Shown one piece after another: positions 1 to 64,000 of a DNA stretch of 64,000 bases. Positions within the stretch are counted from its first letter, which is position 1; the number at the start of each line of letters is the position of its first letter. Both the position numbers and the translations under genes were made by a program. Source of the DNA: Eledone cirrhosa (taxonomy: Eukaryota); assembly GCA_964016885.1 (NCBI GenBank), contig OZ024758.1:310001-374000 (forward strand), read 5' to 3'. The notes beneath the pieces are model-generated. The model was not told the DNA's origin and made no database searches. It was given only the letters and a program-made list of their open reading frames with translations.

Positions 1-1057
1 CGACCCCACTGCAAAAACGATATCTATATAACAACCCCACCGTAAAACTACTCTTCCCCACTTTACAAACACTTTATATTATTTGTCATTAAGGTTTCTT
101 AAAATAAATATATATACGTATGTGTAGTAATTAGTACGGAGACTGAGAGAGAAGGGGCGAGTGTGTCTTCATGGAGGGCACATGGGACCAGCAAAGCCCT
201 AAAAGTAGAGACCAGTAAATGAGATAAGGTCCTAGCTATGTTAAGAATATAAATAAGAAACATGTTCTATACATTTAAGAAGACAAGAGAAACATGTTCT
301 AAACATTTAAGAAATAATTATTTACCTCTTTCATGTCGGTAATATAGCGGTGTTATAAAACTAATTATAACGACCGGTGTTAAAATAGAGAGAGATAGAC
401 AGATAAATGTGTGTCACACTCTCACCCTCTCTTTAAATCTTTTACACTATCTAACTCGTACTTCTCACACTCTCTTTAAATCTTTTACTCTATCTACCTC
501 TCATTTCTATCTGTGTATGTATGTATGCATCTGTCTATGTGTAACTCGGTGTACTGGAGCAATATGAAGTGAAGTGTCTTGCTGAAGAAGACATTTTGTG
601 GAGTTATATCATCGTTTCTTGTTATAAAGCTACTTATACTACCGGCGTAACAGTGGCTATAGGTGATAGATGTAGAAATAAAAGGCTGTAACAGCGATAT
701 AAATATAGATGAAATAGTTTACCACGAGACTAAGAATGAATGTTTAATGGAATTAAGTGTAATCTAATAGGAAATAAGAGGCTAGAGCAGCGAAATGTTT
801 ACGTAAAATAAAAGAACAACAAACAAGAGTGCAACATTGAAATTTTTTTTTTTTTTTTTGTCGATATAAGCGTTATTTTATGCGCGATTTGCCTTGCTGC
901 CGGCGCTGCTCAGTCAGTAGCAGCCCCGCTTACGAAGTTCAGGAGCCAACCACTTTACATGGTTCGAATCTCACCCTCTCCGCTCTTGTCGAGTTATCTC
1001 CCACTCTTTTTACTTAGTTCCAGGTCATTAAAATAGAGCAAAGAGGGCGCGGCGATC

Positions 1058-1234
1058 GGCATATGCACTGGCTACAATGTTGAACTTTGGTACTGACTGC
1101 GTAGTTGAACGTTCCATATACCAACCGCCCAACTGGCCAGTCAACCGCATATGCGGCTGGCTGGCCGGTTGGGTAGTTGGCATATGTACTGGCTACCATG
1201 CTGAACATTGTACTGACTGTCAAGTTGAACGTTC
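1058..1234. repeat. 72-bp palindrome (1115-1186) flanked by ~57-bp direct repeats; palindrome copies at 7049-7120 and 16002-16073
   Basis: Arms match at 30/36 positions with no loop. Direct repeats are 1058-1114 and 1179-1234 (GGCATATGYACTGGCTAC...AGTTGAACGTTC). Confidence 0.9.
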
Positions 1235-1754
1235 TAACCCTCTCTTTACATCTATTACTCTATCTACCGCTTATTTCTCCCCCTCTCTTTACTTCTATAA
1301 CTCTATCTCCCACTCTCTTTACATCTATTACAGTGTCTCCCTGTATATATATACACGTATATATGCACTAGATTTTATAAGAAATCTACGTAATAATATA
1401 ATTAACAATAGTTGATGAATTAGACCAGAGTTAATTAAACAATAAATATGAATGAAATAGCAGTAGATGGCGAAACTTGAGTGTTGTGTGTGCATACATA
1501 TATATGAGGTAAACTGGTTCAAATACTGTCAGGATTATATTGGATCAAAGACTGTATTAAATAGAAAGTAAAAAATGAAGTGAAAATATAAAAACAAACT
1601 GAAAATTTCCCCATCTCTAGAAAAATTCATATCTTGTTATATATAGATACTTGGCGCTTTAAATTGAATAAATATTCATTTATATATATATATATATGTA
1701 TATATATATGTACACTGATATATATGTGTGTATATATATATGTGTATATATATA

Positions 1755-1789
<35 letters not shown>

Positions 1790-1793
<4 letters not shown>

Positions 1794-2338
1794 ACTTCAT
1801 CATACGTCCGCTTTTCCATGCTTGCAAGGGTGGGGTGGGAGCTGATTCTGGATTGGTTTCTACAGCTGGGTGCCCTTCCTGACGCCAACCCCGTTTGCAG
1901 TGAGTGCTGGGTGCTTTTTTTTTTCCGTGGCACCTCCACGTCAGCTTTACAGTGTGGGCTGGGTGCTTTTTTGCCGCGGCGCCTCCACGACCACTTTGCG
2001 GTGGGGTGGTGGGGTGGTATGTGTATACCCAGCCCATTGTCATTTGCCACACAGAAAAGCTTATAGCATCGTTCTTTACCCACGATGAATCTAGCAGACC
2101 CACCCCTCCACCTGGTCTCTTGAATACAACAAACATCGACCTCCTTACGTTCAAGCATTTCTACAACCTCGTTAGAGCCACCCTATAAGGTGCCTACATT
2201 AATGGTACCAACTCTGAAGTTTTGGATTGCGTTTGGAGGTTGGGAGCGGTGGGGAGCGGGGATGGGGTTAGGGTTAGCCATCCGCGGCCGAAACAAAGAG
2301 GAGGAGCCCTTGCATTCTCGTCCATGAGGTGGATTTGT
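1790..2338 (-). mobile_element. Internally deleted (bipartite) non-autonomous RTE derivative; copies at 7714-8262 and 16697-17135
   Basis: The APE endonuclease N-terminus (VDVCCIQETRWRGGSA) is joined directly to an RTE 3' UTR like that at 11830-12095. Confidence 0.8.
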
Positions 2339-2342
2339 CTTT

Positions 2343-2885
2343 ATGTATGTATATGTATATATGTATGTATGTGTGTGTATGTATGTATATGTATATATGA
2401 GTGTATATGTGTATATGTATGTATATGTATGTGTATGTATGTGTATATATGTGTATATGTATGTGTTTGTATATATGTGTGTGTTTGTATATATGTGTGT
2501 GTATGTATATATGTGTGTGTATGTATATATATATGTATGTATGTGTATATGTATGTATGTGTATATGTATATATGTATGTATATGTGTGTATGTATGTAT
2601 ATATGTATGTATGTGTATATATGAATGTATATGTATATATGTATGTATGTATATGTATATATACGTGTGTATATGTATATATACTTATGTGTATATGCTT
2701 ATGTATGTGTATGTATGTATATTTATATTATGTATATATATATATGTATGTATGTGTATGTATGTATATATATGTATGTATATGTGTATGTATGTGTGTG
2801 TATGTATGTATGTGTATATATGTATGTATGTATATATATATGTATGTATATGTATGTGTATGTGTATGTATATGTATATGTATAT
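2343..2885. repeat. Compound (TATG/TA/TG)n microsatellite; also 8267-8785 and 17970-18400
   Basis: Directly visible simple repeat; it produces the spurious MYVCIY ORFs. Confidence 0.95.
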
Positions 2886-3213
2886 GGAGGCACATGGCTT
2901 TGTGGTTCGAGCATTGGCCTGGCAATCGAAAGGTTGTGAGTTCAATTCTCAGACCGGGTGATGTGTTGTTTCCTTGAGCAAGACACTTTATTTCACATTG
3001 CTCCAGTTTACTCAGCTGTAGAAATGAGATGATAGGGACTGGGGTCCATATCATTCCACTGCAAAGTGGTCGTGGAGGTGCCACGGCAAAAAAGCACTCA
3101 GCACTCACTGTAAATGAGCTTGGTGTTAGGAAGGGCATCCAGCTGTAGAAATCAAGCCAGAATCAGTTCCCGTCCCACCCTTGCAAGCAGGGAAAAAGCG
3201 GACTTAAAACGAA

Positions 3214-3249
<36 letters not shown>
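2886..3249 (+). mobile_element. tRNA-headed CORE-SINE with RTE-derived tail and (GAT)n end
   Basis: A box TGGCTTTGTGG, B box GAGTTCAATTC, MIR-like core CCTTGAGCAAGACACTT...CAGTTTACTCAGCTGTAGAAATG, and a tail shared with the RTE 3' UTR. Confidence 0.85.
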
Positions 3250-3299
3250 TATGTATGTATGTGTATATGTATGTATGTATGTATATGTATGTATGTGTA

Positions 3300-3800
3300 T
3301 GAGATGCAGTTTGGTTTTGTGCCGCTGATGCCACAGATGCCCTCTTCTTAGTGAGACAACTACAAAAGAGGTTCTTAGAGAAAAATAAGCCACTATACTT
3401 AGCTTTGGACATAGAGAAGGCTTTTGATAGAGAACTCTTATAAATGACAACATATATATATGTGTGTGTATATATATGTTTTTTTTAAAACTATATATTT
3501 ATTACTCCCTTAAGCAGAAGAAATATATTCCCAGATATCGAAGATTACCACAATAACTAGGGAGCGGAAGTCAATAGATGCTGGACATTGCTGCTGAGGG
3601 TAGGATGACCTGATGAGCTGGCTCCTGTGGTGGATACCTAAACATAGTAAGACCCAAGTGGGATGACTGAGGTTCACCTACATACATCAGATGTCTCTGG
3701 ATCTCCAGCTGGAGATTAATGATCTCAGGAATGCCATGAAAAATCGTGACATCTAAAAAAGAAGAGTAGAATTGTTCTGGCCAATCCACCTGACCTAATA
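3300..3800 (+). mobile_element. Degenerate LINE fragments (RTE RT piece 3300-3440, LINE C-terminus 3500-3800); copy at ~12250-12750
   Basis: Translates to EMQFGFVP..TDALFLVRQLQKRFL..LALDIEKAFD and to AGHC..LLWW.PKH..LRNAMKNRDI with stop codons. Confidence 0.7.
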
Positions 3801-3884
3801 AACAATAATAATATTAATATATATTGATGAAAATTAATTATGGTGAAATATCTTAGAAATCATTCTCAGAGGTTTTGTATTGTA

Positions 3885-5889
3885 ATCCACACTTGCTCCT
3901 TGTGGCTTCTGATGCAGACATCATGTCCGCCATCAGGTCCTTCCCAGCTAGCAGCTGCGGAGATGTTGATGGTCTCTGACCAGGCCTCCTCAAGGAGTTG
4001 ATATCTCCCCTCTCCGCTGAGGCCGGGCGCCGCCTTCTGGGTGCAATTGTGGCGCTCACCAATAGGCTCATCCATGGCGCCCTGGACTCTTATGCTCGAG
4101 GCCTCTTTTTTTCGGCCAGCCTCACCGCTCTCAGGAAGAAAGAGGATGGCATACGCCCCATTGCTGTGGGCAATGTCTTCCGGAGGCTGGCTGCCAAGGT
4201 AATCTGCAAGTCCGTAACACTCGGAACCGGCATCCAGGGCCTCCAGCCACCTCATTGTCAAGTTTGACATGAGGAAGGCCTTCAACTCTTTACGCTGGGA
4301 TCATCTGCTCGAGGCCTGCCTCAGCCGAGCCCCCTCTGCCTACCTGTCATATGGAGCCCCAAGCATGCGCCATGCTGCTGATACGGTCATACCCTTGGCT
4401 ACTGGGATCCAACAGGGCAACCCTTTGGGACCCCTCCTGTTCACCCTTGGTATTGACCACATCGCCCGGAGTATAACGGCCTCTCTCAACGTTTGGTATC
4501 TGGATGATGCTAGTTTGGGTGGGCCCGTACAGGCGGTCTGCCATGACCTTCAATCGGTGGTTCCTGCCCTGGCGGGAATCGACCTCCAGGTCAACTCAGC
4601 CAAGTCGGAGGTGGTGAATGTCAGCCTCGATGCTGCAAGCTTTGCAGTCTCCGTCTTGGACGTGCGGTCCATTCTCCGCCAGGTTCAGGTGACCCCCAAA
4701 GAGGATGCCCTCACCGATCCACCCGCCGGCCATCCGCTCCTCCATCAAGTCCAGACTATCACGAGCCGACTGGGCTTGATTGATGGCCACCCAGTTCTCT
4801 TTCTGCTGAGGAACTGCTACGCCATGCCGAAGCTCCTCTATACACTCTGTGCTACACCTAAACTTGTATCCGAGCAGCAGCCGATGAGATATGCAACTTT
4901 ACCTGTCAGGTATGGCGGCCTTCGCCTCCAGTCCCCGATCTCACTAGCTTTGCCGGCATATCTTTCGTCGGTAACCTCGTACCACGTCCTCCTCAGCAGG
5001 GTTCTTCAAAACACAACAGAACCCTCTGTGTTCAGAGAACGCGTGGCCGCCTGTGAGACGTGGGACCGGCTGGGACTTAGCCCAGTAGACGTTCCTCCTC
5101 CTTCTCCCCCTGTTGACGTCAAGTCCCCCCCAACACACTTGGGATGCCATCCAGTGCAGCCTGGCCTCAGACAGGCTCACGCGCCAGCTCGACCAGCACC
5201 GCCTTGTTTGTTTTCGTGCAGCCTCCAAACCCCACAGTGGGGCCTGGCTCCATGCCCTGCCCTCCTTCTCCACTCGCACGCAGCTAGACAACAATAGCTT
5301 GCGCATCGGCGTTTCCCTGAGGCTCGGCCTCACACCAATGTCGCTGCCGTTCCAAAATGGACTCTTTCGGCCTCCACCCGCTTTCCTGTCGCCACAGTGC
5401 CAGCCGCAATCCACGCCATGCTGCCCTCAACGAAGTCATTAAGCATAGCTTGGACGCTGCAGGCTTCCCTTCCCAGCTCGAGGGGACGGCAAAAGGCTAG
5501 ATGGCATGACCATCTTCCCGTTCCGCGGTGGCAAACCCCTCGTCTGGGATGCCACTTGCACCGACACTTTCTGCAGCCGCAACCTGGTGCAGTCTGCGAC
5601 TGGCCCAGGTTCTGCTGCACGTCAGGCTGAGGGGGCCAAACTCCTCACATATCGTTCACTCTCCGACAGGTTTGCGGTCGTACCCCTGGAAGTGGAGACT
5701 TCTGGTGTCCTCGGCCCCAGGGCTACCTCCTTACTCACCACCATAGGCGCTGAGCTGGCCAGCCGCAGGTGTGAGCCCCGCGAGTTGGAGTGGCTTTTCC
5801 AGCGCGTGTCCCTTGCCGTGCTCCGGGGAAACGCCTTCTCCATTCTGTCCGCCGGGGCTGTGGGTGGGCCCCATCGCGTACCGTTATGA
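3885..5889 (+). mobile_element. CRE-clade non-LTR retrotransposon (RT plus restriction-like endonuclease), 5'-truncated and frameshifted
   Basis: RT motifs GIRPIAVGNVFRRL, AFNSL, GIQQGNPLGPLLF and WYLDD. The RLE region DG.TIFPFRGGKPLVWDATC...VPLEVETSGVLG...WLFQRVSLAVLRGNA is typical of CRE elements. Confidence 0.85.
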
Positions 5890-8800
5890 ATGTATACAAA
5901 ACAACTAAATCTCTTAAATAACTTCACTTATATCCAAAACATGATTTGTATATACATCAACAGTGACTCATTATTATACGCCAGTCACGACCCCACTGCA
6001 AACACGATATCTATATAACAACCCCACCGTAAAACTACTCTTCCCCACTTTACAAACACTTTATATTATTTGTCATTAAGGTTTCTTAAAATAAATATAT
6101 ATACGTATGTGTAGTAATTAGTACAGGGACGAGTGTGTCTTGGTGGAGGGCACATGGGACCAGCAAAGTCCTAAAAGTAGAGACCAGTAAATGAGATAAG
6201 GTCGTAGCTATGTTAAGAATATACATAAGAAACATGTTCTAAACATTTAAGAAATAATTATTTACCTCTTTCATGTCGGTAATATAGCGGTGTTATAAAA
6301 CTAATTATAACGACCGGTGTTAAAATAGAGAGAGATAGACAGATAAATGTGTGTCACACTCTCACCCTCTCTTTAAATCTTTTACACTATCTAACTCGTA
6401 CTTCTCACACTCTCTTTAAATCTTTTACTCTATCTACCTCTCATTTCTATCTGTGTATGTATGTATGTATCTGTCTATGTGTAACTCGTGTACTGGAGCA
6501 ATATGAAGTGAAGTGTCTTGCTGAAGAAGACATTTTGTGGAGTTATATCATCGTTTCTTGTTATAAAGCTACTTATACTACCGGCGTAACAGTGGCTATA
6601 GGTGATAGATGTAGAAATAAAAGGCTGTAACAGCGATATAAATATAGATGAAATAGTTTACCACGAGACTAAGAATGAATGTTTAATGGAATTAAGTGTA
6701 ATCTAATAGGAAATAAGAGGCTAGAGCAGCGAAATGTTTACGTAAAATAAAAGAACAACAAACAAGAGTGCAACATTGAAATTTTTTTTTTTTGTCGATA
6801 TAAGCGTTATTTTATGCGCGATTTGCCTTGCTGCCGGCGCTGCTCAGTCAGTAGCAGCCCCGCTTACGAAGTTCAGGAGCCAACCACTTTACATGGTTCG
6901 AATCTCACCCTCTCCGCTCTTGTCGAGTTATCTCCCACTCTTTTTACTTAGTTCCAGGTCATTAAAATAGAGCAAAGAGGGCGCGGCGATCGGCATATGC
7001 ACTGGCTACAATGTTGAACTTTGGTACTGACTGCGTAGTTGAACGTTCCATATACCAACCGCCCAACTGGCCAGTCAACCGCATATGCGGCTGGCTGGCC
7101 GGTTGGGTAGTTGGCATATGTACTGGCTACCATGCTGAACATTGTACTGACTGTCAAGTTGAACGTTCTAACCCTCTCTTTACATCTATTACTCTATCTA
7201 CCGCTTATTTCTCCCCCTCTCTTTACTTCTATAACTCTATCTCCCACTCTCTTTACATCTATTACAGTGTCTCCCTGTATATATATACACGTATATATGC
7301 ACTAGATTTTATAAGAAATCTACGTAATAATATAATTAACAATAGTTGATGAATTAGACCAGAGTTAATTAAACAATAAATATGAATGAAATAGCAGTAG
7401 ATGGCGAAACTTGAGTGTTGTGTGTGCATACATATATATGAGGTAAACTGGTTCAAATACTGTCAGGATTATATTGGATCAAAGACTGTATTAAATAGAA
7501 AGTAAAAAATGAAGTGAAAATATAAAAACAAACTGAAAATTTCCCCATCTCTAAAAAAATTCATATCTTGTTATATATAGATAATTGGCGCTTTAAATTG
7601 AATAAATATTCATTTATATATATATATATGTATATATATATGTACACTGATATATATGTGTGTATATATATATGTGTATATATATACTAATATATATATA
7701 TATATATATATATATCAACTTCATCATACGTCCGCTTTTCCATGCTTGCAAGGGTGGGGTGGGAGCTGATTCTGGATTGGTTTCTACAGCTGGGTGCCCT
7801 TCCTGACGCCAACCCCGTTTGCAGTGAGTGCTGGGTGCTTTTTTTTTTCCGTGGCACCTCCACGTCAGCTTTACAGTGTGGGCTGGGTGCTTTTTTGCCG
7901 CGGCGCCTCCACGACCACTTTGCGGTGGGGTGGTGGGGTGGTATGTGTATACCCAGCCCATTGTCATTTGCCACACAGAAAAGCTTATAGCATCGTTCTT
8001 TACCCACGATGAATCTAGCAGACCCACCCCTCCACCTGGTCTCTTGAATACAACAAACATCGACCTCCTTACGTTCAAGCATTTCTACAACCTCGTTAGA
8101 GCCACCCTATAAGGTGCCTACATTAATGGTACCAACTCTGAAGTTTTGGATTGCGTTTGGAGGTTGGGAGCGGTGGGGAGCGGGGATGGGGTTAGGGTTA
8201 GCCATCCGCGGCCGAAACAAAGAGGAGGAGCCCTTGCATTCTCGTCCATGAGGTGGATTTGTCTTTATGTATGTATATGTATATATGTATGTATGTGTGT
8301 GTATGTATGTATATGTATATATGAGTGTATATGTGTATATGTATGTATATGTATGTGTATGTATGTGTATATATGTGTATATGTATGTGTTTGTATATAT
8401 GTGTGTGTATGTATATATGTGTGTGTATGTATATATATATGTATGTATGTGTATATGTATGTATGTGTATATGTATATATGTATGTATATGTGTGTATGT
8501 ATGTATATATGTATGTATGTGTATATATGAATGTATATGTATATATGTATGTATGTATATGTATATATACGTGTGTATATGTATATATACTTATGTGTAT
8601 ATGCTTATGCATGTGTATGTATGTATATTTATATTATGTATATATATATATGTATGTATGTGTATGTATGTATATATATGTATGTATATGTGTATGTATG
8701 TGTGTGTATGTATGTATGTGTATATATGTATGTATGTATATATATATGTATGTATATGTATGTGTATGTGTATGTATATGTATATGGAGGCACATGGCTT

Positions 8801-9066
8801 TGTGGTTCGAGCATTGGCCTGGCAATCGAAAGGTTGTGAGTTCAATTCTCAGACCGGGTGATGTGTTGTTTCCTTGAGCAAGACACTTTATTTCACATTG
8901 CTCCAGTTTACTCAGCTGTAGAAATGAGATGATAGGGACTGGGGTCCATATCATTCCACTGCAAAGTGGTCGTGGAGGTGCCACGGCAAAAAAGCACTCA
9001 GCACTCACTGTAAATGAGCTTGGTGTTAGGAAGGGCATCCAGCTGTAGAAATCAAGCCAGAATCAG

Positions 9067-12000
9067 CTTACGCACCCCAATCGGGGCTGCCAGACGAACT
9101 TAAGGATAGGTTTTACGAGTCCCTAATACACACTACTGCTCTAACAGACGACAAGGACTTCCTAATCATTGCAGGAGATTTTAACGGACACGTAGGTAAA
9201 CACTGCGACGGCTTCAATAGAGTACATGGAGGCCATGGAGTTGGCACAAGGAATGAGGAAGGATTCAGACTTCTAGAATTCTGCGACGCCAATGACATGT
9301 CGATATGTAACACAAACTTTAAAAAACCCGACAACCACCTGATCACCTATAGATCAGGGGAGCACTCTAGTCAGTTAGATTTTATCCTCATCAGAGGACG
9401 TGACAGATGGACGGTCGTAAACACAAAAGCCTTCCCTAGTGAGGAATGTACATCCCAACATAGCTTAGTTGTCAGCGACCTCACGGTCAGAACTAGACGA
9501 GCCCTGAAACAGAGGCCAACCTGGAGAAGAAAGATCTGGAAGCTGAAAGTCCCCTCAACCAGTAACAGATTTAAAGATATTTTACTCAACGCCTACGACA
9601 GTAAAGAAGAACAGATAGAGACATTTAACGTAGAAGAGAACTGGGAGTTCCTAAAAAATAACTTACTAGAGGCGACGGATGAGGTTTGTGGCTGGAGTAA
9701 GACCTCAAGCAGGAGGAGAGTGACTTGGTGGTGGAACAATAAGGTAGATGAAGCAGTCAAGGCCAAGAGAGAGGCATGGAAAGAATGGAAGAACGGGGGG
9801 AGCAGGGTACATTACATAGAGACCAAGAGGGAAGCTAGGCGACAAGTATACTTAGCTAGGAGGGAAGCAGAGGATAGAAAATTCAAGCATGTTTTACAAC
9901 GTGAGGACCAGAAACAGGAGGTATTCAAGATTGCGAGGCAGTGTGTCAGAGATAGTTGTGATGTCATTGGAGAGAAGTGTATCCGGAATGATAAAGGTGA
10001 GCTTGCCCTCACAAGTGCTGAGAAGAAAGATGCATGGAAGAGTCATTATGATAGATTACTAAATGAGGAGAATGCATGGGAAGAAGAGACCCTACCCCAC
10101 GTAGACCCTATAGAGGGACCAGCAGTACAAGTCAGCGGCAGCGTAGTAAGTAAGGCAATCAGAGATATGAAGATAGGGAAGGCAACCGGTCCATCGGGTA
10201 TAGCTGCCGAGATGCTGAAGGCATCTGGGTCTGTAGGTCACACTATAACCACACGTATCGTTAACCAGGTAATACTAGAGGGGGCCATACCAAAAGATTG
10301 GTGCAGTAGCATCATTGTCAACTGCTACAAAGGTAAAGGCGATGCACTAGATAGAGGAAACTATAGAGGTATAAAGTTGATGGACCAGGTCATGAAAGTA
10401 ACAGAAAGAGTTATAGCACAGCTGATTAGGGACCGGGTGAATATAGACGAGATGCAATTTGGGTTTGTTCCAGGGAAAGGCACCACTGATGCGCTCTTCC
10501 TTGTGAGGCAATTACAGGAAAAGTACCTAGCTAAAAGTAAGCCACTCTACTTGGCATTTGTCGACCTTGAGAAAGCCTTTGACAGAGTTCCACGTGCAGT
10601 AATCTGGTGGGCTCTTAGAAAACTAGGAGTAGATGAATGGCTTGTGAAAGCGGTACAAGCCATGTATAGGGGAGCAGTCAGCAAAGTTAGGATTGGCAAT
10701 GAGTATAGCGAGGAATTTAGCGTACAGGTTGGGGTCCACCAGGGCTCTGTTCTTAGCCCTCTCCTGTTCATCATAGTCCTGCAGGCAATAACGGAGGAGT
10801 TTAAGACCGGATGCCCATGGGAACTCCTGTATGCTGATGACCTCGCACTCATAGCTGAATCTATGGTAGAACTAGAGAATAAATTCCAAACCTGGAAGCA
10901 GGGACTAGAGAGAAAGGGCCTCAAAGTCAACATGACAAAGACTAAGGTCCTTATAAGTAGACGAGAAAACAGAACCCAGATCCCCTCAGGGAAATGGCCT
11001 TGCTCAGTATGTAGGAAAGGTGTAGGTAGGAACTCCATTCTTTGCCCCAAATGCAAACAATGGGTACACAAGAGATGTAGCGGGATCTCAGGAAGCTTAA
11101 TTAAGAATGTAGGATTCACATGCAGCAGCTGTGCTGAAACAGCAAGCAAACAGCCACAGGAAACAAGTACCACCAATCTCTGGGAGGGCCCTGTAGAAAC
11201 AGTAGACAGCTTCTGCTACCTAGGTGACCGAATTAGCAACGGAGGTGTGTGCTCAGAAAGTACAATAACTAGGGTAAGAACGGGATGGAAGAAGTTTAGG
11301 GAACTACTACCACTGCTAGCTGCAAAAGGCTTCTCCCTCAGAATGAAAGGCAGACTGTATGATGCGTGTATCCGAACAGCGATGTTGCATGGTAGTGAGA
11401 CCTGGGCGCTGAAGGTGGAAGACTTACGTAGATTAGAGAGAAACGAAGCCTGCATGCTCCGATGGATGTGTAACAGTAATATACGTGAACGACAAAGCAT
11501 AAATGAATTGAGAGAGAGACTGAGCATAAGAGGAATCAAATGCTGCGTGCAGGAGAGGCGGTTACGCTGGTATGGACATGTGATGCGTATGAAGGATGAC
11601 AGCTGCATAAAAAGGTGCAGAGCACTAGAAGTTGATGGAAACCGCGGAGTGGGGAGACCCAAGATGACTTGGGATGAGGTGATAAAAGCCGACCTTACCC
11701 AACTACACCTCTCAAAGTCAATGACACACGACCGTGACTTCTGGCGTCACGCAGTAATACAGGGTACCCGACCTCCCATGGGTACATGCTGAAGCATATA
11801 AACAACATGCCCCCCCCCCCCCCCCCCACCGCAAGGTGGTCGTGGAGGTGCCACGGCAAAAAAGCACCCAGCCCACACTGTAAAGTGGACGTGTAGGCGC
11901 CACGAAAAAGCACCCAGCACTCACTGTAAATGAGGTTGGTGTTAGGAAGGGCATCCAGCTGTAGAAATCAAGCCAGATCAGTTCCTGTATGAGCAAGGCA

Positions 12001-12095
12001 TGGTCAGCCGACCAGACACTGCCCACAACAGGACAACCCGTCTAACCCATGCTAGCGTGGAAGAACGGACGTAAAACGGTGATGATGATGATGAT
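9067..12095 (+). mobile_element. Young 5'-truncated RTE-clade LINE, TSD GAATCAG (9060-9066 / 12096-12102)
   Basis: Empty site is present in units 1 and 3. The element ends in (GAT)n and the reading frame is uninterrupted from 9063. Confidence 0.92.
9297..11792 (+). CDS. RTE LINE ORF: C-terminal half of APE endonuclease, reverse transcriptase and PHD-like Cys-rich finger (open in frame from 9063)
   Basis: SAYAPQ, IIAGDFNGHVG, SQLDFIL; YRGIKL, QFGF, FVDLEKAFD, GVHQGSVLSPLLF, LLYADD; CSVC..CPKC...H..C...CSSC. Confidence 0.92.
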   Translation: MSICNTNFKKPDNHLITYRSGEHSSQLDFILIRGRDRWTVVNTKAFPSEECTSQHSLVVSDLTVRTRRALKQRPTWRRKIWKLKVPSTSNRFKDILLNAYDSKEEQIETFNVEENWEFLKNNLLEATDEVCGWSKTSSRRRVTWWWNNKVDEAVKAKREAWKEWKNGGSRVHYIETKREARRQVYLARREAEDRKFKHVLQREDQKQEVFKIARQCVRDSCDVIGEKCIRNDKGELALTSAEKKDAWKSHYDRLLNEENAWEEETLPHVDPIEGPAVQVSGSVVSKAIRDMKIGKATGPSGIAAEMLKASGSVGHTITTRIVNQVILEGAIPKDWCSSIIVNCYKGKGDALDRGNYRGIKLMDQVMKVTERVIAQLIRDRVNIDEMQFGFVPGKGTTDALFLVRQLQEKYLAKSKPLYLAFVDLEKAFDRVPRAVIWWALRKLGVDEWLVKAVQAMYRGAVSKVRIGNEYSEEFSVQVGVHQGSVLSPLLFIIVLQAITEEFKTGCPWELLYADDLALIAESMVELENKFQTWKQGLERKGLKVNMTKTKVLISRRENRTQIPSGKWPCSVCRKGVGRNSILCPKCKQWVHKRCSGISGSLIKNVGFTCSSCAETASKQPQETSTTNLWEGPVETVDSFCYLGDRISNGGVCSESTITRVRTGWKKFRELLPLLAAKGFSLRMKGRLYDACIRTAMLHGSETWALKVEDLRRLERNEACMLRWMCNSNIRERQSINELRERLSIRGIKCCVQERRLRWYGHVMRMKDDSCIKRCRALEVDGNRGVGRPKMTWDEVIKADLTQLHLSKSMTHDRDFWRHAVIQGTRPPMGTC

Positions 12096-12149
12096 GAATC
12101 AGTTCCCGTCCCACCCTTGCAAGCAGGGAAAAAGCGGACTTAAAACGAA

Positions 12150-12197
<48 letters not shown>

Positions 12198-12836
12198 TAT
12201 GTATGTATGTGTATATGTATGTATGTATGTATATGTATGTATGTGTATGAGATGCAGTTTGGTTTTGTGCCGCTGAAAAGTGCAACAGATGCCCTCTTCT
12301 TAGTGAGACAACTACAAAAGAGGTTCTTAGAGAAAAATAAGCCACTATACTTAGCTTTGGACATAGAGAAGGCTTTTGATAGAGAACTCTTATAAATGAC
12401 AACATATATATATGTGTGTGTATATATATGTTTTTTTTAAAACTATATATTTATTACTCCCTTAAGCAGAAGAAATATATTCCCAGATATCGAAGATTAC
12501 CACAATAACTAGGGAGCGGAAGTCAATAGATGCTGGACATTGCTGCTGAGGGTAGGATGACCTGATGAGCTGGCTCCTGTGGTGGATACCTAAACATAGT
12601 AAGACCCAAGTGGGATGACTGAGGTTCACCTACATACATCAGATGTCTCTGGATCTCCAGCTGGAGATTAATGATCTCAGGAATGCCATGAAAAATCGTG
12701 ACATCTAAAAAAGAAGAGTAGAATTGTTCTGGCCAATCCACCTGACCTAATAAACAATAATAATATTAATATATATTGATGAAAATTAATTATGGTGAAA
12801 TATCTTAGAAATCATTCTCAGAGGTTTTGTATTGTA

Positions 12837-14841
12837 ATCCACACTTGCTCCTTGTGGCTTCTGATGCAGACATCATGTCCGCCATCAGGTCCTTCCCAGC
12901 TAGCAGCTGCGGAGATGTTGATGGTCTCTGACCAGGCCTCCTCAAGGAGTTGATATCTCCCCTCTCCGCTGAGGCCGGGCGCCGCCTTCTGGGTGCAATT
13001 GTGGCGCTCACCAATAGGCTCATCCATGGCGCCCTGGACTCTTATGCTCGAGGCCTCTTTTTTTCGGCCAGCCTCACCGCTCTCAGGAAGAAAGAGGATG
13101 GCATACGCCCCATTGCTGTGGGCAATGTCTTCCGGAGGCTGGCTGCCAAGGTAATCTGCAAGTCCGTAACACTCGGAACCGGCATCCAGGGCCTCCAGCC
13201 ACCTCATTGTCAAGTTTGACATGAGGAAGGCCTTCAACTCTTTACGCTGGGATCATCTGCTCGAGGCCTGCCTCAGCCGAGCCCCCTCTGCCTACCTGTC
13301 ATATGGAGCCCCAAGCATGCGCCATGCTGCTGATACGGTCATACCCTTGGCTACTGGGATCCAACAGGGCAACCCTTTGGGACCCCTCCTGTTCACCCTT
13401 GGTATTGACCACATCGCCCGGAGTATAACGGCCTCTCTCAACGTTTGGTATCTGGATGATGCTAGTTTGGGTGGGCCCGTACAGGCGGTCTGCCATGACC
13501 TTCAATCGGTGGTTCCTGCCCTGGCGGGAATCGACCTCCAGGTCAACTCAGCCAAGTCGGAGGTGGTGAATGTCAGCCTCGATGCTGCAAGCTTTGCAGT
13601 CTCCGTCTTGGACGTGCGGTCCATTCTCCGCCAGGTTCAGGTGACCCCCAAAGAGGATGCCCTCACCGATCCACCCGCCGGCTATCCGCTCCTCCATCAA
13701 GTCCAGACTATCACGAGCCGACTGGGCTTGATTGATGGCCACCCAGTTCTCTTTCTGCTGAGGAACTGCTACGCCATGCCGAAGCTCCTCTATACACTCT
13801 GTGCTACACCTAAACTTGTATCCGAGCAGCAGCCGATGAGATATGCAACTTTACCTGTCAGGTATGGCGGCCTTCGCCTCCAGTCCCCGATCTCACTAGC
13901 TTTGCCGGCATATCTTTCGTCGGTAACCTCGTACCACGTCCTCCTCAGCAGGGTTCTTCAAAACACAACAGAACCCTCTGTGTTCAGAGAACGCGTGGCC
14001 GCCTGTGAGACGTGGGACCGGCTGGGACTTAGCCCAGTAGACATTCCTCCTCCTTCTCCCCCTGTTGACGTCAAGTCCCCCCCAACACACTTGGGATGCC
14101 ATCCAGTGCAGCCTGGCCTCAGACAGGCTCACGCGCCAGCTCGACCAGCACCGCCTTGTTTGTTTTCGTGCAGCCTCCAAACCCCACAGTGGGGCCTGGC
14201 TCCATGCCCTGCCCTCCTTCTCCACTCGCACGCAGCTAGACAACAATAGCTTGCGCATCGGCGTTTCCCTGAGGCTCGGCCTCACACCAATGTCGCTGCC
14301 GTTCCAAAATGGACTCTTTCGGCCTCCACCCGCTTTCCTGTCGCCACAGTGCCAGCCGCAATCCACGCCATGCTGCCCTCAACGAAGTCATTAAGCATAG
14401 CTTGGACGCTGCAGGCTTCCCTTCCCAGCTCGAGGGGACGGCAAAAGGCTAGATGGCATGGCCATCTTCCCGTTCCGCGGTGGCAAACCCCTCGTCTGGG
14501 ATGCCACTTGCACCGACACTTTCTGCAGCCGCAACCTGGTGCAGTCTGCGACTGGCCCAGGTTCTGCTGCACGTCAGGCTGAGGGGGCCAAACTCCTCAC
14601 ATATCGTTCACTCTCCGACAGGTTTGCGGTCGTACCCCTGGAAGTGGAGACTTCTGGTGTCCTCGGCCCCAGGGCTACCTCCTTACTCACCACCATAGGC
14701 GCTGAGCTGGCCAGCCGCAGGTGTGAGCCCCGCGAGTTGGAGTGGCTTTTCCAGCGCGTGTCCCTTGCCGTGCTCCGGGGAAACGCCTTCTCCATTCTGT
14801 CCGCCGGGGCTGTGGGTGGGCCCCATCGCGTACCGTTATGA
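12837..14841 (+). mobile_element. CRE-clade retrotransposon, duplicate of 3885-5889
   Basis: Same motifs and same frameshifts at offset 8952. Confidence 0.85.
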
Positions 14842-16563
14842 ATGTATACAAAACAACTAAATCTCTTAAATAACTTCACTTATATCCAAAACATGATTTG
14901 TATATACATCAACAGTGACTCATTATTATACGCCAGTCACGACCCCACTGCAAACACGATATCTATATAACAACCCCACCGTAAAACTACTCTTCCCCAC
15001 TTTACAAACACTTTATATTATTTGTCATTAAGGTTTCTTAAAATAAATATATATACGTATGTGTAGTAATTAGTACAGGGACGAGTGTGTCTTGGTGGAG
15101 GGCACATGGGACCAGCAAAGTCCTAAAAGTAGAGACCAGTAAATGAGATAAGGTCGTAGCTATGTTAAGAATATACATAAGAAACATGTTCTAAACATTT
15201 AAGAAATAATTATTTACCTCTTTCATGTCGGTAATATAGCGGTGTTATAAAACTAATTATAACGACCGGTGTTAAAATAGAGAGAGATAGACAGATAAAT
15301 GTGTGTCACACTCTCACCCTCTCTTTAAATCTTTTACACTATCTAACTCGTACTTCTCACACTCTCTTTAAATCTTTTACTCTATCTACCTCTCATTTCT
15401 ATCTGTGTATGTATGTATGTATCTGTCTATGTGTAACTCGGTGTACTGGAGCAATATGAAGTGAAGTGTCTTGCTGAAGAAGACATTTTGTGGAGTTATA
15501 TCATCGTTTCTTGTTATAAAGCTACTTATACTACCGGCGTAACAGTGGCTATAGGTGATAGATGTAGAAATAAAAGGCTGTAACAGCGATATAAATATAG
15601 ATGAAATAGTTTACCACGAGACTAAGAATGAATGTTTAATGGAATTAAGTGTAATCTAATAGGAAATAAGAGGCTAGAGCAGCGAAATGTTTACGTAAAA
15701 TAAAAGAACAACAAACAAGAGTGCAACATTGAAATTTTTTTTTTTTGTCGATATAAGCGTTATTTTATGCGCGATTTGCCTTGCTGCCGGCGCTGCTCAG
15801 TCAGTAGCAGCCCCGCTTACGAAGTTCAGGAGCCAACCACTTTACATGGTTCGAATCTCACCCTCTCCGCTCTTGTCGAGTTATCTCCCACTCTTTTTAC
15901 TTAGTTCCAGGTCATTAAAATAGAGCAAAGAGGGCGCGGCGATCGGCATATGCACTGGCTACAATGTTGAACTTTGGTACTGACTGCGTAGTTGAACGTT
16001 CCATATACCAACCGCCCAACTGGCCAGTCAACCGCATATGCGGCTGGCTGGCCGGTTGGGTAGTTGGCATATGTACTGGCTACCATGCTGAACATTGTAC
16101 TGACTGTCAAGTTGAACGTTCTAACCCTCTCTTTACATCTATTACTCTATCTACCGCTTATTTCTCCCCCTCTCTTTACTTCTATAACTCTATCTCCCAC
16201 TCTCTTTACATCTATTACAGTGTCTCCCTGTATATATATACACGTATATATGCACTAGATTTTATAAGAAATCTACGTAATAATATAATTAACAATAGTT
16301 GATGAATTAGACCAGAGTTAATTAAACAATAAATATGAATGAAATAGCAGTAGATGGCGAAACTTGAGTGTTGTGTGTGCATACATATATATGAGGTAAA
16401 CTGGTTCAAATACTGTCAGGATTATATTGGATCAAAGACTGTATTAAATAGAAAGTAAAAAATGAAGTGAAAATATAAAAACAAACTGAAAATTTCCCCA
16501 TCCCTAGAAAAATTCATATCTTGTTATATATAGATAATTGGCGCTTTAAATTGAATAAATATC

Positions 16564-16601
<38 letters not shown>

Positions 16602-16666
16602 ACACTGATATATATGTGTGTATATATATATGTGTATATGTGTACATATGTATGTGTATATATATA

Positions 16667-16697
<31 letters not shown>

Positions 16698-17168
16698 CAA
16701 CTTCATCATACGTCCGCTTTTTCATGCTTGCAAGGGTGGGATGGGAGCTGATTCTGGATTGGTTTCTACAGCTGGGTGCCCTTCCTGACGCCAACCGTAT
16801 TTGCAGTGAGTGCTGGGTGCTTTTTTTTTCCGTGGCACCTCCACGTCAGCTTTACAGTGTGGGCTGGGTGCTTTTTTGCCGTGGTGCCTCCGCGACCACT
16901 TTGCGGTGGGGTGGTGGGGTGGTATGTGTATACCCAGCCCATTGTCATTTCCCAACCAGAAAAGCTTATAGCCTCGTTCTTTACCCACGATGAATGTAGC
17001 AGACCCACCCCTCCACCTGGTCTCTTGAATACAACAAACATCGACCTCCTTACGTTCAAGCATTTCTACAACCTCGTTAGAGCCACCCTATAAGGTGCCT
17101 ACATTAATGGTACCAACTCTGAAGTTTTGGATTGCGGGTGAATTTGAGGTGAATTTGTCTTTATGTAT

Positions 17169-17206
<38 letters not shown>

Positions 17207-17325
17207 ATGTATGTATGTGTGTATGTATGTGTGTGTGTATGTGTGTGTGTGTGTATGTGTGTGTGTGTGTATGTGTGTGTGTATGTATGTATATATATAT
17301 ATGAGTGTATATGTATATATGTGTA

Positions 17326-17963
17326 TAGATTAATTATAACGTTCGCGAAACTGAAAGTGGATTTTCTGACAAGTGAATGTGTTTTTTTTTTTTTTTTTAC
17401 AATGAAATTTACGATACAATCTTTGTTTATTTACAACAGGTCTCTATAGTGATATGGTGTTAATTAGTATTGCGTGTGTGATTATTTTCTCATATATATA
17501 TGTGTGGGTGTGTATAAGTGTGTATATATATGTGTGTCTGTATGTGTGTGTTTGTATATATATATATATGTGTTTGTGTCATCATCATCGTTTAGATGTT
17601 TTTGTAATATCTTGCCAAAGTTGGTACCAACTATAAACAAATTAAGGCCCGGTCATAAGAAGGACAGAGAATGATAAGGGATTTGGGCAAAAACATCTAA
17701 ACGATGATGATGACACAAACACATATATATATATACAAACACACATATATATATACATACAGACACACATATACACACCCACACATATATATATAAGAGA
17801 AAATATTCACACACGCAATACTAATTAACACCATATCACTATAGAGACCTGTTGTAAATAACCAAAGAGTGTATCGTAAATTTCACTGTAAAAAAAACAA
17901 AACAAACACATTCACTTGTCAGAAAATCCACTTTCAGTTTCGCGAACGTTATAATTAACCTAT
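17326..17963. mobile_element. Foldback/MITE-like long inverted repeat (arms ~275 bp, spacer ~85 bp)
   Basis: 17326-17604 is the reverse complement of 17688-17963 (TTAATTATAACGTTCGCGAAACTGAAAGTGG...). Confidence 0.8.
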
Positions 17964-17965
17964 GC

Positions 17966-18008
<43 letters not shown>

Positions 18009-18285
18009 GTGTATATGTATATATGTATGTGTATGTGTGTGTATGTGTGTGTATGTATGTATGTGTGTGTATGTATGTATATGTATATATGTATGTATGT
18101 GTATATGTATGTATATATGTATGTATGTATATGTATATATATGTATGTATATGTATATATACTTGTGTATATGTATATATACTTATGTGTATGTATGTAT
18201 ATGTATATGTATATATATATGTATGTATGTGTATGTATGTATATGTATGTATGTGTATGTATGTATATGTATGTATATGTGTATG

Positions 18286-18318
<33 letters not shown>

Positions 18319-18343
18319 GTATATATATATGTGTATGTATATG

Positions 18344-18376
<33 letters not shown>

Positions 18377-18399
18377 GTATATGTATGTGTATGTATATG

Positions 18400-18729
18400 T
18401 AGGCACATGGCTTAGTGGTTAGAGCATTGGCCTGGCAATCGAAAGGTTGTGAGTTCAATTCTCAGACCGGGTAACGTGTTGTTTCCTTGAGCAAGACACT
18501 TTATTTCACATTGCTCCAGTTTACTCAGCTGTAGAAATGAGATGATAGGGACTGGGGTCCCTATCATTCCACTGCAAAGTGGTTGTGGAGGTGCCACGGC
18601 AAAAAAGCACCCAGCACTCACTGTAAATGAGGTTGGTGTTAGGAAGGGCATCCAGCTGTAGAAATCTAGCCAGAATCAGTTCCCGTCCCACCCTTGGAAG
18701 CAGGGAAAAAGCGGACTTAAAATGATGAT
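18400..18729 (+). mobile_element. CORE-SINE with RTE tail
   Basis: Same family as 2886-3249. Confidence 0.85.
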
Positions 18730-18832
18730 TAAATGCGTGTCTGTAGAGCCTTTCCCGAACGGGCAGGACCCCTCGGTATAATTGTAAGTATTAGTGGTTG
18801 TAATAAAAATGCAATCAAAATGTAATAAATAC

Positions 18833-18968
18833 CTTCACTGATTTCTTTCCTTATATTATCAACAGAAGTTGGTATGTCACCCAAAGTTCGCTTTGTATGT
18901 TCCCGAATAGCAGTGAATTTTGATAAAACTGTTTCTAATTCCTTCTCCACTGTAAGACAAATATCCAT
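18833..18968 (-). CDS. RMND5A: RMND5/GID2 (CTLH E3 ligase subunit), first coding exon
   Basis: MDICLTVEKELETVLSKFTAIREHTKRTLGDIPTSVDNIRKEISE resembles the recalled human N-terminus MDQCVTVERELEKVLHKF. It ends at a phase-1 GT donor (GAAG|GTATTT). No downstream exons were seen in the window. Confidence 0.8.
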
Positions 18969-19689
18969 GTGTAGTTGAAGAGGATAAGTATGAAAGAACG
19001 AGGAAACTGTGGGGATATGTCGCCGGCCAACAAATGGTTTGTACAGGTAAGAGAAAGGAGAACCCCCCCCTCTCTCTGTGCTCCCTGGCAGAAAGGTCGC
19101 AAAAAAACAAACAAACAAACACGTGGCAACAAATAAATAGCAAAAAAAAAAAACAATAAATAAATCTATATTTCTTTTAACGGCTAAAAAAAAGGGAATG
19201 TAAATATGTTGGAATAGCCTCATACATTGAAGTAAGCAGCAACTACAGCAAGTAAGCGGCATTTAGGCCGCTAAAATTGGATATCGCCTCTCCGGGTAAC
19301 AGAATCCGGTGGTAAGAGGAAATGATGGATGAGACGAAGAGTGATTGAAGTTGGCCCTTTATCTATCTGTCTGTATGCCTGCTGTCGTACACGACCTAAC
19401 GACCATGTTGTGGTAACTTGTCTTGCTAGAAATGACAGCAAAATAAACTTAGTTTCTACCACACACACACACATTGATTTGTAGCTCTATTTATAACTCT
19501 GTATCTATCTATAGTACGTCGCTGTGGCAAATAAAGAAAGATATCTATATACCTACCTATCTATCTATCTATCTATCAGGGCAAACACCTTTCTCTCCGG
19601 ACAAAAACTCATCCCCTTCTTTAAGTACCATTTCAGAAGGAAGGTGAGAGTGGATAGAGTCGCTACACCCCAGTAAATTCGCAAATAAA

Positions 19690-19790
19690 CAGAGGTAACT
19701 GGCGAATCTGGCGAGGGCGCATGGTTGTTCCAGCACCTAAGCCTCGCCATCACCCGAGGTAACACTGCCAATGTGCTGGCTTGCCTCAAA
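19690..19790 (+). mobile_element. CRE retrotransposon 3' fragment
   Basis: Translates to EGAWLFQHLSLAITRGNTANVLAC. Confidence 0.65.
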
Positions 19791-20849
19791 AATCATTAGA
19801 GAGATTGCCCAGTACTCCTCGCTGAATCCTTCCTTTGCATTTTCATAAATAAATTGTGAGTTTTTTCAAAGCTAGAAATCAAATAGAGATATTTTTATAC
19901 ACATTGTATTATATGTGTTTTTATTTTCATTCTGAAAGAAATGTGAACAATTTGTAATGTTATTTAAACACCTGTAAATAAAACCAATTAAATATTTAAC
20001 AGAACTACGCATTTTAGCATACCTTCGTCTTCGTCTTGCTTCATTGTGAGAAATTCTAGTTTCCTCTCTTAATTCATTTCTTCTGTTAAATTTCCTCTGA
20101 ACTCTTTCCTTATATCATTAATATTATTGTTCTTTAAGTTAGTTGTTGCATTGAAATCGTTATCACTATTATGCGCTGTATCAATATTGATAACGCAATT
20201 TTCTGAAGTGACTCTCTTGTAAAATAAATGTCTTATTTGCTTCCATTGACGAAAGGAGGGTAAGAAGAAATTAAAAAAAGTTTGGAGAATACAGTGGTCC
20301 ATTTGTTCAAACAATGAAACACAACTTAGTAAACAATTGTTACGTTGACGCTTATCAAACTTTCACCGCCGTTCGTCTACCATTGCTGCATATAGGTGTG
20401 TCTAGGTTTGTTTGGGTGTGCACGCACGTGTGTCATAAAGTCAATCATGTAATTATCTCCCCTTGGTAAACATGCATCATATGGAGGAAGAGAGTGTGTG
20501 ACATCTCAAGATAGACGTTGCAAAAGGTTTTGAGATAGATAAATAGATATGTAGGTAGATAGATAGATATATTTCTTTATTGAACAACTTAGAATCAAAT
20601 AATTGTTTATACTTTTGGTAATTCGCTTGTAATTCCCTAACAACACCAACCGAAATGGAAGAGTACTGAGAGACAGCCTGCTGCAGGCCAACTTGATAGC
20701 AACCAACCTAAGGGTTAGGATGAATCCAGGGAAGATGTGGACCTACATCTCAGATATGCACCTGTCCAAGTCCCAGATTGTCATTCTGGTGAGGAAAAAG
20801 TGGCAGAATAGTGTTCTGAACACAGAACCATACAACTATTTCAGTACAC

Positions 20850-21186
20850 TGGGGCAGTGGCTTGGATGTTGCAGCACCTCACCCGAGGTAACAGGAGATG
20901 TTCTTCGGGGGGCGCTTGGCTGCTCCCGGATCTAACCCTCGCCATCACCTGAGGTAACTGGTGATGTTCCTTGTGAGGGCGCTTGGCTGTTGCCGGATCT
21001 CACCCTTGCCATCAAAGAGGTAACTGGTGATGCTCTTCATGAGAGCGCTTGGCTATTCCAGCACCTCAGCCTTGCCTCACACGAGGTAACTGGTGATGGT
21101 CGTGAGGGCACTTGACTATGCCAGCACCCCAACACCTGAGGTAACAGGTGATGTTCCTCGTGAGGGCGCTTGGCTGTTGCCAGATC
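20850..21186 (+). repeat. ~66-bp minisatellite (5 copies) derived from a CRE C-terminus
   Basis: GAGGTAAC at 20885, 20951, 21017, 21083 and 21138; the unit matches 19692-19763. Confidence 0.8.
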
Positions 21187-21249
21187 ATTCACTGGGAATA
21201 GTCGGCTGTGGTTGAGTTCATGTACTTTTGCATGTCGTTTGAGCCCTCC

Positions 21250-21480
21250 TGCTGATTTATATTCTCTACCACATGCTTGGCAGGCATGATGAGTAGCATC
21301 TCCAACAGCAGCCTGGTCTCACTTTATGACTGCGAAGATGACTTTCAAGTCCAGCTTTACTGAGGCAGAGCCTTGCACAGACGCTGCATGTCATAGGAGG
21401 ACCTTCGCTGTCTGGAAATGAACTCATTTCCAACTCTTGCTTTACTGACAGCTCCTCAGTACATAGCATGCACTACTCTC
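21250..21480 (-). mobile_element. RTE/BovB-like LINE 3' fragment with C2H2 finger
   Basis: Translates to CSVCARLCLSKAGLESHLRSH. Confidence 0.6.
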
Positions 21481-21749
21481 ACAAACCATTCTTCTACACA
21501 TAATTTCCTTAAGGATCACCAGATAATAGATTTAGGTACTCTGTCAAAGGTGTGGTAATTGAAGTATCCTAGTTGGATTGTTTACCAATATAGACGTGAG
21601 GGAAAGTCCCTCGTCTATTTACCATTTTTGTAAGTGAGAATTATAACAAGTGAGTGGGTGTGTGCGTAGACAAGACAATAACCACAACGAGAGTTATATT
21701 TAACAATGTGACAACTAGGCCTGGTCCATTATCCGCCAGGGGGCGTAAG

Positions 21750-21950
21750 GCATCTTACTACAAAAGCTAAATATAGTGGCTTATTTTTGGCAAGGAACTT
21801 CTCTTGTAGTTGCATCACTAAGAAGAGGGCATCTGTAGTAATGTTCCCAGGCATGAAACCAAACTGCGTCTCATCTATTTTGACTCTTTCCCTAATTAGC
21901 TGTGCTATAACTGTCACTTTCATAACTTGGTCTATTAGTTTTATATATGC
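21750..21950 (-). mobile_element. RTE RT fragment
   Basis: Translates to IKLIDQVMKV...QFGFMPG.ITTDALFLV.QLQEKFLAKNKPLYLAFV. Confidence 0.8.
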
Positions 21951-22171
21951 ACTAGGATAATTATGTTTCTCTAAAAGGAGCAATATTGACTCAGGCTTAT
22001 TGCATGGTTTTATTAGCAGATGTGTGTAATTTACATTGCGCTTCTTTATTAATTTATAAACCAACTACAACATTTATACTTTGACATCAACCCAAATACA
22101 ATCTTCTACTCATGTACTTTATATGAAAGGAAGAGAACAAAACAAAACCAAAATGTTTGGGAAAGTGACAA

Positions 22172-22177
22172 TTTATT
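22172..22177 (-). promoter_or_regulatory. Probable poly(A) signal of the SOHLH2-like gene
   Basis: AATAAA ~305 nt after the stop codon, followed by a GT-rich tract on the minus strand. Confidence 0.5.
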
Positions 22178-22482
22178 TATGACTTCAGTTTTAACACTTT
22201 GTTCGTCATATGTCCAACATAAGTAGTTTCTTTTCTTGGAGAATAATTAGATATTTAATTGTCTGTCCTTTCAATGTCTAATTACAAAAGGCCCCATATC
22301 AGAAATAATCTTGATATCATTTGTCTCTTGGAGCATATGATATACATGTTAATCATGTGTTCAATCTTTGAACAAATGATATATGTGCTAATCTTGTGTT
22401 AAATCTTTGTGTTTATACTTTGAACAAATGATACTCATGTTAATTTTGTGTTACATCTTCACAGTCCTCATTTAGCTTAGAA

Positions 22483-23141
22483 CTATATTCTTGCATTTTT
22501 AGAAAATCCAAAATTATTAAATGTTTCATTTTTATTTGTGGTACAACTGTTAGTGTTGCTGTTGGTACCATCAGTATTATTTCCACAATCACTATTATTG
22601 TGAGTCGGTTCAAGAAATGAAACATTGGATGTCCTGTTTGGTGTATTTTGTAAATTTCCGAAGTCATAAAACAGTTCATTTGTTTCATCATTGGGCAATG
22701 TATCAATATGAGAGTTTAAAGGTAAATCAGCAAGTACCAGAGGTTCACCAATCATAGGACTATGGTAAGATGGTTGACTTATATTTGACATGTGGGCAAC
22801 TTTTATGGAGTTGGGTTTTGGGATCTGGTTATTCAAGCAATACATAGGAATAGTTGAATGGCTATACTCATTATTTTTGAAGTTAAATCTTCCAACTTCT
22901 GTTTGCCTAACGAGTGAATTGTTAAAATAACCAGCTGGATACACAATGGGATTAGGAATGTTGATGTATTGTCTAGGTTGACAAAATAGTTGTGTTTGTG
23001 GTCTAACCTGTGCAATATGTCTATGAACTGAAAACTCCTTCATTTGGTGTATAGGTATTGTATATGGGTGCATTTGCATCTGTAGTCCCTGATTTACTTC
23101 ATTTTTCTTACTGAAATTGTCATTAACCACAGGAAATAAAC
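22483..23141 (-). CDS. SOHLH2: SOHLH2-like exon 11 (terminal, Asn/Gln/Pro-rich)
   Basis: Acceptor ATTAAAG|GT, long open frame, TAG stop at 22485-22483. Confidence 0.75.
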
Positions 23142-26100
23142 CTTTAATTTAAAATAAAACAAAGTATATTAAATGGAGTAATTTACAATTTGATTGGCAT
23201 TAGGTAGGGCATCCAACCGTAGAAACCTAGCCAGAAACAGTTCTATATAAATAAGGCATGGTCACCTGACCCAACTTACTTCAAATGGGATGACCCATCT
23301 AACACATTCCAGTGTGGAAAATGGACGTTAAACGATGATGCTGATCCACTCTAATAAACTCTTGATTTCTCTTTCTAGCATATAACTAATGTGTATTTTA
23401 TTACTAAACATGACTTGAACTTAAAAGCTCTAAAATATCGAAAAAAAATGGCTGACCAAGGTACTCTCATGGAATGACAAAATGAGGTTTATTTTTCAAC
23501 ATAGTCCCTGGAAAGAAACAATGCAATGACTAATAAGAGTTGAAATTATTGCATGCAAGATTTCACAGCTCTCGCGTCACTCCTTCATTGCCAGCCTATG
23601 GACTTTTCAGTCGAACCTTGTATTAAGTGAAGTCCATAGGCACTTCATAAGCTGATCGAGATACTCTCATGGAATGACCAAATGAGTTTTATTTTTCAAC
23701 ATAGTTCACAGAAAAAGAAAATGCATCTATTAATAAGAAGAGTTGAAATTATTGCATACAAGATTACACAACTTTAGCATCACTCCTTCATATTCAGCCT
23801 ATGAACTTTTCAAACAACCCTCCTTTTGCTGTAGCTGATCAGAATTCTCTCACCTTTTTCTGTTCAAATTAGCTGTAACCAGCTGGTCATACTGATGTTA
23901 AGGTATTGTTCTCAAAATAAATAATTGTTTCTACTTTTAGCACGTAAATAATATCAAAATCACATTGATTTGATATTATGTGAGATAATTATGCGAGATA
24001 ATTATGTGAGGTAAGCCTTTGCCGTGAAAATATAGTAGTAAATATAGAGTATTGTAAATGCTAAAGGGTTAAGAGAAATCTGAGGTAGTGTGCTGGAGAG
24101 AATACCGTGTTGGTATTGACATTTAATCTGCATGGATATTGATCATTGAGTGAAGAGGTGCCAGGAAATACCAATGGGAGGAAGCTGCAGCAGAGAAAGA
24201 CCAAGAAAAACCTGGGAAGAGGTGGTGAGAACTGACCTCAAATCGCTGAGACTCACAGCAGACCGACGAAGGAACACGACAAGTGGAGAGATACTGTGTT
24301 GAGAAGGACCCGTCTAACCAATGTAAGCATGGAAAAACGGGTGTAAGTACGACGATGATGATGATGACAAGAAACCAATAAAGCTCAGAGGTCTCCATAT
24401 TATCATTTCTATCCAAGTTTTTGAAAAAGTTTACATTCTACAGGGCAGACTGACATTTAGTGCTCTGGAGTTGATCAAATAAATACCAGACAATTATCAA
24501 AGATTGTTTCAGTAGGCTCTACCATGCCCTTACACATTTTTTGTCAGGAGCAAATATATGATAATTATTTAATTGTAGTTTGTTTGAAGCATTGTATATG
24601 ATATATATAATGTGGAAAGAGATAGAAGGGTAAACAATGCAAAATTGACTGTAAGATGAGGTAACTAAAAAGTAAGTTACCTGGTAATCTTTGTTTGTTT
24701 TTTGGTGTTGCTGTTCTTTCTTCTCTTCTATTATTTCGAGACCTAAAAATCCTTTCTTAGAAGAGCAACATCAAAAAACAAAAAGATTACCAGGTAACTC
24801 TCAATTTTGCATTGTTTAGCCTTCTATCTCTTTCCACATTACATAAGATAATTATTCTTACTAAAAATGGTGTCTTTATTTAAGTATTTGTTGTACTTAC
24901 TGAACTCTGGATGAAACACATTACTTTGTAACGGTCTTGAATCTGTTGAGACGGTTGTAGTCATTCGGCTAGGAGTAGAATATTCCTTGAAGTTATTCCT
25001 ATTTTCAATAAGTGTTATTTCATCATCAGTTGTAGGTCTTGTCATTTCCAAGCGAAGTTCTTTATTTGTTGTGTATTGTAGTAGTTGTTGTGAGTCTGAA
25101 AATGTTGAATGTCTTACTAAACTATACTATGAATATAACTGGAAGAAATTTAACTATAAAACAATGAAAATAATAGAATACAAAAACAAACAATAAAAAC
25201 AACAAATGATAATGAATTCATTTGATGAATTACAAAATACAATGTTTACATGACAAAAAGTGCCCAGTCCACACTGTAAGGTGGTCGTGCTGGTGACACA
25301 ACACAAAGCATTTCGTTCACTCTGTAAGGGGATCATTTTGGTGCTATGATAAAAAGCACCCATTCCACACTGCGACATGGTTGGTGTTTAGGAAGGGCAC
25401 CAGCTGCAGAAACCAAGTCAAAACGATGTTTCCTTTGGCTTTTCCAATAGCTGATACTATCTTCTAGTCAAAATTCCTGAACATATCATATCACCCTATC
25501 TGGGAATTAAACTCGCAACCTCACGAATGTGAATCCAAATCTCTAGCCACTTAGCCATGTACCTTCATGAATTTATGAATACCATCTTAATAATGAAATA
25601 ATTATCTTTAGTAAATCCATTCAAATTCTTCATTAATTCAAATATGGTCTGGTCCATTGGAAATATGGCTCGGTTCGTTAAAAATATGGCACGGCCTGTT
25701 AGAAATATTATACGGCCCATTATAAATAAGTTATGGTCCATTAGAAATCTGGTATGGTCCATTAGAAATATGGTACGGTCCATTAAAAATATGACTATGA
25801 AAGGGTTTAACGGAGATTAAACTGGATCAATTTCTTGTTGCATTCTGCAAGCTTGTGGGATGATTTGAGCTCAGCACTGCAAATTAACAACTGTACACTT
25901 TACTACTGCAACAATCAATAAGTTGCACCACTTGCATGGATTTCTGTGACTCTCACCAATCAATTTTATTTTATTGTTCATCATATTCAGGAAGTCAGAG
26001 GGATTGCAGTTTATGTTATCACAAATCTGCTTGATATAGGTCTTGGCTTGTGGTCTTCTGCTAGCTCTCTCTTGTGTAGTTCCCTACTGTAACATCTTTA

Positions 26101-29100
26101 TAACATACTTTGCAATTAAGGTCTTCAGTGCCGTAGACAAGATAACCCCTCCTAACATGTTTGAACTCTTTTCCAACAGTTCATAACTTCAAAGCTAGAT
26201 GCGGGTTACTAGTTTACTGATGTGGTGTTTGTCAATCATTCAGATATGTATTGTTAATAAATGTTTGTTTAAAAAAATAGTCATTTTACTGAAAAAGAAA
26301 CAACCCAGGAGAGGACCTGTAGCTGTGTAAAATATATGTGGCAGTCAACTGGTTAAAGATTAAGTACTTATGCCCATAGGATGGAAGCAGAGTTGGTGAC
26401 AAGAAAAAAACTGAAGAAGTTTCATCTGTTAAGGTGTCTCTATATAGGAAATGATTATTCAATCAAATGCCAATAACCAGATATATTATCTAAAAATATT
26501 ATATACATGAGGATCAGTTGAAAAGTTAATAGGCTGAGCAAGACGCTCTCATGGAATGACCAAATGAGGCTTATTTTTCAACATCCTCACTGGAAAGAAA
26601 CAAGACAGTTATTAATAAAACGAGTTGAAATTAATGCATACAAGATTTCACAGCTCTAGCATCACTCCTTCATAGTCGGCCAATGAACTTTTCACTCCAC
26701 CCTTGTAGAACACTACACAATACATCATATAGATGAACATTACAAGCTTAATTAGTAAGGGGCTCACCATTTGACTCTAGGGATCCAGTGCTTTCATTTA
26801 CATCCATTTTGTGACTAGGTCTCTTGGTCTGTGTTGTAGTAACAACATTTGCAGAAGAATTTTGTACATTACATACACTACTTAAGAGATGTTGAACTGG
26901 TCCTTTTTGGCTGGAAATATGAGAATAAGAGAAATTTGGTAAGTGATAAAAGATAAGAATAACGGTTTCTTATTTAGAAACAAAGTCACAGATTTAACCC
27001 CAGCTATGAAGTGTCTGTACATTGGTCAAGGTTTAAACCTTTAGCATTTACATTACTCTATATTTACTTGTGTATTTTCATGGTAAACACATTATCTCAC
27101 ATAATATCGAATCTACGAGATTTTGATATTTATTTTGAGAACAATATCTTAACATAAGTATGAACAGTGGGTTTAAACAGAAAAAGGTGAGAGGATTCTG
27201 GCCGGATAGGGCTGTTTTAAATGCTAAAGGGTTAAAGAAGGAATTTCTATCATGAATCTAATATGAGCTTGAGCTGTACTTACTCTTAGAATGAAGTTCA
27301 GCTGAAAAGTTCATAGGCTAATTATGAAGGTGATGCTAGATCTGCAAAATCTTGCATGCATTCATTTAAGAATCTGTTTTGGTGGAATCATCACACGATT
27401 GTTGCAAGATACAAACTGGTAAATTTCAAAAATGCTATCCATTCGCAAGTGACCTTTACAGAATAGGTCTTACTAAAATTTAAGTGCAATAAAATAAAAG
27501 CAAAAGAGAAATGAAAATTAAAAAAATACCATATTTCAGAAACTAGAGTTTGTTTATCTGATGAACAATCTTGACCTTCCTCTCTGTTTGTATTTCTATT
27601 ATTTGAAACAGGAATTGGTGCTTCTATGATGGGTATTATCTTTGAGTGATGATATTTCATTGCTTGTTCCTTCAATTCATATTCTTTGCTAAGAATATCC
27701 TTGATCTACAATAAAAAATAAACAGCAGTTACTGTAAAATGAGTCAAACACCACTAACACTAAGTCTGTGTTTACCAAGTGTAATCAGGTTCACATAACT
27801 TCCATAAGTTACAGGACAGTTATAATTCATTTATGTAAAAACTACAACAGTTTTATAGAATTCATTAATATTTTGTTGGCTTAGCTTGTTGGAATTTTCT
27901 GGATATGCCATCTACAATAAATACAACAAACTAGCATCATAGCATATGGAAAATTTACCATATATACTCAAATATAAGCTGAGGAATATGTGATAAAAAA
28001 GAAAAAAGATGGTAAAAATGGAGGGGTCAGCTTATATACACCATCTAAACAATGTGTTGATTAGCTGCCTCAGCTTATAAATGGGGTTTGGATTTTTGCC
28101 ATTTCTCAGACAAAATAGGGGTTAGCTTATATTCGAATTGCCTTATATTTGGATCAGCTTTTATTCAAGTATATATGGTATCTCTTAGAATTTCATGAGC
28201 CTAAAGTTGCTATTTTATGGATCCCTACAATTAGTTGCATAATTGAAGGAAACTTGTGTCAGCTAGAAATAAAAATTGGGTTGGGATTTTACATTCTATC
28301 TGGAGCTAATGTTTGTTCTACCTCAAATATAAACAGTTACATACATTTTCCATAAGTGATGAATGCATTGATATTACTTTAATGGCATTAGCATCATAGA
28401 AGTAACCTAGTCTATTGACAGAGTTCTTGCAGTCTTACTCTAATGGCATCCAATTGCTATTCTAGTAAAGTCATCAATGTAACAGTAATATATTGGAGTT
28501 GGTCAATTGACTGCTTGCTGCTATTTCTACTTACTCATCATCATCATCATCATCATCGATACCATCAATTAGCTGCTGTCTACTACTTCTTATTGAAGAC
28601 TGTCATTTTTGTTTATGTTAAACATATGTGGTGCCACAGTTGAGGAGGGAAATGGGTATCAAAACAAGAACAATGAACATGACTAATATGAAAGAAGCTG
28701 AAGTCCTACCAACCTCAATTTTCACACATGTTATTCTAATGAGAAGGTTTACTTGGCCAGAGTGGCTTTATTTATTTATTTAATCAATTTAAATGTCTGC
28801 ATAGAGGTAGTAAGCCATGACAGATTAGGGAAAATATCTAGTACTAAAAACAAGATAGGCTTAACCCTGAAGCATCTAAACCACCCGTATCTGGCTAGAA
28901 TTTCCTCATCTCTTTCTGCTCATAAATGGCTGTAAATGGCTACTCCTACTGATGTTAAGGTATTGTTCCCAAAATAAGTAATATCAAAATCTTGTAGATT
29001 CGATATGTGAGGTAAAGCCTTTACTGTGAAAATACAATAGTAAATATAGAGTAATGTAAATGCTAAATGGTTAATGAATCATATCCTAATAAGCTGTGAC

Positions 29101-32100
29101 ATTAGCAGATTGTCTGAGACCTTCGTCAATATTCAGTTAAGAAACAAACAATCAGTGTAAAACTAATGAAAAACAATAAAAAAACCCAAATATATTTAGT
29201 TTTACCTGAGACTGTAAATCATTTGGTATGATATCATTAACTATCTTCAGGTAATTAACAACAAACTCTAAAATTGATGCCATATCCGTTTTCCTGCCTC
29301 TCACATATGGTAAAAGTACCCTTAACTGACAACAGCTTTCTTTGATGCGCTCTCTAGAAATAGAATAAATTTATACATGTTAACAATTACTGACCATCAT
29401 CATCATCACCCTCATCATCACAACAATGAAAGATAAAGATGAGATCCTATTGATTCAACTATCCTGACTATCTCATGAAAGGTAAAGATCAAAGATAACT
29501 TACAATTCAAGACTGTTACGCTCAACTTACCGACGTAACTTTTCCTTGGCTGAATGATTACTTAAATTTGAAATGTTTGAAGGTTTCAATTGACTAGAGA
29601 ATTTAGTTGTACATGGTTGACCTTCTATCGCAGCAGACTGCTCTAATTCAGGAAATTGGGGTTTAATTACTTCAATGTCATCAACACTGGAGAGAAATCA
29701 GAAAGCGAAATTAACATTTTTTAGCAGTCACATATGCTGGGGGTATATGCAGACCCCTCCCTCACAACCAAACAACATTTTAATGAGTCACCTCCATGCT
29801 CACTAATTATTCAAAATGTTGAGCAGAAAGTGAAAATAAGTTGAAAATCAATGTTGCTATGGTACACCAACTCTGCTTTTTAACTTGCTTTTCAATCTCA
29901 ATGTCCAGACACATACATTCTGTATGCATCAGCTAGGGCTTCATACAAGTCTTCTTTTGAAGGCATAGGGAAATCCCCCTTGTCTTTTGGAAAATTTAGC
30001 TATGTCCCCTTCCTCTTTAACATTCCATGATAAAGTCATTAAGCAAGGAGGCACTATCCTTTGTGAATGAGGTGCTATCTTTTATGAGATTCTTCTCCAT
30101 TAGCTGGCTAAAGATGAGTCGTTTCATTTGACTCAAAACTTTTGCAAAAGATGGAATGTTATTTTTAGTGCTGTCGTGAATGTTCATTTTATTCCCATTA
30201 AAATGAATATTTCCAACAGTATTTCTCTGTCTAGATATCTGATATTTCTTTTTCATTTCATTTGAAAATAAATAAAACTAAGCAACACAGTTTTTGCTGA
30301 TGTATCTGAGAATTGTTTTCAACTAAATTACAGATGGTGAACCCCTGAATTGTATTGGATTCTCCATATGTTAATGTTTTGTTTTGCAAACTACTCCCAG
30401 TTTTAATCACCATAAAGTACTAGATTAAAATATCACTGACCACCACTAATAATAGTACACCATTATCATTTTTACATCCATTTTTCCACGCTTGCATGGG
30501 TTGGATGGGTCATTTTCAGCACCGTGTTCCTTTGTCATCTTTGTGTCTCTCAGCAATTTGAGATCAGCTCTTACGACCTCTGCCCAGGTTTTTCTTGGTC
30601 TACCTCTAATGTGGCTTCTTTCGATTGGGATTTCCTGGCATTTCTTCACCCAATGATCATCATTCATGCACTTCACATGCACAACAGTCTTCTCGCTTGC
30701 ACACCACCTCAGATTCTTAAAAAATGAATCTATTATTTTGTATATTTTGACTGCAGATCTCCAAATTGTGACACGAGTCCTATGAGATGGAATGGATAAT
30801 ACAGCAGGTATCACTGGCTGGTTTTTGGGGATATGCTTTTGCCATTTTGTATGCGGTATAAACCAAGACAAGATATCTTATTTCATGTTACTCCAGTTCA
30901 CTCTGCTGTAGAAATTGTGATGTCACTGGTGCCAAACTGTATTGGCCATTGCCTTTATCCTGGACAATATTGGTGGTGTAGGGAGAGGAGACATGTATGT
31001 AAGAGTGACTGCTGGTCTTCCACAATTAACCTTGCCCATATTTGTGTCTCAAAGGGGAAGTTTCCAGGTGCAAATTCCATGGCCATTCTTGGTTAAAGGT
31101 GGGGTCTAAATATAGCGAAGACAAACTGCTTGTACTGTATTTATATTTGAAAAAGCAATCAGAGTAAGAAACTATTTTCCTTCATTCCTTAATAACTTGA
31201 CCATTTTACTTCTAATGTGTAGAATAGTGTTAGCAACAAAATATAATTACCCGACTAGATTATTTGTAGAACTCACTGCCCCAGAAATATTACCATTTGA
31301 GCAAGTATCTTCAGTCACTTGTTTAGCTTTAAAGAAAAAAAATAGTAATATTAAAATCATCTAATACTATATAAATAAAATGAGAAAAGAGAAAAGAAAC
31401 CATTATTATCATATAGCTTTAGTTAAGCTATATAAATAATAAAGTTGATAAATAGTGATTTGTTAGATTATTATTTAATGAAGAATTGAAGGTGCATGGC
31501 TTTGTGTTTAAGGTATTCAGATCACAATCGTAAGGTCGTGAGTTCGAGTCCCGGTGGCGCATTGTATCCTTGAGCAAGACACTTTATTTCACGTTGCTCC
31601 ATTCCACTCAGTTGTACCTGTAATTTAAAGGAAAAGCCATGTCACATTCGGTGTCATGCTGAATCTCCCAGAGAACTACGTTAAGGGGTACACGTGTCTG
31701 TGGAATGCTTAGCCACTTGCATGTTAATTTCACGGATCAATTGGAACACTTGTCGCCATAACCAAAAAATTACCTTCCTCCTTCCTTCCTCATATAATGA
31801 ACAATAAACTTTGGGAAACATAAGGGGAATCAACTTCAGAGTCCAGATTATATTACTAGGAACTTCTGTATAACTTTTCTGCCACACTGTTACATATTAA
31901 GCCCACAGTGAATGGTCGCAGTTAACAGAATATCTAATGACAGTTCACCCTTATAAGTTCACAGGTAATGCTCTACAATTATAATTTTGGGTTTTAACAC
32001 AATTGTGTATAACGCACACATTATTTTGAAGAAAGGGTTTGAGGAAAAATTTAACAGTATTTTAAAGATATTACAAACATTTAATATGATATTAAAAAAA

Positions 32101-35100
32101 AAATGTTGCAAGCATTTAGACCAAGCCTCCGGTTTGAGGATAACTTCCTACTTTACTCCCACCAGTCCCAGAGGCACTAAAAAAAGAGAGGTGCATGAGT
32201 GCTATCCTTTCCCCTTTGACTAAACCATGAAAACAATGCATGTGATCTAATTAATTGATGGATAATCATCTGAGAGTTGACAAATGTTCATATCCTTCAC
32301 TACTGAGAGTATGTGGTGAAAGACATTTATCTTTAGTTCACTTTCAGAATCAGTGCTAACTCAGTAAATTTGACAAGTGTTGAGTTCCATTTAGCCTGAA
32401 TTTGCACCCCTGCTTAATCAGTATATGAAACTGGAGACAGGGTTTGTACAGAGAGAGAGAAAGATATATAAAATCCCAACCACGGTGTCAAGTGGTTTCG
32501 GCTTGTGTGTTCAGCAAGCCTTTTGAAAGATGAGTCAGCCCTGCAGACTCTCATATATATATATATCATCATCATCATCATTTTATGTCTGCTTTTCCCT
32601 GCTTACAAGGGTGGGACGGGAACTGATTCTGGCTTGATTTCTACAGCTGGATGCCCTTCCTAACATCAACCTCATTTACAGTGAGTGCTGGGTGCTTTTT
32701 TTCCGTGGCGCCTACACGACCTCTTTACAGTATGGGCTGGGTGCTTTTTTGCCGTGGCACCTCCATGACAACTTTGCAGTTTCTAGAGCTGAGTAAACTG
32801 GAGCAATGTGAAATAAAGTGTCTTGCTCAAAGAAACAACACATCACCCGGTCTGAGAATTGAACTCACAACCTTTCGATTGCAAGCCCAATGCTCTAACC
32901 ACTAAGCCATGTGCCTCCATTTATATATATTATATTATATTATATTATATTATATTATATATATGTATATATATATTATATGTATAATACACACACAGCT
33001 AACCTTGATTCAGTTGAACAGTAGTCAATCTGGTGTATATATTTTGGACAATGTTCTTAGTGACTGGCTGAACAATCAGTTCATCAATACCATGGGGTAG
33101 AAGATCAACTGAAAGAAAGTAAATAACCATATATGGTAATTAATTGATCAATTAATTGGTGTCTAAAATAAATTAACAGAAAAGAGAATGACAATTTCCT
33201 AACTAGGAACCACACTTTCTATTTCTTGTGGGAACTGGTCAATTCCTTTTTGTTTATATAACAATATGATTTATATGAATTAAGGCAGTGAATTGGCAGT
33301 ATCAGTAGAGGGTTGGACATCATGCTTTCTAGCATAGTTACGTCCATTTACGGTCTGAGTTCAAATCCCGCCGAGGTTAGCTTTGCCTTTCATCCTTACG
33401 GAGTCGATAAAATAAAGTACCAGTAATGCACTGGGTAATTGCTGGCCTTGTGCCTAAAGTAGAAACAAATATGATTTATATGAATTATTTTCTTTGTTGA
33501 CGTGCAGTGACTTGCTCCCTGCCTCAATTCTTGTCACTTCATCCACAAACTTAGACTCTGCTGCCTACAAAGCAGAGGAGAGGAAGATAGTCAAATATCG
33601 GCTCCTGGCTTCCCCTTTGCACTCGTGTCTGTTAAAATCTCTGGCATCCTGGGTCCTCACACTGCTGATTTCCTCTGTAAAGTCGAAAAGATGACAGCCC
33701 ACTTGAAGAGGGAGCTCCATGAGGTGGGGTGGCTGTTGTAGTGAGGGTCTCTGGCCATACTTCGCAGTAACGATTTTGCTGTTTTGTTTGCAGGGTGTGG
33801 CTGAGGCACCGCTCAGACTGGAGGGGAGTGATTATCCACCTACTTCTTACACTGCTTCATTCTTTTTTCTTTTTCTTTTCTTTTCTTAATTTTCTGTTTC
33901 CTTTAGTAGTTTGTTTTGTTTTTATAAGTATGTATTGTTTAGTTTCAATTATATATAATTTCCTACATCAAAATAATTGTATTTATTGATTTTCTAATGC
34001 AAGCACATATGACATACTCATTCATCATCATCACCGTTTTACGTCCGTTCTTCCATGCTAGCATGGGTTAGACGGGTTGTCCTGTGGTGGGCAGTGTCTG
34101 GTCGGCTAACCATGCCTTGCTCATACAGGAACTGATTTTGGCTTGATTTCTACAGCTGGATGCCCTTCCTAACACCAACCTCATTTACAGTGAGTGCTTG
34201 GTGCTTTTTTTCCGTGGCACCTACACGTCCACTTTACAGTGTGGGCTGGGTGCTTTTTTGCCATGTCACCTCCACGACCACTTTGCAGTGGGAGGGTGTG
34301 GGGCATATTGTCTATATGCTTCAGCTTGTACCCATGGGAGGTCGGGTACTCTGTATTACTGCGTGACGCCAGAGGTCACTGTCGTGTGTCATCGCCTTTG
34401 AGAGGTGTAATTGGGTAAGGTCGGCTTTTATCACCTCATCCCAGGTCTTCTTGGGTCTCCCCACTCCGCGGTCTCCATTGACTTCTAGTGCTCTGCACCT
34501 TTTTATGCAGCTGTCATCCTTCATACGCATCACATGTCCATACCAACGCAACTGCCTCTCCTGCACACAGCATTTGATTCCTCTTATGCTCAGTCTCTCT
34601 CTCAATTCATTTATGCTTTGCCGTTCGCGTATATTACTATTACACATCCATCGGAGCATGCAGGCTTCGTTTCTTTCTAATCTACGTAAGTCTTCCACCT
34701 TCAGCGCCCAGGTCTCACTACCATGTAACATTTGTATACATGCATCATACAGTCTGCCTTTCATTTTGAGGGAAAAGCCTTTTGCAGCTAGCATTTCCCT
34801 GAACTTCTTCCATCCCGTTCTTACCCTAGTTATTGTACTTTCTGAACACCCACCTCCACTGCTAATTCGGTCACCTAGGTAGCAGAAGCTGTCTACTGTT
34901 TCTACAGAGCCCTCCCAGAGATTGGTGGTACTTGTTTCCTGTGGCTGTTTGCTGTCTCAGCACAGCTGCTACATGTGAAGCCTACATTCTTAATTAAGCT
35001 TCCTGAGATCCCGCTACATCTCTTGTGTACCCATTGTTTGCATTTGGGGCAGAGAATGGAGTTCCTACCTACACCTTTCCTACATACTGAGCAAGGCCAT

Positions 35101-38100
35101 TTCCCTGAGGGGATCTGGGTTCTGTTTTCTAGTCTACTTACAAGGACCTTAGTCTTTGTCAGGTTGACTTTGAGACCCTTTCTTTCTAGTCCCTGCTTCC
35201 AAGTTTGGAATTTCTTCTCTAGTTCTACCATAGATTCAGCTATAAGTGCGAGGTCATCTGCATACAGGAGTTCCCATGGGCATCCGGTCTTAAACTCCTC
35301 CGTTATTGCCTGCAGGACTATGATGAACAGGAGAGGGCTAAGAACAGAGCCCTGGTGGACAACTCATTATATATAGTAATTTAGAATATCTTTTCAACTG
35401 TATATAATTACTTCTACTTTTGGATCAAGGCCAGTAATTTGAAGGGAAAGGGAATGTCAATCAAATCAACACCAGTGCATCACTGGTACTTTATTTTATT
35501 GACCCTCAAAGGAAGAAAGGCAAAGCTAACCTCAGGGGGATTTGAACTTTGAATGTAACACCATTTTTCAGAAGACAATCTAGTGTTTAACAGTATTATT
35601 GAAATTTCTCCCAGTTGAAGCACTTGAATTTCCCTCTTTCCACAAACCAATAGATTAAAAAAACTGAGAACAAAAAGCAATAAGTAATCGTCATCTGGTA
35701 ACACATTTAATGTCCAATTAACTCAAAACTAAGATTTAGTATTTGTGATTTAAACACTAAAAATATCTACAATTGATGCTATGTAGCATTACATTTAATG
35801 ACTAATGAAATCTTAATGAATGTTTGGGTTAGTGATATTACTGAGTTATATAGTGAGAACAATCACATTAATCTTAATTTTGATTATCAAATAACAATAG
35901 CAAAGGGTGTTGGGCTTTAGCCCAGTATTCATGACTGAAAAAATAATCATCTTTCAGTTATTGTATTGAAAATTTTATTAAACGGAGAAGCTATGTCCAA
36001 CATAAGTAACAATCAAAAGACAAGGAATTGAACATTCATAGTTGCCTTTCAGTAGCGAAATGGCAGTTATTAAGGACTGTAAGCATGCATGATACTGTAG
36101 ACCCCGAGGAAGTTATAGGGGCACTGTATTGACATACGTTTCTTGGGAATTTTAAAAAACATGGCTGATTCTTTCTCCTCCCCAGGTCTGAATACAGCAG
36201 ATTTCTCCCAAAAGATGATGGAGAGTGAAAGAATGGAAGTAAGAAAGAGAAATAGAAGAAGAATCGACCCCAGTACTAGACTGGTACTTTCTTTTTATTT
36301 ATCTCGAATGAACGAAAGGCAAAGTTGACCTCAGTGAGTTTTGAACTCAGAAAGCAGGGAGCTCAAATGGATACTGCAAAATATTCTAACCGACGTTCTA
36401 ATGACTGCCAATTACAAGGGAAGGACAGTTACAGCCAAAGGGCTTTCAATAAGGCAACAATACAGAGGTAGTCACAGCCATTCAATTAGATATATAAAGT
36501 AAGAAAACTTACCATTAATTTGAAGTTGTGAAACCCAAATAATAGCTGTCTTCTTGTTATATTTACTGAAATGTCTAAACAAAAATACATTCTATAACAA
36601 ATGAAATTATAAATATAAAATAAAATAAAAAAAAAAATTTCTACACATACTCAAGAAAATTCTTGCCTATGGGGGACACTAATTAATTATACCAATACAG
36701 TAATACAATACTATTTATATAAGCAAAATGATGTTGGACTTTATAACAGTTTCTGAAAAAAACAATGAAATAATTTTTAATAAATTTATTAAGAAAGGTA
36801 CTAAAATTCTTTTTTATCTCAAAATGTTCTTATGAAACCAGGAGTCATCTCATACGAAAAGGTGTCCAATAGGCCAGAAAATACGGAATATATTTCTTTA
36901 AGTCTCACAACCAACGCTTTCATTTTTGTTGAAACATGGCTTTAGTAAATTCTCTACAATAGAAGTTATATTTATAATGGACATTTTCTTGGTTTATTTT
37001 CTTTCTTTTACGCTGATACATGGGAAGAATATTTCAAACTAGGACATCAGGGAACAACCAGTCATATAATAATTACCAAAACGTGAAGAAACAAGCTGTA
37101 TATATATATATATATAGATATATATATATAAGGTCATTGCAACAACATCACAGAACAAGCTACTACATAAATAAAACAAAATAAAGTATTAAAATATATA
37201 ATTTTTTTCCAGAACTTACTTAATAGATGTTGTGAGACGAAGTAACTCTTGGTTAATTGGTGGGTTGATTAATAACCAAATCAGACTATAGGTTTGCCTG
37301 TTGCACTTCTCATACGCATTGCTATGTATACACATATGCACTTGATGACCAACAGTGGTATGAACTATAATTTCAGCCAGTGAAGTCCGCCATCTTAAAT
37401 TGCCTACCACCAAGGTATCAGCTGAGCAAATCAGTGTTGGTGGTAATGATGATGAGGTAGTTGACATTGGAGGGCCATCTGAAGGTGCTTGTAGATCAAT
37501 TGTAAATGGTGAGACTGGCGAAAGGGATTGAGCTGAGGGTGCTGTTGGTGGTGAAGCAGAATTATTAAAGCATTCAAGAGATGTAGTCATGGATGCTCCG
37601 GAATCACATAATACTTCTGAACTTGTTCGGATCAAATCTGATGAGGTGTGTAAATCTAGACTTAAGTCTTCTGAGTGTTTTTCAGTGGAAGTGTTTGTTG
37701 AAATAAGGTTGCACTGTTCTGAACCATCTGGAGTTCTGAGACTGGAAGTGACACCAGTAAATTTCTTTTCATCATCATCGTTGACCTAAATGAGAAGAGA
37801 TTTAATAAGTGGCTTCAAATTACAATCAAGAAAACATCGTTACATTAATAACAGTGAAAATTAATTTCACATAAATTTATATTTATCAAGAGAGAGTATT
37901 AAAATTTACATGATATATATTTACATAGAAAAAAAAAGATATAAATATTATCAGAATAGTTAAATCATAGTACTATGTTTAATAGAATACCTATCAACTT
38001 TAATAGTAAACCATACTAACATATAGTGCTGCTTTCAGTTAGGTTTGATACATTGTTGACAGCTGTCTTGGACAGTAACACCACCACCAGCAAATTACAT

Positions 38101-40099
38101 TACCTCTCCCATTCAACATTACCTCTCCCATATTTTTTTTTCAGATAAAAAGAATGTTTCGTAACATTCTTTTTACGTAACCAAGAAACAAAAATACTTC
38201 GATTAAAAAAAAAAAATAGGATATATTAACCTTATTAAAAGTCATTTAAAAGAATGTGAAATTCAAGAGAATTAGAAATAAAAAAAAAAACAATAAATAA
38301 AATCAAAAAGTAAAACTGGAAATAGAAAGAAATAAAAAAATATTTAGATCGTTGTAAGGGAGATAATTCTATTTCAAAATATAAGTTTCTTCCCATGATG
38401 ACATATTCTTCGCAACGATTTCACGTTGTTTGAGCAGTCCTATTATCGGAGCTGTTCTAACCATGACTATCCAGTATTTTTGTATATTTATGACTATATT
38501 GGGTAAATTTATAGAAGTTAAAGTGGGAAAGAATTATTTTTCCTCTTTTTTTTTCGTATGCTATCAATTAAAACTACCTACGAATATGCGGAAAACGGAG
38601 GGTGAGAGAGAGGGGGGGGGGACCTCGGACCTTTCAGCCACCCCACAATGAGTTTCCTTTCATGTGCTACCATCTAATCTTTCCTCCGCGCATGAAGCAA
38701 AGGATCCTTTTCCCCTGGAAAACAGAGAGGGAAGGTGGACTCTCGGATCTGAGTACCTCCCGGAGTTTTTTCTTTACCCAAGGAAAGGAGTGAACAATCT
38801 GAGGGTTTTCTGGGAAAAAAGCCCTTTGAGCATGTTCAAAGAAGAGATAAGATTGGTTGGTAGCACATGAAAAACACGGGGGAAAATGGTAAAGAAAACT
38901 TGGGAAAGAAGTGAAAATTGCAAGCTCCCCCAACTCAGTTTATCCGGGGAAATATCTTTTTGCGGCATATTCGAACATAAATTTAATTGATAGCACTCGA
39001 GAAAAAAAAAAGGGGGGGGGGGGATAATTATTTCCCACTGAAATTGATCACTAATGACCATAGTTTTGCGCCTAGAGGGTTTTCCTCCTAGTTTGTCATA
39101 CAATCGTATAGACATTGAACAGACGTCAATGATTCGTAAATCTAAATATCAACCTCAGATCTGTTGTGTACGATATGTGTTGTGTATGTGGCCGATAACT
39201 AAACTATCATATGACCCAGTATATCTAAATTCAAACAAGTATATAACCTCATCTAACAGTTTCATTTTTCACGAATACAATTCAGCTTTTTACAATTTCG
39301 TTTCACACCCACATTACTATGCAAACATGTAAGGAAGATAGCAACTTACAAATTTGTTTTCTGAATAATCTTAAAGTAAGAAATACTAAAGATAAAGGAA
39401 GCTCACAAACAGTGAAGGGGGATCCTTGATTTATATGATAAGCCATTTTCAATTGGTCCAACTGAAGTTGTTGTCAGTTTGTTTAGACACCGTAGACGTA
39501 GTTATATTTTTTTCATAACCGCCCGTGTAGCCAGCTTGTTTGTTAAAGGAGTTATTTGGGGTGGGAGGTGCAATTAAGATTTTTTGTGTCACCGATTTTT
39601 TAAGCTCTTTAAGCTAGAAGGTTGTGGTTCTATCAGACCTTTTATAAGTTTTCTTGATCAATCCAATTCAATTCAGGGCCTTCGCACCCCTGTTGGAGGA
39701 ACCCCCTCACTGGTTGACCTCCAGCTTTCCGTTTGATTTTCGTCATGTCAGGGGTGTAGCTGGACTCACCACAGTTAGCGAATTGCGGGTTGGTCAGGCT
39801 ATTTATCCCATAATTGGGGCCGTTGACTCTGAGGAGTTCATCCATCCTTTTATTGTTACTGTTGATCAATATTGCATTGTTTTCCTTAAGACAGAAGCAT
39901 GTGATTATAGGACATTTGGCTTAACTTCTAGCATGTCAACCGATCAGATAGCGGCTATACTATGTGATAATAGAAATTATCCAATAATAAATCGTATCAG
40001 TAATAACTGTGTTACCAATAATTTTAAACTTACAGGTGTGAAACAAGGAATTACAGGATTGTCAGAAACATTTGAATGAGTTTCTTTTAAAGATTGCAT
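22483..40099 (-). CDS. SOHLH2: SOHLH2-like spermatogenesis/oogenesis-specific bHLH transcription factor, 11 coding exons, ~783 aa
   Basis: Exons 40099-40034, 37785-37220, 36574-36513, 33108-33004, 31326-31251, 29686-29531, 29353-29206, 27705-27530, 26910-26768, 25095-24901 and 23141-22483 are joined by GT-AG introns with compatible phases (2352 nt). The bHLH reads HSAKEKLRRERIKESCCQLRVLLPYVRGRKTDMASILEFVVNYLK versus recalled human HSSKEKLRRERIKYCCEQLRTLLPYVKGRKNDAASVLEATVDYVK. Confidence 0.88.
23440..23822. mobile_element. Two tandem mariner-type MITE copies
   Basis: Internal ACTCTCATGGAATGAC...GTTGAAATTATTGCA shared with 26505-26706, 49442-49653 and 58967-59163. Confidence 0.65.
24120..24370 (+). 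mobile_element. RTE 3' fragment
   Basis: Resembles the RPRKTWEEVV C-terminus, followed by a (GAT)n tail. Confidence 0.7.
24607..24843. repeat. Inverted-repeat (MITE-like) hairpin
   Basis: ATGTGGAAAGAGATAGAAGG.TAAACAATGCAAAATTGA with its reverse complement, plus an inner GTTACCTGGTAATCTTT pair. Confidence 0.75.
24901..25095 (-). CDS. SOHLH2: SOHLH2-like exon 10
   Basis: TTTTCAG| ... |GTAAGT, open in phase 1-1. Confidence 0.8.
25639..25794. repeat. 21-bp minisatellite, ~7 copies
   Basis: Consensus AAATATGGTACGGTCCATTAG. Confidence 0.85.
26505..26706. mobile_element. Mariner-type MITE
   Basis: TA-flanked with degenerate TIRs GAAAAGTT.ATAGGCTGA / TCGGCCAATGAACTTTTC. Confidence 0.7.
26768..26910 (-). 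CDS. SOHLH2: SOHLH2-like exon 9
   Basis: TTTCCAG| ... |GTGAG, open in phase 2-1. Confidence 0.8.
27033..27235. mobile_element. TTAA-flanked (piggyBac-like) MITE; relatives at ~23830-24072 and 28861-29074
   Basis: TTAA-ACCTTTAGCATTTA ... TAAATGCTAAAGGG-TTAA. Confidence 0.75.
27530..27705 (-). CDS. SOHLH2: SOHLH2-like exon 8
   Basis: TTGTAG|IKDILSKEYELKEQ... |GTATTT, phase 0-2. Confidence 0.8.
27956..28180. mobile_element. pogo/Tigger-like MITE
   Basis: TIRs TACCATATATACTCAAATATAAGCTGA / TCAGCTTTTATTCAAGTATATATGGTA. Confidence 0.75.
29206..29353 (-). CDS. SOHLH2: SOHLH2-like exon 7 (helix-loop-helix)
   Basis: Translates to ERIKESCCQLRVLLPYVRGRKTDMASILEFVVNYLKIVNDIIPNDLQSQ. Confidence 0.93.
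29531..29686 (-). CDS. SOHLH2: SOHLH2-like exon 6 (ends in the basic region)
   Basis: ...NHSAKEKLRR|GTAAGT, phase 2-2. Confidence 0.92.
30462..30710 (-). mobile_element. RTE 3' fragment
   Basis: Translates to HVKCMNDDHWVKKC...RGRPRKTWAEVVRADL. Confidence 0.75.
31251..31326 (-). CDS. SOHLH2: SOHLH2-like exon 5
   Basis: TTTAAAG| ... |GTAATT, open in phase 1-2. Confidence 0.72.
31488..31740 (+). mobile_element. CORE-SINE (different tail subfamily)
   Basis: tRNA head with GAGTTCGAGTCC and core CCTTGAGCAAGACACTTTATTTCAC. Confidence 0.75.
32566..32918 (-). mobile_element. CORE-SINE with RTE tail
   Basis: Reverse complement of the 2886-3249 family. Confidence 0.85.
33004..33108 (-). CDS. SOHLH2: SOHLH2-like exon 4
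   Basis: DLLPHGIDELIVQPVTKNIVQNIYTRL resembles recalled human HGMDIALTEPLTMEKMSNVVKYW. Confidence 0.85.
33283..33468 (+). mobile_element. Second tRNA-SINE family; other copies ~35420-35550(-), 36265-36420(-), 42500-42700, 44778-44970, 57990-58140, 60333-60525
   Basis: B box GAGTTCAAATCCC and conserved body GCCTTTCATCCTT.CGG.GTCGATAAAATAAAGTACCAG. Confidence 0.75.
33500..33800 (+). mobile_element. Degenerate CRE RLE fragment
   Basis: SAAYKAEERKIVKY and a WL...SLAILRSN-like end. Confidence 0.6.
34023..35361 (-). mobile_element. 5'-truncated RTE copy (same family as 9067-12095), TSD ACTCATT
   Basis: High similarity to 10734-12095 with small frameshifting deletions; ACTCATT at 34016-34022 and 35362-35368. 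Confidence 0.9.
36513..36574 (-). CDS. SOHLH2: SOHLH2-like exon 3
   Basis: TTGTTTAG|HFSKYNKKTAIIWVSQLQIN|GTAAGT, phase 2-1. Confidence 0.82.
37220..37785 (-). CDS. SOHLH2: SOHLH2-like exon 2
   Basis: 566-nt open exon, Ser/Pro-rich and then DTLVVGN...YSLIWLLINPP; GTAAGT donor. Confidence 0.85.
38522..39039. mobile_element. Old DNA-transposon/MITE remnant with imperfect long inverted repeats
   Basis: AGTGGGAAA..AATTAT...TGCTATCAATTAAA...CGAATATGC mirrored at 38960-39039. Confidence 0.55.
40034..40099 (-). CDS. SOHLH2: SOHLH2-like putative first coding exon
   Basis: ATG...MQSLKETHSNVSDNPVIPCFTP|GTAAGT, phase 0. Confidence 0.6.
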
Positions 40100-42776
40100 C
40101 TAGAAATATTTAATTCTTGGTCTTTCTTATTTGTCGTACTCAAAGATTGACTTATCTCGGAGGGTTCTCCCAGAAAATGACCGTATATAAGCTGGATATT
40201 AAGGGTGACGGATATTTGGTTGCTATTTCCGTCAATCAAACAGGCCGAAAAACCATAAAAGCCATGCCACGCTAGTAGCTAAACGCAAAGCGGAAGTGCA
40301 AAGAAAGCCAAATTGTTAGGCGTCAAGCCCAAAATGATATGAATTACAGGAATACATTCAATTCTAAGTAAAATCTAAGGAGGCGTTTCATTTTTGTATT
40401 TGTTTTGCAAATTTTTTCATCTGAAAAGGTGTGTTGAAACAGATATTGTTATACTGGGAGTTCACAAAAAAAAGAACAAAAAACAAGATGGTGTAAGACA
40501 CAACAAAAAATTATAGAAGTTGTGTTGTTATGGCCAATGAGAGAAATGTACCATGTGCCCAGTTATAGAGGCTTTTCTGTTTGGCCTGACGATATCGTTA
40601 TTAATGATGTATTTGCAACGGGTTCGTTAATCTTTGACTAAAACATGTGGTCGCTAAGCTAACCTTTTAACCATACATCTGTGTCCACTGAATTATATTA
40701 TGTGTCCCTAAAATATTAAACTCAACTCAAATAATCTAAATCTTGACTAAATATTGCACCCCCTCCCCTATAACAGTCTCACATGAATCTTTACTTGCAC
40801 ACTCGACCTGCTAGAAATTACTGTTAAATCCACCGACTGTCTGACTGTCTTGAATGAATACATTTAATATAGTAAGCCTGGATATAATCTAGGGTGGCCA
40901 TACCGGATTGTCTTCGATCACACCTGATATAAGGCTAAATAATAGATTGCGGCATTTATGATTTTACTAAAGTATAAGCAGCTAAGTAAGGCTAAAAATA
41001 TAAAAATATTCAACGAAGAATTGAAACCATTTCGCTCTTTTAGCTTGTCCTGAGTTTACGTTTTTCCCTACGGTACCCATTATACTTTTATATAAATCTC
41101 TTCAGTAAAAATGCCATACGAACTTGAAGGGGACAAGCATTTTAACCTGTAAAAATTGCAAATATTTCTTTAGCAGCAGGTGTGAAAAGCAAAACTTACA
41201 AAATGCCAATAATGTTTATTGTCTAAAACAAACAAAAATTAAGTTCCTACAATATATACGATTAAAAATATATATATAATATTCTCTGCACTTGCTTTAT
41301 ACATGTATTAATATTGAAATATGCTGTACCGTTGTTCTTAAGTGAAAGAGACTTAGCACCTACCACTTCGAATCCACAAGAAATATCACCAATATCCATG
41401 GAAAAAACTGTCTTTTAGAAAGTCAGGTTTTACGTATAAGTAACTGCGAATTACATTTGAAAGACAGTGAAAAAAGAAGCCACAGGACTAAAGTATTTGT
41501 TGAAGTACAATTCTATGTATCATGTGGTTATTTTCTGCGGAATTATTTTGAAAGGAAGAAGTTGTTCGATTATGTTTAATTTCCTTTAATTAAGCAACAT
41601 TGCCAAGTTTTTAATATATACTGCAATATAATATTTTGTAAATAATTTAAACAATTTTACAACCTAAAAAAGAGAAATATAATCATTTTTGTTTTCAGAT
41701 GGTGAAGAAGTTATCTGCGGGTGTAATACTGAGAAAAGAAAAGTGACTAGTCAGAAAACTAACTTGGGTCAAGTGATCGAATCTCTCTGGTGTATTACTG
41801 GTATTTAATTTACAGTGCAACTACTAATTGTTCTCAAGACACATTAATACAGTGGAACCTCGGTTCACGACCGCCTCTCATCACGGACAATAATACGGTG
41901 TTTACGATGCTAATTAGGGTATTGGATCTTGAAACTAGTTGTTCATTAGATCTGTACAATTCCCGTCATATATTTAGAGAGAGTGTATAATAAACCTGGC
42001 ATGAAATTCTGCTGCATTTGGATCAGTTCAAAGCCTTTGTTAAGATCGACTAGAAGTATTTGTCTGTAGTTCTCAGTACAGCTGGTTTTAGTCCCCTCTT
42101 TTTCAAAGTTGGATTGCATTAATACGACTGTGGCTTTGAACAGGTTGAATACCCTCTATATTCTTCTGATTTGGCCACATCTGACAATCATCTGTTACAC
42201 AACCTGAAAAACACTTGTCTGGGAACCAATATCACAGTGATGACGTAACATCTACCATTGATGATTTTTTGGGGCCAGCAGGATGAAAGCTTCTTCACCA
42301 ATGGGATCCAAGCAATGCAACACTGTTGAAAAATATACCTCATTTGGTCACATTCCATGAGAGTATCTTGGTCAACCTATGAACTTTTCTGCCAACTCTC
42401 GTATACAGCGGCACTGGGGTCGGTTAATCAGCTTGCCCCTCTCCCAAATTGCCGGCCTTATGCCTATAGTAGAAATCAGTATTATGTCGTATAAGATTAG
42501 TAGTACCGTTACAGAGTCGGACAACATGCTATGCAGCACCGAGTTAGGGCCCTTTACGTTATGAGTTCAAAGCCTGCGAAGGTTAGCTTTGCCTTTCATC
42601 CTTTCGCGGTCGATAAAATAAAGTACCAGTAACGCACTGGGGTCGATTTAATCGACGTTCTCCTTCCCTTCAAATTGCTGGCCTTGTGTCAAATGTAGAA
42701 ACTTTATTACTGCCATTTCATAATTATTTTTTCTCTGACTTATTTTACATTGTTTCTCTCTCGTCCTCTCCCTCTT

Positions 42777-42846
<70 letters not shown>

Positions 42847-42902
42847 AGCAAATTATAAACGTAATCATGTAAGTATGTTTTTGAAACGGTGCGCGAGTTT
42901 GA

Positions 42903-43095
42903 AATTAGAAATTAGAAATTATAAGCTTTCACCGTATTTTAGACTAAAGAAATTTCTAGCCTGATAGTGGAAAAAGATGAGTGTTGCCGTACATGGCAAC
43001 ACTCATCTTTTTCCATTTCTCCGAGGGTTATAAACCCCACTATCAGGCTAGAAATTTCTTTAGTATAAAATACGGTGAAAGCTTATAATTTTTAA

Positions 43096-43103
<8 letters not shown>
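42903..43103. repeat. Nested inverted repeat (outer arms ~65 bp, inner 21-bp hairpin)
   Basis: Outer ATAAGCTTTCACCGTATTTTA..CTAAAGAAATTTCTAGCCTGATAGTGG pair; inner TGGAAAAAGATGAGTGTTGCC/GGCAACACTCATCTTTTTCCA. Confidence 0.85.
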
Positions 43104-43154
<51 letters not shown>

Positions 43155-44668
43155 AATATAGACACACCCGTATGTGTGAGTATATATATATATATATATG
43201 TATGTATGTGTGAGTGTGTATATATATATATATACAGGAGAGAAAGAGAGAGAGAGAGAGGGGGGTGGGGGAGGTAAGAGAATAAAACGTCTGCTGAATG
43301 ACTGGGTGGTCCGCCACAAGATTTTGTCACCGACAAGTTTTAGATTTTCTTTTGATGTAGCATGTTTGCGTTAGATATGAAGAACATTAAGCAGCCGTCT
43401 ACCACTATAACTACTACATCAGTAACAACAATAACAAAAGCTGGACAGTCATCGATTCTTTTTTATTAGCATGTCAACATATCAATCGACTTCTGTATTA
43501 TGGGCGGTGTAGTGTAGGGGAGGAAACGAAGAAGAGAAGAATAGTTTCTTGTGACGTCCACCGTGTAGAAACTGTGATATTTGTGGTGAAAGAGATTGTT
43601 GTAATATGGAAGGGGTTGTGTTGGTAGTAATGATGATTTTAATGTTGGTGTTCGTTATAGTTGAAGTGGTGGTGTTGGGTATGATATAGTGGATGTATAG
43701 GTCAATTAGTAATAGTAGTTTTAACAGTAGTAGTCAATAATGAATGGTTTCTAATTCAGGTACAGGGCCAACAACTTGTGACTAGTATTTCATTTTGTTT
43801 TATTCGGAAGTATGAAAGACAAAGCTGACATAGGGGGATTTGAACTTAGAACGTAAAGAGCCGGAACAAATGACACAAACAATTTTATCCGAGTCTACCG
43901 GTTCTGCCAATTCACCTTCCTCAGTCGTTATTGAAATAATTGTTTCTGATTTAAGCGCGAGGCCGACAAATCTGGTTGTCTGATCCAGGTTTAACTCGGC
44001 CAACTTTTCTTCTGTTATTAAGTAGTAATATATTTCCATGTCTAAGTCAACCAACAATAAACGATTCATTGATAACAATTTTGGAAATGTGATCTTATTT
44101 AAGAGTAAGAAAACAAAATATATGTATTTATTCATTCAGTGTAGTTTTTATAGCTTGGCATGTACCCTTCTCAACAACACTTCCGTTCTTTACGCCATAT
44201 TCTTAGTGAAAGGTTTCGGAAGAGCTACTTTAACCCTACCCTTCCATGTTTATATTTGATTTTGTTTTGTTATTTATTTTTATTTTTTATTATCATTTCA
44301 TTTCATCTCATATTGCTGTTCACTTCTTATCTCTCTTTAAACAAACTCTATTACAGTTCTTTCTCGGAACCGGAGCTTTTTATTCCTTAAAGCTGGATCC
44401 GAATACATCTATCTATCCCACTGCATGTTTAGAAAACAAACTCCACCCTCATCTTCACACCCCAACCAAACATTCCTACCAAGTCGTCGCTTCGTTTCGT
44501 TTCTTTTCCCTGTTTTGTTTTTATTTTCATTAATTTCCTTGTTTATGTATTTGTTCTTCTCTGATATATATTGTCCGATTGAGGCGTCTAAAGTCCAGGA
44601 GTTTAGAATAGTTATTTTTAGTATAACATCAACAGCCATCATCAATGCTGCAGTTTTTGTTAGTGGCG

Positions 44669-44669
<1 letters not shown>

Positions 44670-44755
<86 letters not shown>
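44670..44755. repeat. (TTTC)n microsatellite
   Basis: Directly visible. Confidence 0.95.
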
Positions 44756-44756
<1 letters not shown>

Positions 44757-45372
44757 GTTGTTGTTGCTGTTATACTGCAGTGGATTGGCAGTGTCGGTAG
44801 AGCGTCGGACTACATGCTTTGTGGTATTTAGTTGCGTCCTTTACGTTCTGAGTTCAAATTCCGCCGAGGTTATAGCTTTGCTTACCTCCTTACGGGATCG
44901 ATAAAATAAAGTATCATCATGCATTGGGTCGATTTAATAGACTTTTCCCTCCCCCCAAATTGCAAAGTAGAAACAATTATTATTATTACTATATTTTTCG
45001 TTGCAACAGATAAAGCCCAAACCCTCATGACAATCGACAACAGTGATTTAACCCAGGTCAAATAAAAACCAGATAATACCTATTGCCCTCCTCCTAAATA
45101 TACCGGAAAGAAAAACAAAAAAAAACAATAAATAAAATATGAGGAAAAATGTCCTCATCTTTCAGATCATCACCATCTCTTCTACCACCACCACCACCAC
45201 CACCACAAAAGCTATCATTACTAAATATGCAACCACTGCCACCACCACCAAAGCAACAGCCACTAACACAAGTATCAGTAGCAGCATCAACACCACTACC
45301 ACCACCTCAACAACAACCACAAACACATCTGCAGTCGCCATCGTCACCAGCATATATATATATATTTATATA

Positions 45373-45456
45373 TACATGGTGTCCCAAAGAAATGTATACA
45401 CACTTCAACAGAATTCTAATAAAAGTGTGTATACACTTTTTATGGGACACCATGTA
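45373..45456. mobile_element. Tiny Tc1-like MITE
   Basis: TA-CATGGTGTCCCA...TGTATACACACTT / AAGTGTGTATACA...TGGGACACCATG-TA. Confidence 0.7.
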
Positions 45457-45896
45457 TATTATAGACGACGATGAGAAAGTACTAGATGCCTGAAAGAAGA
45501 AATTATTATTCTATAACAGACACATTTACCTAGTTATGCTGGTGTATTTATTTATGTAAATATAGAAGGATGACAGGGGAGTGAAGAGTGCCGTGTTCTA
45601 GAGAATGGTAAGGGATGGGTGGGCGGGCAGATATAAGAAAACAAATAGAAATACAATAATAAAGAAAGAGAAATATCAACAAATGAACATCATGAATGCT
45701 AGGTTGTTTGTTATATCAGAGGATTGATTTGGTTGGGTATTCACTACCTACACTCATACATACACACACACGCACACTCACATACACTCAGAGGCACACA
45801 CACACACACACACACTTACTCACACATATACACAGAGGCACATTTTCACACACAAGTGCTTAAACACTCATATATATATATATATATATATATATA

Positions 45897-48410
45897 CTAG
45901 CAGAAGTTCCCGGCGTTGCCCGGGTGTAAGTCGACCTTTGGTCTGTTAGAATGTGTGAAAGTTACTTCCCGCGCATCACAGGTTCAAAACTTCGAACTTC
46001 AATGGAAAAAAATAGGTTAGTAGACACAGGTGTGTAATTTATTAATTGTAGTTACACAGTGTATCGTTGAAATTGTTCTCTGCACGACTGACGGAAGTCA
46101 AAATCGCTTGATATTGAATGTTCAGTTAATTTAAAGCAGGGTGAAAATGTCGATTACTTTCAGGTTTTTTTTTTTTTTTACAATTTTTGCGCTCACATGT
46201 GCAGAAGAAGAATTAAAAGGGCCTTTATCTTAACCGCGGCATAATGGCGAGTCTTTTGTGACAGTTTTCAAGAATATAGGACGTTCCTGTAAAAAGTTTT
46301 CCCATGTGTAACTTTGCCTTGTTTTTTTGCGCAAAGTCGAGCCCCGCTTCAGTTTTATTGATTTTTTACATCAATGCGTGATCTCTGAAGTAGATTTGAG
46401 TAGCTAAAAACCTGTCCCAGTAAATTTGCTATAGGTGAAAAAAAGTTGATCAAAATTGTATCTAGGGTTATTGCCCTTTGCCACAGCCTCAAGCCTCGTC
46501 TGACGGGATGTTGGTGATTCCTCTGTCAGCGCTTGTTGGCGACGAAGGCGAACATCAGCAAGCCTTGTCGTACGTGATGTTGGTGACTCAACCAGCCGGG
46601 AAAGACGTCTATCAGCGAGTCGAGATTCGCGCTCAGCAGGTGTTTCCTAGAGAAAATTAATTAATTCTACTGGTTAGCTAAGCCAATGGCAGTGTCAATA
46701 GTAAATGAGAAAAGTCTAACATGAACAAAAGGGAATCAAGGTAAGACAATAAATTTAATATAACTACGATTAGAGTGTTGTAGTTGCTTAAAAGTAGTGA
46801 CAGTTCGGATAAACGCAGTACTTGCTAACATTAAGGGAGAATATTGCATAAAGGATTAATCAATTGTGAATGAACTCATACCTGAGAACGCCTAATTCGT
46901 TGTCTCAAAGCAATAGCTGTACCTTTTTTGGAGGTAAGTCTTGAACGTTTCCGTGTGGGCATAACGACGTGTAACGAAGCTGTTAGGTTAGAGAGAGGTG
47001 ATTAAATACAGAGAGAGATGACACCAGATTCGTTAGCATGGTTACTGGTGAATGGGAAGGTTTGGAAATATGATTACAATAATTTACCGAATTTTCCCGT
47101 CTATAAATTGCAATAAAAATAATTAAATTTAATCAAAAAACAGCTCTGCGCTTTATACTCCGGTGAGCCTTATGTATAAATAATACAATGGTAATCAATC
47201 ACGGCTCTAACAGAAGTAATAAATCTAGACTAAAAGTAAAGAAGATAGCATTTTCCTGGTTGGCCTTACACGCCGTTGCGCGGACCTGATTTTAAATGAT
47301 ACGCCTTATATCCTGGTGAGTCTTATAGAGCGGAAAATATCTATTGGAAAAGAATACGAATTCATGACCAAGGTGTGACAAAATAGGCGTCTATACAGCG
47401 CCTGAAACAAACTTGTCCAAAACCCTAGGATTTTTCTCGTTAAGTATCCACCCAAAAGGAACCGTTTTTTAGTTACAAAAAATAACCAAAGTGTATAGTA
47501 GCTATATTTCTGACATATCATGCCAAAAAGAACAATATATTCAAAAAATGTTCTAAAGTACATTCAATCTCTCTTTTTGACCGATATCTTAATAAGCAAG
47601 TTATCGATTTTTTATTGGCTGTCAGTGTCTATCTGCATGCAGGTGTGCACGTGTGCGCAATTAATTGCAAATACGCTCATAACATTTAGTCGTAAGCAGA
47701 ACAAAAAATGCCATTAGAGGTGGGCTAATAATGAAGACACAAACCCTGGTGAACTTACGTTTAAACACCCGAAAAGTTACTCACTTCCTGTGCAAAAGAC
47801 TGTATTATAAATTAAGTATTTTTTTAGAATCTTTTGTTTAAAAAAGGAAAACATTGGTACGACGTAAATTTTTTTACTTGTATTGTATGTGTACAACACA
47901 ACTTGTTCAACGTATTATTTAGTAATTTTTTTTTCAAAAAGCATGATTATTTAAGACTGTTTGAAAATTTACTCACAGCTTTTAGGTTCACAAAAGACAC
48001 CATTAAATTTGGTTCCCTTTTCAGATAGGGATAATACTGTATTTGAATAAGGTGGAATATGAAAAGATAAACTCTTTAATGGTCGGTCGTTTACTGAGAC
48101 AGCTGGGAAGACATGCAGCTGGCCGTCCAATCAATAACGCACGTCTTTATATGGGCGTATGAAATTTATTTTTATTGCGCCAGATGTAAACTAAGAGTTC
48201 TTGTGTTCGAATTCACATAAAATTTCATTGGAATCGAAAAACATTCTGTCATAGGGCCCGATTATCGATTTTTCGAAAATTTCAAGTAGCCTATTCCACT
48301 CTACGCGTTGAGTTTTATATATGTGTGAGGTTTCATGAAAATTGGATGAACGGTGTAGCATGCAAGTTCGGTACACTAAACAATGTCCATCTTCCCTTTA
48401 TATATATAGA
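45897..48410 (-). mobile_element. Non-autonomous Helitron
   Basis: The minus strand starts A|TCTATATATATAAAG and ends with the hairpin CCCGGGCAACGCCGGG and CTAG|T inside (TA)n. An internal STPR-like remnant reads ETPAERESRLADRR...ESPTSRTTRL...ESPTSRQTRL (46490-46648). Confidence 0.85.
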
Positions 48411-48488
48411 TATATATATACACATGGTTGTGGGATGAAGGAGCGCACCCGCACATGTGTGCATGTATGCGTATGTATATACATATAT

Positions 48489-48661
<173 letters not shown>

Positions 48662-49441
48662 CGTGTGTATGTATGTATGTATGTATATTTATGTATGTAT
48701 ATTATATGCCATAAAAATATGCAAACAGGTACATATACATAAATTACAAATGCTGCAAGCTTTCATGCATAAATACCATCAGCAAAGATACGCTAAAGGT
48801 GTGCTGAGTACATTGGTATAAAATCTAACCCTCATACACTAACACATATACACACTAATATGTCCATATATACATACATATATATATATATATATGTGCG
48901 TGTATGTACATATGTGAGTGTATATACATAAGTAGTTCTAGCAGCACATTCTTTAGCACAATGTTTTAAACAATATAAAAGAATTTAAGAAAGTTCTAAC
49001 GAACTTAAAAACACGAATGCACTTAGTTATTATAGACATAAAACGGCTGAATTTATATATCACCCCCCCCCACACACACACACATATGTAAAGAGTAAAC
49101 AGAAATAAAAGTAATGAAGTACAATGAAGAAATATATTAGTGTAACGCTTAAAATAACATACACACACACATACATATATATAGTTTATGTGTGTGATTT
49201 ATTAGGGAATCCACATGTCTATTGAGCTATCGATTCCAGAGTCGAGCCCCGTCACGGACGATGATGCAGAAAGCACACAAGTACATGAATGTATGCACAC
49301 CATTAAAAGTTAGGAATACTGGTGAAATATTTCTATAAAACCAGTTATCCTGTTTAGTTGCAACAGACCCGATAAAGTTCTATGGAACAGGTACCAAAAG
49401 ATATGTACTGACGTAGAGGTCAGTTGATCAACGGATTTGAA

Positions 49442-49653
49442 TACGAGAGTCGGCCGAAAAGTTCATTGGCTGACTATGAAGGAATGATGCTAGAGCTGTG
49501 AAATCTTGCATGCATTAATTTCAACTCGTTTTATTAATAATTGCATTGTTTCTTTCTAGGTACTATGTCAAAGAATATGTTAGTTATTCCGTGAGAATAT
49601 CTTAGTTAGCCTATGAATCTTTCAGCCTATGAACTCTTCAGCCGACTCTCGTA
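49442..49653. mobile_element. Mariner-type MITE
   Basis: TIRs TACGAGAGTCGGCCGAAAAGTTCAT / ATGAACTCTTCAGCCGACTCTCGTA. Confidence 0.8.
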
Positions 49654-49737
49654 CATACATACATGCATACATACATATACATACATACATACATACATAC
49701 ATACATACATACATACATACATACATACATACATACA

Positions 49738-49769
<32 letters not shown>

Positions 49770-49786
49770 CATGTATACATACATAC
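49652..49786. repeat. (CATA)n microsatellite
   Basis: Directly visible. Confidence 0.95.
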
Positions 49787-52700
49787 ACAGTCAACGCGAT
49801 CAGTCGCGTGGGAGACTATTTATTAAATTTAAGATGAATACTATCTCCGACAGTAATGCCAAAACTACAGCCATATTGAATAACTGGTTATTCTTCTAAC
49901 TATATCTTCTGAAGACAGCTTTTATTCGAATTCGTAGAGATATCCGACTAAATACATAATTCATTTTACAAGGATTTGCTACAAACAGCATGGCTGAACA
50001 CAACATCAACAACAAAATTAAGGAAGTATCGAAGACAAACAACGAGAAAGGTAAACAAACTTTATTCAGTTGTAGCTACAGAAGAAACCGAAATTATAAA
50101 TCGCATTTCTCTTGGAGTTGCGAACTTAATGATGATTTATTTAATTGTTATAAAATGGCAAAAAACAATCCCTCCATTGGCTATATGAACAGAATGAAAC
50201 TACACTGGGACGAAATGTACCCAGAGCTAAATTATTTTACAGCGAAACAATTACGCCAACAAGCGACGTTTGTTGAGCGTAAAAATAAGATAAATATTAT
50301 TAATTGTAAGTCTGTAACAACAAACATGGGATCAACAACGCGTGCTACAGGTCGCCATGCTACTAGACTTCCTAGCAGCGAGGTCGAACAATGCCTTGAG
50401 ACAACTATGCCTGTAAGAAACTTGACACCACCTGTACCGTCTAAGTCTACTTCGACTGTTGAGGAAAATACTATCGATAATGATAATAATCAAAAGTATA
50501 AACAATTGAAAATTTCCCTCAACGAAATCTTCCAGAGAGAAATTAATTCATGTATAAATATCTCTCTTGCTGAACGTATTAAAACGACAATATTTAATAA
50601 AAAAAAACAAATAATGAAATATTACGTGTTATTGACGAAATAGGGAATGAATATTTATGACGGATAAAAACCCCAACATTTTGGAAAATCAACGCCTGTT
50701 TATATGCCTTAGCAACCGACAGTGAAGCATTATCTTGGTGATAGCAGAGATATTAACAAGAACAAAACACCACCAAAAATACCATCATATATAACTAAAA
50801 TAGAAAAAAAGATTGCTGATCTACGAAAAACCATAGGATATGTGACAATGCTCCTTACATGCAAACAAACACAAAAAAACCTCACTTCTCACCAACAAAG
50901 AGTGAAAAATAAAATAGAGACGATGTTTGGTAACAGTAGAAGCAGAACTCTTCAATATAAGCAGATCACCCTCAAACAAGAATTGAGAGCTGTTAGCGAA
51001 AAACGCCGATACCTGAAGAAGGTAGATGAGAGAAAAGTGCTTAGTAAAAGATTCAGACGAAACCAAACATCAGTCTATAGAGATATGAAGAACAAAATAA
51101 TAAGTGTCACTAAGGCCCCATCCCAGAAAGACATAGGTTCCTTTTGGAGCAAAATATGGGGTGAAAAGAAGAATTTCAACCAAGATGCAGTGTGGCTAAA
51201 AGAAATCCGAAAGAACTATTGCTCCTACACTACAACAAAAACATACGAAATAAGTGAGGGTACCCTTGAGACTGTGATAGGAAAACTCCAAGATAAGAAA
51301 ACACCAGGAAGAGACATGATTGTCGGCTACTGGTACAAAAAACTGATATTCTATCGGAGGTATCTTACTGACCTCTACCAACAAGTTCTTAAGGGAGATA
51401 CACTTATACCAGAATGGTTGACATTAGCACAAACATTACTGGTCCCCAAGAACAAAGACACCCACTTGGCAAAAAAATACCGACCCATTGCATGTCAGAA
51501 CCTGATGTATAAGATGTATACAGCCTGCCTGAACCCATTCCTCCAAGATCACTGTGAAAATAATAACATCATCACAGATGAACAAGCAACTGGAAAGAAA
51601 GGGGTTTGGGGATGTGCTAAACAACTCCTAATCAACAAAACTGCGATGTCGGAGGTGCGACAACTTAGGAGGAATATGGCTACAGTCTGGCTGGACTACA
51701 GGAAAGCTTTCGATTCTGTTCCCCACTCTTGGATGATAGAGGCTCTCCAACTTGCTAAAGTCCCAGACATTATTATCAGAGCCATAGAGAAGCTGTCTTC
51801 TTCTTGGTCTACTATCCTAAGGTTAAAGACAGAGAGGGAGGACTCTATTTTCACTGATAAAATAAAATATTGCAGGGGTATATTTCAGGGAGACAGTCTC
51901 TCTGTGATATTATTCATCCTGTCATTAAACCCCTTGTCCTTTCTGCTCAAGAAATGTGAAGGATACATCATTGGCTCACAGGGGGACAGAAATACGAACC
52001 TAACCCATATTTTCTTTGTGGATGATCTAAAACTCTATGCCAAGAACATGGATGGGATGATGAAATATCTTGACCTGGTTACAACGTTCTCAAAGGATAT
52101 AGGAATGGAGTTTGGCCAAGATAAATGCTCATATATGACTGTAAAGCGGGGAAAAACAACAACCCAATCTAGCAACATTGTCATCAATGGCCTAACTGTT
52201 TCACCGATATCTGATGAGGACTGCTACAGATACCTGGGGATAGATGAGAACATATCCTATAATGGTATCTGTAATAAGGAACGCGTAACTAAGGAATACT
52301 ACACCCGATTAAGAAAGATTTGGTCATCGGAACTCTCTGCGCAAAACAAAACCGTGGCTCACAATGTGTTTGCTGTGCGTGTCCTAACACTAACGTTTGG
52401 AATACTCAATTGGACGATAGACGAAATCCGAGCAGTTGATGTTGGAACTCGAAAAATACTAAACAACACCGGAAACTTCCACATCAACAGTGACATAAAC
52501 CGCCTTTCCTTGAAATTTAAGCAGGTAGGCAGAAGCCTAACATCAGTCCAGACAGCATTTGAATGTCGTATCATATCCCTCCGACAACATCTACGAACCT
52601 CGAAGCATAGGAGCCCGTCTCTCGAGCAAGTCTATCTGCATGAAACAGATAAGATCATGAGAGTTGGGAAGGAACTCCTCGAGAGATATTCCCTGTGTGA

Positions 52701-53822
52701 TAATAAAAAACTCACACCCTGGAAAGTCGCTCAGCAGTATCGCAGTGAACCCATGGATGAAAAACTGCATGCTTATCAGCAAAAAATCATGCATGGATAT
52801 GTTGCCTGGAAGCTCCAGAGTGAGAGTAATATAGATAAGGAAAGTAGTGTATCTTGGACCAACAACCGCTACATTGGCTCCCACTTTGAAGGATACGCTT
52901 TTGCAATCCAAGAACAGGAAATTAACACGAAATACCTGATTCACAAAAGAGATAGGGATGCAGGCAAAACACCTAGATGTGATAACAAGTGCAGACTCTG
53001 CAGAACTAACATTGAAGATATCACCCATGTCATCAGCAGCTGTCCAAAGATGTCATCGCGGTACGATCTACTATGAGGCATGATGTAGTGGCCAAAACAT
53101 TGTACAATGCAATCCGTAAAAAAGATAGCCCCGATAATAAACACATTAAAAGCTACAGTAATGTGGAAGACATCCATGTACATAATATGAAAGAGTACTG
53201 GTGGAATGTTCCAGTAAAAACCCCAATAAAATGCAGGCATAACAGACCAAATATTATGATATGGGATATGGATAAGAAAGCATGCACAGTAGTGGAAATT
53301 AGCTGCCCAGCAGATGCCAATATAATATCAAAGATTAGTGAAAAGGAGAATATTTATGCAGAACTGATGAGAAATCTGCAGATACTCCACCCGGATTACA
53401 CCTTCAGATTTATGCCCGTGATTATTGGGGCACTGGGGTATGTTAGTAACTGCCTCAATACAAATCTTGAGAAGCTAGGCTTCACAGGAACAGAAAGAAC
53501 ACAACTAGTTAGGAAATTACAAGTACAATCCATTAATGGAACAGTAAAAATATGTAAAAAATTCCATGAATTCTGCATCTAATAACTGCATATACACATG
53601 TACAAATACAAAGCATATACACATGCACGCATACAACTCAAAACATCCACATCCACACATACAATAACATCAATATCTATACATGCATTCATGCTGACAT
53701 AATCTACCTAGTTGCTGTTGTGTAAATTCCAATGAGAGAGTCTTGTGTCTAAGTTAGAAACCGACTCTCTCTCTATTGGGAAAAAATTGGGAAAAAATTT
53801 GTGAAATTATAAAACCAGAAGA
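49787..53822 (+). mobile_element. Near full-length R4/Dong-clade RLE non-LTR retrotransposon
   Basis: RT, CCHC and RLE ORF segments, flanked by ACATACATAC at 49777-49786 and 53823-53832. Confidence 0.85.
49990..53582 (+). pseudogene. Disrupted R4/Dong polyprotein (ORFs 49990-50643, 50722-53076, 53073-53582)
   Basis: KYRPIAC, WLDYRKAFDSVPHSW, GIFQGDSLS, FFVDDLKLY, YRYLG; CRLC....EDITHVISSC; RHD..HNRPNI.IWD..VVEISCP..KENIY..PVIIGALG. Frameshifts and a stop lie near 50600-50720 and at 53073. Confidence 0.88.
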
Positions 53823-55317
53823 ACATACATACGTGTACTTATAAATATTCTTTCCGCATTCGAAAACAGAATACAAACAGAAAACCTTTTTAGATCGCAA
53901 CGGACTCATGAAACAAAAACAAATACTAGTTCTTTCGGGGAAGAAATATTTCTACACTGGCGCCATCTGTAACATCTATTCGCCATTTATTAGATCAATC
54001 AACGCGGGAAAAGAAAAAAAAATCAAAAGAAAAAATATAAATAAATATAAAAAACAACAATTTAATGAGCATAACACCGCCGGTAGTATACTAGAAACAG
54101 TGGGAGTAGTTTTGCCTTACACGGGTAGGCAATTGTCATGATGTGGGCGGAAACGATAACAAAAATTGTTAAGGCAAGGCTTCCAAGATTCTTTATCTTT
54201 ACTTACATCGCACTAATATTGTAGATGGCAGTACTTGACTGTTAAACTAGCAGAAAATCTTGTTTGGTTAATAGAAGATATATTTTACCTATAGCTGTTG
54301 ACGTCTTGACGAATATTTTCACCAAAATATATATGTATGTATGTTTGTATATATGTATGTACTCGTATATATATATATATATATATTTATGTATATAAAT
54401 GGCAAATATAAACCTTTGGTTGATCAAGCAATCGACCGTCTATAGTGTAAACAGACGTAAGCACTCAACGACGTGGGTATCTTAAGGTATTACCTATAGG
54501 GCATCAGACGGACTGTCAATATTTCTGACAACACATCAAATGATTGCCAAATGTATTGTATATGCCTCTGAGAGGAAATAGATACTACATAGTATTTAGT
54601 TTAGTCTGTTTACACATTCTGTGGTCAGATACCGGCAAAGATGACTTCATGGCACTTTTATAGGAAAGTACTATCAAATAAAAATTAGTAGTATAATGGG
54701 ATTCATTTACTCGTCTATACTTGACGACTGGCAAAATAGAATTTTGGAATATGTTTTAACATAGAAATCAACGATTGTAGCTGCTCCAATCCTTTCACAT
54801 TGACTAAATAAAACATTAAATGAAAAAAAAAATGAAACAGACCTATGAGACACTAAGAAAAAAATAAGTAGAAAAGAATATCATTATTTTTTGGAACGAT
54901 CCAACTCAGAGAATCAATTGGAAAAATCAGGGATAGGTTAGTAATACAATTATAAACAGCACAAAGTCCTCGATGGTTGTATGAGCTAAGCGTTGCTAAT
55001 ATGTCAGATGAGTGTGAAGAGAGCTGTGGTAGGTAGTTAGTTCGTGTAACTGTTAAATCAACCGAGCGACAGACAGACCTACAGACTAACTGATCGACTG
55101 AATGATGGAATAGGTGGGATGGTGTAAAAGACTTGAGGGAGACAGGAAATTAAAATAATCAACATAAGGAAAAATGCACTACGTACGAAGAGACGAAATA
55201 GCAAATTTTTATGAACGATAACATTGTGTACAACTTTAGTGAGATTTAGGAGATTGCATATTGGTTAGGAGTATAGAAAAATATTAAGAGTATATTAGTA
55301 AAGAGCAGAGGCTCATA

Positions 55318-55412
<95 letters not shown>

Positions 55413-55569
55413 CATCAGATTAGAGCAAACATCACGAGCGCTCTATCTCAAAATTATTTTTGAAAAGCATTAGAAGAAATGCGCGACCGGTGAAAACTTA
55501 AAACTAAAACTGAATACTAACCAATACTTTATTCCTAATTAAACTATTTTTCACTATTTTCATATATAT

Positions 55570-55613
<44 letters not shown>

Positions 55614-55698
55614 AAAAGGTAAACAGAAATAACAACACAAACGGTTCAGTATATGGAAGGCATATATTAGTTTAATACATAAAGTAGCAGGAAGAGGG

Positions 55699-55733
55699 TC
55701 TCAACGTTTCGGACGCTAGTTTTTCATCAGAAG
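55699..55733 (-). ncRNA. Degenerate Penelope-type minimal hammerhead ribozyme
   Basis: TCTGATGA-AAAACTAGCGTCC-GAAACGTTGAGA with a palindromic AACGTT stem III; stem II is damaged. Confidence 0.45.
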
Positions 55734-56069
55734 AAAGAATGAGAAATTAGAAAGATTGAGGGGACAGGCAGCGCAGAATCAGAAAAAAATATTTAGAGAA
55801 AAATAACAGGTCCATCCATGGGCGTGTATATATATAAAAAAATATAAATATAAATATATATATATATTTTATTTATTTATTTATTTATTTAGTTATGTAA
55901 TAAACAACATAAGATAATTATTTCATTTACCAGTGGTTTCTTGAAGGCAGATGTTATGTCTGTCTTTAGTCGTCAGAATGAATAAATAACATGCTGTTTT
56001 CATTAAATATGGATTTGAATACAAAATTTAGGAAATATGAAATATATATATATACATATATATAAAAAA

Positions 56070-56113
<44 letters not shown>

Positions 56114-56181
56114 TCATCATTTCATACAAGTAGGCCGAATTTGCTTGCAAACCGCCAGGGATTCGATTTTACTAAATTTCC

Positions 56182-56331
<150 letters not shown>

Positions 56332-56344
56332 ATATATATATATT

Positions 56345-56474
56345 TATATAATAAACAACACAATATAATTATTCCATTACCCAAGGTTTCACGAACTGGA
56401 CGTTTCTATTAGAATCGTCTAATTTCATGAAACCTTGGGAAATGGAATGATTATATTGTGTTGTTTATTATATA
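56345..56474. repeat. ~130-bp near-perfect palindrome adjoining (TA)n
   Basis: TATATAATAAACAACACAATATAAT.ATTCCATT.CCCAAGGTTTCA.GAA mirrored. Confidence 0.85.
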
Positions 56475-56557
56475 ATTAAATAGTTCTGTACTATACCTAC
56501 ACCACTCTTATTTCCTTTACCTTTGCTACTGAAATACATTACACAAACATATATTTA

Positions 56558-56615
<58 letters not shown>

Positions 56616-56747
56616 GTTATTCCGGGTTGAATCGGAGGTAACCACAGTAAGTAAGGTACTCAATACATAGCAGAGTATAACAGTTTTAATATAGATGAGA
56701 TTCTACAGGACTAGAACTGTTTCATTCATTAGAAATCATCAGGAATC

Positions 56748-56802
56748 TGAGATTCCTGATGATTTCTAATGAATGAAACAGTTCTAGTCCTGTAGAATCT
56801 CA
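56748..56802 (+). ncRNA. Type I hammerhead ribozyme-like motif within a 135-bp perfect palindrome (56682-56816)
   Basis: Stem I TGAGATTC/GAATCTCA, CTGATGA, stem II TTC-TAAT-GAA, GAAA, stem III ACAG/CTGT and a GUA cleavage triplet. Confidence 0.65.
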
Positions 56803-56812
56803 TCTATATTAA

Positions 56813-56850
<38 letters not shown>

Positions 56851-56887
56851 TATGTATATGTATGAAGGGGGAGAGTGATAGAAAGAA

Positions 56888-56956
<69 letters not shown>

Positions 56957-57539
56957 TGTGAATGCAACGATGCGATATTTACAGGGATTGTTTCAACGGT
57001 TTGTTCAACCATGAACTAAAACAGCCGCTGTGTTTATGTAACCACCGCTGTTAACTCTACTGTCTCTAGACTGGAAGTAAGGACTTACTTTCCATCCCAC
57101 TTACATTTTGTTTTCTTTTCTTTCTTTATACACACACACACACACACATACACATATATATACATCGCCTTCACTAGACACACACATACACACACATATA
57201 TATAACTAAGCTATATGTATATAGCTTAGTTATTTTTCCTTCATTTTAGGAATTCAATTTCGGTTGTTTTTCGTTTTATTTCTGCGTTTTTGACTTTTCT
57301 TTATCAATTATATTTTGTTTTTCTATTATTATATTCTTCTTGTTTAATGAGAGGTGACAGTAATTTGGGAGCGGATACGGCCGTGTTAAGGTTCAATTAA
57401 TGTTAACCTTGAGAAGCAATAAACTGTGAAATATGATCTTTATCATCATCATCGGCAAGCTCATCCATCATCATCATCGTTACTATTAACAACAATATAA
57501 CCACCAATATTTTCAATATTTTCATCAGCCTCCTTCACG

Positions 57540-57542
57540 TCG

Positions 57543-57574
<32 letters not shown>

Positions 57575-57692
57575 TTCAACAATATTATAACCACCACTAT
57601 TTTCAGTCTCCTCCTCCTCCTCCTCCTCCTCCTCCTCCTCCTCCTCCTCCTCCTCCTCCTCATCATCAGTAGCAGCAACATCATCATCATCA
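57540..57692. repeat. (CAT)n/(CCT)n trinucleotide repeats
   Basis: Directly visible. Confidence 0.9.
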
Positions 57693-58966
57693 ATTCCCAT
57701 TTTAGTTTAGAATTACCCTCCATCTCCTTAAAGTGGTGGTTATTGTTGTTATTGTTGCTATTGTTGCTATTGTTGCTAGTATTGATGATAATATAATAAT
57801 ATTATTAGAGGTTAATTTTGCCTTTCACCGTTATGGGGTCGATAAAATAAAGTACCAGTAATACACTGGGATAATTGCTGGTCTTGTGCCAAAAGTAGAA
57901 AAATTATTATTAGTGGCAAATAATACATATTACTATTATTGTTGATATTTTGTCATGATTGCTGTTGATGTTGCAACATCTTTTGCAGCATATAGGTACG
58001 TCTCTGTATATTCTGAGTTCAATTTCCACTGAGATTAGTTTACGGGGCCGATAAAATAAAGTACCGGTAACACACTGGGATCGATTTAATCGACTTTCCT
58101 CTTCCCCAAAGATTCATGGCCTTGTGCCTAGATCAGAAACTATTATTGTCGTTGTTATTCTCAGTTTAAGGTCTTAGCTGGGCCCGTTCTTAACATTTAG
58201 CTAGTTAGCTTGTTAGGAATGGAGTCGAGGTCACTAATTATTATTGGCGTATCGTTGACTCGTGTGGTGCACATTCTTGAGATTTCCAGCCGAAACTCCG
58301 AATAATTATCATTTTTCGGGCTTCCTTGCTAGCAATATTATGGCCACCAGGGATGACGGCACCTTTAATGAGCATCTTTGCATCCCTGTCTCAGCCAAAA
58401 TATCCGGTTGACTATCAAAAACTCACAAGAATTTTGCAAATTTATTTTCTAACTTTTTGCCAGCTACATGCCAGTAACATATTTAGTCTACCTCGAAATC
58501 TTACATTTTGTTTTTCTCAAGCAGCACTGTAAACACGTTACCCTGATGCTTTTTTAGTCTTTCTGTGCAAGTATTTCACAGGCACTTACCTTTGGGACAC
58601 AGTCTCTAAATACTTAGTACAGTGCCTATATTTGTCAGATTTTTTTCCTGTTTTTATGTGTCTTTTTTCATGGAGTTTGTGTTAAGAGCTGTGATCTAAG
58701 CTGCAATCATTCGACCTTCAGTCGCATGCTTCTTGAGAATTCCATGACTGTTCAGCTTTTAGGATCCGTTCTAATGATTTAGGTTCATTGGCAACTCTTT
58801 GTTAGTACCTCTCGTCATCCAGCCCTCCATTGTGGGATCAGTATTCTGTAAGTATTTTAGAGTTTGGTTGAGTCATGTTTTATTACTTATTTTATTCATT
58901 TCATGTGTTTGTTCTATCTTCCTGGTTTCAATCTCAATATATCTGTTTCATATGTTTTTGTTTGAT

Positions 58967-59163
58967 ATACGAGAGTCGACTATAAAGTTTATATGCTGAC
59001 TATAAAGGAGTTATGCTAGAGCTGTGAAATATTGCATTAATTTCAACTCTTCTTATTAATAACTGCATTATTTATTTCTAGGGATTATGTTGAAACATAA
59101 ACCTCGTTTGGTCATTCCATGAGAGTATCTTGGCCAGTCTATGAACCTTCTTGTCGACCTTCG
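58967..59163. mobile_element. Mariner-type MITE
   Basis: Same family as 49442-49653. Confidence 0.7.
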
Positions 59164-59589
59164 CAAGAGCTTTCTTTTAAATGTTCTATTTCAATTTCTG
59201 ATAAGGTTTTCACATTTTTAAATGTATCTTCTTAGGTTGCGAGTTTATTTTCCTTTCAATTGTTTTTATGAATATATTGTCGCATTTTCGTTTGGGTGCA
59301 GAATGTTGCCGTAAAACATGCATATAGAATCGAAAAATATTTCTCTCGTCTTCATTTTTGTCTTTTCTCTTTTATTTGCAAAAATCACATAGTAAAACCC
59401 AAATCTGTATTTAGATCAATCTCGTCGAATACTGATTTATTTGTTTTTAATTTTGAGGAGTTTTGTATACGAGAATTGTCGTACCTTTTTACATCAAATT
59501 CAAAGACCGCATTTCTATATTACTATTAGCCTTTTAGTTACATTTTCGTTCTTTAGGAGCTTGACACCTTCCTCCCTAACATAACACGT

Positions 59590-59595
59590 TGCAGC

Positions 59596-59629
<34 letters not shown>

Positions 59630-59790
59630 GCAGCATCAACAGCAGCTGTTGTAGTAGTAGTAGAAGTAACAACAGCAGCAGCAGTAGTTGTATTAGGAGT
59701 AGTAGTTGTAGTAGTAGTAGTAGCAGTAGTAGTTGTAGTAGAAATAGCAGCAGATGTAGCAGCAGCAGCAGTAGTAGTAGTAGTAGTTCT
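59590..59790. repeat. (CAG)n/(TAG)n compound repeat
   Basis: Directly visible. Confidence 0.9.
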
Positions 59791-62051
59791 TGTCGTTACT
59801 GCTGCTGAAGATAACGTTTTATGGATGTTATTGTTGTTATTGTTGTTTATTTTCAGCTGAGGGCATTAAGGACAAAATATTTCTACACAGAACACTTTCA
59901 CCATTCCTCAAATATCTCTGACAATCTAATATCATTTCTATACTATTTCTATCTTTTCTCCGCTGCTTATGGCTTTAGCTTTGGCTTTCCATTTACATCT
60001 CTTAAACACTTGCTATCTTTATCGTCTATCCACCACATTCTTCTTCTTCTTCTTCTTCTGATTTCAGTTACCACTGTGATCGTCTTTGTATTTTATCTCT
60101 CGTCCGTAGGTTCCTCAAAATAAACACAGGCCAGATACACTACTGGCGTTAGTATAACCAAATAGTCCTACAGCTCAAATTATAGCCTTATTTCTATGAA
60201 AGTCACCAAGGTTACCTTTCATCCCTTCGAGATCGATAAATATAATACCAGTTAAATACTGAAATCGAGTCGATATAATTGACGTATCCCTCTTTCAAAA
60301 TTATTGGCCTTGGGCTAATTATTATTATTATTTGGCGGTGGATTGGCAGTATCAGAAGAGCGCCGGACACCCTGCTTCATGGCATAGAGTTACGGTCTTT
60401 TACTAACCACCGAGGTTAGCTTTGCCTTTCGTCCTTACGGGGTGGATAAAATAAAGTACCACTAATGCAATGGAGTTGATTTAATCGACTTTTCCCTCTC
60501 TCAAAGTTGTTAGCCTTATGCCTCGTTATTAAATTAGTAAGTATTGTTAGGAATATCTATTTGCACGTGATAGTATATCCGATAGTGATAGTATATCCGA
60601 TTAACTATTTCCGATACTATCTGTTCCTAGTTCAAATAATAGTTTCTGATATAGGCACAAGGCCAAGGGTGGGAGGGGAAAGTCGATTAAATTAGAGAGG
60701 GTGGGGGGAGAGAGTAAGCTGGAAGGATGTTCCAGAATTATTCGGTTTATTTGAGGTAAAGTGGTGCATGGCATGTAATGCATGCCAAAGTCTGCAGACG
60801 AGGATGACACTATGTGAGATGTAGGATGAACCGGAAGGGGTGGTGCAGCAGCCTGTAGCCTGACTGACGCGTAGGATAAACTTGTGGTAAATATTAACTG
60901 ATAACACACCACAATTTACATTGCAACCGCAGCAGAAAATAAGCAACAGAGAATGTAATGATGTAATGAAAGGAAATTATTTTTTAATGACTGAACACAG
61001 CTTATTGCTATAATAATATTTTAGTTACTGCACACGTATTGTAGAATAGTTATGAACTTTACTTTGCAATCATGAGGATCTGATTTTAGGCCTACAGTAA
61101 ACACTTTGAGCAAATGTCTTTTACCATAGTCGTGGGTTGACAGAAGGCTCGTGAATGACATTCGATAAATGGAAAATGTTGTAGCCTGTCGGTTGGACTA
61201 TAACTGTTTAATCTTACTCTCTGAATCAGAATAATATTTGTCATACAGTGTGTTGCGTTAATTCGGTCTGAGGATTTCAGTAGGGTTATAAGTTTCCTGA
61301 TTGTGGTACACAATGAACTACAGAAATTGAAAGCAAAACTTAGAGATACGGAACAAAATATAATAAAGGTTTTTATTTAATCCGGCATTCTTCAGGTTGT
61401 GTTGGACATATGGAATAAAGAGAAACAGTGTATTAGGGAAATATGTGGTAGGTGTATGTTGAAAGGTGTATATTGAACTCTGATATATACAACTGTCGTG
61501 AAATATATTTCTATTCTATGACCCGTAATTCCTGAGGAGGTCGCGGGGGCACTGTGGTGACATACGCTGTTTCTTGGGCATTTTAAACATGACGGAGCCC
61601 ATCTCCTTTTCAGGTCTGGACATGGCCGATTTCTTCTAAAGGAGAGAGTGTGTGATAGACGGGAATTGAGAAGAAAATATAAAGGGAGAATCGACAGCAG
61701 TATAGGTCAAATGTCATTTTATCATTTTTAAACGTCGGTTTTGGCTGCTATCTCTTGTAGGATAGCTGACCACAGCTCGGGGCTTTTAGTGTGTTTGTGT
61801 CGGAGGTGTTTTTATATTTTTACTAATAAGTGAATGTTGTGATATAATGATATATGTAAACAAAGCTGCTATACTCACCACCCCCGCTAAATGCAAAGAC
61901 AAATGAAAACAGAAAAAACGAAAAGTCTGGGGCTTTATTTACAATAACTTGAGTCATTGGAGAGGGTTGTAAATGTTGAGGCTAAACGATACTTTTATGG
62001 AAATATCTAAGGTAAACATTGAGAAATTTGATATAAATAGTTACTGCCTAA

Positions 62052-62126
<75 letters not shown>

Positions 62127-62160
62127 GTGTGTGTAGGGGGACTGGCGTATATATATGTGC

Positions 62161-62197
<37 letters not shown>

Positions 62198-62786
62198 TGT
62201 ATGTGTACGTGCGTATCTCTGTCTATATATAAGTATGTGTGTGTATGTATGTATATATATATATGTGTGTGCGTGTATGTATATATATATATGTATGTGT
62301 GTGTGTATGTATATATATATGTCTGTGTGTGAAAACGATAGTACGTATATTACTGAGGTCGACTGAGTATAGTTTACAAACTGTTATTGCAAAGAATATA
62401 CAAATAAACAACACAAATGAGATGGAGGTGGGTGGGTATGTGAGGTGGTGGAGATGTTTTTGTGGTAGAGAAAAAAAATGAAAAAGAAAACGAAAGAATT
62501 TTGTTTAACAAAAGCTTAGTGCTGTGACGTAAGGCAGCAAGTACAATTTCTCTTAGAACGGAAGTCTGTGATGAATGTTTCAACCTGGGCATGCCACTAG
62601 TGCATGTTTGAGGTGATGATGGTCGTATCCTTTTTCCTTACTGGCTGTTAACAGGTGACAAGTTCCTTATCTGATGTGCCATCATCACTCCTTACTTGAC
62701 ATTCCTCTTTCTAAAGCTGAACGAAGGAGACGATCTTGGATACATTGCTATTTCGTACAGCCTCTATTCACTGAATTCATCTACAA

Positions 62787-63112
62787 CAGAGGTTCTCATA
62801 TTGAGCGCTATCGCTCCCCGTGGGGCAGGGGGGGGGGTGAGAAGGGCCAGGGGTGGTAGAGATGATGTAATAATATATTAAATATCAAATGATACGTATT
62901 ATATTATATAGAAATAGAGTAAAATAAAAAAAATATATTATTTATTTATACATAGTATATATTATATAAATTATTATATATAAATTAACGATTTTATTTC
63001 TTATTTACATTTTGCGTGTAGGTTGGTCTCTCGGGAAATATGGGTGGGGGCGCTGAGATTATTACGTGGCCGTGAGGGGGGTGGGGTGGCACGACAAATT
63101 TGAGAACCTCTG
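62787..63112. mobile_element. hAT (Charlie-like) MITE
   Basis: TIRs CAGAGGTTCTCA/TGAGAACCTCTG and 8-bp TSD ATCTACAA/ATTTACAA. Confidence 0.85.
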
Positions 63113-63129
63113 ATTTACAACATTCCTAA

Positions 63130-63842
63130 ACCAACATTGACTTTACTGTCATTCTCACACACACCAACATTGACTTTACTGTCATTCTCACACACACACC
63201 AGCGTTGACTTTACTGTTATTCTCACACACACCAACATTGACTTTACTGTCATTCTCACACACACACCAGCGTTGACTTTACTGTCATTCTCACACACAC
63301 CAACATTGACTTTACTGTCATTCTCACACACACACCACCGTTGACTTTACTGTTATTCTCACACACACCAACACTGACTTTACTGTCATTCTCACACACA
63401 CACACCAGCGTTGACTTTACTGTCATTCTCACACACACCAACATTGACTTTACTGTCATTCTCTCACACACCACCGTTGACTTTACTGTCATTCTCTCAC
63501 ACACCACCGTTGACTTTACTGTCATTCTCACACACACCAACATTGACTTTACTGTCATTCTCTCACACACCACCGTTGACTTTACTGTTATTCACACACA
63601 CCACCGTTGACTTTACTGTCATTCTCACTGACACCAACATTGACTTTGCTGTCATTCTCTCACACACACCACCGTTGACTTTACTGTCATTCTCTCACAC
63701 ACACCACTGTTGACTTTACTGTCATTCTCACTGACACCAACATTGACTTTGCTGTCATTCTCTCACACACACCACCGTTGACTTTACTGTCATTCTCACA
63801 CACACACCACCGTTGACTTTACTGTCATTCTCACTGACACCA
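63130..63842. repeat. 31-37-bp minisatellite, ~21 copies
   Basis: Unit ACCA(ACA/GCG/CCG)TTGACTTTACTGTCATTCT(CA)n. Confidence 0.95.
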
Positions 63843-64000
63843 ATTCTGTATTCGGAAATAGCAGTAGTAATAATAGTAACTAAAATAGCGACATCTTCAA
63901 CATTTGTCTGGCAATGTTCCTACCTCTAGAAGGTGCCACAAGGAAGGACTCTACACGACAAAAAAAAACAAAAAACTAATAAACAAACGAAACAAACAAA

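What the first reader, a model, noticed from the sequence alone, without database searches (positions are those of the whole stretch)
33004..37422. Germ-line bHLH factor carries a two-component-type (CheY-like) pseudo-receiver domain
Seen: spliced exons 2-4 give DTLVVGNLRWRTSLAEIIVHTTVGHQVHMCIHSNAYEKCNRQTYSLIWLLINPPINQELLRLTTSIKHFSKYNKKTAIIWVSQLQINVDLLPHGIDELIVQPVTKNIVQNIYTRL. Known: the receiver consensus is ILVVDD...YDLILMDIQMP.MDG.EATR.IR....PIIALTA......GMDDYL.KP, and animals lack canonical His-Asp phosphorelays. Inference: this is a (beta/alpha)5 REC fold in which the phospho-acceptor Asp is Leu, the acidic pocket is GN and the conserved Lys is Gln. It would be a non-phosphorylatable pseudo-receiver fused to a bHLH, an architecture like a response regulator. 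The recalled human SOHLH2 N-terminus (IDILLVGD...FNMVLLKVP...HGMDIALTEP) follows the same pattern, suggesting an ancient, little-noticed ligand or partner-binding module in germ-cell control.
Basis: partly seen in the sequence, partly recalled or inferred. Interest (0 to 1): 0.75.

Follow-up and report, generated by a model that had tools for sequence, protein, structure and literature searches.

The report
Germline factor Sohlh, fossil response regulator
This octopod gene of the Sohlh family, which steers egg and sperm formation in other animals, carries a domain predicted to fold like the phosphate-receiving switch of bacterial signalling proteins but lacking the residues that take the phosphate, and single-celled relatives of animals encode a likely ancestral form with those residues intact, so the fertility factor is likely a leftover of a signalling system that animals otherwise lost.

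Summary
Confirmed and extended. The window holds an intact 11-exon Sohlh gene (773 aa); exons 2-4 join in frame into a 122-aa domain ahead of the bHLH. Pfam misses it, but an animal-only profile hits receiver (REC) domains, and AlphaFold models of the octopus and marmoset domains match REC structures (Z 16.2, 14.6). The phospho-site is dead (G-N, Leu, Gln). New here: among the best non-animal hits are choanoflagellate and Corallochytrium-type REC-REC-bHLH proteins. Their second REC has a complete phospho-site (12 of 12) and their bHLH is Sohlh/TCFL5-like. They share a 3-residue shortening with Sohlh (35 of 38 and 12 of 12, against 0 of 161 other RECs). Cnidarians keep the Asp; bilaterians replace it. 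Sohlh likely descends from a unicellular response regulator, and the dead domain likely binds a partner. Trees do not resolve the link, function is untested, and a REC-less paralogue has the closer bHLH. This scan noted the SOHLH2 pseudo-receiver before in another genome (e1-7855104). A 2017 supplement lists the Monosiga bHLH as a SOHLH candidate. I found neither the REC nor this ancestry in print.

The parts
41364..41399 (-). Sohlh coding exon 1 (ATG, 12 codons)
   Evidence: tblastn to the O. sinensis N-terminus; GT donor, phase 0
37220..37785 (-). Exon 2: Ser/Thr-rich N-terminal part, then REC beta1 to alpha3 (REC starts at 37419)
   Evidence: alignment A2
37399..37404 (-). G140-N141, in place of the acidic Mg-binding pair
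37273..37275 (-). L183, in place of the phospho-acceptor Asp
36513..36574 (-). Exon 3: alpha3-beta4 loop and beta4; S216 at the Thr/Ser site (36531-36529)
33004..33108 (-). Exon 4: short alpha4, beta5, alpha5; Q235 (33070-33068) at the Lys site, P236 kept
31251..31326 (-). Exon 5: linker
29531..29686 (-). Exon 6: linker and bHLH basic region; phase-2 intron in the second Arg, as in the C15 paralogue
29206..29353 (-). Exon 7: bHLH helix 1, loop, helix 2 (Sohlh type)
   Evidence: PF00010 E 1.9e-5; 84% identical to the O. bimaculoides protein, and relatives named SOHLH2
27530..27705 (-). Exon 8
26768..26910 (-). Exon 9
24901..25095 (-). Exon 10
22483..23141 (-). Exon 11 with the stop codon; low-complexity C-terminal region

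Best explanation
The gene is a Sohlh-family bHLH factor whose exons 2-4 encode a domain predicted to have the receiver (CheY-like) fold, lacking the acidic pair, Asp and Lys of the phospho-site, and likely inherited from the second receiver of a REC-REC-bHLH response regulator that choanoflagellates and other unicellular holozoans still encode with an intact site. Shown: gene, residues, profile matches, shared shortening, intact site in the unicellular proteins. Predicted: the fold (about 0.97). Inferred: common descent (about 0.8). Inferred history: a His-Asp relay phosphorylated REC2 and gated the bHLH. Animals lost the kinases and REC1, the site decayed in steps (Lys and acidic pair gone in cnidarians, Asp gone in bilaterians), and the TCFL5-type paralogue lost the REC altogether. 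Inferred present role (about 0.55): a phosphorylation-independent docking module, tethered 70 residues from the bHLH, that binds a cofactor or the dimer partner through the alpha3-beta4 loop and the alpha4-beta5-alpha5 face and so tunes germ-cell gene activation.
For: Fold: mollusc-only profile against PDB sequences gives receiver-bearing chains in the top six rows, best E 1.8e-5. AF2 from 33 animal rows gives pLDDT 93.8, (beta/alpha)5; Foldseek best E 1.7e-6, TM 0.82; VIA Z 16.2, rmsd 2.3, 120 aligned. Marmoset model pLDDT 87.6, Z 14.6, rmsd 1.9, 107 aligned. Dead site: full set in 0 of 14 animal rows, 12 of 12 unicellular REC2, 2 of 11 REC1, 36 of 36 other RECs. No REC, HisKA or Hpt family match in the own genome; no histidine kinases in animals, 1 in Monosiga, 11 in Capsaspora (PMC6324907, passages). 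Descent: (1) a search with the REC profile alone returned 12 unicellular-type proteins that also carry a bHLH, 7 named choanoflagellates. (2) A profile of their bHLH scores Sohlh at 40.7-59.5 bits (13 of 15 at 46.5 or more) and the C15 paralogue at 66.4, against 46 for plant MYC2, 44 Max, 38 BMAL1, 37 SREBP, 37 MITF, 35 USF; a choanoflagellate bHLH finds these two genes first in the own genome, though weakly (E 0.07 and 0.21). (3) Thr/Ser-to-Lys spacing is 19 in 35 of 38 Sohlh and 12 of 12 REC2, 0 of 161 other RECs (135 have the usual 22). (4) With the 33-row animal profile 6 of 12 REC2 beat the best of 103 other REC proteins. (5) The careful bHLH tree joins Sohlh, unicellular and C15 rows at 89/92; animal pseudo-RECs form one clade, 100/99. 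Function: REC is 64% identical to O. bimaculoides against 45-55% for flanking regions; conserved mollusc columns cluster at alpha3-beta4 and alpha4-beta5-alpha5, while the Asp site holds 8 different residues in 26 rows.
Against: REC trees do not place Sohlh beside the unicellular RECs: held together in 28% of bootstrap trees; the constrained tree is neither rejected nor shown (p-AU 0.53). In a reduced quick bHLH tree the bHLH-PAS rows fall inside the group, and four AU tests rejected nothing. The unicellular bHLH is nearer to the C15 paralogue (97/82), in whose 80 kb I found no REC (a weak test, the control hits in the window had E 0.06 and 0.8). With the mollusc-only profile, single REC2 domains scored 30-44 bits, below the best kinase RECs at 51. 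The spacing of 19 also occurs in PDB 3c97 (read off the alignment), so it is rare, not unique. The tree panel had only a partial Max and no MITF, USF, SREBP or Mlx, and no other unicellular bHLHs. Only the best 150 of 485 hits were seen. Three bivalve models lack the REC, so it may be dispensable. No function was tested.
Confidence: 0.68

Rival explanations
1. Same ancestry, but the domain is a passive relic or stability element with no regulatory partner.
For: Absent from three bivalve models (P0010, P0182, P0184) and from the TCFL5-type paralogues. Only about 16% identity between octopus and marmoset domains.
Against: Kept as a full-length fold in cnidarians, molluscs, lamprey and a primate. 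More conserved than its flanks (64% against 45-55%), with 30 columns at 80% or more identity in 26 mollusc rows. The three absences may be incomplete gene models.
Confidence: 0.14
2. Independent origin: an early animal Sohlh picked up a REC from another source (a hybrid kinase, a PDE8-like domain or a bacterial transfer), and the unicellular REC-REC-bHLH is a convergent fusion or belongs to the TCFL5 branch only.
For: Unresolved REC trees. Unicellular bHLH groups with the REC-less paralogue. Kinase RECs outscore REC2 with the mollusc-only profile.
Against: Shared spacing of 19. Same domain order on the same small bHLH family. An animal clade of Sohlh plus C15 is not rejected (p-AU 0.28). Two fusions of a REC to this one family would be needed.
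Confidence: 0.09
3. The remodelled pocket binds a small ligand, making Sohlh a ligand-gated factor.
For: Receiver-fold domains can be repurposed (own knowledge). A Cys in alpha2 and a Trp in beta3 are nearly invariant in molluscs.
Against: The residues of the old active-site pocket vary freely (L, Q, K, M, R, S, H, Y at the Asp site; seven residues at the Lys site). The Cys is also in 12 of 12 REC2 and 65 of 161 other RECs, so it looks structural.
Confidence: 0.07
4. The domain is still phosphorylated, by acetyl-phosphate or an unknown kinase.
For: Asp is kept in Hydra, Hydractinia, Nematostella and one unnamed row; S216 is kept in the window.
Against: The window has Leu at the Asp site. All 14 animal rows lack the Lys. 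No kinase or Hpt match in the own genome.
Confidence: 0.02

Closest known systems
SOHLH1/SOHLH2 and invertebrate Sohlh (Bao et al. 2017, PMC5381572; PMC6529535)
   Same: Same bHLH clade (99/94). The oyster orthologue XP_011419198 is in the published family and is gonad-expressed. Marmoset and lamprey SOHLH2 carry the same N-terminal domain.
   Different: In the passages, Results section and supplement searched, only the bHLH is described. The REC domain and its unicellular counterpart with an intact site are not mentioned. Monosiga XP_001748279 appears only as a row 'Mbre_SOHLH' in the supplement, whose figure page carries a 'Pre-metazoan' label.
Eukaryotic response-regulator transcription factors (fungal Skn7, plant type-B ARR) and bacterial OmpR/NarL types
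   Same: REC joined to a DNA-binding domain; the unicellular REC-REC-bHLH has a complete phospho-site.
   Different: The output domain is a bHLH, there are two RECs, and the animal form cannot take a phosphate. Details of these families are from my own knowledge and search listings.
Pseudo-receiver proteins (plant PRR/TOC1, cyanobacterial KaiA, FrzS)
   Same: REC fold without the phospho-site; FrzS receiver matches at Z 14.9. Their use as interaction modules is recalled.
   Different: No specific kinship tested. This one sits in an animal transcription factor and has a traceable intact counterpart.
PDE8A/B N-terminal REC-like domain
   Same: An animal REC-like domain (recalled; Pfam PDE8A_N co-hits true RECs). 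PDB 28tm, an uncharacterised human protein, also matches the model (Z 13.9). So Sohlh is not the only REC fold in animals.
   Different: No PDE8A_N match to any Sohlh row. 28tm is not SOHLH2: the marmoset model finds no high-identity chain.

Membership tests
Sohlh bHLH family | bHLH groups with SOHLH2 orthologues | tested here: met
   Clade of 15 rows including marmoset, lamprey, cnidarians, 99/94
Sohlh bHLH family | Germ-cell expression | not testable with these tools
   No RNA run of this species was available; published for oyster, limpet and mouse
CheY-like receiver superfamily (fold) | (beta/alpha)5 fold superposable on REC structures | tested here: met
   Predicted models of the O. bimaculoides and marmoset domains; Z 16.2 and 14.6
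CheY-like receiver superfamily (fold) | Sequence homology to REC domains | tested here: met
   Profile hits E 1.8e-5 in PDB; 38.7 bits against at most 6.8 for shuffles
Pfam PF00072 Response_reg | Score above the curated cut-off | tested here: not met
   No match for any animal row
Functional response regulator (window protein) | Acidic pair, Asp, Thr/Ser and Lys | tested here: not met
   G-N, L, S, Q
Functional response regulator (window protein) | Cognate histidine kinase or Hpt in the genome | tested here: not met
   0 matches, exon-by-exon search, so a lower bound
Functional response regulator (unicellular REC-REC-bHLH) | Acidic pair, Asp, Thr/Ser and Lys; PF00072 above cut-off | tested here: met
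   12 of 12 REC2; PF00072 82.7-157.4 bits for the whole proteins
Functional response regulator (unicellular REC-REC-bHLH) | Phosphorylation by a His-Asp relay | not testable with these tools
   Needs biochemistry; Monosiga has one histidine kinase (PMC6324907)
Orthologous group Sohlh/TCFL5 plus unicellular REC-REC-bHLH | One clade in a tree | tested here: inconclusive
   89/92, not recovered; REC trees open
Orthologous group Sohlh/TCFL5 plus unicellular REC-REC-bHLH | Shared derived indel in the REC | tested here: met
   Spacing 19 in 35 of 38 and 12 of 12, 0 of 161 others; also seen in PDB 3c97
Pseudo-response regulator (works like) | Pseudo-REC mediates a protein contact | not testable with these tools
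   Inferred from the conservation pattern only

The most novel reading that the evidence does not exclude
Sohlh and TCFL5 are the surviving output of a holozoan two-component pathway. In choanoflagellates a His-Asp relay would switch the REC-REC-bHLH factor to drive sexual or gamete differentiation in response to the environment. Animals kept this factor at the head of gametogenesis after losing the kinases, and rewired the dead receiver to a protein input.
Probability: 0.25. Interest if true: 0.93.

Novelty: new variant of a known kind. Interest (0 to 1): 0.8.

Why it matters
Animals are held to have no His-Asp signalling (PMC6324907). This would be a response-regulator transcription factor that crossed into animals and decayed in visible steps, in a gene needed for fertility in mice. 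It gives SOHLH2 a defined, unannotated domain for mapping variants and partners. It also names a concrete output for the one or few histidine kinases of choanoflagellates, which can be tested by knock-out and phospho-site mutants, and it offers a direct test of whether germ-line control has a unicellular, environment-sensing origin.

Tried and rejected
Pfam scans of single proteins found no REC. ESM Atlas gave REC clusters at 0.86, under the 0.9 mark, so a lead only; a second query did not complete. A homologue search with the oyster domain found only oysters. RNA: no RNA holder listed. Complex prediction for two copies of the O. bimaculoides domain: no verdict, score 0.01, alignment not used. 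Trees of 60-130 columns could not fix the sister group; rows dropped are listed in those scripts (28 of 67; 36 and 25 of the other RECs kept). The idea that PDB 28tm is SOHLH2 was rejected. The second exon of octopod Max was not found in 20 kb. A metagenome scan with the unicellular bHLH alignment could not be run, so choanoflagellate intron positions are unchecked. Literature searches: SOHLH2 + receiver domain 0; Sohlh + choanoflagellate 0; SOHLH2 + N-terminal domain + AlphaFold 0; SOHLH2 + response regulator 1, judged unrelated from its listing; bHLH + response regulator + choanoflagellate + Capsaspora 1, likewise; pseudo-receiver + animals + bHLH 3, likewise; one search was swamped by plant papers. 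PMC3753549 and PMC8085600 held none of the terms sought. PMC4342549 and PMC3249242 are not held. Subscription papers, figures and automatic domain databases (TED, InterPro) could not be seen and may already class the domain; UniRef names the Monosiga protein 'Response regulatory domain-containing'.
Full report
1. The gene. The window lies in a 3.0 Gb genome; its closest relatives are annotated Octopus proteins, so I call it octopod. An 11-exon model on the minus strand, 41399 to 22483, has AG/GT ends throughout, gives 773 residues without a stop and aligns with the O. bimaculoides protein at 53%. The bHLH (exons 6-7) falls in one clade with marmoset, lamprey and cnidarian SOHLH2-type proteins (99/94). 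The oyster orthologue is in the published SOHLH family and is gonad-expressed (PMC5381572, passages and supplement; PMC6529535, passages and Results). In mice SOHLH1 and SOHLH2 are needed for spermatogonial differentiation and form homo- and heterodimers (10.1101/2021.06.17.448807, passages). Expression in this species was not tested. The exon 2 part of the domain is single-copy in the genome.

2. The observation. The domain is conserved in octopuses, bivalves, gastropods and a chiton and is more conserved than its flanks: 64% to O. bimaculoides, against 55, 45 and 51% for N-terminus, linker and C-terminus, and 80% for the bHLH.

3. The fold. Pfam does not see it. A profile of 14 mollusc rows matches 18 PDB sequences at E up to 10; the top six are receiver-bearing chains, best E 1.8e-5. 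AlphaFold, given the O. bimaculoides domain and 32 other animal rows and no canonical REC, returns five strands alternating with five helices at pLDDT 93.8. Foldseek finds 286 chains at E up to 0.001, led by the GacS receiver (TM 0.82); VIA-align gives Z 16.2, rmsd 2.3 over 120 residues. The marmoset SOHLH2 domain behaves alike (pLDDT 87.6; Z 14.6, rmsd 1.9, 107 aligned). The window's own spliced sequence was not folded; it scores 38.7 bits on a profile of 160 ordinary RECs, against at most 6.8 in 1000 shuffles.

4. The site is dead. The window has G-N, L, S, Q where receivers have an acidic pair, Asp, Thr/Ser and Lys. None of 14 animal rows has the full set and none has the Lys. Hydra, Hydractinia, Nematostella and one unnamed row keep the Asp; lamprey has Glu, marmoset Lys, molluscs eight different residues in 26 rows. 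The own genome shows no REC, HisKA or Hpt match (exon-wise search), in line with PMC6324907 (passages): no histidine kinases in animals, 1 in Monosiga, 11 in Capsaspora.

5. Unicellular relatives. The mollusc REC profile against 1.84 billion representatives gave 485 hits, of which 150 were listed. Among them are 12 non-animal-type proteins that also carry a bHLH (P0206 stands in for its shorter cluster mate P0091). Eleven have two full RECs; the Monosiga model has a cut first one. Seven are named choanoflagellates, one has a 'Clim' identifier that I read as Corallochytrium limacisporum (recalled), four are unnamed. REC2 has the complete phospho-site in 12 of 12, REC1 in 2 of 11. Three lines tie them to Sohlh. 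First, their bHLH, which played no part in finding them: its profile scores Sohlh rows at 40.7-59.5 bits and a second octopod gene on contig C15 at 66.4, while the best PDB bHLHs score 46 (plant MYC2), 44 (Max), 38, 37, 37 and 35 (BMAL1, SREBP, MITF, USF). The window's own bHLH scores 42, below Max, so the margin is not uniform. Second, a shared shortening: the Thr/Ser-to-Lys spacing is 19 in 35 of 38 Sohlh domains and 12 of 12 REC2, in 2 of 11 REC1, and in 0 of 161 other RECs, 135 of which have 22. PDB 3c97 also has 19. Third, with the wider animal profile REC2 has a median of 57.3 bits against 42.9 for 103 other REC proteins, and 6 of 12 beat the best of those; with the mollusc-only profile they did not.

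6. What the trees say. The careful bHLH tree (67 rows) joins Sohlh, the unicellular rows and the C15 gene at 89/92, with choanoflagellates next to C15 (97/82). A reduced quick tree (39 rows) let bHLH-PAS rows into the group, and no AU test rejected anything. Animal pseudo-RECs are one clade (100/99), so the domain predates the cnidarian-bilaterian split, but its sister is open. The C15 gene matches the second invertebrate 'SOHLH' type of Bao et al., which resembles TCFL5; it shares a phase-2 intron in the basic region with the window gene and shows no REC in 80 kb (weak test). The simplest reading is one holozoan REC-REC-bHLH gene, duplicated in early animals, with TCFL5-type copies losing both RECs and Sohlh keeping a decaying REC2. 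This is inferred.

7. How it likely works. In unicellular holozoans, phosphorylation of REC2 would gate the bHLH, as in other response regulators (inferred from the intact site). In animals no phosphate can be taken. The columns conserved in molluscs lie in alpha3 and the following loop and in alpha4-beta5-alpha5, the output face of receivers (own knowledge), while the old pocket drifts. The linker to the bHLH is 63-253 residues in the animal rows examined, too variable for rigid coupling. I therefore favour a tethered docking domain for a cofactor or dimer partner. Three bivalve models lack it, which may mean loss or incomplete models.

8. What is known. I found no paper joining SOHLH with a receiver domain or with choanoflagellates in the searches listed under Tried and rejected. 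Bao et al. 2017 list Monosiga XP_001748279 among SOHLH candidates in a supplement and label a figure page 'Pre-metazoan', but the main text names neither, and 'receiver' does not occur in text or supplement; I could not see the figure itself. REC-like folds exist in other animal proteins (PDE8, recalled; PDB 28tm), so the fold alone is not unique.

9. Verdict. Observation confirmed, pseudo-receiver reading supported, and extended to a likely origin from a unicellular response regulator. New variant of a known kind; interest 0.8.

Noticed in passing
G000:C15:22768307-22770250 (L053, minus strand): Second Sohlh/TCFL5-type bHLH gene of this genome; its bHLH is the best match to the unicellular profile (66.4 bits), it shares the basic-region intron with the window gene, and no REC was found in 80 kb around it.
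   Followed up: partly
P0010, P0182, P0184: Sohlh models of Potamilus, Mercenaria and Mactra lack the REC domain; a lineage-specific loss in these bivalves or incomplete models.
   Followed up: no
P0030, P0032, P0063, P0206 against P0034, P0037, P0038, P0042, P0049, P0071: The choanoflagellate-type bHLHs split into two supported groups (98/88 and 99/95), either two paralogues or two host lineages.
   Followed up: no
PDB 28tm_A: An 'uncharacterized Rossmann fold protein from Homo sapiens' (113 residues, released 2026-03) matches the REC model at Z 13.9; it is not SOHLH2, so it is another human REC-like domain.
   Followed up: partly
window 34018-35360: Frameshifted LINE reverse-transcriptase fragment in intron 3, 93.6% identical to window 10734-12094, part of a 920-codon RT/PHD ORF at 9030-11789.
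   Followed up: partly
window 288-17136: Near-identical repeated blocks of 2-5 kb (97.7-98.6% identity); recent tandem duplication or an assembly artefact.
   Followed up: no
window 50713-53073: 787-codon reverse-transcriptase ORF of a second non-LTR element.
   Followed up: no
window 36535-36537: The window has Trp in beta4 where most Sohlh rows have Gly or Ala, an unusual change two residues before the Thr/Ser site.
   Followed up: no
P0013, P0020: Database models fuse Sohlh to a tubulin polyglutamylase (Bulinus) or to C2H2 zinc fingers (chiton); probably merged gene models.
   Followed up: no
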